Assembly: GCA_963798215.1 (NCBI GenBank)
Contig: CAWCSP010000004.1
Location: 134,751 to 198,750 of the forward strand
DNA length: 64,000 bases
Source: an uncultured Acidobacteriota bacterium
GTDB taxonomy: Bacteria; Acidobacteriota; Thermoanaerobaculia; UBA5066
Reading direction: 5' to 3'
Below are positions 1-64,000 of the stretch, piece after piece (positions within the stretch are counted from its first letter, which is position 1; each line of letters opens with the position of its first letter). The notes beneath the pieces are model-generated. The model saw only the letters and a program-made list of their open reading frames with translations. It made no database searches and had not been told where the DNA came from. The translations under genes were made by a program, and so were the position numbers.

Positions 1-63
1 CTTGAGGTCCGTCTTGTAGTCGTTCGGGACGAAGGCGGGCAGGGCGGGCGGTGCGGCGCTCAT
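1..63 (-). CDS. korB: 2-oxoacid:ferredoxin oxidoreductase beta subunit (KorB), N-terminal fragment; gene continues beyond the window start
   Basis: Reverse complement of 1-63 reads MSAAPPALPAFVPNDYKTDLK, the typical KorB N-terminus. Its ATG overlaps the korA stop in an ATGA at 60-63. Confidence 0.55.
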   Translation of the reverse strand, partial: MSAAPPALPAFVPNDYKTDLK

Positions 64-1826
64 GCGGCCCCCTTCTTCTGGCTTCCGGGTGCGAAGAACT
101 TCCGGATCTGGTCGTCGACCTCGGAGATCGTGAGGTTCTTGCCGCCGGACCTCTTGAAGATGATCGTGTCGTCGGGGAGCGTCGTGAACGTGCGCAGGTA
201 CTTGTAGAACTGCGCGGCGTACGAGATCTCGATCACGAGGAGCTGCTTGACGCTCCTCTTGAACTCCTCGAACGCCTTCACCGGGAACGGAAAGATCATT
301 TCCGGGATGAACGCGGCCACCTTCTCGCCTCGCGCCTCGGCCATCAGGACCGCTTCCTTGACGGCGCCCTTGGACGAGCCCCAGCAGACGATGCCGAGGT
401 CGGCCTTCTCGGGGCCGTAGCGGCGCACGCGCTGGTATTTGTCGCGGATCGGCTTGAGCTTGCGGTACCGCTTCGCGTTCATCTTCTCGTGCACGATGTG
501 CATCGAGGCGGGACGGCCCAATTCGTCGTGCTCGAGGCCGTTCGTCTGGTAGATGCCGCCCTTCAGGCCCGGAACGCTCATCGGGGAGGTGCCCTCGGGC
601 GTGTCCTTGTAGCGCTGGTAATCCTCGAGCTCGGCGGGCGTCGGGACCGCGCGGTCGATGACCTTGTGAACGAGGCGCGCCGGGTCGAGCGTCTCGCGGC
701 GCTGGCCGACGGACTGGTCCGTCAGGACGATGACCGGGACCTGGAACTCCTCGGCGATGTTGAAGGCCTCGACGGTCGCGTGAAAGCAGTCCTCGACGTC
801 GGAGGCCGCGATCACGACGCGCGGCACGTCGCCGTGGCCCGCGAACACGGCCTGCCAGAGGTCGCCCTGCTCGCTCTTGGTCGGGAGGCCGGTCGACGGG
901 CCGCCGCGCTGGACGTCCACGATCACGCAGGGGACCTCGGCCATCGACGCGAGGCCGATCATCTCGGTCATGAGCGACAGGCCCGGGCCGGACGTCGCCG
1001 TCATGGACTTCACGCCGGCGAAAGACGCGCCGACGACGGCGCCGATCGCCGCGAGCTCGTCCTCGGTCTGGACGACGGAGCCGCCCATTCTCGGGAGCCA
1101 CTCCTCGACGAACTGGAGGACCTCGGTCGAGGGCGTGATCGGGTAGCCCGCGAAGAACCGGCAGCCCGCGTGGAGCGCGCCGAGCGCGGACGCCTCGTTG
1201 CCCGACATGAGGAGCTTCGAGGGGCCGGGCGTGAACGCGATGCCGCGGTCCTTCAGGGTCGCGAGCGTCGCGCCGTGGACCATGCCGGCGTCGAACGCCT
1301 TGAGGGCGAGCTCGCCGACGGCCGCCTTCTTGCGGCCGAACCGCTTCACCACGGCGCGGCGGATCGTCTCCTGGCGGAGTCCGAAGAGCGCCGTGAGGAC
1401 GCCGAGTCCGACGACGTTCTTCGAGCCCTTCGCGCCCGCGTCGCCCGCGAGCTTCGCGAAAGGCACGGAAAGGAAGTGCGCGTTCGGGCCGAGCCCGAGG
1501 TCTTCCTTCGTGCGAAGGACGGCGTCGGCCTCGTCGAAGAGGACGACCGCGTCGGCGGCGGGAAGGACCTCCCCCTTGAACCGGCCGAAGTCGGCCCAGG
1601 AGAAGACGACGAGGACGTCGACGGCGTCCCCCTGTTCATAGATCGCGTCCGGGCTCAGTCGCACCACGCACGAGGATTCGCCGCCCCGGATCTGGGGTCC
1701 GTACGCCTCGGTCTTGATGACGTTGAGTCCGTCGCGTGCGCCGGCCTGGGACAGGATGTCGCCCATGGTGACGATCCCGTCGCCGCCGGCCCCGACCATC
1801 GCGATGGTGAGATCACGTCTCGACAT
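60..1826 (-). CDS. korA: 2-oxoglutarate/2-oxoacid:ferredoxin oxidoreductase alpha subunit with fused N-terminal gamma domain (KorA)
   Basis: 588-aa ORF with TPP/PFOR-like motifs (IAMVGAGGDGIVTMG, GYPITPSTE, GPGLSLMTE). Directly followed on the same strand by korB. Confidence 0.85.
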   Translation of the reverse strand: MSRRDLTIAMVGAGGDGIVTMGDILSQAGARDGLNVIKTEAYGPQIRGGESSCVVRLSPDAIYEQGDAVDVLVVFSWADFGRFKGEVLPAADAVVLFDEADAVLRTKEDLGLGPNAHFLSVPFAKLAGDAGAKGSKNVVGLGVLTALFGLRQETIRRAVVKRFGRKKAAVGELALKAFDAGMVHGATLATLKDRGIAFTPGPSKLLMSGNEASALGALHAGCRFFAGYPITPSTEVLQFVEEWLPRMGGSVVQTEDELAAIGAVVGASFAGVKSMTATSGPGLSLMTEMIGLASMAEVPCVIVDVQRGGPSTGLPTKSEQGDLWQAVFAGHGDVPRVVIAASDVEDCFHATVEAFNIAEEFQVPVIVLTDQSVGQRRETLDPARLVHKVIDRAVPTPAELEDYQRYKDTPEGTSPMSVPGLKGGIYQTNGLEHDELGRPASMHIVHEKMNAKRYRKLKPIRDKYQRVRRYGPEKADLGIVCWGSSKGAVKEAVLMAEARGEKVAAFIPEMIFPFPVKAFEEFKRSVKQLLVIEISYAAQFYKYLRTFTTLPDDTIIFKRSGGKNLTISEVDDQIRKFFAPGSQKKGAA

Positions 1827-1912
1827 GGCGCACAGGGTCTCTCGCGCGCCGCCCGCCGTCCATGATGCGAACGGATCATAGGGTCCCGAGACGCAGTCTC
1901 AGATGAAGCGGA

Positions 1913-2689
1913 TCAGCCCGAAATGAGGCGCGCGAGCGCGTAGGCGGCGCCGGAGGCGAGCGCGCCGACGAGGACGGTCCGCAGGGCCTCGGCGGCCGCC
2001 GGCCGGCCCGTGAGGCGCCCCTTGAAGGCCCCGAAGACGGCGAGAGCGGCGAGGGTCACGGCGACGGAGGCCGCGAGGGCCGTCGTGATCGCGACGGGGA
2101 AGAGGTACGGCGCGAGCGGGATCGCCCCGCCCGCGACGTACGAGCCGCCGATCGTGAGGGCCGAGACGCGCGCCCGCCTCGGGTCGGGCTCGGAAAGGTG
2201 CAGCTCCTCGCGCATCATGAACTCGACCCAGCGGTCGCGGTCCGAACAGACGGCGTCGGCCGCCTTCTCGAGGACGTCGTCCTCGAGGCCCCAGCCCTTG
2301 AAGACTTTGCGGACCTCTTCCTTCTCCTCGGCCGGGACCTCCTCGACCTCCTCGTGCTCGCGGCGCAGCTCCGAACGCCAGGTGTCCGACTCGCTCTTGG
2401 CGGCGAGGTAGCCACCGAGGCCCATCGCGATCGCGCCGGCCGCGAGCTCGGCGACGCCCGCGATGAGGACGACGCGCGAGCTCGCGACGGCCCCCGAGAG
2501 CCCCGCCGCGAGGGCGAACGGGACCGTGAGGCCGTCGGACATCCCGAGGACAACGTCGCGGACGGTCTCGGAGCCCTCGAAATGCGTCTCGACGTGGTGG
2601 TGACGCGGGCGGCCGCGCGAGATGCCCTTCGCGTGCGGCGGCGCCTGCGGCGTGTGCGGCCGGGCCTTCTCCGCCTCGAGCGCGCTCAC
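1913..2689 (-). CDS. VIT1/CCC1-family iron/manganese transporter
   Basis: 258 aa with an N-terminal cytoplasmic region, an acidic EEVEEVPAEEKEE stretch, and C-terminal hydrophobic helices typical of the VIT family. Confidence 0.7.
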   Translation of the reverse strand: MSALEAEKARPHTPQAPPHAKGISRGRPRHHHVETHFEGSETVRDVVLGMSDGLTVPFALAAGLSGAVASSRVVLIAGVAELAAGAIAMGLGGYLAAKSESDTWRSELRREHEEVEEVPAEEKEEVRKVFKGWGLEDDVLEKAADAVCSDRDRWVEFMMREELHLSEPDPRRARVSALTIGGSYVAGGAIPLAPYLFPVAITTALAASVAVTLAALAVFGAFKGRLTGRPAAAEALRTVLVGALASGAAYALARLISG

Positions 2690-3396
2690 GGGTTCGTCTG
2701 CCAGATCTCGAGCCCCTTCACGAGGGCCCGGTCGTCCATCTTGACGAGGGCCACGATGCCCGCGGCGACGTCCTCGGGCTGGATCGCCTTTTTCTCGTCG
2801 AACGTCATCCCCGCCTTCTTGACGAGGTCCGTCGCGACCGTCGACGGGTAGACGACGGACACGCGCACGTCCGACGTGCGGGCTTCGTACATCATCGCCT
2901 CCGAGAGGCCCACGAGGCCGAACTTCGACGCGCAGTACGCGCCGCCGCCCGCGAAGCCGCGGCGCCCGGCGGTGGAGGCGACGTTCACGATGTGCCCGCG
3001 CCGGCGCGATTTCATCCCGGGCAGGACGGCGCGCGACATGAGGAACGGACCGCGGAGGTTCACGGCGATCACGCGGTCGAAGACGAGCGTGTCCATCTTC
3101 TCGACGGGCGCGGTCACGAAGACGCCGGCGTTGTTCACGAGGACGTCGACCACTCCGAGCTGCTGCTCCGCCGCCGCGACGACGCGCGAGACGACGCCCT
3201 CGTCGGAAACGTCGCCCGGCAGGACCGCGGACACCGCGTCGAGCTCCTTGAGCTCCCGGCCGACGTCGACGAGGTTCTTCTTCGTGCGCCCGACCAGGGC
3301 GACCTTCGCCCCCTCGCGGCCGAACGCGAGCGCGACGGCCCGGCCGATCCCGCGCCCGGCGCCCGTGACGAGGACGACCCGGCCTTTCACGTCCAT
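2686..3396 (-). CDS. SDR-family NAD(P)-dependent oxidoreductase
   Basis: True start at MDVKGRVVLVTGAGRGIGRAV (the TGxxxGIG Rossmann motif). NNAG and the YxxxK catalytic motif (YCASK) are present. The ORF-track N-terminal extension is Arg-rich junk. Confidence 0.8.
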   Translation of the reverse strand: MDVKGRVVLVTGAGRGIGRAVALAFGREGAKVALVGRTKKNLVDVGRELKELDAVSAVLPGDVSDEGVVSRVVAAAEQQLGVVDVLVNNAGVFVTAPVEKMDTLVFDRVIAVNLRGPFLMSRAVLPGMKSRRRGHIVNVASTAGRRGFAGGGAYCASKFGLVGLSEAMMYEARTSDVRVSVVYPSTVATDLVKKAGMTFDEKKAIQPEDVAAGIVALVKMDDRALVKGLEIWQTNP

Positions 3397-3481
3397 GCGC
3401 GTCCTCCCGGCTGGAATTCTAGGCCCGGCGTCGCAAGGTGGCGTTGCGGCACGATCCCGCCTGCTACGCTGGCCGGCCCCG

Positions 3482-4792
3482 ATGGCCGACGCGACGCCCC
3501 GCCCCGATCCGCCGCGTTTCGACCCGGCGCGCCGGCGGGCCGTGACGTTCGCTCTCGTCCTCGTGACGTCGCTCTCGTCCTTTGAGTCGACCGTGGTCAC
3601 GACGGCGATGCCGACGATCATCGGCGACCTGCACGGTCTGCCTCTCTATTCATGGGTCTTCTCGGTTTACCTCTTCGGGTCGACGATCACGATGCCGGTG
3701 TACGGGAGGCTCGCGGACGTGCACGGCCGGCGCCGGATGATGCTGCTCGCGATCGCGCTGTTCGCGGGAAGCTCCTCCCTGTGCGCGTTCGCCCGGACGA
3801 TGCCGCAGCTCATCGCCGCGCGCGGCCTGCAGGGTCTCGGCGCGGGCGGCCTCATCCCCCTCGCGCTCACCGTCTCGGGCGATCTGTACTCGATCGAGGA
3901 GCGCGCCCGGATCCAGGGCCTCTTCAGCTCGATCTGGGGCGTCTCGAGCCTGCTCGGTCCGCTCGCGGGCGCGTTCCTTACAGTGACGCTCGGCTGGCGC
4001 TCGATCTTCCTCCTGAACCTGCCACTCGGCCTCCTCGCGGCCTTGATCGTCGCGACGCGGATGATCGAATCCGTCGGAGCGGCGCGCCCCCCGCTGGGTG
4101 CGACCGGGCTCGTCTCTCTCCTCCGGCGGCGCGCGACGGCGTATCCGTACGCCTCGGCGGCTCTCATGGGAATCGCCCTTTACGGCGTCTCGACGTACGT
4201 CCCGCTCTACGTGCAGGGCGCGCGCGGCGGCACCGCGGGCTCCGCCGGCGCGGTCGTGACGCCGCTCATCCTCTTCTGGGCGCTGTCGGCGACGGCCGGC
4301 GGGCGGCTCATCCTCCACACCGGGTTCCGGCGGTCGGCGGTCCTCGGGGCGGGCCTCCTCGTTCTCGGCTTCGCCGGGCTCCTCGCGGCGGCGGCGCTCG
4401 ACGCGCCGACCGCCTGGATCAGCGTGGCGTGCGCCGTCGTGGGATGCGGGCTCGGCCCGACCGCGCTCGCTCAGCTCCTCGCCGTCCAGGAGGACGCGCC
4501 CGCGGAGCAGCGCGGCGTCGCCACGAGCCTCGTGCCCTTCTTCCGCACGGTCGGCGGCTCGCTCGGCGTCGCCGCCATGGGCGGCGTCCTCGCGGCGGGC
4601 CTGAGGTCGCGTCTCGGGTCGTCGCTCGAGTCCGCGAGCCGCGCCCTGTCGGGCGAGATCCCCGCGCCGCCGCTCTTCCGGCTCGCTCTGGAGCATTCGC
4701 TCCTGCCGGTGTTCGGAACGCTCCTCGCGGCCGCCGCCCTCGCGGTCTTCGCGGCGGCGCGGTTTCCGGCCGGACGCCACCGGCCCGGCTGA
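3482..4792 (+). CDS. MFS transporter (DHA2/EmrB-like, ~12-14 TM)
   Basis: Start at MADATPRPD. MFS signature present (GRLADVHGRRRMMLLAIALF), followed by a run of TM helices. The upstream 200 aa of the track ORF is non-protein-like. Confidence 0.75.
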   Translation: MADATPRPDPPRFDPARRRAVTFALVLVTSLSSFESTVVTTAMPTIIGDLHGLPLYSWVFSVYLFGSTITMPVYGRLADVHGRRRMMLLAIALFAGSSSLCAFARTMPQLIAARGLQGLGAGGLIPLALTVSGDLYSIEERARIQGLFSSIWGVSSLLGPLAGAFLTVTLGWRSIFLLNLPLGLLAALIVATRMIESVGAARPPLGATGLVSLLRRRATAYPYASAALMGIALYGVSTYVPLYVQGARGGTAGSAGAVVTPLILFWALSATAGGRLILHTGFRRSAVLGAGLLVLGFAGLLAAAALDAPTAWISVACAVVGCGLGPTALAQLLAVQEDAPAEQRGVATSLVPFFRTVGGSLGVAAMGGVLAAGLRSRLGSSLESASRALSGEIPAPPLFRLALEHSLLPVFGTLLAAAALAVFAAARFPAGRHRPG

Positions 4793-4847
4793 GACGTCGT
4801 CGCGCGTTGCTCGCGGGCCGCCATCTGGGCGAAGATCAGCGGCTCTC

Positions 4848-6566
4848 GTGACACGTTTTCCGCGACGCGCCTTGCTTGCCCTCTCGGCGTGCCTCGCCGC
4901 CTTTCCGGCCGCGGGCGTGGAGCCCCTCCGCGTGACGTCACTCCGCGCGAGCCTCGCCCCCGCGGCGGAGTTCGCCCTCGGCGACCCGGCGGGCGGAGTC
5001 ACGACGGCCGAGTCCCTCGGGTTCCGCCGGATCGCGGTTCCGTCCACGTGGCAGGGGGCCGGCTTCCCGGGGCACGGCGTCGGCTGGTACCGCTTCCGGT
5101 TCACGCTCGAGCCCGACGTCGCCGCGATGCCTCTCGCGTTCATCTGCGCGCAGATCCGGGACGCCGACGAGGTGTTCCTCGACGGCGAGCGCGTCGGCGG
5201 CACCGGCGGGTTCCCGCCCGCATACGACAAGGGGACGCTCGTCCAGCGCCTCTACGAGCTCCCGGCCGTTCTCACGACCCGCCCGGGCGTCCACACGCTC
5301 CTCGTCAGGGTCTACAACGCCGGGCCGCGCGGCGGCGGGATCACCCGGACGCCTTGGCTCGACGGCGTGACCGCGGCGAACCGGACGCGCGTCCTCCACG
5401 AGGCCCCGCTCGCACTCGTGGCCGCCGCGATCTTCTCCCTCGGGCTCTTTGCCCTCTTCGTCTTCGTGCGCGACCGTCGGCAGACCGAGTTCCTCGTCTT
5501 CTTCCTCTTCACGGTCGGCGTCGCCGTCTATCTCGGGACGGGAATCGCCGTGTGGTCGCTCATCGGGATGCCGCTCTCGCCGATCTTCCGCCTGAACCTC
5601 GCGCTCGCGATCTCGATTCCGGCGCTCCTCGCGCTCTTCTTCTACCGTTTCTACCTCTCGCGTCCGCCGCACTGGATCCGGGCCGTCCTCGCCGTAGAAG
5701 GCGCGTGCGCCGTCCTGTGCCTCGCCTGGCCGCGCGTGGACGACCTCTACCGGCTCCTGCCGGTGGGCTACGCCGCGATCGCGGTCGTCTGCGGACACGT
5801 CGCGGTGCTCCTCGTCGCGAAGTGGCGCCGGGGCGTCTCGTACGCACGGCCCGTTTTCGCGGGCTTTCTCGTCGTGTTCGCCGCGACGCTGCATGACATC
5901 GTGCAGGACCTTGCCCCCATTCCCGAGCCGTACCACCTGCAGCTCGTCGGGCCCGCGTTTCTCGTCTTCGCGGTGATCTTCCTGTCGGTGGTCGCGGACC
6001 GCATGGCACGCCTGAGGGTGGCGGCCGCGACGGACCCGCTCACGGGGCTGCCGAACCGCGTGGGCCTCTTCGACCGTATCGCGCTCGAGCTCGCGCGCAC
6101 GAAACGCTCGGGACGCCCGGTGGCGGCGGCCGTGCTCGACCTCGACCGCTTCAAGGAGTTCAACGACCGCCAGGGCCACCTCGCCGGAGACCGCCTCCTG
6201 ATCGGGGTCGGCGAGGTGCTCACGAGCGTCCTGCGCGCCACCGACCTCGCGGTGCGGTTCGGCGGGGAGGAGTTCGTCGTCCTGCTGCCCGAGATCGGTC
6301 GCGAGGAGGCCGTCGCCTGCTCCGAGCGCATCCGGCTCGCGGTCTCGAACGTGCGCGTGCCGGGCGCCGACGCGTGCGTCACGGCCTCGATCGGCCTCGC
6401 GGTGCACGACCCGCAGGAGGGCCCGCCGCCCAGCGCGGCCGCCCTCCTCCGCGAGGCCGACGCGGCGCTCTACCGCGCCAAGGCCCTTGGGCGGGACCGC
6501 GTGTGCACCGCGGAAGGTCCGGTCGCCGGGGAGCGGTTGCGCGCCATCAGCGGCGACTCGGGGTGA
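4848..6566 (+). CDS. Diguanylate cyclase with N-terminal 7TMR-DISM extracellular and 7TM domains (GGDEF)
   Basis: Signal peptide, then a beta-sandwich sensor region (WYRFRF...FLDGERVG), seven predicted TM helices, and a GGDEF domain with the active-site GGEEF motif (RFGGEEFVVLL). Confidence 0.8.
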   Translation: MTRFPRRALLALSACLAAFPAAGVEPLRVTSLRASLAPAAEFALGDPAGGVTTAESLGFRRIAVPSTWQGAGFPGHGVGWYRFRFTLEPDVAAMPLAFICAQIRDADEVFLDGERVGGTGGFPPAYDKGTLVQRLYELPAVLTTRPGVHTLLVRVYNAGPRGGGITRTPWLDGVTAANRTRVLHEAPLALVAAAIFSLGLFALFVFVRDRRQTEFLVFFLFTVGVAVYLGTGIAVWSLIGMPLSPIFRLNLALAISIPALLALFFYRFYLSRPPHWIRAVLAVEGACAVLCLAWPRVDDLYRLLPVGYAAIAVVCGHVAVLLVAKWRRGVSYARPVFAGFLVVFAATLHDIVQDLAPIPEPYHLQLVGPAFLVFAVIFLSVVADRMARLRVAAATDPLTGLPNRVGLFDRIALELARTKRSGRPVAAAVLDLDRFKEFNDRQGHLAGDRLLIGVGEVLTSVLRATDLAVRFGGEEFVVLLPEIGREEAVACSERIRLAVSNVRVPGADACVTASIGLAVHDPQEGPPPSAAALLREADAALYRAKALGRDRVCTAEGPVAGERLRAISGDSG

Positions 6567-6591
6567 CAATAGCGCCGTGAAGGAGCCGACC

Positions 6592-7374
6592 ATGCGCCAC
6601 TCTCCGAGGTTCGCCGTCCTCTTCGCCGCGGCCGCGGTGCTCGCGTCGCCCTCTCGCGCGCAGACGTCGTCCGCCGGCCAGACCGTCGTCGTCCCGTCGC
6701 TGCCCGGCATGCCCAACCAGGAAGTGAAGATCGCGGGCCAGGAGCTCGCGAGCTATGACGCCGTCGGCCCGGAAGTTTCCTACACGGGCCGCGTCGTCCA
6801 GTGGGAGGAGGGCCGCTCGATCACGATGACGTTCGCGGACGGCCTCACGCGCGTGGTGCCCGTCGCCTCGAACATCATCTTTCCGCCGGACCTCCGGCCG
6901 GGCGGCCTCCTGACCGTCCTCGTGAGGCAGACGTCCGACGGGCGCTACAAGGTCACGGGCCTCTCGACGGCGGTGCCGCCGCCGGCGAACGCGCCGCCCA
7001 CGCCCGCGGCGAAAGCCGCGCCCGCGCCCGCCGCTGCGCCGGCCCCGGCGCCGGTCGCGATGCCGGAGCCGCCCCCCCCGGGTCCGAGGGGAAAGACGAT
7101 CGTCGGCGCCTCGTACCTCACGCTGCGCGGGACGATCAAGGCGATTGACAAGGAGACGGTGACGGTCGTCGATGCGAACGGGACCGAGCGCACCGCGAAG
7201 ATCGCCGAAAAGGCCGCCGTGGCCGAGGGGCTCGCGGCCGGAGACACGGTCGTCGTGAGGGTCCCCCTGCAGAAGCCGTTCGACGGAAGGACGGCGGACA
7301 AGGTCGAGCGGCCGAAGCCGCCGAAGACGCCGCCGCCCTCGAAGTTCAGCGAGGCCCAGTCCCCGAAGAACTGA
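6592..7374 (+). CDS. Secreted hypothetical protein, Pro/Ala-rich linker
   Basis: ATG at 6592 preceded by a GAAGGAG RBS. Signal peptide MRHSPRFAVLFAAAAVLASPSRAQ. PAPAAAPAPAP linker. The C-terminal domain resembles that of the next gene. Confidence 0.5.
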   Translation: MRHSPRFAVLFAAAAVLASPSRAQTSSAGQTVVVPSLPGMPNQEVKIAGQELASYDAVGPEVSYTGRVVQWEEGRSITMTFADGLTRVVPVASNIIFPPDLRPGGLLTVLVRQTSDGRYKVTGLSTAVPPPANAPPTPAAKAAPAPAAAPAPAPVAMPEPPPPGPRGKTIVGASYLTLRGTIKAIDKETVTVVDANGTERTAKIAEKAAVAEGLAAGDTVVVRVPLQKPFDGRTADKVERPKPPKTPPPSKFSEAQSPKN

Positions 7375-7961
7375 TGCCGCGAGGGCTCGTCCTTCCCGCG
7401 CTCTTCGTCGCGTGCGCTGCCGTCGCGCGGACGGCGGCGGCCCAGCCCACCGCGGTCCCGACGCCTGCGGGCGCCGGCGCGGTCACGCCGTCCGACCAGA
7501 AGGCCGTGAGACCCGCTCTTCCGGACGAGCGCGCGAACCCGACCCTCGACCTCGGGACCGGTTCGCAGGCGCCGGTGCCGCTCCCTGTGCCCCCCGCTTC
7601 CGCGACGCTCGTCCGGACGCCGGGCCCGGTCGAGGAACCCGGACGTTCCGAGCCCGACACGGGCGAAGCCCCCGCGGCGGCGGGCAGCGTCCACCGGAAG
7701 CCCGGCGTCGCGGGGCGCCCCGTGAGCGTCGCGAAGTCGCCGCCGCTCACAGTCGTCGCATATGAGCCCGGGAAGACGCTCACGCTGCGCCGCGCGGAGG
7801 GGACGACCCTCGCGTATCCCCTCGCGAAGAAGGCCGACGTGCCGAAGGGTCTCGCGCCCGGGCAGTTCGTGACGATCCGCACGCGGACCGAGCACGGGAA
7901 GAAGGTCGTCACGCGGGTGCGCGAGGCGAGCGACACGCCCGTTCTCACGAACGTGAACTGA
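7374..7961 (+). CDS. Secreted hypothetical protein, paralog of the upstream gene
   Basis: TGATG stop/start overlap with the upstream gene. Signal peptide present. The C-terminal ~70 aa (LTLRRAEGTTLAYPLAKKADVPKGLAPGQFVTIRTRTEHGKKVVTRV) parallels the upstream gene's VTVVDANGTERTAKIAEKAAVAEGLAAGDTVVVRV segment. Confidence 0.5.
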   Translation: MPRGLVLPALFVACAAVARTAAAQPTAVPTPAGAGAVTPSDQKAVRPALPDERANPTLDLGTGSQAPVPLPVPPASATLVRTPGPVEEPGRSEPDTGEAPAAAGSVHRKPGVAGRPVSVAKSPPLTVVAYEPGKTLTLRRAEGTTLAYPLAKKADVPKGLAPGQFVTIRTRTEHGKKVVTRVREASDTPVLTNVN

Positions 7962-7974
7962 GCGCGGCGCCCAC

Positions 7975-8664
7975 GTGATCCTGTTCGAGAACGAAGACGT
8001 CCTCGCGCTGGACAAGCCGCCGGGCGTCTCGATGGCGACGTCCTCGCGGCCGGGTTCGGCCCTGGAGGCCGTGCGCCGCCTCCTCGCGGCGTGCGGGGTC
8101 GCGGAACCGCAGCCGCTCCCGCTCCTCGTCCACCGGCTGGACGTCGGGACGAGCGGCGTCGTCCTTCTCGCGAAGAGCGACGCGGCTCACCGGGCGCTCT
8201 CTCGCGCCTTTCAGGAGCGGACGGCGAAGAAGACCTATCGCGCGCTCGTGTGGGGTCACCCCGTCCCGGTGCGCGGCACGATCGACCTCGCGCTCGCCCG
8301 CGACCCGAAGGACGGCCGGAAGATGCGCGTCGCGAAGGACGGGAAGCCCTCGGTCACGGCTTACGAGACGCTGATGCGTGTCCCCTCGCTCGCCGACATG
8401 AGGCTCTCGCCGGAGACGGGGAGGACGCACCAGATCCGTGTCCACCTCTCCGCGAAGGGGCACCCGATCGCCGGTGACGATTTCTACGGCGGCGCGACGC
8501 GCTGGCGAGGCATCCGCGACGCGGCGCTGCGCGCGGCGCTGCAGCGCCTCACGCACCCGCTCCTCCACGCCGAGCGGATCGTGATTCCGGAAATGGGAAT
8601 CGACGTGGACGCGCCTCTGCCGCCGGACTTCGAGGAGATCAGGAGGATTTGCTTAGAAAGGTGA
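7975..8664 (+). CDS. rluA: RluA-family 23S/tRNA pseudouridine synthase
   Basis: GTG start. Catalytic HRLDxxTSG motif (VHRLDVGTSGVVLLAK) and the TGRTHQIRVH motif. The 3' end (ICLER*) is encoded by the left arm of repeat copy A. Confidence 0.8.
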   Translation: MILFENEDVLALDKPPGVSMATSSRPGSALEAVRRLLAACGVAEPQPLPLLVHRLDVGTSGVVLLAKSDAAHRALSRAFQERTAKKTYRALVWGHPVPVRGTIDLALARDPKDGRKMRVAKDGKPSVTAYETLMRVPSLADMRLSPETGRTHQIRVHLSAKGHPIAGDDFYGGATRWRGIRDAALRAALQRLTHPLLHAERIVIPEMGIDVDAPLPPDFEEIRRICLER

Positions 8665-8700
8665 ATGAGAGAGGAGCCCTATTCACCTTCTAAGAAAAGC
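8647..8700. repeat. Palindromic MITE/REP-like element, copy A (54 bp, minimal form)
   Basis: Left arm ATTTGCTTAGAAAGGTGAAT and right arm ATTCACCTTCTAAGAAAAGC form a near-perfect inverted repeat around a 14-bp core. Lies between convergent rluA and lhr. Confidence 0.7.
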
Positions 8701-8747
8701 GGCGATGCCGGAGCGCGGGCGCCACGCGAAAAGCGACGCCCGCCCGA

Positions 8748-11700
8748 TCAGAGGGCCCGCCAGACCAGCTTCCCGAGGTCCCGCGTAAACGCGATCGCTT
8801 CGAGGAGCGGAGCGAGCGGGGCGCTCGCGGCGGGCCGGGCGTTCACGCTCGAAACCGCCAGCCGGCGCGGCCGTCCGAGGGGATCGCGCGAGCGCCGGAC
8901 GAGGTCCTGAAGGGCGCCGAGGGCGGCCCTGAGCGTCCGGTCCGTCGCCGTGGCGGCGGTCTCGAGCGCGCCCGCGCCGTCGAGCGAGAAGAGGACCTCG
9001 CCGCCCGCGAGCGCGACCCAGCCATCGCGCGCGTCGAGCCCCTCGAGGACGGGGTCGGCCGCGCCCGCCACGGCGAGGGCGGGCTCGTCGCCCGACGGGC
9101 GCTCGACCCGGCGCAGGGTCTCGACGGTCTCCTCGTCGGCGTACTGGACCGGACCGCGCCCCTCGAGGAACTCGCCGCGGCGGAGGTCGCCGCGCATCTC
9201 CATGCGCGCGAAGACGGGCGCGACGTCCGGCCAGCGGATGAGAGAGGCGTCCTCGCGCTCGAGCGTCGCGCGCGACACGACGCCCCAGCGAGCGAGAAGA
9301 AGCCGCGCCCACGCCTCGGCGCGCTCGTCCGCTCGCAACGGCTCGCCGGCGACGCCGGGGGAGTCGAGGAGCGACCACCTGCCCGAGGGGAGTGAAGAGG
9401 GAGCCGAGAGAGAAGACCGGGGATTTCTTGGAAGGTGAATAGGGCCCGGGGAAAGTTGCGGGCTCGCGAGGCGCGCGGAGACTCTCCTCTCGGCGTCGCG
9501 CAGCGCCTGCCGGGAGGGCCGCACACCCTCCGGGTGCAGCGCGGCCGCCGCCCCCTGAGACGCAGCTGTCACGCGCCTTCTAAGCAATATCTCTCTGAAT
9601 CCCTGTATTCCGTCGCCCGTGACCAGCCCTGCCAGAACGAGCTCGACGACGGCTCTTGCGAGCGCGGGCTCCACGCCGCGCTCGCCGCGCGCGACGAGGT
9701 CCGACAGGAAGGACGCGCCGGAGACGGCGAGCTTCCCGTAGAGCTCGCGGGCCGCAGGCGAGAGGCCGTTGAGCGCGGCGACGCCCGGGGGCAGGAGAAC
9801 CGCGCCCTCGCCCCGGAAGAAGAACGACAGCCGCGCGGCGCGCGGGTTCTTGACGCCCTCGGCTCGCCAGACGAGGAGTCCGCGCGCCGACAGGACGTCC
9901 AGCGCGTCGGGCTCCGGCGCCGCGAGACGCGCCGGAAGGAGCGAGGCCTCCCACGCGAGCGCGGGCAACGCCAGGCCCCGCAGGAGGCCGACGGCGCGCT
10001 CGGCCGCGTTCGGGCCCGCGAAACGCGCGCCGAGGGCGACGCCCTGGCGCGTCGCGAGGAACGCCCGGTACGCGGCGAGCGGCACCGGGCGGATCTCGTG
10101 CCGGAGGATCCCGAGCGACTTCCGCCGGACGTTCTCGGCGAGGCGCGCGCCCGCCCAGCGCAACGCCCCGTCCGGCGCGCCGAAGCGCGCGCGGACGACA
10201 AGCGCGTCGAGCCGCAGCGCCTCGAGGGCGGCCTCGACCTGCACCGCCGGGACGCCGTAACGCGCGGTGAACTCCGAGACGAGCGCGGGGCCCCTTGTCG
10301 CGAAGAACCGGAGGACGATCCGCTCCAGAGGCGAGGGGGCCGCCGACCCACTCGAGGCGACGCCGTGCACGGGGAAGGGGCGTTGAAGATCTTCTTCGAA
10401 TGCACGTGAGGGCGGTGGGGCGACCGAAGCCGGATCGCCGCGTCGGTCGGCGCCGCCCTTGTCGAGGGTGCGGCCGAGGGCGGAATTCCAAAGGTCCACC
10501 TCCTCCGCGGCGACGAACCTCCATTCACCTTCTAAGCAAAGCGCCATGACGCTCTGCCGCGCCACCAGCTCGTCGAGCCACGTCTTCCCCTCTCCGGAGC
10601 AGCGTTCTTCGATCTCGTCTTTGGTCAGGTCTCCAAGCTCCTGGAAGAACGAGAGAAGCTCGTCCGCCGTCCGCGCCATGCGCTGCGGGACGAGGCGCGA
10701 GGCCTCGGCGCGCGCGGCATCGGCGGCCTCCGGCTTCAGGGCGTCGGGCAGCGTCTCGCCGAGCACCTCGCCGAGAAGCTCGCGGTTCATCGCGAGCGCG
10801 TGGATCCCGCGCTCGGCCTTCGGCGCGTCCCACTCGTACAGGTACGCCGCGACGAAGTTGAAGAGGAGCGACTGCGCGGCCGGCGACGGGAGCTTCCGCG
10901 CGTCGACCGTCCGGCCGACGCCGCCGGAGGCGAGGTCGTCGAGGAGCCGGAAGAGGCGGTCCGTCTCCCAGACGTCGCGCAGGCAGTCGCGGTACGTCTC
11001 GGCGACGATCGGGAAATCCGGGAGGCCGCGCGTCGTCTGGAGGAGGTCGCGCGCGCGCATGCGCTGCAGCCAGAACGGCGTCCGCTTTCCCGACCGGGCG
11101 CGCGGGAGGAGGAGCGCGCGCTGGGCGTTCTCGCGGAAGCGCGCCCCGAAGAGCGCGGAGTTCGGAAGGTCGGCAAGGAGGCGTTCGCGGGCCTCGCCGG
11201 ACGTCAGGCGCGCGAGACGCTCCAGCGGCACCTCGCGCTCGGCGCGCGGGAGGCGCAGGAGGATCCCGTCGTCCGTCGCGACGGCCTCCGCCTCGACGCC
11301 CGTCTGCTCGGAGAGGATGCCGGCCAGCGCGAGCGACCACGGGACGTTCACGCCTTTCCCGAAGAGCGAGCGTACGACGACGCACGGGTCGCCGAGCTCG
11401 TTCGGGAACGTCTCGAAGACGACGAGCGTGTCGGAGGCGACGCCCGGCGACTCGAACGCTTCCCGGCGGATCCCCGCGACGAGCGCAGCGGCCGCGTCGG
11501 GGTCGCAGCCGTAGCGCGCATGCAGGAAGTCCGGCAGCGCGGGGTCGTCGAGGCGCTCCGCGATCGTCCGCTTGAGCCGCCCGACGCGCGCGGCGAGCTT
11601 CGCCGTCCGGCCGAGGCCCTCGCCCCGCCAGAAGGGCATCTTCGCGGGCGCGCCCGCGGCGTCCTCGACGACGACGCGGTCGTGGTGGATGTCGATCGCG

Positions 11701-13328
11701 CGCCAGGCGCGCGAGCCGAGGAGGAAGACGTCGCCCGTCCGCGTCTCGTGGACGAACTCCTCGTCGAGGTCGCCGACGACCGTCCGCCCGTCGCGAAGGA
11801 CGGCCTTGTACGCGCCGCGGTCCCCGATCGTCCCGCCGTCGAGGAGGGCCGCGAGGCGCGCCGCGGGCAGGGCCGAGACGCGGTCCGTCGCGCGGTCCCA
11901 GACGAGCTTGGGAGCGAGCGCGGCGAAGCGCTCCTTCGGGTACTTGCCCGAGAGCATCGCAAGCGTCTCGACGAAGAGCGTCTTCGGGAGCGCGCGGTAC
12001 GGCGCCGCGCGCCGGAACGTCGCGAGGAGCCCGGCGGACGTCGGCGCGTCCGCCCCGCGCCCGACGACCTCGGCGACGATCTGCTGCGCGAGGACGTCGA
12101 GCGGAAACTGGGGCGGGCGCGTCTCCTCGACGTCGCCTTCCCGCATGGCCTCGACCGTCGCGGCGCACTCGAGGACGTCGTCGAAAAAGAGCGGCACGAA
12201 ACGCCCGCGCGAGGCCTGTCCCACGAGGTGGCCGGAGCGGCCCACGCGCTGGAGGGCGCGGGCGACGCCCTTCGGACTGCCGAGCTGGACGACGGAGTCG
12301 ATCTCGCCGACGTCGAGCCCGAGCTCGAGGGAGCCCGTCGCGACGAGGACGCGCAGGGCGCCGGCCTTGAGATCGCGCTCGACCTCCTCGCGCACGGCGC
12401 GCGCGACCGAGCCGTGGTGCGTCGGGACGGACCTGCCGAGCTTCTCCTCCAGCTTCGCGGCGACGCGCTCGGCCTGGCGCCGGTTGTTGCAGAAGACGAG
12501 CGTCGTGCGCCGGAGCGCGGCCTCGGCCGCGATCGCCTCGACCGCCGCTCCCCAGGGCGAGTCGTCGCTCGAGTGATCGGCGTCGCCCTTCGGCGAGAGG
12601 ACGGCGAGGTCGAGCTCCTTTCGTGCCGGGACGACGAGCGCCTCGACCGCGTGCGCGCCGCCCACGAACGCGGCCACCTCCGCGACGGGCTCGACCGTCG
12701 CCGAGAGCGCGACGCGCTGCGGGGGCTTCCCGCCGGCTGCGCGGACGACGTCCTCGAGGCGCTCCAGGGACAGCGCGAGGTGCGCGCCGCGCTTGCCGCC
12801 CGCGACCGAGTGAATCTCGTCGAGGATCACGGTCTTGACCGTCCCGAGGAGGCCCCGGCCCGCACCGGTCAGTAGGAGGTACAGCGACTCGGGCGTCGTG
12901 ATGAGGATGTCGGGCGGCCGCCGCAACTGTTCGCGCCGCGCCGACTGGGGCGTATCGCCCGTCCGGACGGCCGCGGTGACCGAGGGCGCCGGTCCGCCGC
13001 CGGAAGCGGCGAGCGCGCGCGCGACTCCGGCGCGGGGGCGCTCGAGATTGCGCGCGATGTCGTTATCGAGCGCCTTGAGCGGCGAGACGTAGAGAACCGA
13101 CAGGGACGGCTCGCAGTCGCCCGCGAGCTTCCGCCGGACGATCCCGTCGAGCCCGACGAGGAACGCGGCGAGAGTCTTCCCGGTACCGGTCGGCGAGACG
13201 AGAAGGACGTTCGCGCCTGCGGCGATGCGCGGCCACGCGAGCCGCTGCGCGGCGGTGGGCCCGTCCGGGAACTCGGCGCGGAACCACCCGGCAACGGCGG
13301 GATGGAACAGGCCGGCGGCGTCGTCCAC
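8748..13328 (-). CDS. lhr: Lhr-family ATP-dependent DNA helicase (large helicase-related protein)
   Basis: 1526 aa. N-terminal SF2 motifs (GTGKT, DEIH, helicase C). The C-terminal Lhr-CTD signature ends in LLLARWGVVSR...LRRGEFLEGRGPVQYA. The size is typical of Lhr. Confidence 0.85.
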   Translation of the reverse strand: MDDAAGLFHPAVAGWFRAEFPDGPTAAQRLAWPRIAAGANVLLVSPTGTGKTLAAFLVGLDGIVRRKLAGDCEPSLSVLYVSPLKALDNDIARNLERPRAGVARALAASGGGPAPSVTAAVRTGDTPQSARREQLRRPPDILITTPESLYLLLTGAGRGLLGTVKTVILDEIHSVAGGKRGAHLALSLERLEDVVRAAGGKPPQRVALSATVEPVAEVAAFVGGAHAVEALVVPARKELDLAVLSPKGDADHSSDDSPWGAAVEAIAAEAALRRTTLVFCNNRRQAERVAAKLEEKLGRSVPTHHGSVARAVREEVERDLKAGALRVLVATGSLELGLDVGEIDSVVQLGSPKGVARALQRVGRSGHLVGQASRGRFVPLFFDDVLECAATVEAMREGDVEETRPPQFPLDVLAQQIVAEVVGRGADAPTSAGLLATFRRAAPYRALPKTLFVETLAMLSGKYPKERFAALAPKLVWDRATDRVSALPAARLAALLDGGTIGDRGAYKAVLRDGRTVVGDLDEEFVHETRTGDVFLLGSRAWRAIDIHHDRVVVEDAAGAPAKMPFWRGEGLGRTAKLAARVGRLKRTIAERLDDPALPDFLHARYGCDPDAAAALVAGIRREAFESPGVASDTLVVFETFPNELGDPCVVVRSLFGKGVNVPWSLALAGILSEQTGVEAEAVATDDGILLRLPRAEREVPLERLARLTSGEARERLLADLPNSALFGARFRENAQRALLLPRARSGKRTPFWLQRMRARDLLQTTRGLPDFPIVAETYRDCLRDVWETDRLFRLLDDLASGGVGRTVDARKLPSPAAQSLLFNFVAAYLYEWDAPKAERGIHALAMNRELLGEVLGETLPDALKPEAADAARAEASRLVPQRMARTADELLSFFQELGDLTKDEIEERCSGEGKTWLDELVARQSVMALCLEGEWRFVAAEEVDLWNSALGRTLDKGGADRRGDPASVAPPPSRAFEEDLQRPFPVHGVASSGSAAPSPLERIVLRFFATRGPALVSEFTARYGVPAVQVEAALEALRLDALVVRARFGAPDGALRWAGARLAENVRRKSLGILRHEIRPVPLAAYRAFLATRQGVALGARFAGPNAAERAVGLLRGLALPALAWEASLLPARLAAPEPDALDVLSARGLLVWRAEGVKNPRAARLSFFFRGEGAVLLPPGVAALNGLSPAARELYGKLAVSGASFLSDLVARGERGVEPALARAVVELVLAGLVTGDGIQGFREILLRRRVTAASQGAAAALHPEGVRPSRQALRDAERRVSARLASPQLSPGPIHLPRNPRSSLSAPSSLPSGRWSLLDSPGVAGEPLRADERAEAWARLLLARWGVVSRATLEREDASLIRWPDVAPVFARMEMRGDLRRGEFLEGRGPVQYADEETVETLRRVERPSGDEPALAVAGAADPVLEGLDARDGWVALAGGEVLFSLDGAGALETAATATDRTLRAALGALQDLVRRSRDPLGRPRRLAVSSVNARPAASAPLAPLLEAIAFTRDLGKLVWRAL
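9423..9590. repeat. Palindromic element copy B (~168 bp), embedded in-frame in the lhr coding sequence
   Basis: Left arm ATTTCTTGGAAGGTGAATAGGGCCCGGGG and right arm CGCCTTCTAAGCAATAT. The GAAGGTGAAT(A/G)GGGCCCGGGG block is shared with copy F. On the minus strand it translates as ...REILLRRRVTAASQGAAAALHPEGVRPSRQALRDAERRVSARLASPQLSPGPIHLPRNP... in a linker between conserved Lhr-CTD blocks. Confidence 0.6.
10486..10541. repeat. Palindromic element copy C (partial or degenerate, right arm clear), in-frame in lhr
   Basis: Right arm CATTCACCTTCTAAGCAAAGC at 10521-10541. The left arm is degenerate (GGAATTCCAAAGGTCCACC). Translated within Lhr as ...SVMALCLEGEWRFVAAEEVDLWNS... Confidence 0.4.
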
Positions 13329-13341
13329 GGCGGCCGCCGGC

Positions 13342-14514
13342 TCAACGGGGGCCGGCGGCGCCCGAGGGCGTGAGGCGGCCGCAGCCGCGGAGCGCGACGA
13401 GCGACGCGCCTCCCGCGGCGAGCAGGAGGACCGCGCCGGCGAACAGGAGAAGCGGGCCGCGGCGGCCCGTCCGCGGCGCCGGGACGCTCGCCGTGCGTTT
13501 CGGGCGCGTCATGGGCGCCGTGGATTCGGTCAGGCTCGCGCCGGGGCTCGTCGCCGGAGAGGCCGGCACCGGGTGCCGGGACGGAGGGGAAGGCGGCGCG
13601 ACGGCGGGAACCTCGCGCGTCACGACGCCGCGGGGCGGCCGCGCCGCGAGCTCGCGCCGCGCCATGAGCAGGTCGAGGATCATCTGGCCGGCGCTCCCGT
13701 AGCGCTCGTTTGCGTCCTTTTTCAGCGCGCGCGCAACGATCTGCTTCAGGACGTCCGGCACCCGGTCGGGAGCGGGCCAGGGGTCCGCTTCCTTCGTCAT
13801 CATCTTGGCGACCATCTGCGTGACGCTCGCGCCCGAGAACGGATGCACGCCCGCGAGCATCTGGTAGAAGACGATGCCGAACGAGAAGAGGTCCGAGCGC
13901 TCGTCGACCGGGTTCCCGAGCGCCTGCTCGGGCGAGAGGTAATCGAGGGTCCCGACAATCATCCCCTCGCCCGTGTGGCGGCGCGCCGGACCGTCCGCGC
14001 CTTCGAGGAGGATCTTGCTGAGGCCGAAGTCGAGCAGCTTGGCGCGGCCGTCGGGCGCGAGCATCACGTTCGAGGGCGTGATGTCGCGATGGAGGATCCG
14101 GTTCTGGTGCGCGACCTTGAGCCCTTCGAGGACCTGGATCGCGATGTCCACACACTCGAGTACGGCGAGCCGGCGCACGTCCATGACCTCGTCGAGGCCC
14201 TTGCCCTCGAGGTACTCGAGCACGAGGTAGAGGGAGCCCGTCGGGAGGCCCGCATCGCGCTCGTCCGTCACGGCGAGGTCGTGGAGCGTGATGACGTTCG
14301 GGTGGTTCAGCGCCGCGACCGCGCGCGCCTCGTTCACGAAGCGCCCGCGCATCTTGGCGTCCTGCTGGAGCGCGGCGGGAAGCACCTTGATCGCGACGCG
14401 GCGGCCGAGCGCCGGGTCCGTGGCGAGGTAAACCTCCCCCATCCCGCCCTTGCCGAGCAGGCGGACGATCTCGTACCGGCCGATGCTGCGGGGGAGAACG
14501 TCCGCTGCAGCCAC
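13342..14514 (-). CDS. Hanks-type Ser/Thr protein kinase with C-terminal TM anchor
   Basis: GTG start. GKGGMGEVY G-loop, VAIK lysine, HRDITPSN catalytic loop, DFG, SPE, DxFSFG. Pro-rich tail and a TM helix (LLLFAGAVLLLAAGGASLVAL). Ends 13 bp upstream of lhr on the same strand. Confidence 0.75.
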   Translation of the reverse strand: MAAADVLPRSIGRYEIVRLLGKGGMGEVYLATDPALGRRVAIKVLPAALQQDAKMRGRFVNEARAVAALNHPNVITLHDLAVTDERDAGLPTGSLYLVLEYLEGKGLDEVMDVRRLAVLECVDIAIQVLEGLKVAHQNRILHRDITPSNVMLAPDGRAKLLDFGLSKILLEGADGPARRHTGEGMIVGTLDYLSPEQALGNPVDERSDLFSFGIVFYQMLAGVHPFSGASVTQMVAKMMTKEADPWPAPDRVPDVLKQIVARALKKDANERYGSAGQMILDLLMARRELAARPPRGVVTREVPAVAPPSPPSRHPVPASPATSPGASLTESTAPMTRPKRTASVPAPRTGRRGPLLLFAGAVLLLAAGGASLVALRGCGRLTPSGAAGPR

Positions 14515-14540
14515 TCGAAAGGCAAGTATAGGCGGGCGCG

Positions 14541-15107
14541 TCAGGCCGAGGGCTCGTCGCCGAGCGCGATCTCGACGTGGAGCGCGGGCGGATCCGGCCG
14601 GGACGTCTGCGCGAGAGCGGACCGTTCGAAGACGCGGAGCATTTTCTCGTTGTCGGGCAGGACCTCGGCCTCGAACGTCGCGATGCCGCGCCTGCGGGCG
14701 AGCGTCGCGAGCCTCCGGAAGAGGAGCGACCCGAGGCCCTTGCCCTGGAGGTCGTCCGCCACCGTGAACGCGACCTCGGCCCTCCCGGGATCGACGAGGT
14801 CGCGCTCCCAGCGCGCGACGCCGGCGAGGACGCCGTCCACCTCGGCCACGAGCGCGTAGCGGTTCCGGTAGTCGACGTGCGCGAGGTATTCGGCCTTCGA
14901 ACGGTCCTTGTCCGGGACCGCGAAGAAACGGAAATAGAGGCTCTCGGGGGAGAGCCGGTCGTAGAGCTCGAGGAGGCGCGGCCCCTCGTCGCTCAGGATC
15001 GGCCGCAGCCGCACGGGGGTGCCGTCCTTCAACACCGCCTCCGACGCGTCGGCTTCGGGGTAAGGGGCGGGCGCCCCGGGGGAGAACTCCCGGACCGTTC
15101 GAACCAA
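14541..15107 (-). CDS. GNAT-family N-acetyltransferase
   Basis: 188 aa. Acetyl-CoA binding motif (Q/RxxGxG/A) in DLQGKGLGSLLFRRL. TTG start preceded by a GGAGG RBS. Confidence 0.7.
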   Translation of the reverse strand: MVRTVREFSPGAPAPYPEADASEAVLKDGTPVRLRPILSDEGPRLLELYDRLSPESLYFRFFAVPDKDRSKAEYLAHVDYRNRYALVAEVDGVLAGVARWERDLVDPGRAEVAFTVADDLQGKGLGSLLFRRLATLARRRGIATFEAEVLPDNEKMLRVFERSALAQTSRPDPPALHVEIALGDEPSA

Positions 15108-15175
15108 CGCGGACCTCCGAGGACCCGCTCATGATGGTACAGAATCGCGCACCAAGTCCACGGCTGGGGGGCACC

Positions 15176-15574
15176 ATGAAGCTCATCACGACGATCATCC
15201 GGCCGGAGAAGCTCGCGGACGTGAAGGCCGCGCTCTTCCGCGCGGGCGTCACGGGGATTTCGCTCTCTCGCGTGCAGGGCCACGGCGGCGAGCACGACAC
15301 GGTCGAGCAGTACCGCGGGACGACGCTCGTCTTCGAGTTCGTCGAGAAAGTGCGGATCGACATCGCCGTCTCCGAGCCGTTCGTCGAGCCGACGATCGAG
15401 GCGATCGTGACCGCGGCACGGACCGGCGAGGTCGGCGACGGGAAGATCTTCGTCCAGACGCTCGAACGCGTCATCCGCATCCGCACCGGCGAGCAGGATG
15501 TGCAGGCGCTCACGCCGATCTCGGCCGAGGAAGTCCGGGCGCGCGCGCTGCGCGCCGGGAAGGAGGGCGCGTGA
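15176..15574 (+). CDS. glnK: P-II nitrogen regulatory protein (GlnK/GlnB) with short C-terminal extension
   Basis: MKLITTIIRPEKLADVKAAL...RGTTLVFEFVEKVRIDIAV...TGEVGDGKIFV...RIRTGE is the canonical P-II fold, including the T-loop RGTT. Immediately upstream of amtB with a GTGA overlap. Confidence 0.85.
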   Translation: MKLITTIIRPEKLADVKAALFRAGVTGISLSRVQGHGGEHDTVEQYRGTTLVFEFVEKVRIDIAVSEPFVEPTIEAIVTAARTGEVGDGKIFVQTLERVIRIRTGEQDVQALTPISAEEVRARALRAGKEGA

Positions 15575-16881
15575 ACGCTCCGGCCGTCAGCGCGGGCGAC
15601 ACCGCGTGGGTCCTCGGCGCGGCGGCCCTCGTCTTCGTCATGAACCCCGGGCTCGCGTTCTTCTACGCCGGGCTCGTGCGGCGCAAGAACACGCTCAACA
15701 CGCTCATGATGACGTACGTCGCGATGGGCGTCGGCGCCGTCGTCTGGATGATCGCGGGCTATTCGCTCGCGTTCGCGCCCGGCTCCCCGTTCCTCGGCTC
15801 CCTCGCGTGGCTCGGGCTCCGCGGAGTCGGCGGCGCGCCGGAGGCCGCCTACGCCCCCACGATCCCGGCCCTCGCGTTCTTCGCGTTCCAGGGGATGTTC
15901 GCGACGATCACGCCGGCGCTCGTGTCGGGTGCGATCGTCGAGCGGATGAGCTTCCGCGCCTACGTGGCCTTCCTCGCGCTCTGGAGCCTCGTCGTCTACG
16001 CGCCGGTCGCACACTGGGTCTGGGGAGCCGGCGGCTTCCTCCACGCGTGGGGCGCGCTCGACTTCGCGGGCGGGACGGTCGTCCACGTGACCGCCGGGAC
16101 CGCGGCGCTCGTCGCCGCGAGGATCCTCGGCCCGCGGCAGGACTTCAAGCGGATCGCCCTCATCCCGCACAACGTCCCGTACGTCCTCCTCGGCGCCGGC
16201 CTCCTGTGGTTCGGGTGGTTCGGGTTCAACGCGGGCTCGGCGCTCGCGGCCAACGGCACCGCCTCGCTCGCCTTCGTGACGACGAACGCGGGGGCGGCCG
16301 CCGCCGCGCTGACCTGGCTGGCGCTCGAGAGCGCGATCGGCGGGCACGCGACGGCCGTCGGCGCCGCGACGGGCGCCGTCGTCGGCCTCGTCGGGATCAC
16401 GCCGGGCGCCGGTTTCGTCTCGCCGCTCTCGGGCCTCGCGATCGGCGCCCTCACGGCGCTCGCGAGCTTCACGGCCCTGCGCCTGCGCGGCAGGACGTCG
16501 CTCGACGACACGCTCGACGTCTTCGCCTGCCACGGGATCGGGGGGATCACGGGCTCGCTCCTGACGGGCGTGTTCGCCTCGAAGGCCGCGAACCCCGACG
16601 GCGCCGACGGCCTGATTCACGGAAACGTCGCCCTCCTCGGGATCCAGGCCGGGACGGTCGCCGTCGTCTTCCTCTACACGCTGGTCGTCACGTCGGCCGT
16701 CCTCGTCCTCATCAAGGCCGTCACGCCGCTCCGCGTGGATCTCCACGCCGAGCTCGACGGCCTCGACCGCCGCGTGCACGGCGAGGAGGCCTACCGCGGC
16801 GGCAGCGCGGCGGGCGGCCTCGGCGAGAGCGTGATCCTGCTCCATTCGGAGCGGGCCCACGCGAAACCGGACGCGGCCTAG
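15571..16881 (+). CDS. amtB: Ammonium transporter AmtB
   Basis: GTG start after an AGGAGGG RBS. Amt-family signature (FFYAGLVRRKN, DFAGGTVVHVTAG, 11 TM helices). Arrangement is the classic glnK-amtB operon. Confidence 0.9.
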   Translation: MNAPAVSAGDTAWVLGAAALVFVMNPGLAFFYAGLVRRKNTLNTLMMTYVAMGVGAVVWMIAGYSLAFAPGSPFLGSLAWLGLRGVGGAPEAAYAPTIPALAFFAFQGMFATITPALVSGAIVERMSFRAYVAFLALWSLVVYAPVAHWVWGAGGFLHAWGALDFAGGTVVHVTAGTAALVAARILGPRQDFKRIALIPHNVPYVLLGAGLLWFGWFGFNAGSALAANGTASLAFVTTNAGAAAAALTWLALESAIGGHATAVGAATGAVVGLVGITPGAGFVSPLSGLAIGALTALASFTALRLRGRTSLDDTLDVFACHGIGGITGSLLTGVFASKAANPDGADGLIHGNVALLGIQAGTVAVVFLYTLVVTSAVLVLIKAVTPLRVDLHAELDGLDRRVHGEEAYRGGSAAGGLGESVILLHSERAHAKPDAA

Positions 16882-18383
16882 CGCGGAACCGCGACGCGGC
16901 CCGTCAGCTCGGCGAGGTGGCGGAGGCGGGCCGCGACCTCCGGCCGGAAGGCGTCCTTCGGCGCCCGCCAGGTCCAGTTGTCGTGGGCTCGGCCGGGGAC
17001 GTTCATGCGCGCCTCGGAACCGAGCGCGAGGACGTCCTGGAGCGGGACGACCGCGCGGTCCGCGACCGACGCGTACGCGGCGCGGACGAGGACGCCGGCC
17101 GGGTCGCTGCCGTCGACGCCGAAGTAGTCGCGGAAGCGCTCCTGCGCCCAGTCGGGAAGGGAGGCGTACCACGCGAGAGTGGCGTCGTTGTCGTGCGTGC
17201 CCGAGTAGACGACCGAGTTCTGGACGTGGTGGTGCGGGAGGTGCTCGCTGTCCATCTCGCCGAACGCAAACTGGAGAACCTTCATCCCCGGCAGGCCGAG
17301 CGTCGCGAGGAGCTGGCGCACGTCGTCCGTGATCTCTCCGAGGTCCTCGGCGACGATCGCGACGTCGCCGAGCGCGTGCCGGATCGCGAGGAAGAGCATG
17401 AGGCCGGGGCCGGTCTCCCACCGCCCCTCGCGCGCCGAGGCTGCGCCCGCGGGGACCGACCAGTAACCCGCGAACGCGCGGAAGTGGTCGAGCCTCACGA
17501 GGTCGGCGAGGCGGAGGTTCGCGCGGACGCGCTCGATCCACCAGTCGAACGACTCCGCGGCGAGGACGTCCCAGCGGTAGAGGGGATGGCCCCAGAGCTG
17601 CCCGTCCTCGGCGAAGTCGTCGGGCGGGACGCCCGCGACGAACTCGGGCCGGCCGGCGGCATCGACGGCGAAGAGCCGCCGCTGCGACCAGACGTCGGCG
17701 CTGTCGAGCGCGACGTAGATCGGGAGGTCGCCCATGATCGAGATCCCGCGCGCGTTCGCGGCGCGCTTGACCCTCTCCCACTGCCGGAGGAAGAGGAACT
17801 GCGCGAAGGTGTGGTACGCGATCTCGTCCGCGTGCGCGCTGCGGGCCGCGGCGAGCGCGGCCTCGTCCCGCGCCACGAGCGCGGGCTCCCACTCCGTCCA
17901 GGGGGCACCTCCGTGCGCGTCGCGCAGCGCGGCGAAGAGGGCCCAGTCGGGGAGCCAGGTGGCGTGCGCCGGGGAGGTCGCGAAGCGCGCGACGGCGTCC
18001 GTGACGCTCGCGCCGACCGCGCGCGCGTGGGCGAAGGACGCGCGCAGGACCCGCTCCTTGAACGCCCGCACGGCCTCGAAATCCACGCGGTCCTCGGGGA
18101 AGGCGGGCGCCCCCTCGAGGGCCGCGGCGGGGAGGAGCCCCTCCTCGAGGAGCCACTCGGGCGAGACGAGGAGCGGGTCGCCCGCGAACGCGGAGAGGCC
18201 CGCGTACGGCGAGTCGTGCGCGCCGGACGGGACGAGCGGGAGAACCTGCCAGAGCCTCAGGCCCGCGGACGCTGCCCAGTCGAGGTACGCGTCGCTCGCG
18301 GGCCCGAGGTCGCCGATCCCGAAGCGGGACGGGAGGGACGTCGGGTGGAGGAGGAGCCCCGCCTCACGGACCGGTCTCGCCAT
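16878..18383 (-). CDS. malQ: 4-alpha-glucanotransferase (amylomaltase, GH77)
   Basis: 501 aa with GH77 motifs (GIGDLGP, RLDHFRAF, GMKVLQFAF, WGHPLYRWD). Convergent with amtB; the stops overlap in CTAG. Confidence 0.85.
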   Translation of the reverse strand: MARPVREAGLLLHPTSLPSRFGIGDLGPASDAYLDWAASAGLRLWQVLPLVPSGAHDSPYAGLSAFAGDPLLVSPEWLLEEGLLPAAALEGAPAFPEDRVDFEAVRAFKERVLRASFAHARAVGASVTDAVARFATSPAHATWLPDWALFAALRDAHGGAPWTEWEPALVARDEAALAAARSAHADEIAYHTFAQFLFLRQWERVKRAANARGISIMGDLPIYVALDSADVWSQRRLFAVDAAGRPEFVAGVPPDDFAEDGQLWGHPLYRWDVLAAESFDWWIERVRANLRLADLVRLDHFRAFAGYWSVPAGAASAREGRWETGPGLMLFLAIRHALGDVAIVAEDLGEITDDVRQLLATLGLPGMKVLQFAFGEMDSEHLPHHHVQNSVVYSGTHDNDATLAWYASLPDWAQERFRDYFGVDGSDPAGVLVRAAYASVADRAVVPLQDVLALGSEARMNVPGRAHDNWTWRAPKDAFRPEVAARLRHLAELTGRVAVPR

Positions 18384-18413
18384 GGTCCGGCATGCTACCC
18401 CGCGGGGCGCGCC

Positions 18414-19949
18414 TCAGCGGCCGATCGCGGTCTCGCGGTCGAGGATCCGGAGCGTCTTGTCGTAGAGCGCCTCCACCTCCGCGCGGCTGTTCCCGATCGC
18501 GGTCATCCCGAGCTTGCCGTACTGCGAGAGCGCGCCGATGAGGTGGAAGAGGACGCCCGACTCCGAGTTGTGGCTGTAATGGAGCGCGTTGATCGTGACG
18601 ATCTCGATGAGGTCCTCGGGCAGCAGTCCCCGATACGCCTCCGACTGGAGGTTGTCGGTCGCCCGGTAGAACTTCGGCGACCCGCGCGGCGAGAGGAAAA
18701 GGCCGGTCTCCGGGTCGAGCCGCCCTCCGGTGAGGAACTGAAGGGCGAGATACGGGTGCGTCGTGCCCCCCATCCGGAGGTTGATCTCGAGGGCGGAGAG
18801 GCGCCACGGCTCGTCCGCGCGCTCCTTCACGGTGAGGAAGTCGACCCCGAACCGGCTCACGACGCCGCGCGAGGCGAGGACGGCGCCGATCTTCATCGCC
18901 GCCGCGGTGATCTCGCGGCGGTATTCGCCGGAGGCGGGGAAGAGGCAGCCGAGGAAGACCTGCCCGCTCGGCCCGCCGAGGACCTGGTCGTGCGTCGAGA
19001 TCGGGACGACGTCGCCGCGGGGATCCGTGCGGAGCTGGACGGACGGCGACGCCTTGATCGCGCCCTCGAGAAACTCCTCGGCGATGCCGCCCATGCGCCG
19101 GAACTTCGTGTGGAAGTCGTCCCAGGTTTCCCATCCCACCGAGAACTCGAGGCTCGGGAGCCGCTCCCGGACCTTGCTCGCGTCCGGCGGACCGTCCGGG
19201 TACCGGAAGATCGCGTTTCCCTCGCCCGAGAAGCTGTCGTTGAGCTTCACGACGGCCTTGCGGAGCGCGGGGTTCCGGCGCTTGAGGTCGACGAGGGCGG
19301 TCTCGAGGTCCGCGTCGTCCCGCAGGTCCTCGTGGCCTTCCGGGCAAGGGACGCCCGCCTCGCGGAAGACCTTCCGGCTTCCCGACTTCGTCCCGAGGCC
19401 GTTGAGTGCGGGGTCGACGCCGTTCAGCGGGATCCCGAGGAGGACGGCGAGCCTTCTCTCGAACGGGGTCGAGTTGAAGACCGTGAGGTAGGCGCGCGAG
19501 CGGTCGGGGATCCCCGCGCGGATGCGCTCGATGAGGCGCGGACGCTCGAGGATCTTCTCCGTGAGCGAGCGTGGCGAGGCGTCGTGCGCGCAGAGGAGCG
19601 TCAGGCGGCTGCGCGCATGGCTCGCGGGGATCCCGACGAGGAGCTGGAAGTAGTACTCGAGGACGAGGGGGTGGACGGGCTGCGACGTCACGAAGACGAC
19701 TCGCGACCGGGGATTGCGCAACCGGATCAGGAGGAACAGGAGGCGCTCCTCGTAGAAACTCGCCCCGTCCAGCTTCGTCAGCTCGGCCTGGTCCAGCGTC
19801 AGGGAGGGGACGACGACCGACGTGTGCGGATCCTCGTCGCGGCCCGCGATCGCGTCCCAGACCTCCAGGAGGCGCGGCTTGAGCTTCTCGAACTCTTCGA
19901 GCTCGCGTTCGAGGGAAAGGTCGGACGCGAACGGCGGCCTCGGGATCAC
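18414..19949 (-). CDS. ATP-grasp fold protein with large N-terminal pre-ATP-grasp domain (peptide/carboxylate-amine ligase-like)
   Basis: 511 aa. A KLNDSFSGEGNAIF motif resembles the ATP-grasp K-x-GS-G-G phosphate loop. A ...FGVDFLTVKE...SALEINLRMGG segment resembles the Mg/ATP-binding E-x-N region. The functional assignment is tentative. Confidence 0.45.
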   Translation of the reverse strand: MIPRPPFASDLSLERELEEFEKLKPRLLEVWDAIAGRDEDPHTSVVVPSLTLDQAELTKLDGASFYEERLLFLLIRLRNPRSRVVFVTSQPVHPLVLEYYFQLLVGIPASHARSRLTLLCAHDASPRSLTEKILERPRLIERIRAGIPDRSRAYLTVFNSTPFERRLAVLLGIPLNGVDPALNGLGTKSGSRKVFREAGVPCPEGHEDLRDDADLETALVDLKRRNPALRKAVVKLNDSFSGEGNAIFRYPDGPPDASKVRERLPSLEFSVGWETWDDFHTKFRRMGGIAEEFLEGAIKASPSVQLRTDPRGDVVPISTHDQVLGGPSGQVFLGCLFPASGEYRREITAAAMKIGAVLASRGVVSRFGVDFLTVKERADEPWRLSALEINLRMGGTTHPYLALQFLTGGRLDPETGLFLSPRGSPKFYRATDNLQSEAYRGLLPEDLIEIVTINALHYSHNSESGVLFHLIGALSQYGKLGMTAIGNSRAEVEALYDKTLRILDRETAIGR

Positions 19950-19983
19950 TGGCCGGAGATTCTAGGCTTCCGGTCCGAACCGA

Positions 19984-19997
19984 GGCACGGATCTTGT
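19984..19997 (+). promoter_or_regulatory. Candidate sigma-54 (-24/-12) promoter of pilin gene 1
   Basis: aGGCACGgatcTTGTt matches TGGCACG-N4-TTGC with correct spacing. It lies ~37 nt upstream of the TTG start. A PilR-like sigma-54 activator is encoded in the same cluster. Confidence 0.35.
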
Positions 19998-20033
19998 TTA
20001 CGATCGGGCGGGAAACCCGGGAAAGAGGCGCGA

Positions 20034-20531
20034 TTGAAGGCACGGCGGAACGGATCGCGGGGCTTCACGCTGATCGAGCTGCTGATCGTCGTCGCGATCA
20101 TCGGGATCATCGTCGCGATCTCCGTCGTGAACATGATCAACGCGATCCAGCGCGCCAAGCAGAAGCGCTCGATGGCCGACATCCGGAGCCTCTCGTCGGC
20201 GCTCGAGGCGTACGCGGCGGACATGAATACCTACCCGGCCGCGGCGGGGTACACGCTGCCGACGGGCCTCTCGCTCCCGACCGGCTCGTTCGGCGCGGCC
20301 GCAGGGCAGCTGAGCCCGACGTACATCCGCGTCGCGCCCCTCCAGGACGGCTGGAACTCCTGGTACCTCTACGGGACGAGCGCCACGCGGACGGATTACG
20401 CCGTGTGCTCGGCTGGCGCCGACGGCGCTCCGCAGTCGTCCCCGTCCTTCGGTCCGACGACCGATTTCAACGCGGACATCATCCTCGTGGACGGCGCGTT
20501 CGTGCAGTTCCCCGACGGGGCCCAGCGCTGA
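20034..20531 (+). CDS. pilA: Type IV pilin / prepilin-type N-terminal cleavage-methylation protein (PilA-like), paralog 1
   Basis: TTG start after an AAAGAGG RBS. Class III signal ...NGSRG|FTLIELLIVVAIIGIIVAI, with the conserved +5 Glu. 165 aa. Confidence 0.8.
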   Translation: MKARRNGSRGFTLIELLIVVAIIGIIVAISVVNMINAIQRAKQKRSMADIRSLSSALEAYAADMNTYPAAAGYTLPTGLSLPTGSFGAAAGQLSPTYIRVAPLQDGWNSWYLYGTSATRTDYAVCSAGADGAPQSSPSFGPTTDFNADIILVDGAFVQFPDGAQR

Positions 20532-20661
20532 CGAAGTCGGCCGGCAGGTGACAAACGGTGTTCGGTTCGGGCCGATCCCTCCGACAAAATTTAGTCGCAG
20601 GACAGCCTGCCGGGACCGTGGCCCACGTCAAGTCCTCGATACACAACAGGTTCGGCGGGTC

Positions 20662-20675
20662 GGCACGGCTCTTGA
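20662..20675 (+). promoter_or_regulatory. Candidate sigma-54 (-24/-12) promoter of pilin gene 2
   Basis: tcGGCACGgctcTTGAa has GG and GC-like elements at the correct 11-nt spacing, ~27 nt upstream of the ATG. Same architecture as the promoter of paralog 1. Confidence 0.35.
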
Positions 20676-20701
20676 AAGCACGCGAACGGAGGTTGATCCA
20701 A

Positions 20702-21205
20702 ATGAAGAGGAACCGAAAGGGTTTCACGCTCATCGAGCTGCTGATCGTCGTTGCGATCATCGGAATCATCGTCGCGATCGCCATTCCGAACCTGCTCAAC
20801 GCGATCCAGCGCGCCAAGCAGAAGAGGTCCATGGCCGACATGCGCTCGGCCGGTACGGCCGCCGAGGCGTATGCCGTCGACTTCAACCACTACCCTGCGG
20901 CGGCGGGCTACTCGCTTCCGTCGGGCCTGACCGTCCCCACGGGGACGTTTGGTGCCGTGGGTTCGGGCTTCAACAAGCAGGTTGCTCCCACGTACATCCG
21001 CCTCCTTCCGATCACGGACGGCTGGCAGTCGTACTTCCTGTACGGCAACAACGGCGCAGGCAACGCGACGGCCTACGTGATCATGTCGAACGGGAAAGAC
21101 GGCACCGCAGGCACGCTCGTCGGCGGCGAGACGACGAACTTCAACGACGACATCGTCTTCACGAACGGCCAGTTCGTTCAGTACCCCGCGGGCGCGCAGC
21201 GGTAA
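20702..21205 (+). CDS. pilA: Type IV pilin (PilA-like), paralog 2
   Basis: ATG after a GGAGG RBS. MKRNRKG|FTLIELLIVVAIIGIIVAIAIPNLLNAIQRAKQKRSMADMRS. The C-terminus (FVQYPAGAQR) parallels paralog 1 (FVQFPDGAQR). 167 aa. Confidence 0.8.
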   Translation: MKRNRKGFTLIELLIVVAIIGIIVAIAIPNLLNAIQRAKQKRSMADMRSAGTAAEAYAVDFNHYPAAAGYSLPSGLTVPTGTFGAVGSGFNKQVAPTYIRLLPITDGWQSYFLYGNNGAGNATAYVIMSNGKDGTAGTLVGGETTNFNDDIVFTNGQFVQYPAGAQR

Positions 21206-21225
21206 GTCCTCCCGCCTCTCGCCCG

Positions 21226-21259
21226 AAAGAGCCCCCGCGAGGGGGCTCTTTCTCTTTCT
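21226..21259 (+). terminator. Rho-independent terminator after the pilin genes
   Basis: AAGAGCCCCC-GCGA-GGGGGCTCTT GC-rich hairpin followed by TCTCTTTCT. Confidence 0.6.
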
Positions 21260-21292
21260 GGGGACCTTTTCCACGCGTCTAGAATCGCCACG

Positions 21293-23609
21293 GTGAAGCG
21301 CGGACTGGCGACCGGACGGACGGCGCTCCTCGGCGGCGCGCTCGGATTCGCTCTCGCGGCCGCCCTTCTCGGTCCCGGCGCGGCGGCCGGCCTCGTCCCG
21401 GCGCGCGGCGATCTCGCCGACTTCTTCTGGCCCATGAAGGCGTACACGGCCGCGCGCTGGGCGGCCGGCAGCCTCGCGCTCTGGAACCCTCTCTCGGGCT
21501 GCGGCGAGCCCTGGCTGGCGCAGCTCCAGACCGGCGTCCTCAACCCGGGCGATCTCCCGTTCCTCCTCCACGGCGCCGCGGGTCCTCTCGTCGCGATCGC
21601 CCTGCACGTCGCGATCGCGGCCGCCGGGATGGCGGCATGGCTCTCCTCCCTCGGCGTCTCGCGCGCGGGCGCCCTTGCGGGAGCGGCGACGTGGGCGGGC
21701 GGCGGCGCGTTTCTATCCCTCGTGCCGGTCTACAACAACTTCGCGACGGCCGCGTTCCTGCCCTGGCTCTTTCTCGGGGCGCGCCGGTCCGCCCGCGGGT
21801 CGCCGCCCGTTCTGTTCGCGCTCGCGGTCGCGCTCGCCTTCCTGGGCGGCGAGCCCGCCCTCGCGGCGGCCGGGTCCTGCGCCGCGGTGGCCGTCGCGCT
21901 CGCGACGCGCCGCGAGGAGCCGTCCGGCGCCGCGCCCCGGCCCGTGCGCGCGGCGCTCCGGGCGGCGGGCGGCCTCGCGCTCGGCCTCGGCCTCGCCGCT
22001 GCGGCGCTGGGGCCGTTCCTCGTCCTCGTGAGGTCGACGGGGCGCGTCTCCGGCGTGACGAGAGCGGAGGCCCTCGCGCGTCCCGTCGGCCGGGCGGACC
22101 TCGCCGACCTCGTGGTTCCGCCCGCGCCTCCCGACGAGCGGCGCCCCGCGCCGGGCCGCGGCGGATACCTCGTGACGCTCGCGCTCGGGCCCCTCCCCTT
22201 CGTCCTCGCCGCGGCGGCGGGCGCGGGGTTCGCCGCGCGCCCGCGCCTCCTCGCGTGCCTCGCCGTCCTCGCCGCGCTCGGCGTCGTCCTCGCGCTCGGC
22301 GCCCGGGGGGGGCTCGTGCCGCTCCTCTGGGACGGCGGGCTCGCGCGCGGCGTCCGCTTTCCGGCGCGCTGGTTCATCTTCGCGCACTTCGCGCTCGCCG
22401 CGGCCGCCGGCGCCGGATTCGACGGCTGGCGCGACGGGCATCTCTTCGGCTGGCCGAAGCGGGCCTCGCACGAGGCCGCGCCGCCGGCGAAGGGGCCGCT
22501 CCTCGTGTCCGCCGCTCTCGCCGCGGGCGCCCTCGGGTTTCTCGTTCTTCTCGCCGCGGCCGAGCACCGCACGCCCGGGGCCGGCGCGTGGGCGGCATTC
22601 GCCGCCGCGGCCGCGGGCTGCGGCCTCCTGTGGCGCGTCCGCGCGCGCCGAGACGCCCTCGCGACGGCACGGAGGTGCCCTCCTCGTCCTCTGTGTCGCG
22701 CTCCCGCTCCCGCTCGGCGCGCGCGACATCTTCGCCGGCGCGAGCGCGGCCGATCTCGCGCGCCCGCCGCGCGCCGTCGCGGATCTGGCGGGAGAATCCG
22801 CAGGCCGCGTCTTTCCGGTCGTGTCGGACGGAGCGCTCCTCGAGGCGTGGCTCCGGTCGGCCGGCGGGTCGTGGACGCCGGACACCGCGCTTCGCGCCCA
22901 CGAGTCGCTCTCGGGGTACGGGTCGCTTTCCGTCGGGCTCGCCTCGGCCGCCTCGCCGTCCCCCATCGGCAACCCCTGGCGCGCGCGCCTTCTGGGAGCG
23001 GCGCTCTCCGGCGGCGACGCGGGAGCGCTTCTCGGTCTTGCGAACGTTCGCCACATCGTGACGCCCTTCCCGACCTCGATGCCGGGCGCGCGGCTCGAAC
23101 TGCGGGCGGGGGAGGTTCTCCGCTACGGCCTCGAGCACCCGCTCGGGCGCGTGTTCTTCGCGCGGGAGACCGTCCTGCTCGGCGACGACGCGGCGTTCCG
23201 CTCTCTCTCGGAGCGCCCCTTCGACCCGGAGGAGCGCGCGCTCGTCGCGCCGGGAGGCGGCGAAGCGGGCGTGCTTCCGCCGCGCCGCGCGGCGAAGGGT
23301 TTCGCGGTCGCCCACGTGACGCGCGACGAGCCCGAGGCGTTCGAGGTCGGGACGGCGGCGTCCGAGCCGACGACGCTCGTCATGACGCGTTCGTGGGACT
23401 CCGGCTGGGAGGCGCGGCTCGACGGCGCGCGCGTCCCGCTCCGGCGCTGCGATCTCGCGCTGATGGCGGTCGCGATCCCCGCCGGCGAGCACCGGCTCGC
23501 GCTCGCGTACCGTCCTGTCGCGTTCCGCGCCGGCGCCGCCGTCTCCGGCGCGTCCCTCCTCGTCCTTCTCGCGCTCGTCCTCGCGGGCGGGAAGGAGACA
23601 CGCGCGTGA
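21293..23609 (+). pseudogene. YfhO-like GT-C fold membrane glycosyltransferase (candidate pilin glycosyltransferase, TfpO/TfpW-like position). Reading frame switches near 22640-22670.
   Basis: GTG start. N-terminal polytopic region in frame 2 (DFFWPMKAYTAARWAAGSLALWNPL, many TM helices). Around 22650 it continues in frame 0 (GGALLVLCVALPLPLG...) and ends with a YfhO-type C-terminal periplasmic motif (WDSGWEARLDGARVPLRRCDLALMAVAIPAGEHRLALAYRP). Total ~772 aa, typical for YfhO. Requires a single-nucleotide indel to read through. Confidence 0.55.
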
Positions 23610-24778
23610 CGTTTCCGGACGCGTTCCTCCTCGCGGTCTTCGCGGCCGTCGGCGCGATCACGGGCTCGTTCGCGAACGTCTGCATCCACCGGCTCCCGCG
23701 TGGCGAATCCGTCGTCCGCCCGCCGTCGCGCTGCCCTGCGTGCGGGACGGGCATCGCCTTCTACGACAACGTCCCGGTCCTCTCGTGGCTCGTCCTCAGG
23801 GGGCGCTGCCGCGCGTGCGGGGCGGCCATCTCGCCGCGCTACCCGCTCGTCGAGGCGGCGGGCGCCGGAATCTTCGCGGCCGCGGCGCTCCTGTGGGGCC
23901 CGACGCCGGTCGCCGCGGGCGGCGCGCTCCTCACGCTCGCGGGGCTGATTCTCGTCTTCACGGACCTCGAGACGCGGACGCTCCCGGACGAGGTCACGCT
24001 CGGGACCCTCGCCCTCGGCCTTCTCGTCGCCGCCGTGAGGGACCGTACGGGGGCGGAAGCGGGCGCGCCGTTCCTTGCCGCCCACGGCCACCTCGTCGAG
24101 GCCGCGCTCGGCGCCGCGGCGGGGGCGGCGTTCCTGGAGCTCGTCCGCCGCGCGTACGCGGCGCTCCGCGGGCAGGAGGGGATGGGCGGGGGCGACGTGA
24201 AGATGCTCGCGATGGCTGGGGCGTTCACCGGGCCCGCCGGCGTCTTCCTGACGCTCTTTTTTGCGTCCCTCGCCGGGACGCTGGTGGCGGGCGGTGCCTC
24301 TCTCGTGCGACGAGCGCGCTGGGCTGCCGCATTCTCTTTCGCGAAGGACGGGGAACGGGCGGGGACCCTCGCGGAGGCGCACGGCCTTCTCGTGCGCCCG
24401 GACGGCCGGGTGGGCGCTGCGGGCCGGAGGTGGCGCGAGGTGCCGGGCGCCTCCGCGCCCGGCGAGCCCGTCTCCGCCGACCGGCGCGCCGCGGGCCGCC
24501 TCCTCGCCTTCGTGCGCCTCGCCCGCCGCCGCGCGTCGGGCGGGGCGCCGAGCGCCTCCGGCCGGATCATCCTCGACGACGGCGCCGACTTCTTCCGCGT
24601 CCTCGCGGCGCGCGCGGCCGGGACGCCCGCGGGTCTCCTCGTCCTCCTCGCGCGCGCGGACGTGCCGTTCGGCGTCTTCCTCGCGGCGGGCGCCGTCCTC
24701 GCGTTCGTCTTCGGGCGTGTCGCTCTGGAGGCTCTCGTGGGCCCGGGTGCGGACCTTCTCTCGAGGCTCCTGCCGTGA
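23606..24778 (+). CDS. pilD: Prepilin peptidase / N-methyltransferase (A24 family, PilD) with ~100-aa C-terminal loop insertion
   Basis: GTGA overlap with the upstream gene. N-terminal tetracysteine motif CPACG...CRACG. Catalytic GGGDVKMLAMAGAFTG motif present. 390 aa. Confidence 0.85.
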   Translation: MTFPDAFLLAVFAAVGAITGSFANVCIHRLPRGESVVRPPSRCPACGTGIAFYDNVPVLSWLVLRGRCRACGAAISPRYPLVEAAGAGIFAAAALLWGPTPVAAGGALLTLAGLILVFTDLETRTLPDEVTLGTLALGLLVAAVRDRTGAEAGAPFLAAHGHLVEAALGAAAGAAFLELVRRAYAALRGQEGMGGGDVKMLAMAGAFTGPAGVFLTLFFASLAGTLVAGGASLVRRARWAAAFSFAKDGERAGTLAEAHGLLVRPDGRVGAAGRRWREVPGASAPGEPVSADRRAAGRLLAFVRLARRRASGGAPSASGRIILDDGADFFRVLAARAAGTPAGLLVLLARADVPFGVFLAAGAVLAFVFGRVALEALVGPGADLLSRLLP

Positions 24779-26550
24779 CGAGCCGCTCGTTCGAGCGGGA
24801 GGTCCGCAACGTGATCGTGGGCGGGCTCGTCACGCTCCTTTTCCTCGCCGGCACGGCGGCGGTCGTCCTCCGCAACACGACGGCGTGGGGCGTGGCCGAG
24901 ACCGAACGTCGTCTCGCGCGTGAGACGCGCACGGCGGCCGCCGCGTTCGCGGCGACCGCGAGCCCGGCCCGCACGCTCGCCGACGACGTCGGTCCCGGGC
25001 GGGTGCTCGGCGAGAACGGGGCGCGGAGCGCCGCGCTCTACGACGCCCACGGAGCGCGCGTCGCGGACGCACCGTACCTCCCCGGCGCGGGCGAGGCCCC
25101 GGCCCGGCTCGACGCCGCGGACCTCGCGGTGGACGCGGCGCTTCTGCGCGACGGGCCGGCCGGGCCCGTCGTCCTCGCGCCTCTCCCGGGGACGGGCCAG
25201 ATCCTGCGCGTCGCGTGGAACGACCCGGCCGTCGCGGCCGCGCGCCGGAACGCCCGGATCGTCCTCGTCGCGATCCCTGCCGCGGCCACCGTGCTCGTCG
25301 TCCTCGTCGTCCCGTTCCTGAGGCGGCTCATGGCCCCGATCGACGCGATCGCCCAGACGGCGCGCGGTGCCGGCGACCTCGTCCCCGAGGTCGTGGCCCG
25401 CTCCGCGCGCGACGAGGCCGAGGGCGCGGCCGAAACGTTCGCGCGGACCGTCGACACCCTCAAGAAACGCACGGAAGAGCTCGAGGAGCTTCGCAGGACC
25501 GAGCAGCGCCGGGCCGACGCCCTCGCCGTGACGGCCGAAACCCTCGTGCGCTCGCACCCGGGCGGCCTCCTCGTCGTGGACGCGGGGGGCCGTCTCGCCG
25601 AGGCGAATGCTCCCGCGCGCGCGGTCCTCGACCTCCGCCCGGAGGACGTGGGCCGGCCGGCCGCCGACGCGCTGGCTCACGTCCCGGCACTTGCGGCCGC
25701 CGCGGAGCGGGCGCGCGCCGGCGCGCCGACGCTCTCGACGGAGATCGCGGTCGGCGACGGCGCCGACGCACGCGTTTTCGAGCTCATCGGCGTCCCGATC
25801 CTCGACGCCTTGCAGAACGTGCTCGGCGGTGTCCTGTTCGTCGAGGACCGGACCGAGACGCACCGGCTCGAGCGCGAGGTGTCTTCCCGGCGCGAGCTCG
25901 CCGCGCTCGGCGAGATGTCCGCGGGAATCGCGCACGAGTTCCGCAACGCGACGGGGACGATCCTCGGCTGGGCGCGCCTCGCGGCGCGGACGGACGACGC
26001 CGGCGCGCGGGCAAGGCACCTCGCGGCGATCCAGGCCGAGGCCGAGCACGTCGCGCGCGTGACGGGGGACTTCCTCTTTTTCGCGAGGCCCGAGCGGCTC
26101 GAGACGGCCCCGTGCGACCTCGAGGCGCTCGCCCGGGAGATCGCCGCCGAGCAGAGGACACTCACGCCGGGCGTCGACGTGTCGGTCGGCGGGTCCTTCG
26201 AGGCCGCGCTCGCGGACGCGGCGCTCGTGAAGCGCGCGCTCGTGAACCTCGTCAAAAACGCGTGCGAGGCGGCCGCCGACCGCCCGGGCGGGGGCCGCGT
26301 CCTCCTTTCCGGGGAGGGGGCGGCGGCGGGAACCGTCCGCGTCGCCGTCGAGGACGACGGACCCGGCGTGTCGGACGAGGCCGCCGCCAAGCTCTTCGTC
26401 CCGTTCGCCACGACCAAGGAGGCGGGCACGGGCCTCGGGCTCGCGCTCGTCGCGAAGATCGCGGCGCTCCACCGCGGAAGCGTCTCGGCCGGAAGGTCCG
26501 CCGCGCTCGGCGGCGCCCGGTTCGTCCTCTCCCTGCCCGCCGCCGGCTGA
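24775..26550 (+). CDS. Sensor histidine kinase (2 TM, PAS, HisKA, HATPase_c; PilS-like)
   Basis: GTG start overlapping the pilD stop. HisKA H-box (LGEMSAGIAHEFRNATGTILGW). N-box (LVKNACEAA). G-boxes (EDDGPGV, GTGLGLALV). Confidence 0.75.
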   Translation: MTSRSFEREVRNVIVGGLVTLLFLAGTAAVVLRNTTAWGVAETERRLARETRTAAAAFAATASPARTLADDVGPGRVLGENGARSAALYDAHGARVADAPYLPGAGEAPARLDAADLAVDAALLRDGPAGPVVLAPLPGTGQILRVAWNDPAVAAARRNARIVLVAIPAAATVLVVLVVPFLRRLMAPIDAIAQTARGAGDLVPEVVARSARDEAEGAAETFARTVDTLKKRTEELEELRRTEQRRADALAVTAETLVRSHPGGLLVVDAGGRLAEANAPARAVLDLRPEDVGRPAADALAHVPALAAAAERARAGAPTLSTEIAVGDGADARVFELIGVPILDALQNVLGGVLFVEDRTETHRLEREVSSRRELAALGEMSAGIAHEFRNATGTILGWARLAARTDDAGARARHLAAIQAEAEHVARVTGDFLFFARPERLETAPCDLEALAREIAAEQRTLTPGVDVSVGGSFEAALADAALVKRALVNLVKNACEAAADRPGGGRVLLSGEGAAAGTVRVAVEDDGPGVSDEAAAKLFVPFATTKEAGTGLGLALVAKIAALHRGSVSAGRSAALGGARFVLSLPAAG

Positions 26551-26554
26551 GAGC

Positions 26555-27679
26555 TCAGCCCGGCGCGGGCGCCCCGGACGACGGGCGGGCGGCGGTCTTC
26601 GCCCGCTTCTCGACGAGTCCCTTGAACTGGTCCTTGTCGAGCGACTTCTCGTAGGCCTCGTCGGGCTCGACGATGCCGGCGACGACGAGGTCCGCGAGGC
26701 TCTGGTCCATCCCGATCATCCCGGACGTGCGGCCGGTCTGGATGAGCGTCCCGATCATCGCGGTCTTGCCCTCGCGGATGTTGTTCGAGAGCGCGGACGA
26801 CCCGCGGAGCACCTCGAACGCCGCGACGCGCCCGCCGCCCTTCTTCTTGAGGAGGACCTGCGCGACGACGCCCTTGAGGACCTCGGCGAGCACCGTCCGC
26901 ACCTGCTCCTGCTCCTCGGCGGGAAAGCTGTCGATCAGCCGGTCGACGGCCTTCGCGGCGGAATTCGTGTGCAGCGTCCCGAAGACGAGAAGCCCCGTCT
27001 CGGCGGCCTGGAGGGCCATGGACATCGTCTCGAGATCTCGCAGCTCGCCGACGAGGACGACGTCCGGGTCCTCGCGGAGCGCGGCCTTCAGGGCGCCCGC
27101 GAACGTCGGGGTGTCGAACCCGAGCTCGCGATGCGAGATGAGGGACTTGTTCGGTCGGTGGAGGAACTCGACCGGGTCCTCGATCGTGACGATGTGGGAG
27201 GCGCGCGTGCGGTTGATCCAGTCGAGGAGCGCCGCGAGCGTCGTCGACTTGCCCGAGCCCGTCGGCCCGGTCACGAGGACGAGGCCGCGCGGGATCCGCG
27301 CGACGTTCGCGACGAGCGGCGGGAGGCCGAGCTCCTCGATCGCGAGGACGCGCGGCGGGATCATGCGGAGGACGGCTCCGGAGCCGTGCTCCTGGCGGAA
27401 CAGGTTCACGCGGAAGCGCGCGATCTCGCCCATCGCGTACGCGAAGTCCGTGTCGCCCGTATTGCGCCACTCGCGGAGCGGCTTCTCCGGCGCGATCGGG
27501 ACGATCAGGCTCTCGTACTCCTCCTCGGTCAGCGTCCGCCACTTGAGGCGTTCGAGGTCGCCGTCCACGCGCACCATGGGCGGCGAGCCGACGGCGAGGT
27601 GCAGGTCCGACGCCTTCTTGTCGACCATGATCCTGAGGAGCTTGTCGACGCGGTTGACGCCGGCGTGGAGCGAGCTCAT
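26555..27679 (-). CDS. pilT: Type IV pilus twitching-motility retraction ATPase PilT
   Basis: 374 aa. Walker A (GPTGSGKST), Asp box (ITIEDPVEF), Walker B (LVGELRD), His box (GTLHTNSAAKAVDRL), and the AIRNLIRE-like motif (ALSNNIREGK). Confidence 0.9.
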   Translation of the reverse strand: MSSLHAGVNRVDKLLRIMVDKKASDLHLAVGSPPMVRVDGDLERLKWRTLTEEEYESLIVPIAPEKPLREWRNTGDTDFAYAMGEIARFRVNLFRQEHGSGAVLRMIPPRVLAIEELGLPPLVANVARIPRGLVLVTGPTGSGKSTTLAALLDWINRTRASHIVTIEDPVEFLHRPNKSLISHRELGFDTPTFAGALKAALREDPDVVLVGELRDLETMSMALQAAETGLLVFGTLHTNSAAKAVDRLIDSFPAEEQEQVRTVLAEVLKGVVAQVLLKKKGGGRVAAFEVLRGSSALSNNIREGKTAMIGTLIQTGRTSGMIGMDQSLADLVVAGIVEPDEAYEKSLDKDQFKGLVEKRAKTAARPSSGAPAPG

Positions 27680-30198
27680 TCGAGGGCCTGCCTTTCCTCG
27701 GCGACCATCTTCTCGAACGGCTCCTTCTTGACGGCCTTCTCCATCGCGAGCTCCGGGTCCACCTTCCCCTCCTCGCAGAGCTTCAGGAGGGACTGGTCCA
27801 TCGTGCACATCCCGGCGAGCTGGCCGGTCTGGAGCGCGGACGGGATCTGGTGCGTCTTGCCCTCGCGGATCAGCGCCGCGACCGCGGCCGTCGTCCGGAG
27901 GATCTCGAACGCGGCGATGCGCCCTTCGAAGCCGCGCCGCGGGAGGAGCGCCTGCGAGATGACGGCCTTCAGGGAGTCCGCGAGCATGACGCGGATCTGT
28001 CCCTGCTGGCCGGGCGGGAACGAGCTGATGACGCGGTCGACGGTCGCGGGCGCGTTCGTCGTGTGGAGCGTCCCGAGGACGAGGTGGCCCGTCTCGGACG
28101 CCGTGATCGCGAGGGAGATCGTCTCGAGGTCGCGCATCTCGCCCACGAGGATGACGTCGGGGTCCTCGCGCAGCGCGGCCTTGAGGGCGCGCGCGAAGGA
28201 GGCCGTGTGGTGCGGCACCTGCCGCTGGTTCACGAGCGCCTCCTTGTTCGCGTGGACGAACTCGACCGGGTCCTCGACCGTGATGATGTGGCAGGGCCGC
28301 GTCTCGTTGATCCGGTCGATGAGCGCCGCGAGCGTCGTGGACTTGCCGCAGCCCGACGGCCCCGTCACGAGGACGAGCCCCTGGGTGAGCTTCATGATGT
28401 CCGCGACGGTCGCGGGCGGGAGGCCGATCTCCTCGATCGTCGGGACCGTCCTCGGGACGACGCGGAAGCACGCGTCGAACCCCCCGCGCTGCGAGAAGAA
28501 GTTCGCGCGGAACCGGCCGAGGCCGGGGAGCTTCAGGCAGACGTCGATCTGGCGCTCCCGCTCGAGGCGCTTCCAGTCGTCCTCCGGGAGGACTTCCCGG
28601 ATGAGCTGCGAGGCGCGGGCGCGCGTCATGACGGGGGCGTCCACGGGCTCGAGCGCGCCCTGCTGCCGCCGGTGCGGGACGAACCCGGTCGCGAGGTGGA
28701 GGTCCGAGGCGCCCCTCTTGACCGTGTCCGCGAGGTACTCGACGAGCCGGGCCGAGTCGTTCCCCGCGAGGTCGACCGTCTGGACCTCGGCCTCGACCTC
28801 GGGCAGCGCGTCGCGCGCCTCGGTCCCCTTGAGGACGCCGACGAGCCGGCGGGCCTTCTCGCGCACCTTGCCGTCGAGAGCGGGCATCTGGGACACGCGC
28901 GAGCAGATCCCCGCGATCTGGGTCTGCATCTTCTCGTCGGTCGCGAGCTTCGCCATCGCGTCGAGGATCTCCATCTGGACGTCCGGCTGCGTGACGGCGG
29001 CCTTGAACGCGTCGAGGAGCGGCTGCGCGGCCCGGGGGTCGCCGAGGTCGCCGAGCGCGGACGCGGCCGGGATCGCGAGCTCCGGGTCGCGGATGGCCGA
29101 AAGGAGGCGCGCGAGGACGGCGTCGTCGCCCTTGCCGAGGCGGCCGAGCGTCTCGACCGCGCGCGTCCTCACCCAGATGTCCTTGTCGTCGACGAGGGAG
29201 ATCCAGATCGGAAGCGCCTTGGCGTCGGCGAGGGCGAGCGTCATTTCGGAAGCCGCTTTGGCGAGTGCGGGATCGGCGTCGCGCGTGAGCTTCAGGAGCG
29301 CGTTCACGAAGCCGGGGAGGCCGTCCCGGGCGGTCTCGACGGCGCGGTCGCGCACCCAGACGAACGAGCCGCGGAAGTGCTCGAGGATCCGCCGGGCGAG
29401 GAGGTCAGGCGCGTAGGGCAGGAGGAGGCCGACCGTGCCGGTCCTCACCAGCGCGTTCCCGTCCGCGAGGAGCGGGACGATCTCGGACGTGTGGTCCTGC
29501 TTGGCCGAGAGGAGGAGCTTCTTGAGCGCCGCGAAAGACGCCTCCATGACGCGCCCGCCGGCGGTCCGGGCCATCTGGAGGACGTCGGGGAAGTAGCTCT
29601 CGTTCGGGTTCTTCTCGAGGACCGCGAGGGCCGAGAACCGGATCTCCTCGTTCTCGTCCTGCAGGAGCGGAACCGCGAGGCTCGCCGCGACGTCCGCGCT
29701 CCCCTCGAAGGACATCTCGCTGACGGCCTTCAGGGCCCGGGCGCGCACCGCCGGGTTCGAGGCGGTCAGGACGCGCCGCGCGATGTCGAACGCCGTCTGC
29801 GCCGGCAGCTCGCGCGCGAGCTCGAGGGCCGCGAGGCGGGCGAAGTCGTCTCCGCGCGACGCGATCTCCTGGAGGAACGGCGGGAGCTGGGGGCCCGCGA
29901 GGTCCTTCAGGAAACGCATGACGGCCCGCCGCACGGCCTCCGACCGCGTCTTGAGCATCGGCACGAGCGCCTCGAGTCCCGCCCGGTCGTGCCGCCTCTT
30001 GAGGATCGCGAGACCGGCGGCGCGGATCTCGGGGACCTGGTCGACGGCGGTCCACGCGACCCATTCGACGTCCGGCTTCGAGAGCGACTGGAACTTCTCG
30101 AGGAGGCCGTTCCGCTGTTCCTCGCTCGACCATTTGTGCTCGCGGAGCTGCGCGACGAACGCCGGCTCGGATCGAAGAGAGCGCAGCTTCTCTAACAC
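27676..30198 (-). CDS. PilT/PilU-family ATPase with ~470-aa N-terminal HEAT/PBS-lyase-type repeat domain (fusion)
   Basis: 840 aa, GTG start. Residues ~1-470 form repeated alpha-helical HEAT-like units (e.g. DKDIWVRTRAVETLGRLG, DPELAIPAASALGDLGDPRAAQPLLDAFK). The C-terminus carries a full PilT ATPase core (GPSGCGKST, ITVEDPVEF, LVGEMRD, GTLHT). No PilB-type tetracysteine motif. ATGA overlap with pilT. Confidence 0.8.
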   Translation of the reverse strand: MLEKLRSLRSEPAFVAQLREHKWSSEEQRNGLLEKFQSLSKPDVEWVAWTAVDQVPEIRAAGLAILKRRHDRAGLEALVPMLKTRSEAVRRAVMRFLKDLAGPQLPPFLQEIASRGDDFARLAALELARELPAQTAFDIARRVLTASNPAVRARALKAVSEMSFEGSADVAASLAVPLLQDENEEIRFSALAVLEKNPNESYFPDVLQMARTAGGRVMEASFAALKKLLLSAKQDHTSEIVPLLADGNALVRTGTVGLLLPYAPDLLARRILEHFRGSFVWVRDRAVETARDGLPGFVNALLKLTRDADPALAKAASEMTLALADAKALPIWISLVDDKDIWVRTRAVETLGRLGKGDDAVLARLLSAIRDPELAIPAASALGDLGDPRAAQPLLDAFKAAVTQPDVQMEILDAMAKLATDEKMQTQIAGICSRVSQMPALDGKVREKARRLVGVLKGTEARDALPEVEAEVQTVDLAGNDSARLVEYLADTVKRGASDLHLATGFVPHRRQQGALEPVDAPVMTRARASQLIREVLPEDDWKRLERERQIDVCLKLPGLGRFRANFFSQRGGFDACFRVVPRTVPTIEEIGLPPATVADIMKLTQGLVLVTGPSGCGKSTTLAALIDRINETRPCHIITVEDPVEFVHANKEALVNQRQVPHHTASFARALKAALREDPDVILVGEMRDLETISLAITASETGHLVLGTLHTTNAPATVDRVISSFPPGQQGQIRVMLADSLKAVISQALLPRRGFEGRIAAFEILRTTAAVAALIREGKTHQIPSALQTGQLAGMCTMDQSLLKLCEEGKVDPELAMEKAVKKEPFEKMVAEERQALE

Positions 30199-30385
30199 GT
30201 CGTCCCGCTCTCCATGCTCCCGCTATCGTAGCCGACGCCCGCCGCCCGCCGGCGGGCGGCACCGGCGGGCGTTCCCTTGTGTAACGAAAAGTGTCAGCTG
30301 GCCGAGGCTCCGCCGCCGGGCCTGGCGCGGGCCTCCCGGAACAGACCTTTGTGAGACAATGAGTTGCGATCCGAAGTCCGGCTCC

Positions 30386-30399
30386 GGCACGAACCTCGC
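30386..30399 (+). promoter_or_regulatory. Weak candidate sigma-54 promoter upstream of the minor-pilin operon
   Basis: cGGCACGaaccTCGCg has GG/GC at the canonical spacing, but the -12 element is TCGC rather than TTGC, and it is very close to the start codon. Confidence 0.2.
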
Positions 30400-30419
30400 G
30401 TAGAAGGGAGCGGGAATCC

Positions 30420-31211
30420 ATGGCGATGAGCGTCCGAAGGACCTGTTTCCGGCGTGCACACGGACCGTCCGCGCGGGCGGCGGGACGCGGCTTCTCGCTC
30501 GTCGAGCTCCTCGTCGTCATCGCGATCCTCGGGATCCTCGCGATCGTCGGCGGCCGGTCGATCCTCAGGGCGTGGCAGCGCCAGGAGCTCTCGAGCGCGG
30601 CGATGGACGTCAAGGTCCTCTTCCAGCGAGCGCTTCCCGAGATGCAGCGCCGCGGCATCACGACCTTCGTCCAGGTCGGCCCGCTCGTGAACAACGCCTC
30701 CGTCCGCTACATCCCGATCTACCTGATCGGAGACGCGAACGGGGACGGCCAGGTCACGGCCGGCTTCGCGAACCCGGCGCCGGTTGGCGGCGACCTCCTG
30801 ATCGACGAGTACGACGTCATCGTGCTCGGCAAGACCGGCGTGAAGGGCGTGACGGGCGCGTCCCAGAACTTCTGCCTCTCCGTCGACGACATCACGCAGG
30901 TCCAGTCCAGCCGCTGGCTGACGGCCTCCGTCGCCTGCTCCTCGCCCCTGGTTCCACCGTTCTGCGACTCGAACGACTGGACGGTTGGGCGGGCGCTCCA
31001 GTGCGACTTCCAGGGGCGCGCGATCGACACCGGCACCGGCCTCCAGCTCGCCGGGCCGGCGGAGCTCGTCCTGACGCACGTGGGCGTCGTGAGCGGGGCC
31101 TTCCAGCCGCCGACGCGGTACGTCCTCAGCATCAACCCGGTCTGGAGCGTCAGGATCCAGAAACAGGTCAAGGACGTCTCGAACACCTGGGTGGACCAGC
31201 TCGGTGGGTGA
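30420..31211 (+). CDS. Minor pilin / pseudopilin (FimT/GspH-like), prepilin-type N-terminal domain
   Basis: ...AAGRG|FSLVELLVVIAILGILAIVG class III signal with Glu+5. 263 aa. Confidence 0.7.
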   Translation: MAMSVRRTCFRRAHGPSARAAGRGFSLVELLVVIAILGILAIVGGRSILRAWQRQELSSAAMDVKVLFQRALPEMQRRGITTFVQVGPLVNNASVRYIPIYLIGDANGDGQVTAGFANPAPVGGDLLIDEYDVIVLGKTGVKGVTGASQNFCLSVDDITQVQSSRWLTASVACSSPLVPPFCDSNDWTVGRALQCDFQGRAIDTGTGLQLAGPAELVLTHVGVVSGAFQPPTRYVLSINPVWSVRIQKQVKDVSNTWVDQLGG

Positions 31212-31215
31212 CACG

Positions 31216-31764
31216 ATGAGACGGCGCACGCGCGGCTCGAGCTTCGTCGAGGTCCTCCTCGCGATGACGATCATGGCGCTCGTCCTCGTCGGGATCCTCC
31301 AGATGTTCTCGGTGTCCCTCGTGATCAACAAGGGATCGGCCGCGCGCACGCAGATGCTCTTCAAGTGCCAGCAGGTCGTCGAGAACATCCGGTACTTCTA
31401 CTTCCTGCAGCGCAGCAGCATTCCGACGCCGGCGATCCTGACGGACACCGGCCACCTGGCGTCCGGCCCGATGGCGGTCCCCGGCACGCTTCCGGTCCCG
31501 CTGAAATGGGACGTGGACCAGACTTTCCTGCCGTACGTGGCCACGGACGCGACCTGGGCCTACTGGGGACCGACGGGGGCCAACGTCGTCGAGCAGGAGA
31601 ACGCCCCGTACAAGCTCTCGTACACGATGCAGCAGGACCTCGTCCAGAACGTCTGGGTGGTCACGGTCTCCGCGATCCCGACGGACGTCGCGACGGCGAC
31701 GCGCTACTTCGGCATCGGCCTCCAGAGCGGCAAGAGGGTGGACTATGTGGCGCAGTTCCAGTAG
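31216..31764 (+). CDS. Minor pilin (PilV/GspI-like)
   Basis: MRRRTRGSS|FVEVLLAMTIMALVLVGILQMF prepilin-like N-terminus. Start placed at the ATG just after the upstream stop. Confidence 0.6.
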   Translation: MRRRTRGSSFVEVLLAMTIMALVLVGILQMFSVSLVINKGSAARTQMLFKCQQVVENIRYFYFLQRSSIPTPAILTDTGHLASGPMAVPGTLPVPLKWDVDQTFLPYVATDATWAYWGPTGANVVEQENAPYKLSYTMQQDLVQNVWVVTVSAIPTDVATATRYFGIGLQSGKRVDYVAQFQ

Positions 31765-33055
31765 GCGCCGCGCGCGCCCGCGGGGATTCACGCTCCTCGA
31801 GGCGATGGTGTCGCTGCTGCTCCTCGTGATCGTCCTGACCGTCGCGATGTCGATGCTCTTCCAGATGCGCGCCTTCGCCGAGCGGCAGCAGTTCTACATG
31901 CTCCCGCGCCAGACGGCGCGCCGGGCCACGGACTACCTCTCGTACTACATCGCCTCGGCGACGGACCTGAACGAGTGGACGACCCCGCGCACGAGCCCGA
32001 ACGCGCTCGTCATGTACTACAACGTCGGCGCGCCCGGCGTCCCGGTCCAGGCCTCGTACGACAACCTCGACGGGACCGAGGCGGGCAACGCCGTCACGGT
32101 GCCGAACGTCTCGACGAAGTTCGGAGACCTCGGGACGGACGTCATCACGCTGTTCGCGCCGACGAACCCGGCGAAGTACCTCGCGGCGCCGACGTTCGGG
32201 GGCCTCGGCTCGAACATCGACTTCTATTTCAATTTCCGCCAGGGCTGCGCGACGAACGACACCGATAACCTCGCCGCGTTCAAGACGGCGACGGGCTTCG
32301 ACGGCACGCAGAGCGCGCTCCTCATGCTCTCGGACATCAAGGGGGACTGGATCTACTTCCAGATCCCGGCCTCGGGCTACAAGGCGGACGGCCTCTGCTC
32401 GGACGTGACGACGTACAAGAACATCCACGTGGTCGCCGACACGCAGTCGGCCGCGCTCCCGGCGCCGCCGAACGGAACGACCGGCCTCGTCGATCCGGTC
32501 TCCCTCGTCACGGGCGTCCAGGTCATCTCGTTCCGCGTCCTGACGGATCCCACGGACAACGTCCCGAAGCTCCAGCAGAAGCTGGGCCTCTTCGACCCCG
32601 CCACGGACAACCCGGGGACCGCCTTCGTCAACGTGATGGAGAACGTCGAGGACCTGCAGATCACATACGTGTACGCCCTCGAGCCCGTCCTGGGCGCCGG
32701 GACGTTCTGGAACACCGCGACCAACGACCTCCGCACGACCGGCGCGGCGACGGGCGTGCCGCCGCAGGCCGGGCCCACGGCCGCGCCCGGCGGGACGGAC
32801 ATCACGAACGTGATCGGGATCCGCTTCTCGGTCACCGCCCGCTCGCCGCGGCTCGGCCTCGGGGCCCAGGGCCTGACGGACGTGCGCAGCACGGAAAACC
32901 TCGCGACGACGACGAGCCAGCACTTCCGGCCGGCCTCGGAGAACCACCCGGTCTCGATGAACCCGATCTCCCCGGCGCAGCCGGCGTACGACCTCTTCGA
33001 CCACTACCGCGCGACGGCCATGCTCATGCTGCGCAACCGGACGCTGGGGAGCTGA
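31745..33055 (+). CDS. pilW: Type IV pilus assembly protein PilW-like minor pilin
   Basis: ...[32 protein letters not shown]. 436 aa, a size typical for PilW. Overlaps the upstream gene. Confidence 0.7.
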
Positions 33056-33057
33056 CG

Positions 33058-33723
33058 ATGAACGAACGCGGCAGCGCCCTCGTCTCGGTCATCCTCGTCC
33101 TCCTCGTCCTCACGATCGTGGGCGTCGGGATCGCGTACTTCACGTCGATGGAGGACCGCCTCTCGGGCAACACCCGCATCGCGAAGGCGGCCTTCTACGC
33201 CGCGGACGCGGGCCTCCGCCGGGCCGAGCTCGCCCTGAGCGACACGGCGGGGCTCAAGAGCGCGTGCACGCCGATCACGCTCACGCAGATTCTCAGCACG
33301 GGCGCGACCCCGACGCTGAGCGTGCCGGGCGGCGGCAACCCCGCGATCCCGCTCGACCTCACGGGAGCGGCGTTCACGCAGGCGGACTGTCTTCCGGCCA
33401 CGGACCAGATCAACTACCTCGGCATTCCGGTCCCGGTGGTCGCCGCGACGCCGGTCGTCGACCGTGCGACGTACTCGATCTACGTGCGGAACAACATCGA
33501 CGACGCGTCCGGCTCGGCGACGCTCGACAGCGACAGCATGATCAACATCGTGTCGGTCGGAACGATCCAGCTCGTGGCCGGCACCTCGGTCACGCGCATC
33601 CTCGAGGAGCAGCTGCTCCTGTCGCCGGGCGGCTCGTTCGGCGGCACGCAGAAGGGCCTCGAGGCGGGGGGCACCAACGCCGTGCAGAGCGGACAGAGGG
33701 GCCTGAACGCGGGGAACCCATGA
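33058..33723 (+). CDS. pilX: PilX-like minor pilin (PilX N-terminal domain)
   Basis: [38 protein letters not shown] matches the PilX_N consensus (MxxxRGxALVxxLLxLxVLTxxG). Confidence 0.7.
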
Positions 33724-36700
33724 CGACGAAGCGGCTTCCCTTCCGCATTCCCGGGTGGCTCCGGCGCGCCTGCGCCGTCTTCCTGCTCGGCGTGATGGCC
33801 TTCGGCGGCGCCGGGTCCGCGCGGGCGGCCGCGACCGAAGGGTACGACCCTCTCCGGCAGATCACGGCCCAGGTCCTCCGCGCGAACCTCCTGATCCTGC
33901 AGGACCTCAGCGGGTCGATGAAGTGGGATCTCTACCAGGACCAGCTTCTCGAGGCAGAAGACTCGACCGGCCGCCTCGTCTGGATGAGCACGTGCGTCGG
34001 GCCCAACCCGGGGCCGACGCCGACGCCGACGGCGACGCCGACGCCGACGGTGACCCCGACGGTGACGCCGACGGCCACGAACACGGCGACGGCCACGCCG
34101 ACGGCCACGAGCACGTTCACGGTGACGCCGACGGCCACGACCACGAACACGCCGACCCAGACGTACACGGTGACGCCGACCACGACGCCGACGCCCACGG
34201 ACACGGCCACGGTGACGCCGACGGCGACGCCGACGGCGACGTTCACGGCCACGCCGACCGTCACGAACACGCCGACGAATACGCCGACGACGACGGCGAC
34301 CCCCACGCCCACGGACACGAAGACGATCACGCCGACGCCGACGCCGACGGTCACGCCGACGGTCACGCCGACGGTCACGATCACGCCGACGGTGACGAAC
34401 ACGCCGACGGTCACGAAGACCTTCACGCCGACGATCACGCCGACGATCACGCCCACGCCGACGGTCACGCCCACGGTCACGATCACGCCGACGAAGACGC
34501 CGACGGTCACGCCGACGAAGACGCCGACGGTGACGAAGACGCCGACGAAGACGCCCACGCGGACGCCCACGATCCCGCCGACGAGCACCTACACGGCCAC
34601 GGTGACGCCGACGGCGACGAAGACGCCGACGATCACGCCGACGGTGACGCCGACGAGTGACGCCGACGATCACGCCGACGGCGACGATCACGCCGACGAT
34701 CACGCCGACGGCGACGCCGACGATCACGCCGACGCGGACGCCGACGTCGACGAACACGCCGACGGTCACGCCGACGTTCACGCCGACGATCACGCCGACG
34801 AGGACGCCGACGGTGACGCCCACGGTGACGCCGACGATCACGCCGACGCCGACGATCACGCCGACGGCGACGCCGACGCCGACGAAGACGTTCACGCCGA
34901 CGATCACGCCGACGGCGACGGTGACGCCGACGGTGACGCCGACGGCGACGAGGACGTTCACGCCGACGTTCACGGCGACGAAGACGTTCACGCCGACGAC
35001 GACTCCGACGATCACGCCGACGATCACGAACACGGCGACGCCTTCCCCGACGGTGACGCCGACGGCCACGAAGACGTCGACGCCGACCGTGCCGTCGCCG
35101 ACGCCGACGGCGACCGTGACACCTACCAAGACGCCCACCGCAACCGTGACGCCGACGGAGAAGGTCGATCTGGAGCTGCCGCGGAACCCGCTCGTCAGGC
35201 CCGGCGGAGCGCTCGAGGAGCGCTGGGCATCCGCCCAGCCGCTCGCGACGCCGGCGCCGAAGTGGGGCCTCCCGCAGCCGGTCGCCGTCGTCGCGATGGG
35301 CGGCGGGGCGGCCGCCCAGTTCGGCATCGCCGCGCTGCTCGTGCAGGCGACGCCGACGCCGACGCCGTGGCCGACGGACCCGTCGACCGGCCTTCCGGAC
35401 GCGGGCTGCCACCAGTGGCGCTACACGCTCCACTGGGACCGCCCGTCGCGCCTCGCGACGCTCAAGAACGCCCTCGGCAACTCCGTGACGATCTACAAGA
35501 ACTTCACGGCGCCGGGCGGCGGAGCGCAGGCCGACTGGCCGGACCCGATCGTGCACAGCATCGACTGGACCGGGGCGCCGAACGCCGGGCGCGTGGAACT
35601 ACGCGTCGCCGCCCGCGGCCGCGGGAACGACGTTCGCCTACGACCACGACTGCGACGACCCGGTCAAGGGCCCGGCATGCGGTTCGCTCCCGCAGGTGGG
35701 CCCCGACGAGAAGCCCGGCATCTGGTACGAGGCCGGCTACGTCGCGCGCGTCCTCGTCGGTGGCCCCTCGTGGGACTACCCGAACCACTACGGTTCCCCT
35801 GGGCCGCCCCGGATCTCCGCGGCCACGGACCCGCAGGGCGTCGTCGTCGACTGGCAGTGGACGCTGAACTACGGCTACGGCCCGAACAACGAGGTCATCT
35901 ACGGCCTCGACCCCGGACCGCCCCTGCCTGTCTACGACATGACGACCGACGTGGGCGGCGCGTTTACGGGCTTCGACGGCGGGTCGATCCCCGGAATCAC
36001 GGGCACGCCGCTCGACTTCCCGAGCACATGGTTGACGTTGGGCGGGCTCGCGATCGGCGATCCGCCGGCCACCGGTCCCGGCACCGGCGGCGCCAACCAG
36101 CCCACGTGGAGTACATCCCTGCCGGCGGACGTCGTCGGGATCACGCGGAACCAGGTCAACTGGGGCCTCATGACGTTCCAGGACAAGTCCGCGCTCCCGA
36201 ACCCGCTGGCCTGCACGGACGACGTCTCGAACTACGACGTCAAGGTGCCGATCGTGTCGGACGACTCGGGCGACGTCTCCGCGATCGAGGACTACCTGCG
36301 CCTGAAGTACCAGTCTGGCGGCCCGCATCCGGGCCTGTCCGCGAGCGGCGGCACGCCCACGAAGCGCGCGATCAAGCTCGCGGGCGACAGCATCACGACC
36401 TCGTGGAACGCCGACCCGAAGAAACAGTGCCTCCGGCCGTGGGGCATCATCCTCTGCACGGACGGGCAGTCGAACACGTGCAACACGGGCAGCCCGTCGG
36501 CCGACGACGTATGGGGAGCGAACGGAAACCCGGCCTGCGAGGCCGACATCGCCGGGAGCGACTATCTGAACTACCCGCCGGGGGCCGCGGAGGCCGTCTA
36601 CAACCTGAGGCTGCAGTTCGGCGCGGGTGACATCATCAAGCCGCGCACGTACGCGATCGGGATCGCGCCCGAGGTCGGCCGCTGCGAGCTGGACCGCATC

Positions 36701-39153
36701 GCGTATCGCGGGCGTTCGGACGCGCGTGCCCCCCGGGGCGACGCGGGCTTCCTCCTCTACGACCCCAATGTCCCCCCCACCACGTGCGCCCTCGTGGGTG
36801 ACGCGGACCTGCCGCACATCGACCCGCCCACGCTCGACGAGAGCGCCGCGACGCCGGACCGGTTGCGACAGGACAACGGCGGTGCGGGCCCGTACGACTC
36901 CACCAAGCCCGACTACGCCTTCTTCGCCCTCGACACGACTTCGATCGTGAACGCGTTCCTGCAGATCGTGGCCGCGACCGCCGCCGGCGACTACTCGACG
37001 AGCGCGCCCGTCTCGGGCGGAGGCGTCTCGCTGGGCTCGATCGTCCTCCTGCCGTCCACGGAGTACCCGAGCTGGAAGGGCCACCTCCGGGCCTACGACA
37101 CGTCGAGCGGGACGAACGTCCTCAAGTGGGACGCCGCGGACGTCCTCAACAACCCGACACAGCCCTGGCAGCCCACGCCGGACAAGCGCGCCATCTACAC
37201 GTGGGACCCCGCGACCGGGACGCTGATCCCGGTGACCGCGGCAAACCTCGCGTCCCTGGTGGGGCTGGCCGGAGGGGACCCCGCGTTCACGGCGAACGTC
37301 GTGGACTTCATCCGCGGCTTCGACGGGACGCTCACGAACACGCCGCGCTTCAAGGCGGGGACGAACGCGTGCGACTCGACCGGATGGCTGCTCGGCCCCG
37401 TCGTCAACTCGACGCCGGCCGTCGTCGGCGGGCCGTACCAGTACAAGCAGTTCGGAAACGTCGCCGACCACCGGCCGTTCGAGGCCGTGTACGCGGCGCG
37501 CCGGCCGCTCGCGTGGGCAGGCTCGGACGACGGGCTGCTTCACGCCTTCGACTTCAACGACGGGACCGAGGTGATCGCGCTCCTGCCGCCGAACCTGCTC
37601 GCGAACGAGATCAAGCTCTACGCGAACTACGTCGCCGGGATCCCGATGAACGAGTACGTCACCGGCCAGGTGAGCCCGCTGGACCAGCACATCTGGGGCG
37701 TCGCGAACTCCCTCCGCTTCACGGACGTCTACTCTTCCGGGTTGGCCAGATGGTACCGCGGCCGGCTACAAGACGGTCGGGCTTCCTGACGGAAGGGCCC
37801 GGCGGCGACCTCATCGCCGCGATCGACGTCACGCACGTCTTCCCGGGGTACCCCACGGCGACGCCCCCGGTCCCCAACGACCCGAACTACGACTCGTCGA
37901 ACCCGGTCACGATCCTCTGGACGAAGAACTCCTCCGACTACACCGGCCTCTTCGGAAGCTGGAGCGTCCCGGCGGTCGCGGCCGACAACTTCTCGACGAA
38001 CCGGATGTTCTTCGGCGCGGGCATCAACCCGGCCAGCCTCCTGACGGCCTCCGTGGACGCGACCGCGTTCGTCGTCGACCCGACGGACGGGACCCTCAAC
38101 CACGCCGTCACGCTCACGAAGGTCGCGTCGCCCTCACCGCTCGTGGGCCAGCAGTCGTTCGCGGACGGCGTGTTCTTCCAGACCAAGGCGCCCGGCTACC
38201 TCCCGGACAACATCGCGGACCTCAGCCTCACGGCGGACCTCAACGGCCAGATCTGGTTCAACTGGAAGAACGGGGGGGCCGACTTCTCCGGAGCGCTGAG
38301 CTCGGCGGTCGGCATCGACCTCAACTCCGCGTCCGGCACGGTGAACGTCTTCACCACGGACTCGAACGGCATCACGACGGTGACGTCCGGCGCCGCCGGG
38401 CCGGCGTCTCCGCAGCCCGACTATTACTCTCCCGCGGCGACGGGTCAGGGGACGTCGGGCTGCCAGATCTACGCGATGGCGAGCGGAAGCCTCTACGAGA
38501 CGAGCCCGACCGTGTCGGGCTGGAACGTGAACCGCAGCGGCTCTCCGCCGTCCCCCTACGACTCCTCGCTGCCGGTATTCACGCCGTACCTCTACGTCGG
38601 CGTCGGCCCGAACAAGATCGGGGACCTCGCGTTCGGAGCGGCCCCGCTCGGCAAGGACCCGAACCAGCAGTACATCCTGAAACAGCGCATCGGCGGGGAG
38701 GTCCCGGACGCGATTCCGCTCCCGCCGGGCGATCCGGCGCTGGCGACCGGCCAGACGAAGCTCGGGCCGCGCACGCAGGTCACGTCCTCTCCGATCATGG
38801 TCGTGGACAGCACGGGCACGGGAGCGGAGAACGCGATCTTCCTGCTGTACGACCCGGACACGGGCTGCAACGGGACGTCGTACGTCGTGATCCTCACCTT
38901 CCAGTCCGGCACGGCGTGCACCGCGCCCACGATCGGGCCCGCGTCCGGCTCGCCCAACACGACGGGAATCGTGGTCCTGGGCGCCGGCCCCGGCGCCGCC
39001 AGCGGCATCACGTTCACGAACACGGGTCTCGTCGCCGCGCAGAGCGGCGTCGGTCCGACCGCGAGCGCGAGCCTCGTGTCCATCGGCATCGACATCAAGG
39101 CGCTCGCCGGGGTGCCGACCTTCCAGCCGGTCTGGTGGAGGGACGTGAAGTAA
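33720..39153 (+). pseudogene. pilY1: PilY1-like type IV pilus tip adhesin with ~385-aa Thr-Pro tandem-repeat linker. Coding sequence is split over four frame segments (about 3 frameshifts).
   Basis: ATG at 33720 (TGATG overlap with pilX), signal peptide. A TPTx repeat runs in frame 0 to ~34653 and continues in frame 1 from 34657, with an extra A in ACGCCGACG[A]GTGACG. Around 35585 it switches to frame 2 (...[12 protein letters not shown]...). This segment carries a vWA-like ILCTDGQSN motif and the PilY1 beta-propeller signature AGSDDGLLHAFDFNDGTEV. Around 37760 it switches to frame 1 (...GPGGDLIAAIDVTHVFPGYP..., the PilY1 C-terminus), ending at 39153. Confidence 0.7.
34005..35158 (+). repeat. 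Codon-periodic tandem repeat (ACG CCG ACG NNN)n encoding a (T-P-T-x)n linker inside pilY1
   Basis: ~1.15 kb of imperfect 12-nt units ([16 protein letters not shown]...). The same DNA read out of frame gives the D/H/A-rich pseudo-ORF. Confidence 0.8.
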
Positions 39154-39186
39154 TCGCGCCGGGCCGGTCCCGATAAGATCCCGCGC

Positions 39187-40434
39187 ATGGACGCGGGACC
39201 GGCCCGCCGGCGCTCCGCCGGCTTCTCCCTGGCGGAGCTGCTGCTCACGCTCGCCCTTCTCGCCCTCGTCGTGTGGGTCGTCCTGCGCATCGTGGACCGC
39301 GGGACGCGGATCCGGGACGCGGCGCCGCCCATGACGGGCCCCGAGGCGGTCCTCGACGCGGCCTTCCGGATGGTCCTGAAGGACGTGCAGGCTGCCGGAA
39401 CCGGCGGCCTCCCCGCGCGCGACGCGTTCCGGCCGGTCGCGGACAACACTCCGGCGGCGGGCCGCGCCGCGTATCGGACGGTCCGGGGCGAAGCAGTTGC
39501 GGTCCGGCCCGGCACGGACCAGCTCGGCCTGAGGGGCGTCATCCGGTCTCCACTGGTGCCCCTGGAGCCACGCGTCCCCGGGACGGACGAGCCCGTATCC
39601 ACCCGCATGCGCGAGCGCCCGGACGCCGTGCCCGTCCGAGCCCCCTCCGGCGCCGGGACGGCGGCGGCGCGCGCCCGCCTCGCGGAAGTCTCCGCGTCGG
39701 GGAAGGCGTTCTTCCTCGTGGGCGACACCGCGGGACTGTGGGCCGTTGCGCGGGTCGCGTCGTCCGCGCCGGGCCCGGGCGAGGGCCCGCTCGACCTCGT
39801 CCTCGACTTCACGGACCCCGACGCGCGCGCCCTGAACGGGGACGGCGGACCCGACGCCTGCGCGCACCTCGGGGACGCCGCCTCCGGCGGCGTCTTCGAC
39901 GATCTCGTCTGGTTCGTCGCGGAAGGGCCCGCGGGCGTCCCGCCCGACTACGTGAGAGGGAGCGATCCGGACTCGCTCCGCCATCCTCATCCGTACCTCG
40001 CCGTCGGCGTCGCGGCCGGAAACGGCCGGTGGGAGATCCGGGAAGCCGGCGAGGACGTCGAGGACCTGCAGGTGGCCTGGGGGTTCGCGGGCGCGACGCC
40101 CGGCCTCGAGTGGCGCGGCGACGCGCCGAAAAGCGCGGTCCCGGGCCCGGACGATCTCGCGGACCTTCCCGGACGCCCCAGACTCGAGGCGCTCCGGATC
40201 GCCCTCGTCGCCCGGTCGCCCCTGCGCTTGCCGCGCAGCAGCGGATCGCCCGCGCCGGAATTCACGGTCCCGCTGAACGGGCCCGCGCCGGGCTCGGTGT
40301 TCGGGGGGGCGCCGATCGGATGGGACGCAGAACCGCGACGCCGGATTCGTTTCGACCGCGAGGTGCGCGAGGAGCTCGTCAAGCTGCCCGCGCTCGCCGG
40401 GGCGCGGCTGGGACGCGCCGCCCACGGGGTGTAA
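39187..40434 (+). CDS. Pilin-like protein with prepilin-type N-terminus (minor pilin, 415 aa)
   Basis: MDAGPARRRSAG|FSLAELLLTLALLALVVWVVL. Follows pilY1, as pilE/fimU-like genes often do. Confidence 0.6.
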   Translation: MDAGPARRRSAGFSLAELLLTLALLALVVWVVLRIVDRGTRIRDAAPPMTGPEAVLDAAFRMVLKDVQAAGTGGLPARDAFRPVADNTPAAGRAAYRTVRGEAVAVRPGTDQLGLRGVIRSPLVPLEPRVPGTDEPVSTRMRERPDAVPVRAPSGAGTAAARARLAEVSASGKAFFLVGDTAGLWAVARVASSAPGPGEGPLDLVLDFTDPDARALNGDGGPDACAHLGDAASGGVFDDLVWFVAEGPAGVPPDYVRGSDPDSLRHPHPYLAVGVAAGNGRWEIREAGEDVEDLQVAWGFAGATPGLEWRGDAPKSAVPGPDDLADLPGRPRLEALRIALVARSPLRLPRSSGSPAPEFTVPLNGPAPGSVFGGAPIGWDAEPRRRIRFDREVREELVKLPALAGARLGRAAHGV

Positions 40435-40468
40435 AATCCGTCGTGCGGATCGTGCGGAGGGAGGGCCC

Positions 40469-41359
40469 ATGCGTCGGCTTCTGATGATCGCCACGGCGGT
40501 CTTCGCGGGTGTTGCGGCCGTCGCCGGGGCCGACGAGATCTGGCTCAAGGACGGACACTCGATCACGACGAAAAAGCCGGTCGTCACGAAAGGGGCGAAC
40601 GCCCTCATCACGACGGTGGACGGCGTGCTCCTCTCGGTTCCGCTCTCGGAGATCGACCAGGCGAAGACGGCCGAGGAAAGGGCGCGCGCGACGATCCCGA
40701 CGCCGGAGCCGACCCCGAACCTCATGAAGGCCATGACACCCGCCGACGCCGCGCGCCAGAATAGCGGCCGCAAGTCCGTCGTCACGCTGACGGACGACTC
40801 CGTGGCGCACGGCTTCGGCGACGAGACGGCCGAACAGAAGCCCGGCGATGTCGAAGGGCGCGTCGAGGTCACGAACACGACCGCGACGCGCACGAAGGAC
40901 GGGTATGCCTTCACGGGCAGCGTCCTGAATGCCGGGGGCGGTCCCGTCAGCGCGGTGTCCGTGACGATCGAATTCGTCGGGAAGGACGGGAAGACGTTCT
41001 CCTCCACGTACGCGAACGTCGCGAAGGATTCGCTCGGGCCCGGCGAGAAGTCCGCGTTCACCGCGAGCGCACCGCTCGAGGGCGAGGCCGCGTCGTTCCG
41101 CTACCAGGCGCGCTGGCAGAGCGTCACCCCGGTCCGGAAGGCGGACGACAAGGGGCAGCCGGGCGCCAAGGGGAACGCGGCAGCCGAAGCCGAGCCGACG
41201 CCCGTGCCGACGCCGTCGCCCGTGCCCACGCTCGTGCCGATCCCGCGCCCCGACGTGGCGCCCCCGCCGGCGGCCGCTCCGATCGGCAACCCGGCGAACG
41301 GCGTGTTCCTGCCGCCGCCCGACGTCCCGCAGACGACGGCGAAGCCGCCGTCCTCGTGA
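40469..41359 (+). CDS. Secreted hypothetical protein with Pro-rich C-terminus
   Basis: Signal peptide MRRLLMIATAVFAGVAAVAGA. Coding-like composition. C-terminal PTPVPTPSPVPTLVPIPRP. Confidence 0.5.
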   Translation: MRRLLMIATAVFAGVAAVAGADEIWLKDGHSITTKKPVVTKGANALITTVDGVLLSVPLSEIDQAKTAEERARATIPTPEPTPNLMKAMTPADAARQNSGRKSVVTLTDDSVAHGFGDETAEQKPGDVEGRVEVTNTTATRTKDGYAFTGSVLNAGGGPVSAVSVTIEFVGKDGKTFSSTYANVAKDSLGPGEKSAFTASAPLEGEAASFRYQARWQSVTPVRKADDKGQPGAKGNAAAEAEPTPVPTPSPVPTLVPIPRPDVAPPPAAAPIGNPANGVFLPPPDVPQTTAKPPSS

Positions 41360-41381
41360 CCGCGCGGCCGGCCGGCCCCGC

Positions 41382-42743
41382 ATGAGCGCGGAGATCCTGC
41401 TCGTCGAGGACCGCGAGTCGCTGCGCGCGATGCTCGCCGAGACGCTCGCGAACGAGGGCTACACCGTCGAGCCCGTCGCGACGGGCGAGGAGGCGGTGCG
41501 CCGGCTCGGCGAGGGGCGCCGCTACGGCCTCATCCTCACGGACCTCAAGATGCCGGGCGCCGACGGCATCGCCGTCCTGAAGGCGGCGGTCGCCGCGGAC
41601 CCGTCCGTCCCCGTCGTCGTCCTCACGGGCTTCGGGACGGTCGAGACCGCGGTCACGGCGATGAAGTGCGGCGCCGCCGACTTCCTCAGCAAGCCCGTCG
41701 ACCCGGACCTGCTGCTCCTCCTCGTCGAGCGGCACGTGCGCGCGCGCCGCTCGGCGGTCGCCCGCGTCCTGCTCGCCGAGGAGGCCGGGCTCACCGGCAT
41801 GCCGCGGATCGTCGGCTCCTCGCGCGCGCTCGCCGAGGCCCTCGAGCGCGTCCGCCACGCCGCGCCGTCCGACGTCACGGTCCTCCTGACCGGGGAGTCG
41901 GGCACCGGCAAGGAGCTCTTCGCCCGCGCCCTCCACGCCCTGTCGCCGCGCGCGCCCGGACCGTTCGTTGCCGTGAACGTCGCGGCGCTTCCGGAAAGCC
42001 TCGTCGAGAACGAGCTCTTCGGCCACGAGCGCGGCGCCTACACGGGCGCGACGGACCGCCGCGCGGGACGCTTCGAGCTCGCGGACGGGGGGACGCTCTT
42101 TCTCGACGAGATCGGGGATCTCCCGCCGGCGGCCCAGACGAAGCTCCTGCGCGTCGTCGAGGAGCGGACGTTCCTGCGCGTCGGCGGGACGGTGCCGATC
42201 AGCGTGGACGTGCGGCTCGTCGCGGCGACGAACCGCGACCTCGGTCAGCGCGTGAAGGCCGGCGCCTTCCGCGAGGACCTGTTCTACCGTCTCGACGTGT
42301 TCCCGGTGCACCTTCCGCCGCTGCGCTCGCGGCCGGAGGACATCCCGGCGCTCGCGAAGAGCTTCGCGGCCGCCGCCGCCCGGCAGATCAAGAAGAGGGA
42401 GCCGGCGCTCTCGCCCGGCGCCATCGAGAGGCTCGTCGCGCACGACTGGCCCGGGAACGTGAGGGAGCTGCGCAACGTGATGGAGCGCGCCGTGCTGCTC
42501 GCCCCGGGAGAGGTCGTGCGTCCCGCCGACGTCGTCGTGGGCCTTCCGGGCGAGAGCGCGCCCCCGCACCCGACACTCGACGGGACGCTCGAGGAGACCG
42601 CGGAACGCTGGAAGCGCGCCGGCGAGGCCGCCCGCATCCGGCGCGCGCTGGACGAGACCGGCGGGGACAAGACCCGCGCCGCGGAGGACCTCGGCGTGAA
42701 CGTCCGGCGCCTCGTCCAGCGGATGAAGGAGCTCGGGCTCTAG
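41382..42743 (+). CDS. pilR: Sigma-54-dependent response regulator (NtrC family; PilR-like)
   Basis: Receiver domain (DLKMPG, D54-like). AAA+ sigma-54 interaction domain with GESGTGKE Walker A and the [17 protein letters not shown]-like motif. C-terminal HTH. Confidence 0.85.
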
Positions 42744-44110
42744 CGGGAGGGCGCGGACTCGAGCGCGGCGCCGAGGTCGGCGTCCTCCTCTTCCGCGACG
42801 CTGCGCAGGTCGAGGAGGACGCGGCCGTCCTCGATCCGCGCGACGACGGGGAGCGCGCCGGCGCGCAGGGCCGCGGCGAGCGCGTCGGCGGAGAGGCCGG
42901 GGCGGCGGAGCGCGACGGCCGCCGAGGGCAGCGTCGACTCCGCGCCGGCGCCGCCTCCCGCGACCGCCGTCGACGCCACGGCCTCCGCCTCGAAGCCCGA
43001 CGAGCGCGCCCGCGCGGCCAGCTTTTCTGCACGGATTCGCAGGGAGTCCAATGAAGCCCCGAGCATCCGGAAGAACGGGACCTCGCCGCTCCGGTCCGAG
43101 AGGTGGAGGTCGAGCGTGGCGGCGAGGGCGCCGAGGACGAGCTTGTCCGGGCGCAGCGCGCGCGCGAGCGGGTTTTTCGCGGCCCTCGCGACGAGGTCCG
43201 CCCGGCCGATGAGGATCCCCGCCTGCGGGCCGCCGAGCACCTTGTCGCCCGAGAAGCACACGAGGTCGGCCCCGGCGTCGAGAGCCTCGAGCGGCACGGG
43301 CTCGTCCGCGAGTCCCGGCTCCTCGAAGCGGCGCGGCGCGCCCGCGCCGGCGTCGTAGACGAGCGGAATGCCGCGCGAGCGCGTGAGCGCGGCGAGCGCC
43401 GCGAGGGGAACCTCCTCCGTGAAGCCGACGATGCGGTAGTTGGACGGTCGCACCTTGAGGACAACCGCGGCGCCCGCGTCGAGCGCCTCGAGATAGTCCG
43501 CCTCCGCCGTCCTGTTCGTCGTCCCGACCTCGAGGAGCGACGCCCCGCTCCTGGCGAGGATCGACGGGACGCGGAAGTCGCCGCCGATCGCGACGAGCTC
43601 GCCGCGCGACACGGCCACGGGCCTGCCGTTCGCGAGCGTGTCGAGGGCGAGGAGGAGCGCCGCCGCCGCGTTGTTCACGGCGAGGGCGTCGACGCCCGGC
43701 CGGCCCTTCGCGAAGAGCTCGAGGAGCAGGGGGCGGACGTGCTCGCCGCGCCGCCCGCGCCCGCCGGTCGCGAGGTCGAGCTCGAGCGTCGAGAACCCCG
43801 CGGCGCGTGCGGCGGCCTCGACGGCGGCCGTCGCGAGCGGGGCGCGGCCGAGGTTCGTGTGGAGGAGGACGCCCGTGGCGTTCAGGACGCGCACGGGTCC
43901 CGCCGCGGGACGGGCCGCGAGGCGCTCCCCGGCATCACGGAGGATCTCCTCCTCGGCGGAGCCGGCGGGCGCCCCGCGCCAGCGCGCGGCGGCCTCGCGC
44001 AGGGCGGTCTTCGCGCGCTCGCGGCCGTGCCGCCCGGCCAGGGCGCGCCCGGCGGGGGTGTCGAGGAGGCGGTCCATCGCGGGCGGCCGCGGGCCGGAGT
44101 CCATGGTCAC
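42740..44110 (-). CDS. selA: L-seryl-tRNA(Sec) selenium transferase
   Basis: 456 aa with SelA signatures (NATGVLLHTNLGRAPL, FSGDKVLGGPQAGILIG containing the PLP-lysine). Confidence 0.8.
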   Translation of the reverse strand: MTMDSGPRPPAMDRLLDTPAGRALAGRHGRERAKTALREAAARWRGAPAGSAEEEILRDAGERLAARPAAGPVRVLNATGVLLHTNLGRAPLATAAVEAAARAAGFSTLELDLATGGRGRRGEHVRPLLLELFAKGRPGVDALAVNNAAAALLLALDTLANGRPVAVSRGELVAIGGDFRVPSILARSGASLLEVGTTNRTAEADYLEALDAGAAVVLKVRPSNYRIVGFTEEVPLAALAALTRSRGIPLVYDAGAGAPRRFEEPGLADEPVPLEALDAGADLVCFSGDKVLGGPQAGILIGRADLVARAAKNPLARALRPDKLVLGALAATLDLHLSDRSGEVPFFRMLGASLDSLRIRAEKLAARARSSGFEAEAVASTAVAGGGAGAESTLPSAAVALRRPGLSADALAAALRAGALPVVARIEDGRVLLDLRSVAEEEDADLGAALESAPSR

Positions 44111-44133
44111 GGAATGTAGACTACTTCGTGGCC

Positions 44134-44772
44134 ATGCCGGTTTCGATCGAGCGCGACCTCGACATTCTCGAGAAGGGCCTCACCTTGCTCAAGGTCGAGT
44201 ACGAGCGCTTCTTCGCGGGTGGCCTGAAGACGCCTCCCGCCGCGTCCCGCCGGAGGCTCGACGAGCACCTGCGGCGAGTCGGGAACGTCGAGCTCGACCG
44301 GGCCGCCGAGAAGTTCCGGCTCCAGGCGCTCGAGAGCCGCTACACGGCGATGAAGGAGCTCTGGGACAAGCGTCTGGCCGCGAAGGAAGAGGGGAGGAGC
44401 CTCCTCCGCGTGACGCGGACCGCCTCGGCCCCCCCGCCGGCCCCCCCGGCGCCGCCGCCGGCCGCGGCGCCGCCGCCAGCCCGCCGGTCGAAGACGGTGT
44501 CCTCCGACGGGGAGGCCTCGACCTCCGTAAAAGCGATCGGACGGGGCGACATGAGGTCGCTCTTCGACCGTTTCTGCGCGGCGCGTGTGGCGGCCGGGGA
44601 GGACGTGTCGAAGCTCCGTTACGAGCGATTCGAGGACCTGGTGAAGAAACAGGCTGCCGAGATCCGAAGGGCGACGGGCGCGACGCGTCTCGCGTTCGAG
44701 GTCCAGACGCGCGACGGGAAGGTCCGCCTCGTCGGCCGACCGCTGTCCGCGCCCGCGAAAGGGAACCCATGA
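44134..44772 (+). CDS. Hypothetical protein (alpha-helical, Pro/Ala-rich linker)
   Basis: Coding-like composition and codon bias. ATGA overlap with the next gene. Confidence 0.45.
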   Translation: MPVSIERDLDILEKGLTLLKVEYERFFAGGLKTPPAASRRRLDEHLRRVGNVELDRAAEKFRLQALESRYTAMKELWDKRLAAKEEGRSLLRVTRTASAPPPAPPAPPPAAAPPPARRSKTVSSDGEASTSVKAIGRGDMRSLFDRFCAARVAAGEDVSKLRYERFEDLVKKQAAEIRRATGATRLAFEVQTRDGKVRLVGRPLSAPAKGNP

Positions 44773-45740
44773 CGACTGCCCGAAGCCTCCGCTCCGCCGC
44801 CGTTCTCTTCCTTCTGGCGCTCGGCCTGCCTGCGGCGGCCAAGGACGTCTACAAAGGGTTTCTCGATCCCGGCAACCCGCAGCACCGGGCGACGCTCGAC
44901 ATCCTCGCACGCCTCGAGAAGACGCCGAACGACGCGTCGCTCCACAACGACCTCGGCTGCCTGATCGCGCGGGACGGCTTCTGGCGCGACGCCCTGCGCG
45001 AGTTCGAGACCGCCGAGAAGCTCGACAAGAAGGACGGCCGCGCGCCGTACAACGCGGGCCTCGTCCAGATGACGCGCGGCGAGTGGGGCTCGGCGCGGTC
45101 GGCGTTCAAGAAGTCCGTCGACCGCGACCCGGGAAACTGGCCCGGGTGGTGGATGCTCGGCTTTGCCGAGGAAAAGCTCGGGAACGCGGATTCCGCGGTC
45201 AAGGCCTACGCGCACTCGCTGCGGGTGGACACGTCGCTCTTCGACGTGAAGCGCAATCCGTATGCGGTGCAGTCGCGCCTGAAGGCGCGCGTGTTGCTCG
45301 TGACGTACGACGCGCGCATCGCCCGCGCGGCGCTGCCCCTGACCGAGCAGCTCGCCCAGCCCGAGATCCTGACGGCGTTCCAGTCCGGCCACGTCTCCGT
45401 CGCGACGGCGCCCGGCTCCGTCGTCCCCGAAGACCCGCGCGTGCACGCGGCCGTCCCGGTGGGACCGGGCGGCGGCCCGGCGGGTCCTGCCGTGGCGGCG
45501 CCGGCCGGGGGCGGCGCGGTCGTGACGTCCGTTCCTCCCGTGAGCTCGAGCCGCCCGTCTCCTCCAGCGCCCGCGTCCGGGGCCGTCCGGCCCGCGGGCT
45601 CCGGCGGCCTCGAGGAAGCGCCGCCGTGGTTCCCGCAGACGTCGCCCGCCGGCCCCGCCCCGCCGAAGGCGCCTCAGGCTCCGAGCACGACGAATCCCGG
45701 CAGTACGCCTCCGCCGGCTCCGGGCCCCGGCGTCGGCTGA
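44769..45740 (+). CDS. Secreted TPR-repeat protein with Pro-rich C-terminal tail
   Basis: Signal peptide, then TPR-like helices (ASLHNDLGCLIARDGFWRDALREFETAEKLD..., GWWMLGFAEEKLGNADSAVKAYAHSL). Confidence 0.6.
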   Translation: MTTARSLRSAAVLFLLALGLPAAAKDVYKGFLDPGNPQHRATLDILARLEKTPNDASLHNDLGCLIARDGFWRDALREFETAEKLDKKDGRAPYNAGLVQMTRGEWGSARSAFKKSVDRDPGNWPGWWMLGFAEEKLGNADSAVKAYAHSLRVDTSLFDVKRNPYAVQSRLKARVLLVTYDARIARAALPLTEQLAQPEILTAFQSGHVSVATAPGSVVPEDPRVHAAVPVGPGGGPAGPAVAAPAGGGAVVTSVPPVSSSRPSPPAPASGAVRPAGSGGLEEAPPWFPQTSPAGPAPPKAPQAPSTTNPGSTPPPAPGPGVG

Positions 45741-45747
45741 GATCCCG

Positions 45748-47088
45748 TCAGCCCTTCCACTTCGGGACGAACAGGGTGGGAGAGCCCGCGCCGCCGCCAG
45801 CGGCCGGGATGAACTTGAGGTCGTCCCCGACCGCCCCGATCCCGCGCAGGAGGTCCGACAGCCGGCCCGAGAGCAGCGTTTCGGAGATGGCGTCGGTCGC
45901 CCGCCCTTTCTCGACCCAGTAGCCCGCGGCGTGCAGACGGAAGCGGTCGGCCGCGACGTCCACCTGCGGCCGCGAGAGGAGCACGGCCGCGTAGAAGCCC
46001 CGGACGAGGGCACGGAGGAGGTCGAGGGGCGGGACGCCCGACGACGGGTCCGCGAAGAAGTTCGTGACGCCGATCGCGGGCGGCTCGGAGAACGCGCGGC
46101 GGAACGCGTTGCCCGTCGGCCGGGTTCCCAGCCGATGGGCGGCCGCGGCGTCCGTGAGACGCGCGGCGAGACGGCCCCGTTCGAGAAGGACCGTGCGGCC
46201 CTGCGGCGTGCCCTCGCCGTCGTACGTCGTCCGCACGGGCCCTCCGGGCGCGCCCGCGGCGTCCACGAGCGTGAGGGCCGGCGACGCGAGGGCGTCGCGG
46301 CCGTCGCGCGTGCGTCGCGCGAGGAGCCCGTCCTCGTCCTCCCCGAAGAACGCCGGCGCGAGACGCGCGAGGACGGGAGCGGCGACGAAGGGATCGAGCA
46401 GGAGGTCGAAGCGTCCCGGGTCGAGCGGCCGGCCCCGTAGCGGGAGGAGGACGCGGTCGACCGCGTGGTGCGCGAGACGTGCGAGGGCAAGCTCCTCGGG
46501 GCGGGCGGCGGCCGCGACGACGCGGGCGGACGCGCGGCCGACTCCGGTTCGCGCCGCGACGGTCGCGACGAGCGTCGCGGCAGCGCTTCCGAAGGAGACG
46601 TCGCGTCCCGCCGTCGTCGCGACGCGCTCCGTCCGCGCGCCGAGGGCGAGGGCCGCCTCGCCGAGGACGACCGCGCCGTCGCTCGCGGCTGCGAGAGCGC
46701 GACGGAAGGCGACGAGGAGGCCGCGCGCCGCGATCTCGTCGGGGCGCGGAGGCGCCCCGAGCGGGGCGGGCGGCGCCACGCCCTCCGGTGCGGGCAGCTC
46801 CCGCGCGCCGCGCCGCGCGCGGGAACGTGCGAGAAGGAGGCGCGCTTCCGCGGGCAGGCGCCGGGCGCTGCCGGCTCCGGACGCCGCGAACGAGACGCGG
46901 CCCGCCCGGAAGAGGCGCACGGCGAACCCGCGCTCGGTCGAGACGCTCGCGAGGAGGCCGCGCTCGTCCTCGGCGAGCTCGAGGGACACCCCGCGCCGCT
47001 CGTAGACCTCGCCGCCCTCGCCGTCGTGCGCCCACGCCGACGCCGCGGCGAGCAGCTCCTCGAAGAGGCCGTCGCCGGGCGCGGTCAC
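45748..47088 (-). CDS. pmbA: Metalloprotease PmbA/TldE (TldD/PmbA family)
   Basis: GTG start in a GTGA overlap with the tldD stop. TldD/PmbA family C-terminal domain. Paired with the HEXXxH-bearing TldD. Confidence 0.7.
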   Translation of the reverse strand: MTAPGDGLFEELLAAASAWAHDGEGGEVYERRGVSLELAEDERGLLASVSTERGFAVRLFRAGRVSFAASGAGSARRLPAEARLLLARSRARRGARELPAPEGVAPPAPLGAPPRPDEIAARGLLVAFRRALAAASDGAVVLGEAALALGARTERVATTAGRDVSFGSAAATLVATVAARTGVGRASARVVAAAARPEELALARLAHHAVDRVLLPLRGRPLDPGRFDLLLDPFVAAPVLARLAPAFFGEDEDGLLARRTRDGRDALASPALTLVDAAGAPGGPVRTTYDGEGTPQGRTVLLERGRLAARLTDAAAAHRLGTRPTGNAFRRAFSEPPAIGVTNFFADPSSGVPPLDLLRALVRGFYAAVLLSRPQVDVAADRFRLHAAGYWVEKGRATDAISETLLSGRLSDLLRGIGAVGDDLKFIPAAGGGAGSPTLFVPKWKG

Positions 47089-48440
47089 GCCCGCCCCGGG
47101 ACGGCCGTCAGGCCGCGCAGGAGGATCGCCGGCGAGGCGCCGCCCACGGGCAGCGGCTCGCCGCGCTTGACGCAGAGGCCGAGCCCGCTCGCGGGCGCGG
47201 AGACGTCTCCCGTCTCGCCCCAGAGGTTGCGCAGGGCGGTGAGGACGTCGGAGGTCAGCAGGAACGGGGCGACCGGGGCGCCGAGGCGCCCCCGGCGGAC
47301 GACGTTGGCGCTCTCGACGAACAGGGAGAACCGCCCGGATTCGGGATCGGCGTGGCCCGCCGAGATCTCGCGGACGTAAACACCGGCGTCGCAGGCATCG
47401 AGGAGCTCGTCGCGGCTCGCGCGGCCGGCGGACACGAGGAGGACCGAGAGGCGCGGGCGCGGCGGCCGGCGGTAGTCGCCGCAGCGCCCGTGGCCGTTCG
47501 AGTCGGCGCCCGCCGTGCGGCGGTCCGTGAGGACGCCCGCGACGCGGCCGTCCTCGAGGAGCGGCACGGCGCGCGCGGGCGTGCCTTCGTCGTCCGCGAG
47601 GTACGAGCCCGGCAGGTCGCGGCGCGTCGGATCGCACGTGACGAAAGTCCCCGGTGGCGCGACGGCGGCGCGCGGGACGCGGGCGAGAACCGACGTGCGC
47701 TCGCCGCCCTCGGCCTCGAGCGGGTGGCCGACGGCCTCGTGCCAGAAGACGGACGCGGCCTCCGGCGAGAGGACGGCGTCGACCTTTCCCCCGGGCGCGC
47801 GATGCGCGGGCACGGGGCGCGTCGCGTCCGCGAGGGCCTTCGCAAACGCGTCGCATGCGGCGGGAAAAGGCGCCGAGGACTGGAACGCGAACGAGCGGCT
47901 CGAATCCGGGCGCCGGAGGACGCCCGTCGCCTCGAGCCGCGTCGCCTCGCCGCACGGAACGAAGGCGCGGGCCGTCACGACGGCGCGCGAGACCGTCACG
48001 CGCGCGATCGCGAGCGTGAGCGAGAAGCCCCGCGGGTCGGGGAGGGCGCGCGCGAGCGCGGCCTGGAGCTGCGTCGCGCGGCCCTCCTCGTCGGGACCGG
48101 ACGGTCCGAGATCCTCGGCCGTCCGCCGGGCGGCCTTCGCCTTGAAGAACGGTGTGCCGCCCGCGCGGCGCGAGGCCTCACGCACGGCCTCCCGGAGGGA
48201 CTCGGGGCCGTCGCCGTCGGACGCGACGAGAAGCGAGTCCTTCCCGCGCGTCACGCGCACGGCGGTTCCGCTCTCCTCGACGATCGACGGGGACTGGAGA
48301 CCCGCCTCGGTCGCGCTCCACGTGATCGCGCGGCGGCGCTCGCGGAAGGCCTCGCCCCCCTCGCCGCGGCGGAGCATCCCCGAGACGATGCGAACCGCGT
48401 CCTCCGCGTCCTCGCGGAAGACCGTGACGTCGTTGCTCAA
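47085..48440 (-). CDS. tldD: Zinc metalloprotease TldD
   Basis: 451 aa with the HEAVGH zinc motif and a TldD/PmbA fold. Immediately upstream of pmbA on the same strand. Confidence 0.85.
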   Translation of the reverse strand: MSNDVTVFREDAEDAVRIVSGMLRRGEGGEAFRERRRAITWSATEAGLQSPSIVEESGTAVRVTRGKDSLLVASDGDGPESLREAVREASRRAGGTPFFKAKAARRTAEDLGPSGPDEEGRATQLQAALARALPDPRGFSLTLAIARVTVSRAVVTARAFVPCGEATRLEATGVLRRPDSSRSFAFQSSAPFPAACDAFAKALADATRPVPAHRAPGGKVDAVLSPEAASVFWHEAVGHPLEAEGGERTSVLARVPRAAVAPPGTFVTCDPTRRDLPGSYLADDEGTPARAVPLLEDGRVAGVLTDRRTAGADSNGHGRCGDYRRPPRPRLSVLLVSAGRASRDELLDACDAGVYVREISAGHADPESGRFSLFVESANVVRRGRLGAPVAPFLLTSDVLTALRNLWGETGDVSAPASGLGLCVKRGEPLPVGGASPAILLRGLTAVPGRA

Positions 48441-48490
48441 CGAGGGGGATTGTAGGAGCGCGCGCGGCGTGGGATATCCTCGAATGTCCT

Positions 48491-48769
48491 ATGGCCTTGT
48501 CAGACGCCCGGCTGGCCGCACAGGCCGCCTACGTGGCGCGCCGCATCCTCGCCGAGGGGCTCGTGAAGACGGCCGCGGCCGCGGAGCTGCGGCGCGCGCT
48601 CGAGACGGTCCTCGTGGACGACCGGGACCGTGAGCGCGCCCTCGACGAGGAGGTCAAGAAGCTGCTCGCGCAGAACGCGGCGACGATTCGGGGCGCGGGC
48701 GTGGACTACGCGGAGATGTTCCGGAAGGCGAAGAAGATGCTCGCCGACAAGAAGAAGATCCCGCTGTGA
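48491..48769 (+). CDS. Small hypothetical protein (92 aa, helical, Lys-rich C-terminus)
   Basis: Clean ORF with coding-like composition. No recognisable motif. Confidence 0.4.
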
Positions 48770-48776
48770 GGAGCGC

Positions 48777-50339
48777 ATGACCCGGTCCATCGACGAACGC
48801 CTCGAGTTCCTCGAGTCCCTCCGGGAGAAGTCGCGGCTCGGCGGCGGCCCCGAGCGCCGCGAGAGGCAGCACAAGGCTGGAAAGCTCACGGCGCGCGAGC
48901 GCGTCGAGCTCCTCGGAGACCCCGGCTCGTTCGACGAGATCGACCCGTTCGTCGTCCACCGCGCCCGCGACTTCGGCATGGACGACGCCGCGAACGAGAT
49001 CCCGGGCGACGGCGTCGTCGCGGGCTCCGTCCGCGTCGAGGGCCGGCCCGTTTTCGTCTTCGCGCAGGACTTCACGGTCTTCGGCGGGTCCCTCTCCGAG
49101 ACGAACGCCGCGAAGATCTGCAAGCTCATGGACATCGCGATGAAGGTCGGCGCGCCCGTCGTCGGGCTCAACGACTCGGGCGGCGCGCGCATCCAGGAGG
49201 GCGTCGTCTCCCTCGGCGGCTACGCGGACATCTTCCTGCGCAACACGCTCGCCTCGGGCGTCGTCCCGCAGATCAGCGCGATCCTCGGCCCCTGTGCGGG
49301 CGGCGCCGTCTACTCGCCCGCGATCACGGATTTCGTCCTGATGGCGCGGGGGACGAGCTCGATGTTCGTCACGGGGCCCGACGTGATCAAGACGGTCACG
49401 CACGAGGACGTCACGAAGGAGGCGCTCGGCGGCGCGGACACGCACGCCTCCGTCTCGGGTGTCGCGCACGTCGTCGCGGATTCGGACGCGGACTGCCTCC
49501 ACAAGATCCGCGCGCTCCTCGGCTTTTTCCCGTCGAACAACCAGGAGGACCCGCCGAAGCGCGAGAACGGGGATCCCGTCGACCGCGAGGACCCCGAGCT
49601 CGACCGCGTCGTCCCGGCGAACGCGAACCAGCCTTACGACATGATCGGGCTGATCAAGCGCGTCGTGGACGAGGGCGAGCTCTTCGAGATCCACGCGGAC
49701 TACGCGAAGAACATCGTCGTCGGCTTCGCGCGGCTCGGCGGCAAGCCCGTCGGGATCGTCGCGAACCAGCCGGACCACCTCGCGGGCGTCCTCGACATCG
49801 ACGCGTCCGTCAAGGGCGCGCGCTTCGTGAGATTCTGCGACGCGTTCAACATCCCGCTCGTCACGTTCGAGGACGTTCCCGGCTTCCTCCCCGGCACGAA
49901 GCAGGAGTTCGGCGGGATCATCCGGCACGGCGCCAAGCTCCTCTATGCGTTTGCCGAGGCGACCGTTCCGAAGCTCACCGTCATCACGCGCAAGGCCTAC
50001 GGCGGCGCCTACTGCGTCATGTCGTCCAAGCACATCCGGACGGACTTCAACTACGCGTGGCCGACGGCCGAGATCGCCGTCATGGGCGCCGAGGGCGCCG
50101 TCAACATCCTGTACAGCCGCGAGCTCAAGGCCGCGAAAGACCCGGCCGCGGCGCGCAAGGTCAAGATCTCCGAGTACGAGGACGCGTTCGCGAACCCGTA
50201 CGTCGCGGCCCGGCGCGGCTATGTCGACGACGTGATCGCGCCGCGGACGACGCGCCCGCGCCTCATCCGCGCGCTGGACCTGCTGGCCAACAAGCGAGAC
50301 GTCATGCCTCCAAAGAAGCACGGGAATATCCCTCTATGA
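48777..50339 (+). CDS. pccB: Acyl-CoA carboxylase carboxyltransferase subunit (propionyl-CoA carboxylase beta / methylmalonyl-CoA carboxyltransferase)
   Basis: ATG after a GAGGAG RBS. 520 aa with carboxyltransferase N and C signatures ([37 protein letters not shown]). Confidence 0.9.
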
Positions 50340-50371
50340 GCCGGGAGGCGATGCGCGTGGGGCAGGGTGTT

Positions 50372-50476
50372 GATTTCTTCGAGTATGAGAAATCGCGCGG
50401 TGCAGGCGATGCCGACGCGCAGCCGGCACGAGCACGGCTCCGGCTTCCCCCTCCGACCCCTTCTAAGAAATCTCCC
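50372..50476. repeat. Palindromic element copy D (~105 bp) in the pccB-accC intergenic region
   Basis: Left arm GATTTCTTCGAGTATGAGAAATC (divergent) and right arm CCCCTTCTAAGAAATCTCC. Confidence 0.5.
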
Positions 50477-50493
50477 GGTCTCAATTTCTTCTC

Positions 50494-51987
50494 ATGAACG
50501 CGCCCCGTCTCCTCATCGCGAACCGCGGCGAGATCGCCGTGAGGATCATCCGGGCCTGCCGCGACCTCGGGATCTCGCCGGTCGCGGTCTATTCCGAGGC
50601 CGATCGCGGGTCGCTCCACGTGCGCCTCGCGGACCACGCCGTCGCGATCGGGCCGCCCCCGGCGCGCGAGAGCTATCTCGTCCCGGAAAAGCTCATCGCG
50701 GCCGCGCGGAAGACCGGAGCGTCGCTCGTCCACCCCGGCTTCGGCTTCCTCTCCGAGAACGCCGCGTTCGCGCAGGCCGTGATCGACGCCGGGCTCACGT
50801 GGGTCGGGCCGCGCCCGTTCTCGATCGGGGCGATGGGCAGCAAGACGGAGTCCCGCCAGCGGATGCTCGCGGCGGGCGTCCCCGTCGTCCCGGGCATGAC
50901 GACGCCCGCGGCCTCGGCCGCTGAGATCGCGGCGTTCGGCCGGGAGAACGGCTTCCCGCTTCTCCTCAAGGCGGCGGCCGGCGGCGGCGGCAAGGGCATG
51001 CGCGTCGTCAGGGCCGAGTCCGAGGTCGCCGAGGCGTTCGCGCGGACGCAGAGCGAGGCGAAGTCGTACTTCGCCGACGACCGCGTCTACGCGGAGCTTT
51101 TCGTCGAGCACCCCCGCCACATCGAGGTCCAGATCCTCGGCGACGCGACGGGCAAGGTCCTCGCGATCGGCGAGCGCGAGTGCTCGCTCCAGCGGCGGCA
51201 CCAGAAGGTTCTCGAGGAGTGCCCGTCGGCGGCCGTCTCGCCCGAGCTCCGGGCGAAGATGGAAGCGGTCGCGGTCGCGGCCGCCAGGGCCGTCGAATAC
51301 GTCTCGGCCGGCACCGTCGAGTTCCTCCTCGCGAAGGACGGACGGTTCTTCTTCCTCGAGATGAACACCCGCATCCAGGTCGAGCACCCCGTCACAGAGT
51401 CCGTGTACGGAGTCGACCTCGTGGCCGAGATGATCCGGATCGCGCTCGGCAGGCCGATGTCCTTCGCTGAGAAGCCCGCGGCGCGCGGCCACGCGATCGA
51501 GTGCCGCGTCTACGCGGAGGACCCGGGTCACGCGTTCGCGCCGTCGCCGGGCCGCATCACGGCCCTGCGCTGGCCCGGCGGCCCCGGCATCCGCGTGGAT
51601 GCGGGACTGACCGCCGGGGACGTGGTCCCCCTCGACTACGACCCGATGGTCGCGAAGATCACGGCCTGGGGCACGAACCGCGACGAGGCGCGTCGCCGGA
51701 TGCTCCGAGCGCTCGCCGAGACGCGGATCCAGGGGATCCAGACGTCCGTGCCGTTCTTCGTTTCCCTCCTGAACGACCCGCGCGTCGTGAACAACGACGT
51801 TTCGACGCAGTTTCTCGACACGTACCGGTTCGTGCCGCCCGCCCCGGAGGAAGGCCAGCAGGACCTCGCCCTCGCGGCGGCCGTCCTCGAGGCGCTCGAG
51901 CAGACGCAGACCGTCCGCCCCCGGACGAAGGGAGCGGCCCCGGCGCCGTGGCGGACCGCGCGGCCGACGCACGGAGTGCGAGGATGA
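50494..51987 (+). CDS. accC: Biotin carboxylase subunit of acetyl/acyl-CoA carboxylase
   Basis: 497 aa. ATP-grasp biotin carboxylase motifs ([28 protein letters not shown]). Confidence 0.9.
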
Positions 51988-52057
51988 ACCGGAGAGCCGA
52001 GGGACGCCCGAGGCTCGGAAGTCCCTGCGGGCTCCGAGTCGCCAGACGAGGATCTCG

Positions 52058-52585
52058 ATGAAATACCACGCCCGGTTCGCCGGGGCCGGACCCTCCGGCG
52101 TCGCCCTGAGAGTCGAGGCGCCCTCCCCGTCCTACGAGATCGAGACGGAAGGCCGCACGCTCGCGGGCAACGCCCGGCGGCTCGGCGAGGGCGTGTGGTC
52201 CCTCGTGACGGCCGACGGCCGCCAGGCCGAGGTCCGGATCGAGCGGACGCCCGACGGCGGGATGCGGGTGCGCATCGGCGCCGTCACGTTCGAGTTCGAC
52301 CTGCTCGACGAGCTCACGGCGCGCGCCCTCCTCGCGACGGGCGGGCGCGCCGTGTGCAAGGCCAAGCACGTCGCCGCCGCGATGCCGGGCCGCGTCCTGC
52401 GCGTCCTCGTCGCCGCGGGGGACGCGGTCACGGCGGGGCAGCCCCTCGTCGTCCTCGAGGCGATGAAGATGGAGAACGAGGTGAAGTCTCCCCAGGACGG
52501 CGTCGTGTCCGCCGTCGCCGTGGCGGCGGGGCAGCCCGTCAACGCGGGCGAGGTCCTCGTCCGTTTCGCGGCCGACCCGGCCTGA
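52058..52585 (+). CDS. Biotin carboxyl carrier protein / biotin-lipoyl attachment domain protein
   Basis: C-terminal biotinyl domain with the [10 protein letters not shown] motif (biotinyl-lysine AMKM). Confidence 0.8.
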
Positions 52586-52632
52586 CCTCCCGGAGGTTCA
52601 CGGAGAGGGCCGGATCGCTTAATCTCCGCTCC

Positions 52633-53820
52633 ATGAAGACGCTCCTCCGCACGACCTTCGCGCTTCTCTTCGTCATGGGGCTCTCGTGCCGCGCCGCCCA
52701 GACCGCCTCGCCGCCCACGGCGACGGCGAAGCCCGCCGCCGCGAAGCCGGAGGGCCTGACCGAGTGGGCCGACGGCCTGTTCGCGTGGGGTGCGGGGAAG
52801 ACGACGCTCGAGGAGATCACGACCCTCAAGATCCCGGGCACGCGGATCTACCTCGCGAAGCGGACATACGCGGCCGACCCCCGGATGAACGACCAGGCCC
52901 ACCTCTTCGTCGAGGAGGGCGGCAAGATCCTCGTCGGCGACGTCTTCTACGACGAGGACCGCGCGAAGAATCCCTCGCCCGTCCGCACGGACGCCGACCT
53001 CGAGAGCATGCGCTCAAAGGTCCGGCAGTTCCTGATCGGCGGCTTCAGCCTCGTCCTCGACCCCGCCTCCGACCGGAAGAACTGGAAGGGCGTGACCGTG
53101 AAGATGGACACGGGCTACGGGATCACCCCGATGGCCGCGTTCATCAAGGCGGACGACGGGACGCTGCTCGTCATCGGCCGGTTCTGGGACCGCAACCGCT
53201 CGATCGCCGAGCAGCGGCGAGAGGGCATCAAGCTCGCGGGCGCCCCGATGACGGGTCCCGCGGACGCGAGGGTGACGGTCGTCGAGTACTCGGACATGGA
53301 GTGCGGCTTCTGCAAGAAGCGCACGGCGGACTTCGACGCCCTCGTCGCGAAGATGTCGAAGGAGCTGACGATCAAGCGGTACATCAAGCTGTTCCCGCTC
53401 ACGACCGCGCATCCGTGGGCCTACCGCGCGGCATCGGCGGGACGATGCTTCTTCGACCTCAAGGGCGCCTCGGCGTTCTTCCGGTGGAAGTCGGCGGTGT
53501 ACGCGAGGCAGGACGAGCTTTCCGTGCCGGGCGTCGACTCGTTCGCGATGGACTTCGCCTACGCGAACGAGATCCCGGACGCACAGTTCCGCGCCTGTTA
53601 CCTGCAGGCGAAGTCGAACGACAAGATCCACGCCGACCTCACCGAAGGCTGGGCCCTGCGCGTGCGCTCGACGCCGACCTACTACATCGACGGCGTCTAC
53701 GTTTCGTGGTTCTCGGACAACATCATGGAGGAGTTCCTTCGCACGACGTACCTCGGCGGCAAGGGACTCCCATTGCCCGCGGCGCCCACGGCGGTGCCGG
53801 CAGGCGCCGCGAAGCACTGA
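52633..53820 (+). CDS. Secreted DsbA-family thiol:disulfide oxidoreductase (thioredoxin fold, CGFC active site)
   Basis: Lipoprotein-like signal (MKTLLRTTFALLFVMGLSC). VVEYSDMECGFCKK CxxC motif in a DsbA-like context. Confidence 0.7.
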   Translation: MKTLLRTTFALLFVMGLSCRAAQTASPPTATAKPAAAKPEGLTEWADGLFAWGAGKTTLEEITTLKIPGTRIYLAKRTYAADPRMNDQAHLFVEEGGKILVGDVFYDEDRAKNPSPVRTDADLESMRSKVRQFLIGGFSLVLDPASDRKNWKGVTVKMDTGYGITPMAAFIKADDGTLLVIGRFWDRNRSIAEQRREGIKLAGAPMTGPADARVTVVEYSDMECGFCKKRTADFDALVAKMSKELTIKRYIKLFPLTTAHPWAYRAASAGRCFFDLKGASAFFRWKSAVYARQDELSVPGVDSFAMDFAYANEIPDAQFRACYLQAKSNDKIHADLTEGWALRVRSTPTYYIDGVYVSWFSDNIMEEFLRTTYLGGKGLPLPAAPTAVPAGAAKH

Positions 53821-53843
53821 GGTGGAGAAAGAGTAAGGGGAAG

Positions 53844-53937
53844 ATTTTCTTAGAAAGGTGTGCGAAGCCGGAGCGGGTGCTTCGCCGGCGCTCGCGAGCA
53901 CCGCCGGTGCGCCGCCCTCTTCACCTTCTAAGAAGTC
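53844..53937. repeat. Palindromic element copy E (94 bp) between convergent genes
   Basis: Left arm ATTTTCTTAGAAAGGTG and right arm CTTCACCTTCTAAGAAGTC, with a GC-rich palindromic interior. Confidence 0.65.
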
Positions 53938-53955
53938 TCTCTCTCCTTCTCCTTC

Positions 53956-55899
53956 CTAATTCTTGAAGGGCACCTGGACGGCGATCCAGGTCTTCACGTT
54001 CACGCCGTTCTTCGTCGCGGGCTTCCAGCGCCACTCATCGAGCGCGTGAACGCTCGCGGCGCCGAGGCCGACGCTCGGGGTCACGTCCCTCAGGATCTCG
54101 ACCTTGGCCGGCCTGCCGGTCTCGTCGACGAGGACGCGCAGGAGGACCGTGCCCGAGACCCGCTGCTGCCTGGCCATCGGCGGGATGACGGGGCTGACCT
54201 GGCGTGTCGGGGCGGGCGGCGTGTCGCAGACGTCGACATCGACGAAGTCCCCCTCCTTCACGGGCGCCGCGGGCGGCGCAGCGGCGCCCGCCGCTGCCTG
54301 GGCTTCCTCGCGCCGCTTCGCGGCGGCCTCGCGGGCCAGACGCGTGGCCTCCTCGCGGTCCGAGCGGTTGCGGGCGGCGCGGGCCGCGTCCTCGCTCTCG
54401 CGCGCCTTCCGTGCCTCCTCGGACACCTGCTCGATGTCGGCCAGCTTCTTCTTCGCGGCGGAGTCCTGCTGCTTGGCCGCGCGCGCTTCCTGTTTCTTGA
54501 GCTCCTCGTCGAGCCTTTTCTGGACCGCGGCCTGGAAGAGCGGGTCGTCTTTGCCGACGACGACGGGCTCGAGCGTGGGGACCGGCGTCGGCGGCGCCGC
54601 GGTCGGCCGGGGCGTGGGCGCGGGCGCGGGGGCGGGCGCGGGAGCGTGCGGACGCAGCGCGAGGAACGCGCCGGCACCGAGGACGGCGGCCGACCCGAGT
54701 GCCACGGCCCAGACCGGGACTCCGCCCAGCGGCTTCTTCGGCGCGCCGGTCATCGTCCGCACCGGCGCGGCGCCCTTCGCGGGCGCGGGCCGGACGGGAG
54801 CGGGCGGGACGACCGGTCCCGGGCTGGAAGGCATGCGGCGCGAGCCGGTGGACGAATCCACCTTGCGGGCGGGCGGGGCCGGGTCGGGCCTCTTCGTGCC
54901 GCCGCTCGACTCGAGGCGGCGGCGGCCGGTCGTTTCGGCCGCCGCGAGCGCGGCGGGGTCGAACTGCTCCTCGGCGGCGAGCTCCGATTTCTCCCGCTGG
55001 ATCGCGCGCTCGAAGTTCTTCTGAAGGAAGAACGCGAGGTTGAACGTCGACGGCGCGTACGGACCCCCGAACAGGAGGGCCGAGAGGTCGCGCCGGTAGT
55101 TCGCGACGCTGCGGTCGCGCGTCGCCGGGTCCGGGTGGAGGGCGCGGCGCAGGAGGCGCCGGATGTCCTCGGGCACGGGCGAGCCGTCCACCGCGAGCGT
55201 GGACGTTTCGACCGCCTCGAGGGCGACGCCCGGGAGCGGCGGCTTGCCCGTGAGCGCTTCGAAGAGGATGGCGCCCACGCTGTAGAGGTCGCCCCCCGCG
55301 CCCGGCCTGCCGGACGCGAGGACCTCCGGGGCGATGTAGGGCGCGAAGGCCTGCCGCGCGCGCGGCACCGAGAGCGACGGGAGAAGCCCCGCCCCGAGAC
55401 CGAATCCGAAGACGCGGGCCTCGCCCTCGTTCGAGATGGAGACGAACGCCGGGATGAGGAAGCCGTGGGGGGCGCCCGTGTAGCGCTCGACCGCGGCGCC
55501 CGCCTCGAGCGCGGTCAGGAGGCGTTCGGCGATCAGGAGGCCGTGCTCGGCGGGCAAGACGGCGCCGAGCACGCGCGCCGCGAGAAGCGTGTCGAGCGTG
55601 CGGCCCTCGACGTACTCGACCGCGAGGAACGGCGTGTCGTCGATGACGCCGAGGACCGTGCCCTTCGCGACCGCGGCGCCCTGGACGTCGTCGATGAGGT
55701 GGACGGCCGTTTCCATCGCGGCGTGGAGAGCGGCCCGGTCGACGGCGGCCGACGTGAACGTGCGGAACAGGTGGAACGGCCGCAGCCGGGGCGCTCCGGC
55801 GGTCCCGCCGCGCCACACCTCTCCGAGCGGATCGCTTCCGATCGCGCGCGTGAGGACGTACGGCCCGAAGGACCGCGGGCTGGATGCGGACGCGCTCAT
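53956..55899 (-). CDS. TonB C-terminal domain protein with large N-terminal cytoplasmic pseudokinase (degenerate Ser/Thr kinase-like) domain
   Basis: 647 aa. The N-terminal ~300 aa is kinase-like, with conserved APE (YIAPEVL) and DxYSxG (DLYSVGAILFEALTG). The catalytic HRD is HGF and the DFG is FGFG, so it is predicted inactive. A TM helix follows (VWAVALGSAAVLGAGAFLAL), then an AP/Pro-rich spacer and a charged coiled region. The C-terminus is a TonB_C domain (VSGTVLLRVLVDETGRPAKVEILRDV...VKTWIAVQVPFKN). Confidence 0.65.
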   Translation of the reverse strand: MSASASSPRSFGPYVLTRAIGSDPLGEVWRGGTAGAPRLRPFHLFRTFTSAAVDRAALHAAMETAVHLIDDVQGAAVAKGTVLGVIDDTPFLAVEYVEGRTLDTLLAARVLGAVLPAEHGLLIAERLLTALEAGAAVERYTGAPHGFLIPAFVSISNEGEARVFGFGLGAGLLPSLSVPRARQAFAPYIAPEVLASGRPGAGGDLYSVGAILFEALTGKPPLPGVALEAVETSTLAVDGSPVPEDIRRLLRRALHPDPATRDRSVANYRRDLSALLFGGPYAPSTFNLAFFLQKNFERAIQREKSELAAEEQFDPAALAAAETTGRRRLESSGGTKRPDPAPPARKVDSSTGSRRMPSSPGPVVPPAPVRPAPAKGAAPVRTMTGAPKKPLGGVPVWAVALGSAAVLGAGAFLALRPHAPAPAPAPAPTPRPTAAPPTPVPTLEPVVVGKDDPLFQAAVQKRLDEELKKQEARAAKQQDSAAKKKLADIEQVSEEARKARESEDAARAARNRSDREEATRLAREAAAKRREEAQAAAGAAAPPAAPVKEGDFVDVDVCDTPPAPTRQVSPVIPPMARQQRVSGTVLLRVLVDETGRPAKVEILRDVTPSVGLGAASVHALDEWRWKPATKNGVNVKTWIAVQVPFKN

Positions 55900-55947
55900 G
55901 GGATTCCGGTCGGTGCGCCTCAGTCTAGCAGCCGCAAGACGCCGCCG

Positions 55948-57018
55948 TCAGGGAGCGGCGCGGTCCTCGCGTGCGGCCCGCTTCGCCTCGTGGTACCGGG
56001 CCGCGTTGCGCTGCTGGTCCTCGTAGTCCCGCGAAAAGAGGTGCGATCCGTCGCCCGCGGCGACGAAGTAGCGGTAGTCGACGTCGGCGGGCGAGACGGC
56101 CGCGCGCAGGGACGCGAGCCCGGGGCTGCAGATGGGCCCGGGCGGCAGGCCGGCACGCACGTAGGTGTTGTACGGCTCGTCCAGCGTGAGGTCCGACCGG
56201 GCGAGCGTGCCCCGCCAGAGCCCGAGACGCTTCAGCGCGTAGATCGTCGTCGGGTCGCACTGCAGAAGCATCCCGGCCTTGAGCCGGTTGCAATAGACGC
56301 CCGCGACGATCGGTCGCTCGGCGGGGAGGGCGGTTTCCTTCTCGACGAGGGAGGCGAGCGTCGTCGCCTCGAGGACGCCGAGGTTCATCGCCTTCGCCTT
56401 CTCCGCGAAGTCGGGCGGGGCGCGGCGCGCGAACTGGCGCGTCATCGCGGAGAGGATCTCGCGCGCCGTCATCGAACGCGTGACCGTGTACGTGTCGGGG
56501 AAGAGAAAACCCTCGAGCGTCGGGGCGCCCGCAGGGACGCCCTCGAATTCCGCCGGGCGCGTGAAGAGGAAGTCGTAGTCCTTCTGCGCCGCGAAGCCCT
56601 GGGACGAAAAGAGCGAGAAGATCTCTTCGGCCGTGAAGCCCTCGGGCACCGTGATTCGATACGTCACGACGTCGCCCGCGACGAGCGAGAGCACGATCTG
56701 GTCGGGGGCGCGAGGCCCCGCGAAGCGGTACTCGCCGGCCTTGAGCGTCTTGCCGCGATGCAGCACCTTGAGCGCGACCATGCCGAGCCGCCAGTCCCTG
56801 AGGACTCCGAGGCCCTCGAGGCGAGTGAACACGGCGGCCGAGGGCGTCCGCGGCGCGATCGAGACGATGACCTCGTCGCCTTCGTAGCCCTTGTACGGGG
56901 CGCGGATGCCATAGAGGATCAGGCAGAAGCCGACCGCTCCGGCGAGCAGGACGAAGAGCGCGACCCACACGAGGAGCGGGAAGAGGTGGCGCTCGTGGAT
57001 CGCGGAGCGGCGGGTCAC
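55948..57018 (-). CDS. mltG: Endolytic murein transglycosylase MltG (YceG family)
   Basis: N-terminal TM helix, then YceG-like domain motifs (LQCDPTTIYAL, EPYNTYVRAGLPPGPICSPG). Confidence 0.85.
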   Translation of the reverse strand: MTRRSAIHERHLFPLLVWVALFVLLAGAVGFCLILYGIRAPYKGYEGDEVIVSIAPRTPSAAVFTRLEGLGVLRDWRLGMVALKVLHRGKTLKAGEYRFAGPRAPDQIVLSLVAGDVVTYRITVPEGFTAEEIFSLFSSQGFAAQKDYDFLFTRPAEFEGVPAGAPTLEGFLFPDTYTVTRSMTAREILSAMTRQFARRAPPDFAEKAKAMNLGVLEATTLASLVEKETALPAERPIVAGVYCNRLKAGMLLQCDPTTIYALKRLGLWRGTLARSDLTLDEPYNTYVRAGLPPGPICSPGLASLRAAVSPADVDYRYFVAAGDGSHLFSRDYEDQQRNAARYHEAKRAAREDRAAP

Positions 57019-57028
57019 CGCCGCCTCT

Positions 57029-57460
57029 TCACGCGACGTCTCCCGCGTGCGCGGAGAGCCAGTCGCGGAGAAGGACCGCCGCGGCCTCGGCGTCGCGCGC
57101 GGCGTCCCGGCGGCCCCGCGGGAGCCCGGCGGCGCGAAGGTCCCGCTCGGCGTCCGCCGAGGTCAGACCCTCGCCGTGGAGGTCGACCGGGAGCCCGGAC
57201 GCGGCCTCGAGCCGGCGCGCGAAGTTCCGCGCGCGCCGAGCAAGGAGGCCCTCCCGGCCGTCGAGGTGGCGTGGAAGCCCGACGACGATGCGGGTCGCAT
57301 CGCGTTCCTTCGCGGAGGTGGCGACCTCCGCGGCCGCCTGCGCGTCGCTCGCGCGGGCGACGGCGCCCACCGGCACGACGACGCGACCGGTCTCGTCCGA
57401 CACCGCGAGGCCGATGCGCTTTTCGCCGAAGTCGACCGCGAGGACGCGCACGAGTCTCAT
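57029..57460 (-). CDS. ruvX: Holliday-junction resolvase-like RNase RuvX (YqgF)
   Basis: MRLVRVLAVDFGEKRIGLAVSD is the canonical YqgF N-terminus with the catalytic Asp. The ruvX-mltG arrangement is a conserved gene pair. Confidence 0.85.
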   Translation of the reverse strand: MRLVRVLAVDFGEKRIGLAVSDETGRVVVPVGAVARASDAQAAAEVATSAKERDATRIVVGLPRHLDGREGLLARRARNFARRLEAASGLPVDLHGEGLTSADAERDLRAAGLPRGRRDAARDAEAAAVLLRDWLSAHAGDVA

Positions 57461-57543
57461 CGTAGGAGGGCGCCTCGGTGAAGTCCACTCCGGATACAAT
57501 TGCAGACCTTCGGCGGCTCCCGCCGCCCCGGAGCTTCATCACG

Positions 57544-58725
57544 ATGAGCCAAGACGTCTTCATCCTCGCCGCCGCCCGCACGCCGATCGGGTCCTTCCTC
57601 GGCTCGCTCTCCACGCTCTCCGCGCACGCCCTGGGCGCCGTCGCGATCCGCACCGCCGTCGAGCGTTCCGAGGTCCCGGCCGCGCGCGTCGAACACGTCT
57701 GGATGGGCAACGTTCTCCTGGCCGGCCAGGGCCAGGCGCCCGCGCGCCAGGCCTCGCTCGCGGCAGGCCTTCCGAAGAGCACCGGCTGCATCACGCTCCA
57801 CAAGGTCTGCGGCTCGGGCATGCGCGCCGTCATGGACGCGGCGAATGCGCTGCGGACGGGCGAGTTCGAGGTGGCCGTCGCGGGCGGCATGGAGTCCATG
57901 TCGAACGCGCCGTACCTCCTGCCGAAGGGGCGTCTCGGCCTCCGGATGGGCCACGGCCAGCTCCTCGACTCGATGATCTCGGACGGCCTGTGGGACCCGT
58001 ACAAGAACATCCACATGGGCGTCTGCGCGGAGATGTGCGCCGAGAAGTACGCGTTCACGCGCGAGGCCCAGGACGCCTTCGCGCTCGAGAGCTACCAGCG
58101 CGCGCGCCGCGCGAACGAATCGGGCGACTTCAACGCCGAGTTCGCGGCCGTCACGGTCGAGGGCAAGAAGGGCCCGACCGTCGTGGACCGCGACGAGGAG
58201 CCGTTTGCGACGCCGCCCGAGAAGCTCGAGAAGATGGGGTCGCTGAAGCCGGCGTTCCAGAAGGAGGGCACGGTGACGGCGGCGAACGCCTCGAAGATCA
58301 ACGACGGGGCGTGCGCGCTCGTCCTCGCGGGCGACAAGGCCGCCGCGGGTGGCAAGCCCGTCGCACGTCTCGTGTCGCAGGCGTCCTTCGCGCAGGAGCC
58401 CGAGTGGTTCACGACGGCGCCGATCGCCGCCGCGAAGAAAGCCGCCGAACGCGCCGGCGTCCCGCTCTCGTCGATCGACCTCTTCGAGGTGAACGAGGCG
58501 TTCGCGGTCGTCGCGATGGCGTTCATCAAGGACCTCGACCTCGACCCGAACAAGGTGAACGTGAACGGCGGCGCGGTCGCGCTCGGCCATCCGATCGGGG
58601 CCTCCGGCGCCCGGATCATCACGACGCTCGTGCACTCCCTGAAGGCGCGGAAGAAGAAGTACGGGCTGGCGTCCATCTGCATCGGGGGCGGCGAAGCGAC
58701 CGCTGTGGTCGTCGAAGCCCTCTGA
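57544..58725 (+). CDS. Acetyl-CoA C-acetyltransferase (thiolase II)
   Basis: 393 aa. Thiolase motifs: active-site Cys in VCGSGMRAV, NVNGGAVALGHPIGASGARI, ICIGGGEATAVVVE. Confidence 0.9.
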   Translation: MSQDVFILAAARTPIGSFLGSLSTLSAHALGAVAIRTAVERSEVPAARVEHVWMGNVLLAGQGQAPARQASLAAGLPKSTGCITLHKVCGSGMRAVMDAANALRTGEFEVAVAGGMESMSNAPYLLPKGRLGLRMGHGQLLDSMISDGLWDPYKNIHMGVCAEMCAEKYAFTREAQDAFALESYQRARRANESGDFNAEFAAVTVEGKKGPTVVDRDEEPFATPPEKLEKMGSLKPAFQKEGTVTAANASKINDGACALVLAGDKAAAGGKPVARLVSQASFAQEPEWFTTAPIAAAKKAAERAGVPLSSIDLFEVNEAFAVVAMAFIKDLDLDPNKVNVNGGAVALGHPIGASGARIITTLVHSLKARKKKYGLASICIGGGEATAVVVEAL

Positions 58726-58740
58726 CGCCATAATCGGGCC

Positions 58741-59453
58741 GTGATCGACAAGGTCGTGCGTGCGGGGAGCCCGGCGGAAGCGGCGGCGAAGGCCGTCGCC
58801 GACGTGCCGTCGGGCGCGACTCTCGTCGTCGGCGGCTTCGGCCTCTGCGGCATCCCCGAGAACCTCATCCTCGCGCTCGCGTCCTCGGGCGTGAAGGACC
58901 TCACCTGCGTCTCGAACAACTGCGGCGTCGACGACTGGGGCCTGGGGCTCCTCCTCGGGAAAAAGATGATCCGGAAGATGCTCTCGTCCTACGTCGGCGA
59001 GAACGCGGAGTTCGAGCGCCAGTACCTCTCGGGCGAGCTCGAGCTCGAGTTCTGCCCCCAGGGCACGCTCGCCGAGCGGATGCGCGCCGGCGGGGCCGGG
59101 ATCCCGGGCTTCTACACGCCGACCGGCGTGGGGACGATCGTCGCCGAGGGCAAGGAGACGAAAGTCTTCGACGGGAAGGAATATCTCCTGGAGCGGGGCA
59201 TCGTGGGGGACTTCGCCCTCGTCGCCGCGTGGAAGGGCGACCGGCTCGGCAACCTCGTCTACCGCAAGACCGCGCGCAACTTCAATCCGATGGCGGCGAC
59301 GGCGGGGAAGATCACGATCGCCGAGATCGAGCACCTCGTCGAGCCGGGGGAGCTCGACCCCGACGCGATCGACACGCCGGGCGTGTTCGTGCAGCGGGTC
59401 GTCGTGGCGCCGCGCGTCAAGCGCGTCGAGCGGCGCACCGTGAGGAAGGGCTG

Positions 59454-59454
<1 letters not shown>
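58741..59454 (+). CDS. scoA: 3-oxoacid CoA-transferase subunit A
   Basis: GTG start. CoA-transferase family I alpha motifs ([25 protein letters not shown]). Confidence 0.85.
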
Positions 59455-60116
<662 letters not shown>

Positions 60117-60167
60117 GGGGCGCGCCGATTGCTCTTGCGCGACACGTGCGACGTTTCGGCACGGGCG

Positions 60168-60280
60168 ACGGTCTGCAAATTTCTTCGAAGGTGAATGGGG
60201 CCCGGGGCGCGCCGGTGCGCCGCATCCGCGCCGGGGCGGCGCACCACGCCGAGACGCTCCTTCACCCTTCTAAGAAAATC
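60168..60280. repeat. Palindromic element copy F (113 bp) in the 5' region of lptD
   Basis: Left arm AATTTCTTCGAAGGTGAATGGGGCCCGGGG and right arm CTCCTTCACCCTTCTAAGAAAATC. The interior is related to copy B. Confidence 0.65.
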
Positions 60281-60295
60281 CACCGTTCCCGCCTG

Positions 60296-62530
60296 TTGCG
60301 CGTGTTGCTCGTGTGGATCGCCGTCGCGGCCTGCACGGGAGCAAAACTCTCCCTCTCCCAGTCCTCGTTCGACACCGACCCCTTCGCCGCGCGGTTCAAG
60401 GAGAAGGGCGGATTCGAGCCGAAGTTCAAGGTTCCGGAGAAGGGAGGGACGATCACGATCCGGATCGACGCGGGCGACGAGGGCGGCGCGCAGGGCAAGC
60501 AGACGATCGTCGACGAGGACCTCTTCACCGCCGAGGCGCCGCCCGGTAAGTTCGTGCGGGTCGAGTACCAGGACATCCGGCTCACCGCGCGGCGCGTCAC
60601 CGGGAGCTACAAGCGTCACACGGTCGTTGCGGAAGGCGACGTCCTCCTCGTACAGGGGGCCTCGCAGATGTCGGGCGCGCGGCTGGACCTCGACCTGAAC
60701 GACAAGGTCGGCGTCCTCCTCGACGGCAGGGTCGACCTCGAGGGCGGCCTGCACCTCACGGGCGCCCTGCTCGCGAAGGTCGGGCCGAAGAGCTTCACGA
60801 TCACGGAAGGCACCGTGACCGCGTGCGAGGGCGACGACCCCGCGTGGAAGTTCGTCGTGAAGAGCGGCCGCGTGACGCTCGAGGACTACGCGCGGCTGAA
60901 GAACGCGACGTTCAAGATCGGCGGCATCCCGCTCCTCTGGACGCCGTACATCCTCTGGCCCGCGCTGCGCGACCGCGCGTCGGGGTTCCTCGTCCCCGGA
61001 CTCGGTTACAACTCCACGCGCGGCGGCTACTTCGGCATGTCGTACTACTGGGCGATCGACCGCTCGTGGGACGCGACGTTCTCGGGCGACTTCTACACGG
61101 AGAAGTACTACGGCCTCGGCGCGGAGGTGCGCGGGCAGCCGTCGCTCGGCACGAAGTTCGAGGGGACGTACTACACGATCTGGGACCCGACGGTCGATCA
61201 GTGGCGCTGGCAGACGGTGGGCCGGCTCGTCGCGGACGACATCGCCCCGCAGGTCCGCGGCGTCGTGACGTGGCTGGACTTCTCGGACCCCACGTTCTTC
61301 CAGGAGTTCAACCGCAACTTCGCGCTCGGGTCGACGCAGTCGATCAAGAGCGAGGGGTTCCTGACCTGGGGCCCGGACCCGTGGGCCCTCAACCTGCGTC
61401 TATCGCGCGAGCAGGCGATCGGGTTCGCCGACGGCAGCTCGGTCGTGAGCGAGCGCCTGCCCGCCCTCGAGGTGCGGCTGCGGCCGACGCCGGTCCTCGG
61501 CCAGAACGTCTTCGTCGAGTTCACCGGGCAGGGGGGGATGCTCCACGTCGACCGCGGAGAGGGCCAGCCGTCGGGCACGTACGACCGCTTCGACCTCTTC
61601 CCGCAGATCAGCGCGCCGCTCTCGATCGCGCCGTGGCTCTCGCTCAACGCCTCCGTCGGCGGGCGCGTCACGACGTACGGCATGTCCCTGTCCCCGGACG
61701 GCACGACGCTCCTGCCCGAGCGGTACACGCGCGAGGCGCTCGTGACGGATCTTCAGGTCACGGGGCCGTCCTTCTCCCGCCTTTTCGACTGGTCGATCGG
61801 CCCGTTCCGGAAGTGGAAGCACGTCATCGAGCCGCGCGCCGAGTGGAGCTATCTCGCGGGCCGGGACGACTTCGCCTCGACGCCGCTCTTCGACGAGATC
61901 GACTCGCTGATCCCGACGAACTCGCTCCGCTACTCGCTTCTCCAGCACCTTCTCGCCAAGGGAGAGACGGGCGGCTCCCGCGAGATCGCGTCGTTCGAGA
62001 TCGCGCGCTACTACTACTTCCGCCTTCCGGGCGAGGGCACGGCCTACGGCCCGACCCCCGGCGTCCAGCGCACCTCGCCGACGGACTTCATCCTCCGGGT
62101 GAACGCGGCGCAGGGGCTCAACTTCGACAGCCGGGTCACGCTGGACTCGCACTTCTCCCAGGTGACCGCCGCGAGCGTGACGGCGATCCTCACGGGCGGC
62201 GAGCGCTCGCTCGCGCTCTCGCTCTTCGACAGCCATCCGGTCGTGCTCCCTCCCGCGGTCGACCCGGGCGCGTCCGCGCAGCTCCGGATCTCGGGCGGGG
62301 TGCCGATCCTCCCGAAGCGCCTCCGGTTCGACGTCGAGGCGAACTACGACCTCACGCTGGGCAAGATGCTCGAATCCCGCTCGCTGTTGACCCTTCAGGC
62401 ATCGTGTTTCAAGATCCTCGTCGAATACCGCGATCTGCGCACCGGAACGGCGCCCTCGCGGGATTACCGGATCGCCCTGACTCTCAGGAACGTCGGGAGC
62501 TTCCTGGATTTCACCGGCAGCCTGCCCTGA
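60296..62530 (+). CDS. lptD: LPS-assembly outer-membrane protein LptD (OstA N-terminal domain and beta-barrel)
   Basis: Start uncertain; TTG/GTG candidates at 60296-60311 just after repeat F, before a signal-peptide-like LRVLLVWIAVAACTGA. The OstA-like N-domain contains ...GDVLLVQGASQMSGARLDLDLND.... The large C-terminal barrel has the characteristic aromatic-rich strands. Confidence 0.7.
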   Translation: MRVLLVWIAVAACTGAKLSLSQSSFDTDPFAARFKEKGGFEPKFKVPEKGGTITIRIDAGDEGGAQGKQTIVDEDLFTAEAPPGKFVRVEYQDIRLTARRVTGSYKRHTVVAEGDVLLVQGASQMSGARLDLDLNDKVGVLLDGRVDLEGGLHLTGALLAKVGPKSFTITEGTVTACEGDDPAWKFVVKSGRVTLEDYARLKNATFKIGGIPLLWTPYILWPALRDRASGFLVPGLGYNSTRGGYFGMSYYWAIDRSWDATFSGDFYTEKYYGLGAEVRGQPSLGTKFEGTYYTIWDPTVDQWRWQTVGRLVADDIAPQVRGVVTWLDFSDPTFFQEFNRNFALGSTQSIKSEGFLTWGPDPWALNLRLSREQAIGFADGSSVVSERLPALEVRLRPTPVLGQNVFVEFTGQGGMLHVDRGEGQPSGTYDRFDLFPQISAPLSIAPWLSLNASVGGRVTTYGMSLSPDGTTLLPERYTREALVTDLQVTGPSFSRLFDWSIGPFRKWKHVIEPRAEWSYLAGRDDFASTPLFDEIDSLIPTNSLRYSLLQHLLAKGETGGSREIASFEIARYYYFRLPGEGTAYGPTPGVQRTSPTDFILRVNAAQGLNFDSRVTLDSHFSQVTAASVTAILTGGERSLALSLFDSHPVVLPPAVDPGASAQLRISGGVPILPKRLRFDVEANYDLTLGKMLESRSLLTLQASCFKILVEYRDLRTGTAPSRDYRIALTLRNVGSFLDFTGSLP

Positions 62531-62735
62531 CGAGAGATCGGCGACTCCGGGGACACTTCCCGACAGAGCGCCTCTCCCGGCGTCCAAAAAACCGTACAGG
62601 AGACTCGCCATCCACCGCTTCCGGATTTCCCTGGCCCTCGCGGGCGTCGTCACGGCCGCCCTGGGAGCCCTTCCCCTGGCTGGCCAGACATCCAGCCCGG
62701 TTTCCTCCGTTCCGGCCTCCTGCTCGGCGCCCGTC

Positions 62736-63929
62736 GTGATCGACCCGTCCTCCCTCCCGTACGCCTCGCCCGGGATCGACACGCGCTCGATGACGTACGA
62801 CGCCCAGGTCCCGGCTTTCCCGTGCGACGGGAAGCTCGTGCTCCCGACCGGCGGCCAGGTGCGGCCGTCGAAGATCGTCTGGTTCTCGTTCACGCCCGCG
62901 GCGTCCGACACCTACCGGATCGACACCCTCGGATCGACGCCCGCGGACTACGACACCATCCTCGGCGTCTACACCGGCGGCTGCGGGTCGCTCGCTCCCG
63001 TGTCCGGCGTCTGCGGAAAGAGCGGATTCAACCCGGACGACGTGCCCGGCTCCCTCCAGTCGTCGGTGAGGCTCAACCTCGAGGCCGGGACGACGTACAC
63101 GATCGCGGTCGGTTCGATCGGCAGCGTCAACTCCTACACCGGCCTGGTGGACGCCCCGGCTGGCGGCATCCTCAAGCTCGACGTCGCCCGCGTCGCTGCG
63201 TCCTACCCGTATACGTACGTCGTGCCGTCGGTCGTCCACTCGGGCGGCGCCACGAGCGACATCTTCGTCACGAACCTCGAGAACTCGGACGCGCAGTTCG
63301 TCGCGCAGTATCTCTCCCACGGAAGCGACGGCGACCAGACGATGCCGTCCCGGCAGGTGCAGCCGCCAGCGCAGATCGTCCCGGCGGGCGGGACGCGCCT
63401 GTACACGGACGTCGTCGGGCTCCTCGGATTCGCCGACGACTGGGGGGCGCTCCTGCTGCAGTCGACCCGCCGGCTCGCCCCGGGCGGCCGCACTTGGGCG
63501 CCGGCCGCGGGAGGCGGCACGGTCGGCCCGTACACGGCCGCCGTCGAGGTCTCGCCCGGCCTCGCCTCGCCGGAAGCGCTCGCGACGGGGGAGACGGGCC
63601 GGTTCACCGGAGTCCGCGAGGACGCGGCGGCGCGGACGAACCTCGTCTTCGTGAATCTCTCGACCGTGCCCTGCGTCCTCAAGGCCGAGGTCCTCGACGC
63701 CGTGGGCGCCGTGCTCGGAGCGGCCAGGACGGTGTCGGTGCCGCCCTTCACGGCGATGCAGAAACAGGGCCTCAAGAACACGTTCGCGACCTCCGCGGAC
63801 GTCCGGGACGCGTCTGTCGCCGTCCAGAACGTGACGGCCGGCTGCTCGGTCGTCGGCGTCGCGTACGTCTTCGACGGGAACACGACGCCCGGGACGAACG
63901 ACTCCTACGCGGTCCCCCTCCGCAAGTAA
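62736..63929 (+). CDS. Secreted hypothetical protein (Gly/Thr/Ser-rich beta-type); true start probably upstream at ~62610-62631 with a non-canonical initiator
   Basis: Listed ORF starts at GTG 62736. The same frame is open upstream and encodes a signal-peptide-like IHRFRISLALAGVVTAALGALPLAGQTSS after an AGGAGA RBS at ~62597. No ATG/GTG/TTG is present there; only ATC/ATT/CTG. Confidence 0.45.
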   Translation: MIDPSSLPYASPGIDTRSMTYDAQVPAFPCDGKLVLPTGGQVRPSKIVWFSFTPAASDTYRIDTLGSTPADYDTILGVYTGGCGSLAPVSGVCGKSGFNPDDVPGSLQSSVRLNLEAGTTYTIAVGSIGSVNSYTGLVDAPAGGILKLDVARVAASYPYTYVVPSVVHSGGATSDIFVTNLENSDAQFVAQYLSHGSDGDQTMPSRQVQPPAQIVPAGGTRLYTDVVGLLGFADDWGALLLQSTRRLAPGGRTWAPAAGGGTVGPYTAAVEVSPGLASPEALATGETGRFTGVREDAAARTNLVFVNLSTVPCVLKAEVLDAVGAVLGAARTVSVPPFTAMQKQGLKNTFATSADVRDASVAVQNVTAGCSVVGVAYVFDGNTTPGTNDSYAVPLRK

Positions 63930-64000
63930 CGCCGCCCGGTTCGGCTCTTCCGGTACACTGCCTCCTTCGTGCAGACGGTGATCCTCGGAGCGGGCGGCAT

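Follow-up and report, generated by a model that had tools for sequence, protein, structure and literature searches.

Motor-driven force transduction is the best-established role of TonB_C domains. Among signalling proteins of the bacterial envelope, the PASTA kinases PknB, StkP and Stk1 regulate cell-wall synthesis, and StkP of S. pneumoniae is functionally linked to MltG. In TonB and TolA, the contact with ExbB/TolQ is provided by the SHLS motif of the transmembrane (TM) helix, including a conserved His, and TonB_C and the C-terminal domain of TolA work by one strand-addition principle (PMC12204202); the D-box, a beta-strand located just after the TM helix, binds ExbD (PMC10907165). In GltG and GltJ of Myxococcus xanthus, a large cytoplasmic region of 330-385 aa with a signalling function precedes the one TM helix (at 330-348 in one protein and 385-405 in the other), and a long, disordered periplasmic linker connects this helix to a TonB-CTD-like domain, whose partner is periplasmic or in the outer membrane (PMC11761067, PMC11135422). 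GltG, which is a non-canonical TonB-CTD protein, still couples to a TolQR-like motor (PMC11761067). The TonB-like protein SjdR of Anabaena shapes septal peptidoglycan structures and has no role in siderophore uptake (PMC8262864).

Catalytically dead Hanks folds in bacterial membrane proteins are also known. The MviN (MurJ) pseudokinase of M. tuberculosis (ActPs3) is a phospho-dependent docking site, phosphorylated by PknB and bound by FhaA, whose recruitment controls peptidoglycan synthesis, and EssB/YukC of type VIIb secretion, a bitopic pseudokinase in which each of the three catalytic motifs is degraded, acts as a scaffold (PMC12599244). Some of the named families are recognized by specific hallmarks, namely GLW in place of HRD and a poly-Leu beta3 strand (GLW), an activation-loop deletion (ActPs3) and large insertions (ActPs2), and neither TonB nor Acidobacteria is mentioned in the two surveys of bacterial pseudokinases from which these hallmarks are taken (PMC12599244, bioRxiv 10.1101/2025.01.12.632604). 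A search of the literature on pseudokinase or kinase domains with TonB, on kinomes and on Thermoanaerobaculia found no account of a fusion like the one described here.

The gene under study, denoted X, extends over positions 53956..55899 (stop codon 53956-53958) of the 64-kb stretch of DNA that was analysed (the window); it lies on the minus strand, as do all the features whose coordinates are given below. It begins with ATG and encodes 647 aa with zero internal stops, and a protein 100% identical to it (P0001) is carried by a 974-kb ENA contig. From the N-terminus, residues 10-283 form a Hanks-type kinase fold and residues 284-325 a helical extension; a disordered linker then leads to the TM helix (396-414), beyond which lie a Pro-rich segment, a charged helix of 85 residues and, at residues 555-647, a TonB_C domain. 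Pfam, NCBIfam, AlphaFold2 (AF2) and Foldseek support this architecture, confirming the original prediction that pseudokinase, TM helix, Pro-rich spacer and TonB_C form a genuine fusion in a single ORF. The same prediction had assigned about 380 aa to a cytoplasmic kinase domain; the Hanks fold is borne out by AF2 and Foldseek, but it accounts for only about 275 of the approximately 395 cytoplasmic residues, the rest consisting of the conserved helical extension of 40 aa and the disordered linker of 70 aa. The AF2 model, built on a 77-sequence alignment, contains the TM helix, the helix 453-537 and the TonB_C fold, and portrays X as an inner-membrane bitopic protein, with the pseudokinase predicted inside the cell and the TonB-type domain on a long periplasmic stalk.

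Using the post-kinase motif as a search pattern (alignment A4), the fusion was found to be encoded in 421 species genomes; almost all of the 80 that are listed among these belong to Thermoanaerobaculia or Acidobacteriota. At E<=1e-30, 152 clusters (50% identity) match X, and hundreds of independent assemblies contain the full-length architecture, with identities of 24-100%. Even among divergent relatives (alignment A5, n=72), Pfam detects TonB_C in 69/72 and Pkinase in 64/72. From these sequences, X appears to be a lineage-wide orthologue and looks like a core single-copy gene of Thermoanaerobaculia; the fusion, which had been called rare, is indeed confined to one lineage, but within that lineage it is anything but rare. 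Conservation is comparable at the two ends of the protein (0.45-0.49 for the pseudokinase, 0.49 for the post-kinase helices and 0.48 for TonB_C), and lower in the TM helix (0.36) and in the linkers (0.16-0.32). Public metagenome-assembled genome records label the X proteins "TonB family protein" or "energy transducer TonB".

In the window, X is directly preceded, with a gap of 48 nt, by mltG (55948..57018), encoding a YceG family endolytic transglycosylase, and ruvX (yqgF, 57029..57460) is the first gene of this unit, whose synteny is conserved. The order ruvX-(mltG)-X is kept from 100% to 29% identity, ruvX and mltG are the sole conserved neighbours of X, and X is the final co-directional gene in nearly every locus with upstream DNA to inspect. 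At six loci (L057, L059, L062, L063, L077 and L079) mltG is missing and ruvX lies directly upstream of X, so that the link between X and mltG may be historical; four of the six are labelled Thermoanaerobaculum or Thermoanaerobaculaceae. Thermoanaerobaculum is, to our knowledge, the sole cultured genus of Thermoanaerobaculia. A scan for promoters and terminators between 53.6 and 57.8 kb returned no promoters and one terminator-like site, which is at chance level.

The mltG gene ends with TGA and shares its reading frame with X. One database protein (P0011, 1020 aa) joins YceG, Pkinase and TonB_C in a single chain; this MltG-X fusion was rejected as an assembly frameshift, because its MltG part leaves the frame after LKRLGRWRGS and runs into X. 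It should be noted that an MltG-X fusion of this kind would also be topologically impossible. A connection of X with the type IV pilus cluster of the window, suggested by analogy with TonB3 of P. aeruginosa, was also dropped, as the two are more than 13 kb apart and the annotated flanks of the homologous loci contain no pilus genes.

The C-terminal domain of X (residues 555-647, 53959..54237) was identified as TonB_C by PF03544 (residues 571-646, 50.2 bits against a cut-off of 24.6, E 3.6e-13), by NCBIfam TIGR01352 (tonB_Cterm, 38.3 bits against 27.1) and by the AF2 model, in which its pLDDT is 88-95. This, together with the Pro-rich periplasmic segment (residues 415-445, 54565..54657, 42% Pro by composition), would suit a paralogue of TonB that is energized by the proton-motive force and pulls TonB-dependent transporters, its pseudokinase gating activity or partner choice from the cytoplasm. 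However, the TM helix (residues 396-414, VWAVALGSAAVLGAGAFLA, 54658..54714, from AF2 and a motif check), besides being poorly conserved, has no His and no S-x3-H, and the two elements of SHLS that were scored, the S-x3-H spacing and a His within the core of the TM helix, are found in 0/173 members of the family, which sets it apart from the described motor contact (PMC12204202). In addition, tblastn and phmmer searches covering 1.07 Mb, with E. coli TolQ and ExbD queries checked against the PDB and with unchecked ExbB and TolR queries, detected no ExbB, ExbD, TolQ or TolR homologue in the window or in the 6-10 kb flanks of X at 89 loci. No Plug or TonB-dependent receptor domain was found by Pfam among the window genes scanned, and the setting of X is a ruvX-mltG operon and not an uptake locus.

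What could take the place of the D-box is a motif specific to the close clade, VVVGKDDPLF (residues 446-455, 54535..54564), whose conservation is 0.88 there, the highest of the protein in that clade. VVVGKDDP is beta-prone and flanked by Pro, and by analogy the motif could be a D-box-like strand, that is, a handle for ExbD/TolR (PMC10907165). Against this, it lies about 30 residues beyond the TM helix, past the Pro-rich stretch and thus not adjacent to the membrane, and it is missing from distant members, where conservation at this place falls to 0.35. The reading of X as a TonB-type energy transducer, which was that of the original prediction, is therefore not supported, and the broader idea of an energized TonB paralogue, while not to be neglected, seems to us unlikely.

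The remainder of the periplasmic stalk recalls TolA. It is formed by a charged, Ala-rich helix of 85 residues (453-537, 54289..54543, from AF2 and composition), 46% of which are D/E/K/R and 27% Ala, and which is likely to be a stiff spacer; if fully extended, the Pro-rich segment would measure about 9 nm and this helix about 13 nm. The resemblance to domain II of proteobacterial TolA, the strand-addition principle common to TolA and TonB_C (PMC12204202), and the proximity of a cell-wall gene to X, which is apparently core and single-copy, could all be accommodated if X were the TolA-like tether of this lineage, serving outer-membrane stability or the division site. Such a tether would be driven by a TolQR-type motor that it contacts in a non-canonical way, and its pseudokinase would localize it, to the divisome or the elongasome for instance. 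Nevertheless, the TM helix departs from that of TolA in the same way as from that of TonB, the neighbourhood contains no tolQ or tolR, and no TolB or Pal domain occurs among the Pfam-annotated neighbours of X, judged by domain annotation only; nor is the TolA family among the Pfam matches of X itself. Moreover, distant members have Pro-rich or other spacers in the place of the charged helix. We consider this explanation rather improbable.

The N-terminal domain (residues 10-283, 55051..55872) was recognized as a Hanks-type kinase fold by homology to PknB, by AF2 and by Foldseek. Pfam Pkinase matches residues 148-261 barely above its cut-off (31.9 against 31.7 bits), NCBIfam PknB_PASTA_kin matches at E 2e-17, and the top match among solved structures is the kinase domain of M. 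tuberculosis PknB (E 7e-11). The fold is confident in the AF2 model (block pLDDT 82-96 for residues 11-280), and a Foldseek search of the PDB retrieved the bacterial Hanks kinases PknA, PknI, PknB and Stk1 (E ~1e-13, target TM-score 0.66-0.76). The profile comparison with PknB aligned residues 88-280 only, because the N-lobe of X is too diverged, and the assignments of beta3 and alphaC therefore come from the AF2 secondary structure and from BLASTP against the active kinase of the window.

As the original prediction had stated on the basis of the translation, HRD is replaced by HGF (residues 145-147, 55459..55467) and DFG by GFG (residues 165-167, 55399..55407), while APE (residues 190-192, 55324..55332) and DxYSxG (in GDLYSVG, residues 203-209) are kept; in the alignment with PknB, HGFliPaF faces HRDvkPaN and GFG faces DFG. 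The catalytic positions are thus occupied by R46 (beta3 Lys), F147 (HRD Asp), F152 (catalytic Asn) and G165 (DFG Asp), and the domain is left without a Mg-binding residue. The same holds for 97 divergent representatives with 24-50% identity (alignment A3): the beta3 Lys is found in 0/97, with Arg there in 67/97; the HGF site has H in 96/97, G in 94/97 and Asp at the catalytic position in 0/97; the DFG Asp is Gly in 93/97 and Ala in 4/97; and the catalytic Asn survives in just 1/97. To judge from these sequences, the loss of catalytic residues appears both ancient and complete. X therefore has the bilobal fold of an active Hanks-type kinase but not its catalytic residues, and its N-domain is a pseudokinase in the generic bacterial sense, i.e. 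a conserved family with a kinase fold from which at least one residue of the catalytic triad is missing.

What has been retained is not catalytic. P191 (96/97), E192 (94/97; APE is likewise conserved in the relatives) and R261 (96/97), which we take to be the subdomain-XI Arg that is the normal salt-bridge partner of the APE Glu site in kinases, are near-invariant, as are R30, H145, G146, P150, G165, F286, L288, A289 and E310; this pattern speaks for selection that acts on binding or on conformation. The last four residues (91/97, 92/97, 94/97 and 90/97, respectively) lie in the post-kinase helical extension (residues 284-325, 54925..55050), defined by conservation and AF2, which carries the motif S/T-T-F-N-L-A-F-F, is helical over residues 288-325 in the AF2 model and, on sequence comparison, seems specific to the X family. 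The Ser/Thr/Arg/Pro-rich cytoplasmic juxtamembrane linker that follows (residues 326-395, 54715..54924) is predicted to be disordered (pLDDT <50) and is the least conserved region of X; it bears the short motifs LESSGGTKR and VDSSTGSRR, and the motif [LV][ED]SSTGSRR occurs in one to three copies in 57/115 close homologues.

Since R30, R46, H145 and G146, which line the cleft, are strongly conserved, the kinase-like domain might not be inert: it could have a nucleotide or some other molecule as its ligand, or an activity of a non-canonical kind, and X would then be a receptor with TonB_C as its sensor. ATP binding in the absence of the VAIK Lys is known from some pseudokinases, and in ActPs2, too, the Lys is changed to Arg (bioRxiv 10.1101/2025.01.12.632604). 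In X, however, the Lys, both Asp and the Asn are all gone together with any Mg-binding residue, and 74/97 relatives have Asp in place of the second Gly in the Gly-rich loop, so that phosphate binding should be disfavoured; we regard this possibility as highly improbable. Finally, although P0011 shows that artefactual joins do arise in these assemblies, nothing specific to X suggests that an error of sequencing or annotation has fused a kinase-like gene to a tonB, and since its continuous ORF recurs as an identical single-ORF layout in hundreds of genomes, an artefact is practically out of the question, and the proposal of a separate downstream tonB ORF fails for the same reason.

The explanation that we tentatively prefer, giving it somewhat less than even chances, is that X is a non-enzymatic trans-envelope adaptor or sensor rather than a canonical ExbBD-driven TonB. 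We infer this adaptor function, the identity of its partners and a possible tie to cell-wall growth from the features described above. The dead kinase fold and the TFNLAFF extension would form a module that docks, or acts allosterically on, a conserved partner in the cytoplasm, for which an active Ser/Thr kinase, an FHA-type reader and the cell-wall machinery are candidates; docking of an active Ser/Thr kinase, suggested in the original prediction, is possible. The weakly conserved TM helix would serve as a membrane anchor, the Pro-rich segment and the 85-residue helix would bring TonB_C to the zone of the peptidoglycan and outer membrane, and TonB_C would use strand addition to capture a beta-strand from a partner in the envelope. 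Binding of peptidoglycan by TonB_C domains is a further idea, which we have kept out of the evidence. Housekeeping growth of the cell envelope is probably the process that X serves, since X closes the ruvX-(mltG)-X operon throughout the lineage.

A bolder form of the adaptor reading can be envisaged, in which X is the core of an unrecognized Gram-negative counterpart of the PASTA-kinase module. Here a motor-independent, envelope-spanning pseudokinase would read, by strand capture through TonB_C, the state of a partner associated with the outer membrane or peptidoglycan, and the dead kinase would pass this state on by allostery, with the elongasome, an FHA reader or an active Hanks kinase as the recipient. 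In this way X would tune both envelope growth and the termination of glycan strands by the co-transcribed MltG in the whole of Thermoanaerobaculia. In this full form the proposal is a speculative one, and its chances appear to us low.

If X is indeed an adaptor, its family would join the seven bacterial pseudokinase families catalogued so far, as the first that comes from Acidobacteriota and the first to have TonB_C as its partner domain, and TonB-CTD proteins with large cytoplasmic signalling modules would reach beyond the gliding machinery of Myxococcus. Since X lacks the motor-binding TM motif, its annotations should not be counted towards the capacity for TonB-dependent uptake. Being apparently single-copy, lineage-wide and fixed downstream of ruvX-mltG, X is therefore a tractable candidate envelope-growth factor in a poorly studied class.

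Compared with the known systems, X shares with E. coli TonB the N-in bitopic topology, the Pro-rich periplasmic spacer and the C-terminal TonB_C. It differs from it in having some 395 cytoplasmic residues instead of a few and an 85-residue alpha-helix in the spacer, and in the motor-related features (TM His/S-x3-H, membrane-proximal D-box, nearby exbBD) discussed above. With TolA it has in common the TM anchor, the long, charged alpha-helical domain II, the small C-terminal strand-addition domain and, possibly, a housekeeping role in the envelope; unlike TolA, its C-terminus scores as TonB_C, it has a pseudokinase, and its TM helix and neighbourhood are not those of a Tol system. SjdR is cyanobacterial, and its published abstract mentions no kinase-like domain.

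Among pseudokinases, a comparison by description shows in X none of the hallmarks of ActPs1-3, GLW, CP1, DYD or DLHK: it has HGF and not GLW, LFR in beta3 and not LLLL/W, a full-length activation segment with APE and no large insertions. MviN and X both carry a cytoplasmic dead Hanks fold within a membrane protein. MviN, however, is polytopic and actinobacterial, has an activation-loop deletion and acts in peptidoglycan synthesis, while X, with its full-length activation segment, is fused to TonB_C and has a link to the cell wall that is suggested by gene neighbourhood only. EssB/YukC differs in belonging to Firmicutes, in its extracytoplasmic domain and in its secretion-system context. The PASTA kinases PknB, StkP and Stk1, which are the top sequence and structure matches of the N-domain, show the same succession of kinase domain, TM helix and extracytoplasmic binding domain, but they are active and sense through PASTA domains, whereas X is inactive and ends in TonB_C.

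The closest architectural precedent is provided by GltG and GltJ of Myxococcus xanthus (PMC11761067), with which X shares the large cytoplasmic signalling region, one TM helix, the long linker and the TonB-CTD. The cytoplasmic module is FHA in GltG, ZnR-GYF in GltJ and a pseudokinase in X; the former two belong to the Agl-Glt motility set, while X, in another phylum, accompanies ruvX-mltG, with no agl or glt gene among the neighbours inspected. Large cytoplasmic domains on TonB-CTD proteins are thus already known from GltG and GltJ (PMC11761067, PMC11135422), and X is a new combination on this plan.

The gene at 53956-55899 (-) is an uninterrupted ORF of 647 codons with an ATG start (ORF list), and the original prediction that it unites a kinase-like fold, a TM helix and a TonB_C domain in one reading frame was borne out by Pfam, NCBIfam, AlphaFold2 and Foldseek. 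Pfam scores TonB_C with 50.2 bits (residues 571-646; cut-off 24.6) and Pkinase, barely above its cut-off of 31.7, with 31.9 bits (residues 148-261). Among the NCBIfam models, PknB/PASTA-kinase matches residues 86-314 (E 2e-17) and tonB_Cterm scores 38.3 bits (versus 27.1). The solved structure closest by sequence is the kinase domain of M. tuberculosis PknB (E 7e-11), in whose alignment HGFliPaF lies opposite HRDvkPaN and GFG opposite DFG; the predicted HGF (55459-55467), GFG (55399-55407) and APE (55324-55332) motifs are exact translations.

In the AlphaFold2 model, built with a family alignment of 77 sequences (mean pLDDT 78.6), residues 10-283 form a confident bilobal kinase fold, followed by three more helices (288-325), a disordered cytoplasmic linker (325-393), the TM helix (396-414), a disordered Pro-rich stretch, a single continuous helix (453-537) and the TonB_C fold (555-647). 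The top Foldseek matches in the PDB are the bacterial Hanks kinases PknA, PknI, PknB and Stk1 (E ~1e-13, target TM-score 0.66-0.76). A kinase domain of ~380 aa had been proposed; the domain is kinase-like, but the fold itself spans ~275 residues, and the ~395 cytoplasmic residues comprise this fold, a conserved helical extension and the disordered linker.

Conservation was assessed on 97 cluster representatives, just 24-50% identical to the window protein. The beta3 position, assigned from the AlphaFold2 strand at 42-47 and from how BLASTP aligns the protein with the window's active kinase, holds Arg in 67 of the 97 and Lys in none. Likewise, no representative has the HRD aspartate (Phe, Ala, Leu, Cys, Met or Ser instead), the DFG aspartate has become Gly in 93 and Ala in four, the catalytic Asn is replaced by Leu or Phe in 84, and in 74 an Asp stands in for the second Gly of the Gly-rich loop. 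Catalysis thus appears to have been lost early and entirely. At least 90 of the 97 keep each of R30, H145, G146, P150, G165, P191, E192, R261, F286, L288, A289 and E310. Strong constraint therefore persists on the cleft, the APE/Arg scaffold and the post-kinase motif, a pattern that would be expected of a binding or switch module. A profile comparison of the family with PknB aligned residues 88-280 and no more, and the post-kinase motif S/T-T-F-N-L-A-F-F is peculiar to the family.

The active Hanks kinase (13342-14514 (-), 390 aa) has intact HRD and DFG motifs (LHRDITPSN, LLDFGLS) and is 24% identical to the pseudokinase across the whole domain length; it adjoins an Lhr-type helicase (8748-13328) and a GNAT acetyltransferase.

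The cytoplasmic linker (residues 326-395, window 54715-54924) is poorly conserved around one to three tandem copies of [LV][ED]SSTGSRR, which occurs at least once in 57 of 115 close homologues and was not seen in the aligned distant-clade sequences; we speculate that it may be a phospho-acceptor or docking motif. Beyond the membrane, residues 415-445 are 42% Pro, and the 85-residue helix 453-537 is 46% charged and 27% Ala. By our own estimate, full extension would give ~9 nm for the Pro-rich part and ~13 nm for the helix, enough to cross the periplasm. Distant members have other spacer types, Pro-rich or with shorter helices, and the periplasmic part ranges from 160 to 345 residues across the family; this variation in type and length suggests that reach, not sequence, matters.

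A word-indexed search returned 432 homologues, full length as far as 50% identity, annotated as "TonB family protein" or "serine/threonine-protein kinase" and derived from MAGs of Thermoanaerobaculia (a class within Acidobacteriota), Acidobacteriota or "Holophagales". An exhaustive search of 1.84 billion representatives with residues 1-320 gave 152 clusters at E<=1e-30; its full-length matches (~600-770 aa) almost all covered residues ~5 to 315, post-kinase motif included. When each species was represented by one genome, relatives turned up in 421 genomes, and 78 of the 80 listed are labelled Thermoanaerobaculia, Thermoanaerobaculaceae, Thermoanaerobaculum, Holophagales or Acidobacteriota. The fusion had been called rare, which holds in that it is confined to one lineage; within that lineage, however, it appears to be a core gene. 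One member lies on a contig binned 'Acidithiobacillales bacterium', which is probably mis-binned, since the flanking Trx4 and BCCP genes fit Thermoanaerobaculia synteny. Two copies of the whole ruvX-mltG-fusion-Trx4 region lie on separate contigs of MAG MFD05942.bin.2.349; their match statistics are nearly the same, and they are probably redundant assemblies, not true paralogues.

Upstream, mltG (55948-57018 (-)) lies 48 nt from the fusion gene and is preceded at 10 nt by ruvX, also (-). A tblastn search of 83 loci with the window neighbours found ruvX-mltG-fusion in nearly all loci with upstream DNA, down to 29% identity; six loci (L057, L059, L062, L063, L077, L079), of which four bear a Thermoanaerobaculum or Thermoanaerobaculaceae label, have ruvX directly before the fusion gene, without mltG. 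Gene calls and Pfam in six loci agreed with this synteny, the fusion being the last co-directional gene every time, and the convergent gene after it varied (Thioredoxin_4 lipoprotein, CsgG/LpoB-like lipoprotein or unknown gene). In the window this is a Thioredoxin_4 (DsbA-like) gene (52633-53820 (+)), whose product has an N-terminus, MKTLLRTTFALLFVMGLSC, that looks lipoprotein-signal-like by eye. It holds its place in the clade of at least 47% identity; more distant clades have the CsgG/LpoB-like lipoprotein instead (locus L088, 10237-10857; L089, 10179-11568). A block of LptD, CoA-transferase subunits and thiolase, diverging from ruvX-mltG-fusion, is conserved class-wide (L001, L002, L003, L088, L089; window ~58700-63500, L001 3370-5754).

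It should be noted that the mltG TGA (55948-55950) is in frame with the fusion ATG (55899), 16 codons upstream. In another assembly, a 1020-aa homologue (P0011) reads as one continuous MltG-fusion ORF; this is a frameshift artefact. The window also encodes SelA (selenocysteine synthase, 42740-44110 (-)), which makes UGA-encoded selenocysteine probable in the organism and bears on reading TGA stops in this genome.

Besides SelA, Lhr and carboxylase subunits, the window contains a type IV pilus/type II secretion-like cluster (~20500-41000) with three T2SSE-family ATPase genes, one of which (27676-30198) has additional N-terminal HEAT repeats. The cluster also encodes a prepilin peptidase, a YfhO-family protein, several N-methyl pseudopilins, a PilX_N protein and a PAS histidine kinase, and is followed by a sigma-54 response regulator (41382-42743). 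The long ORFs 35696-37789, 37126-39153 and 40469-41359 had no Pfam match.

From anatomy and gene neighbourhood, we infer, tentatively, a non-enzymatic role for the protein, as a trans-envelope adaptor or sensor; this is the best-supported reading. TonB_C would capture a beta-strand from a peptidoglycan- or outer-membrane-associated partner, and the stalk and simple TM anchor would link it to the dead-kinase module, which may dock, or allosterically control, a conserved partner. The constant place of its gene downstream of ruvX-mltG is suggestive of a housekeeping role in envelope growth.

A regulated, truly energised TonB seems unlikely. TonB and TolA contact their motors through the SHLS motif of the TM helix and a membrane-near D-box strand (PMC12204202, PMC10907165). 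As a caveat, the Pro-flanked VVVGKDDPLF, highly conserved in the close clade (0.88), might serve as a D-box; it lies past the Pro-rich segment, and distant members do not conserve it. A TM-core His or S-x3-H pattern occurs in 0 of 173 members, and conservation of the TM helix (0.36) falls below that of the pseudokinase (0.45-0.49), post-kinase helices (0.49) and TonB_C (0.48). Searches of 1.07 Mb (the window and 89 loci) with E. coli TolQ, ExbB, ExbD and TolR (TolQ and ExbD sequences, but not ExbB and TolR, verified against the PDB) returned no homologue by tblastn (E<=1) or phmmer (E<=0.1), the lone marginal match being TolR (tblastn, E 0.22). ExbB, ExbD and TonB-dependent receptors are also absent from the annotated genes of the window. 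The predicted energy-transducer function is thus not supported, and the gene should carry no functional-TonB annotation without further evidence.

The helix 453-537 is of the kind seen in domain II of TolA or in single-alpha-helix spacers; a TolA-like role, with the same TM helix and motor searches to account for, is improbable. That the kinase-like domain binds a ligand or is atypically active we consider very improbable. TonB_C scored in 69 and Pkinase in 64 of 72 divergent representatives, and we give practically no credence to an artefactual fusion.

The family is real, conserved and previously undescribed: literature searches found no description of a pseudokinase-TonB_C fusion, and neither a pseudokinase review (PMC12599244) nor an atlas (bioRxiv 10.1101/2025.01.12.632604) mentions TonB or Acidobacteria. 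The hallmarks of the seven catalogued bacterial pseudokinase families (ActPs1-3, GLW, CP1, DYD, DLHK), by their descriptions, are unlike those found here, and no single known system matches the domain combination. SjdR is a TonB-like protein reported to act on septal peptidoglycan, not uptake (PMC8262864). The nearest functional pseudokinase precedents are the EssB/YukC scaffold and the MviN pseudokinase, which restrains peptidoglycan synthesis by recruiting FhaA (PMC12599244). The nearest architecture is that of Myxococcus GltG/GltJ, TonB-CTD proteins with TM helices at residues 330-348 and 385-405 (PMC11761067, PMC11135422), whose cytoplasmic modules are, however, FHA or ZnR-GYF.
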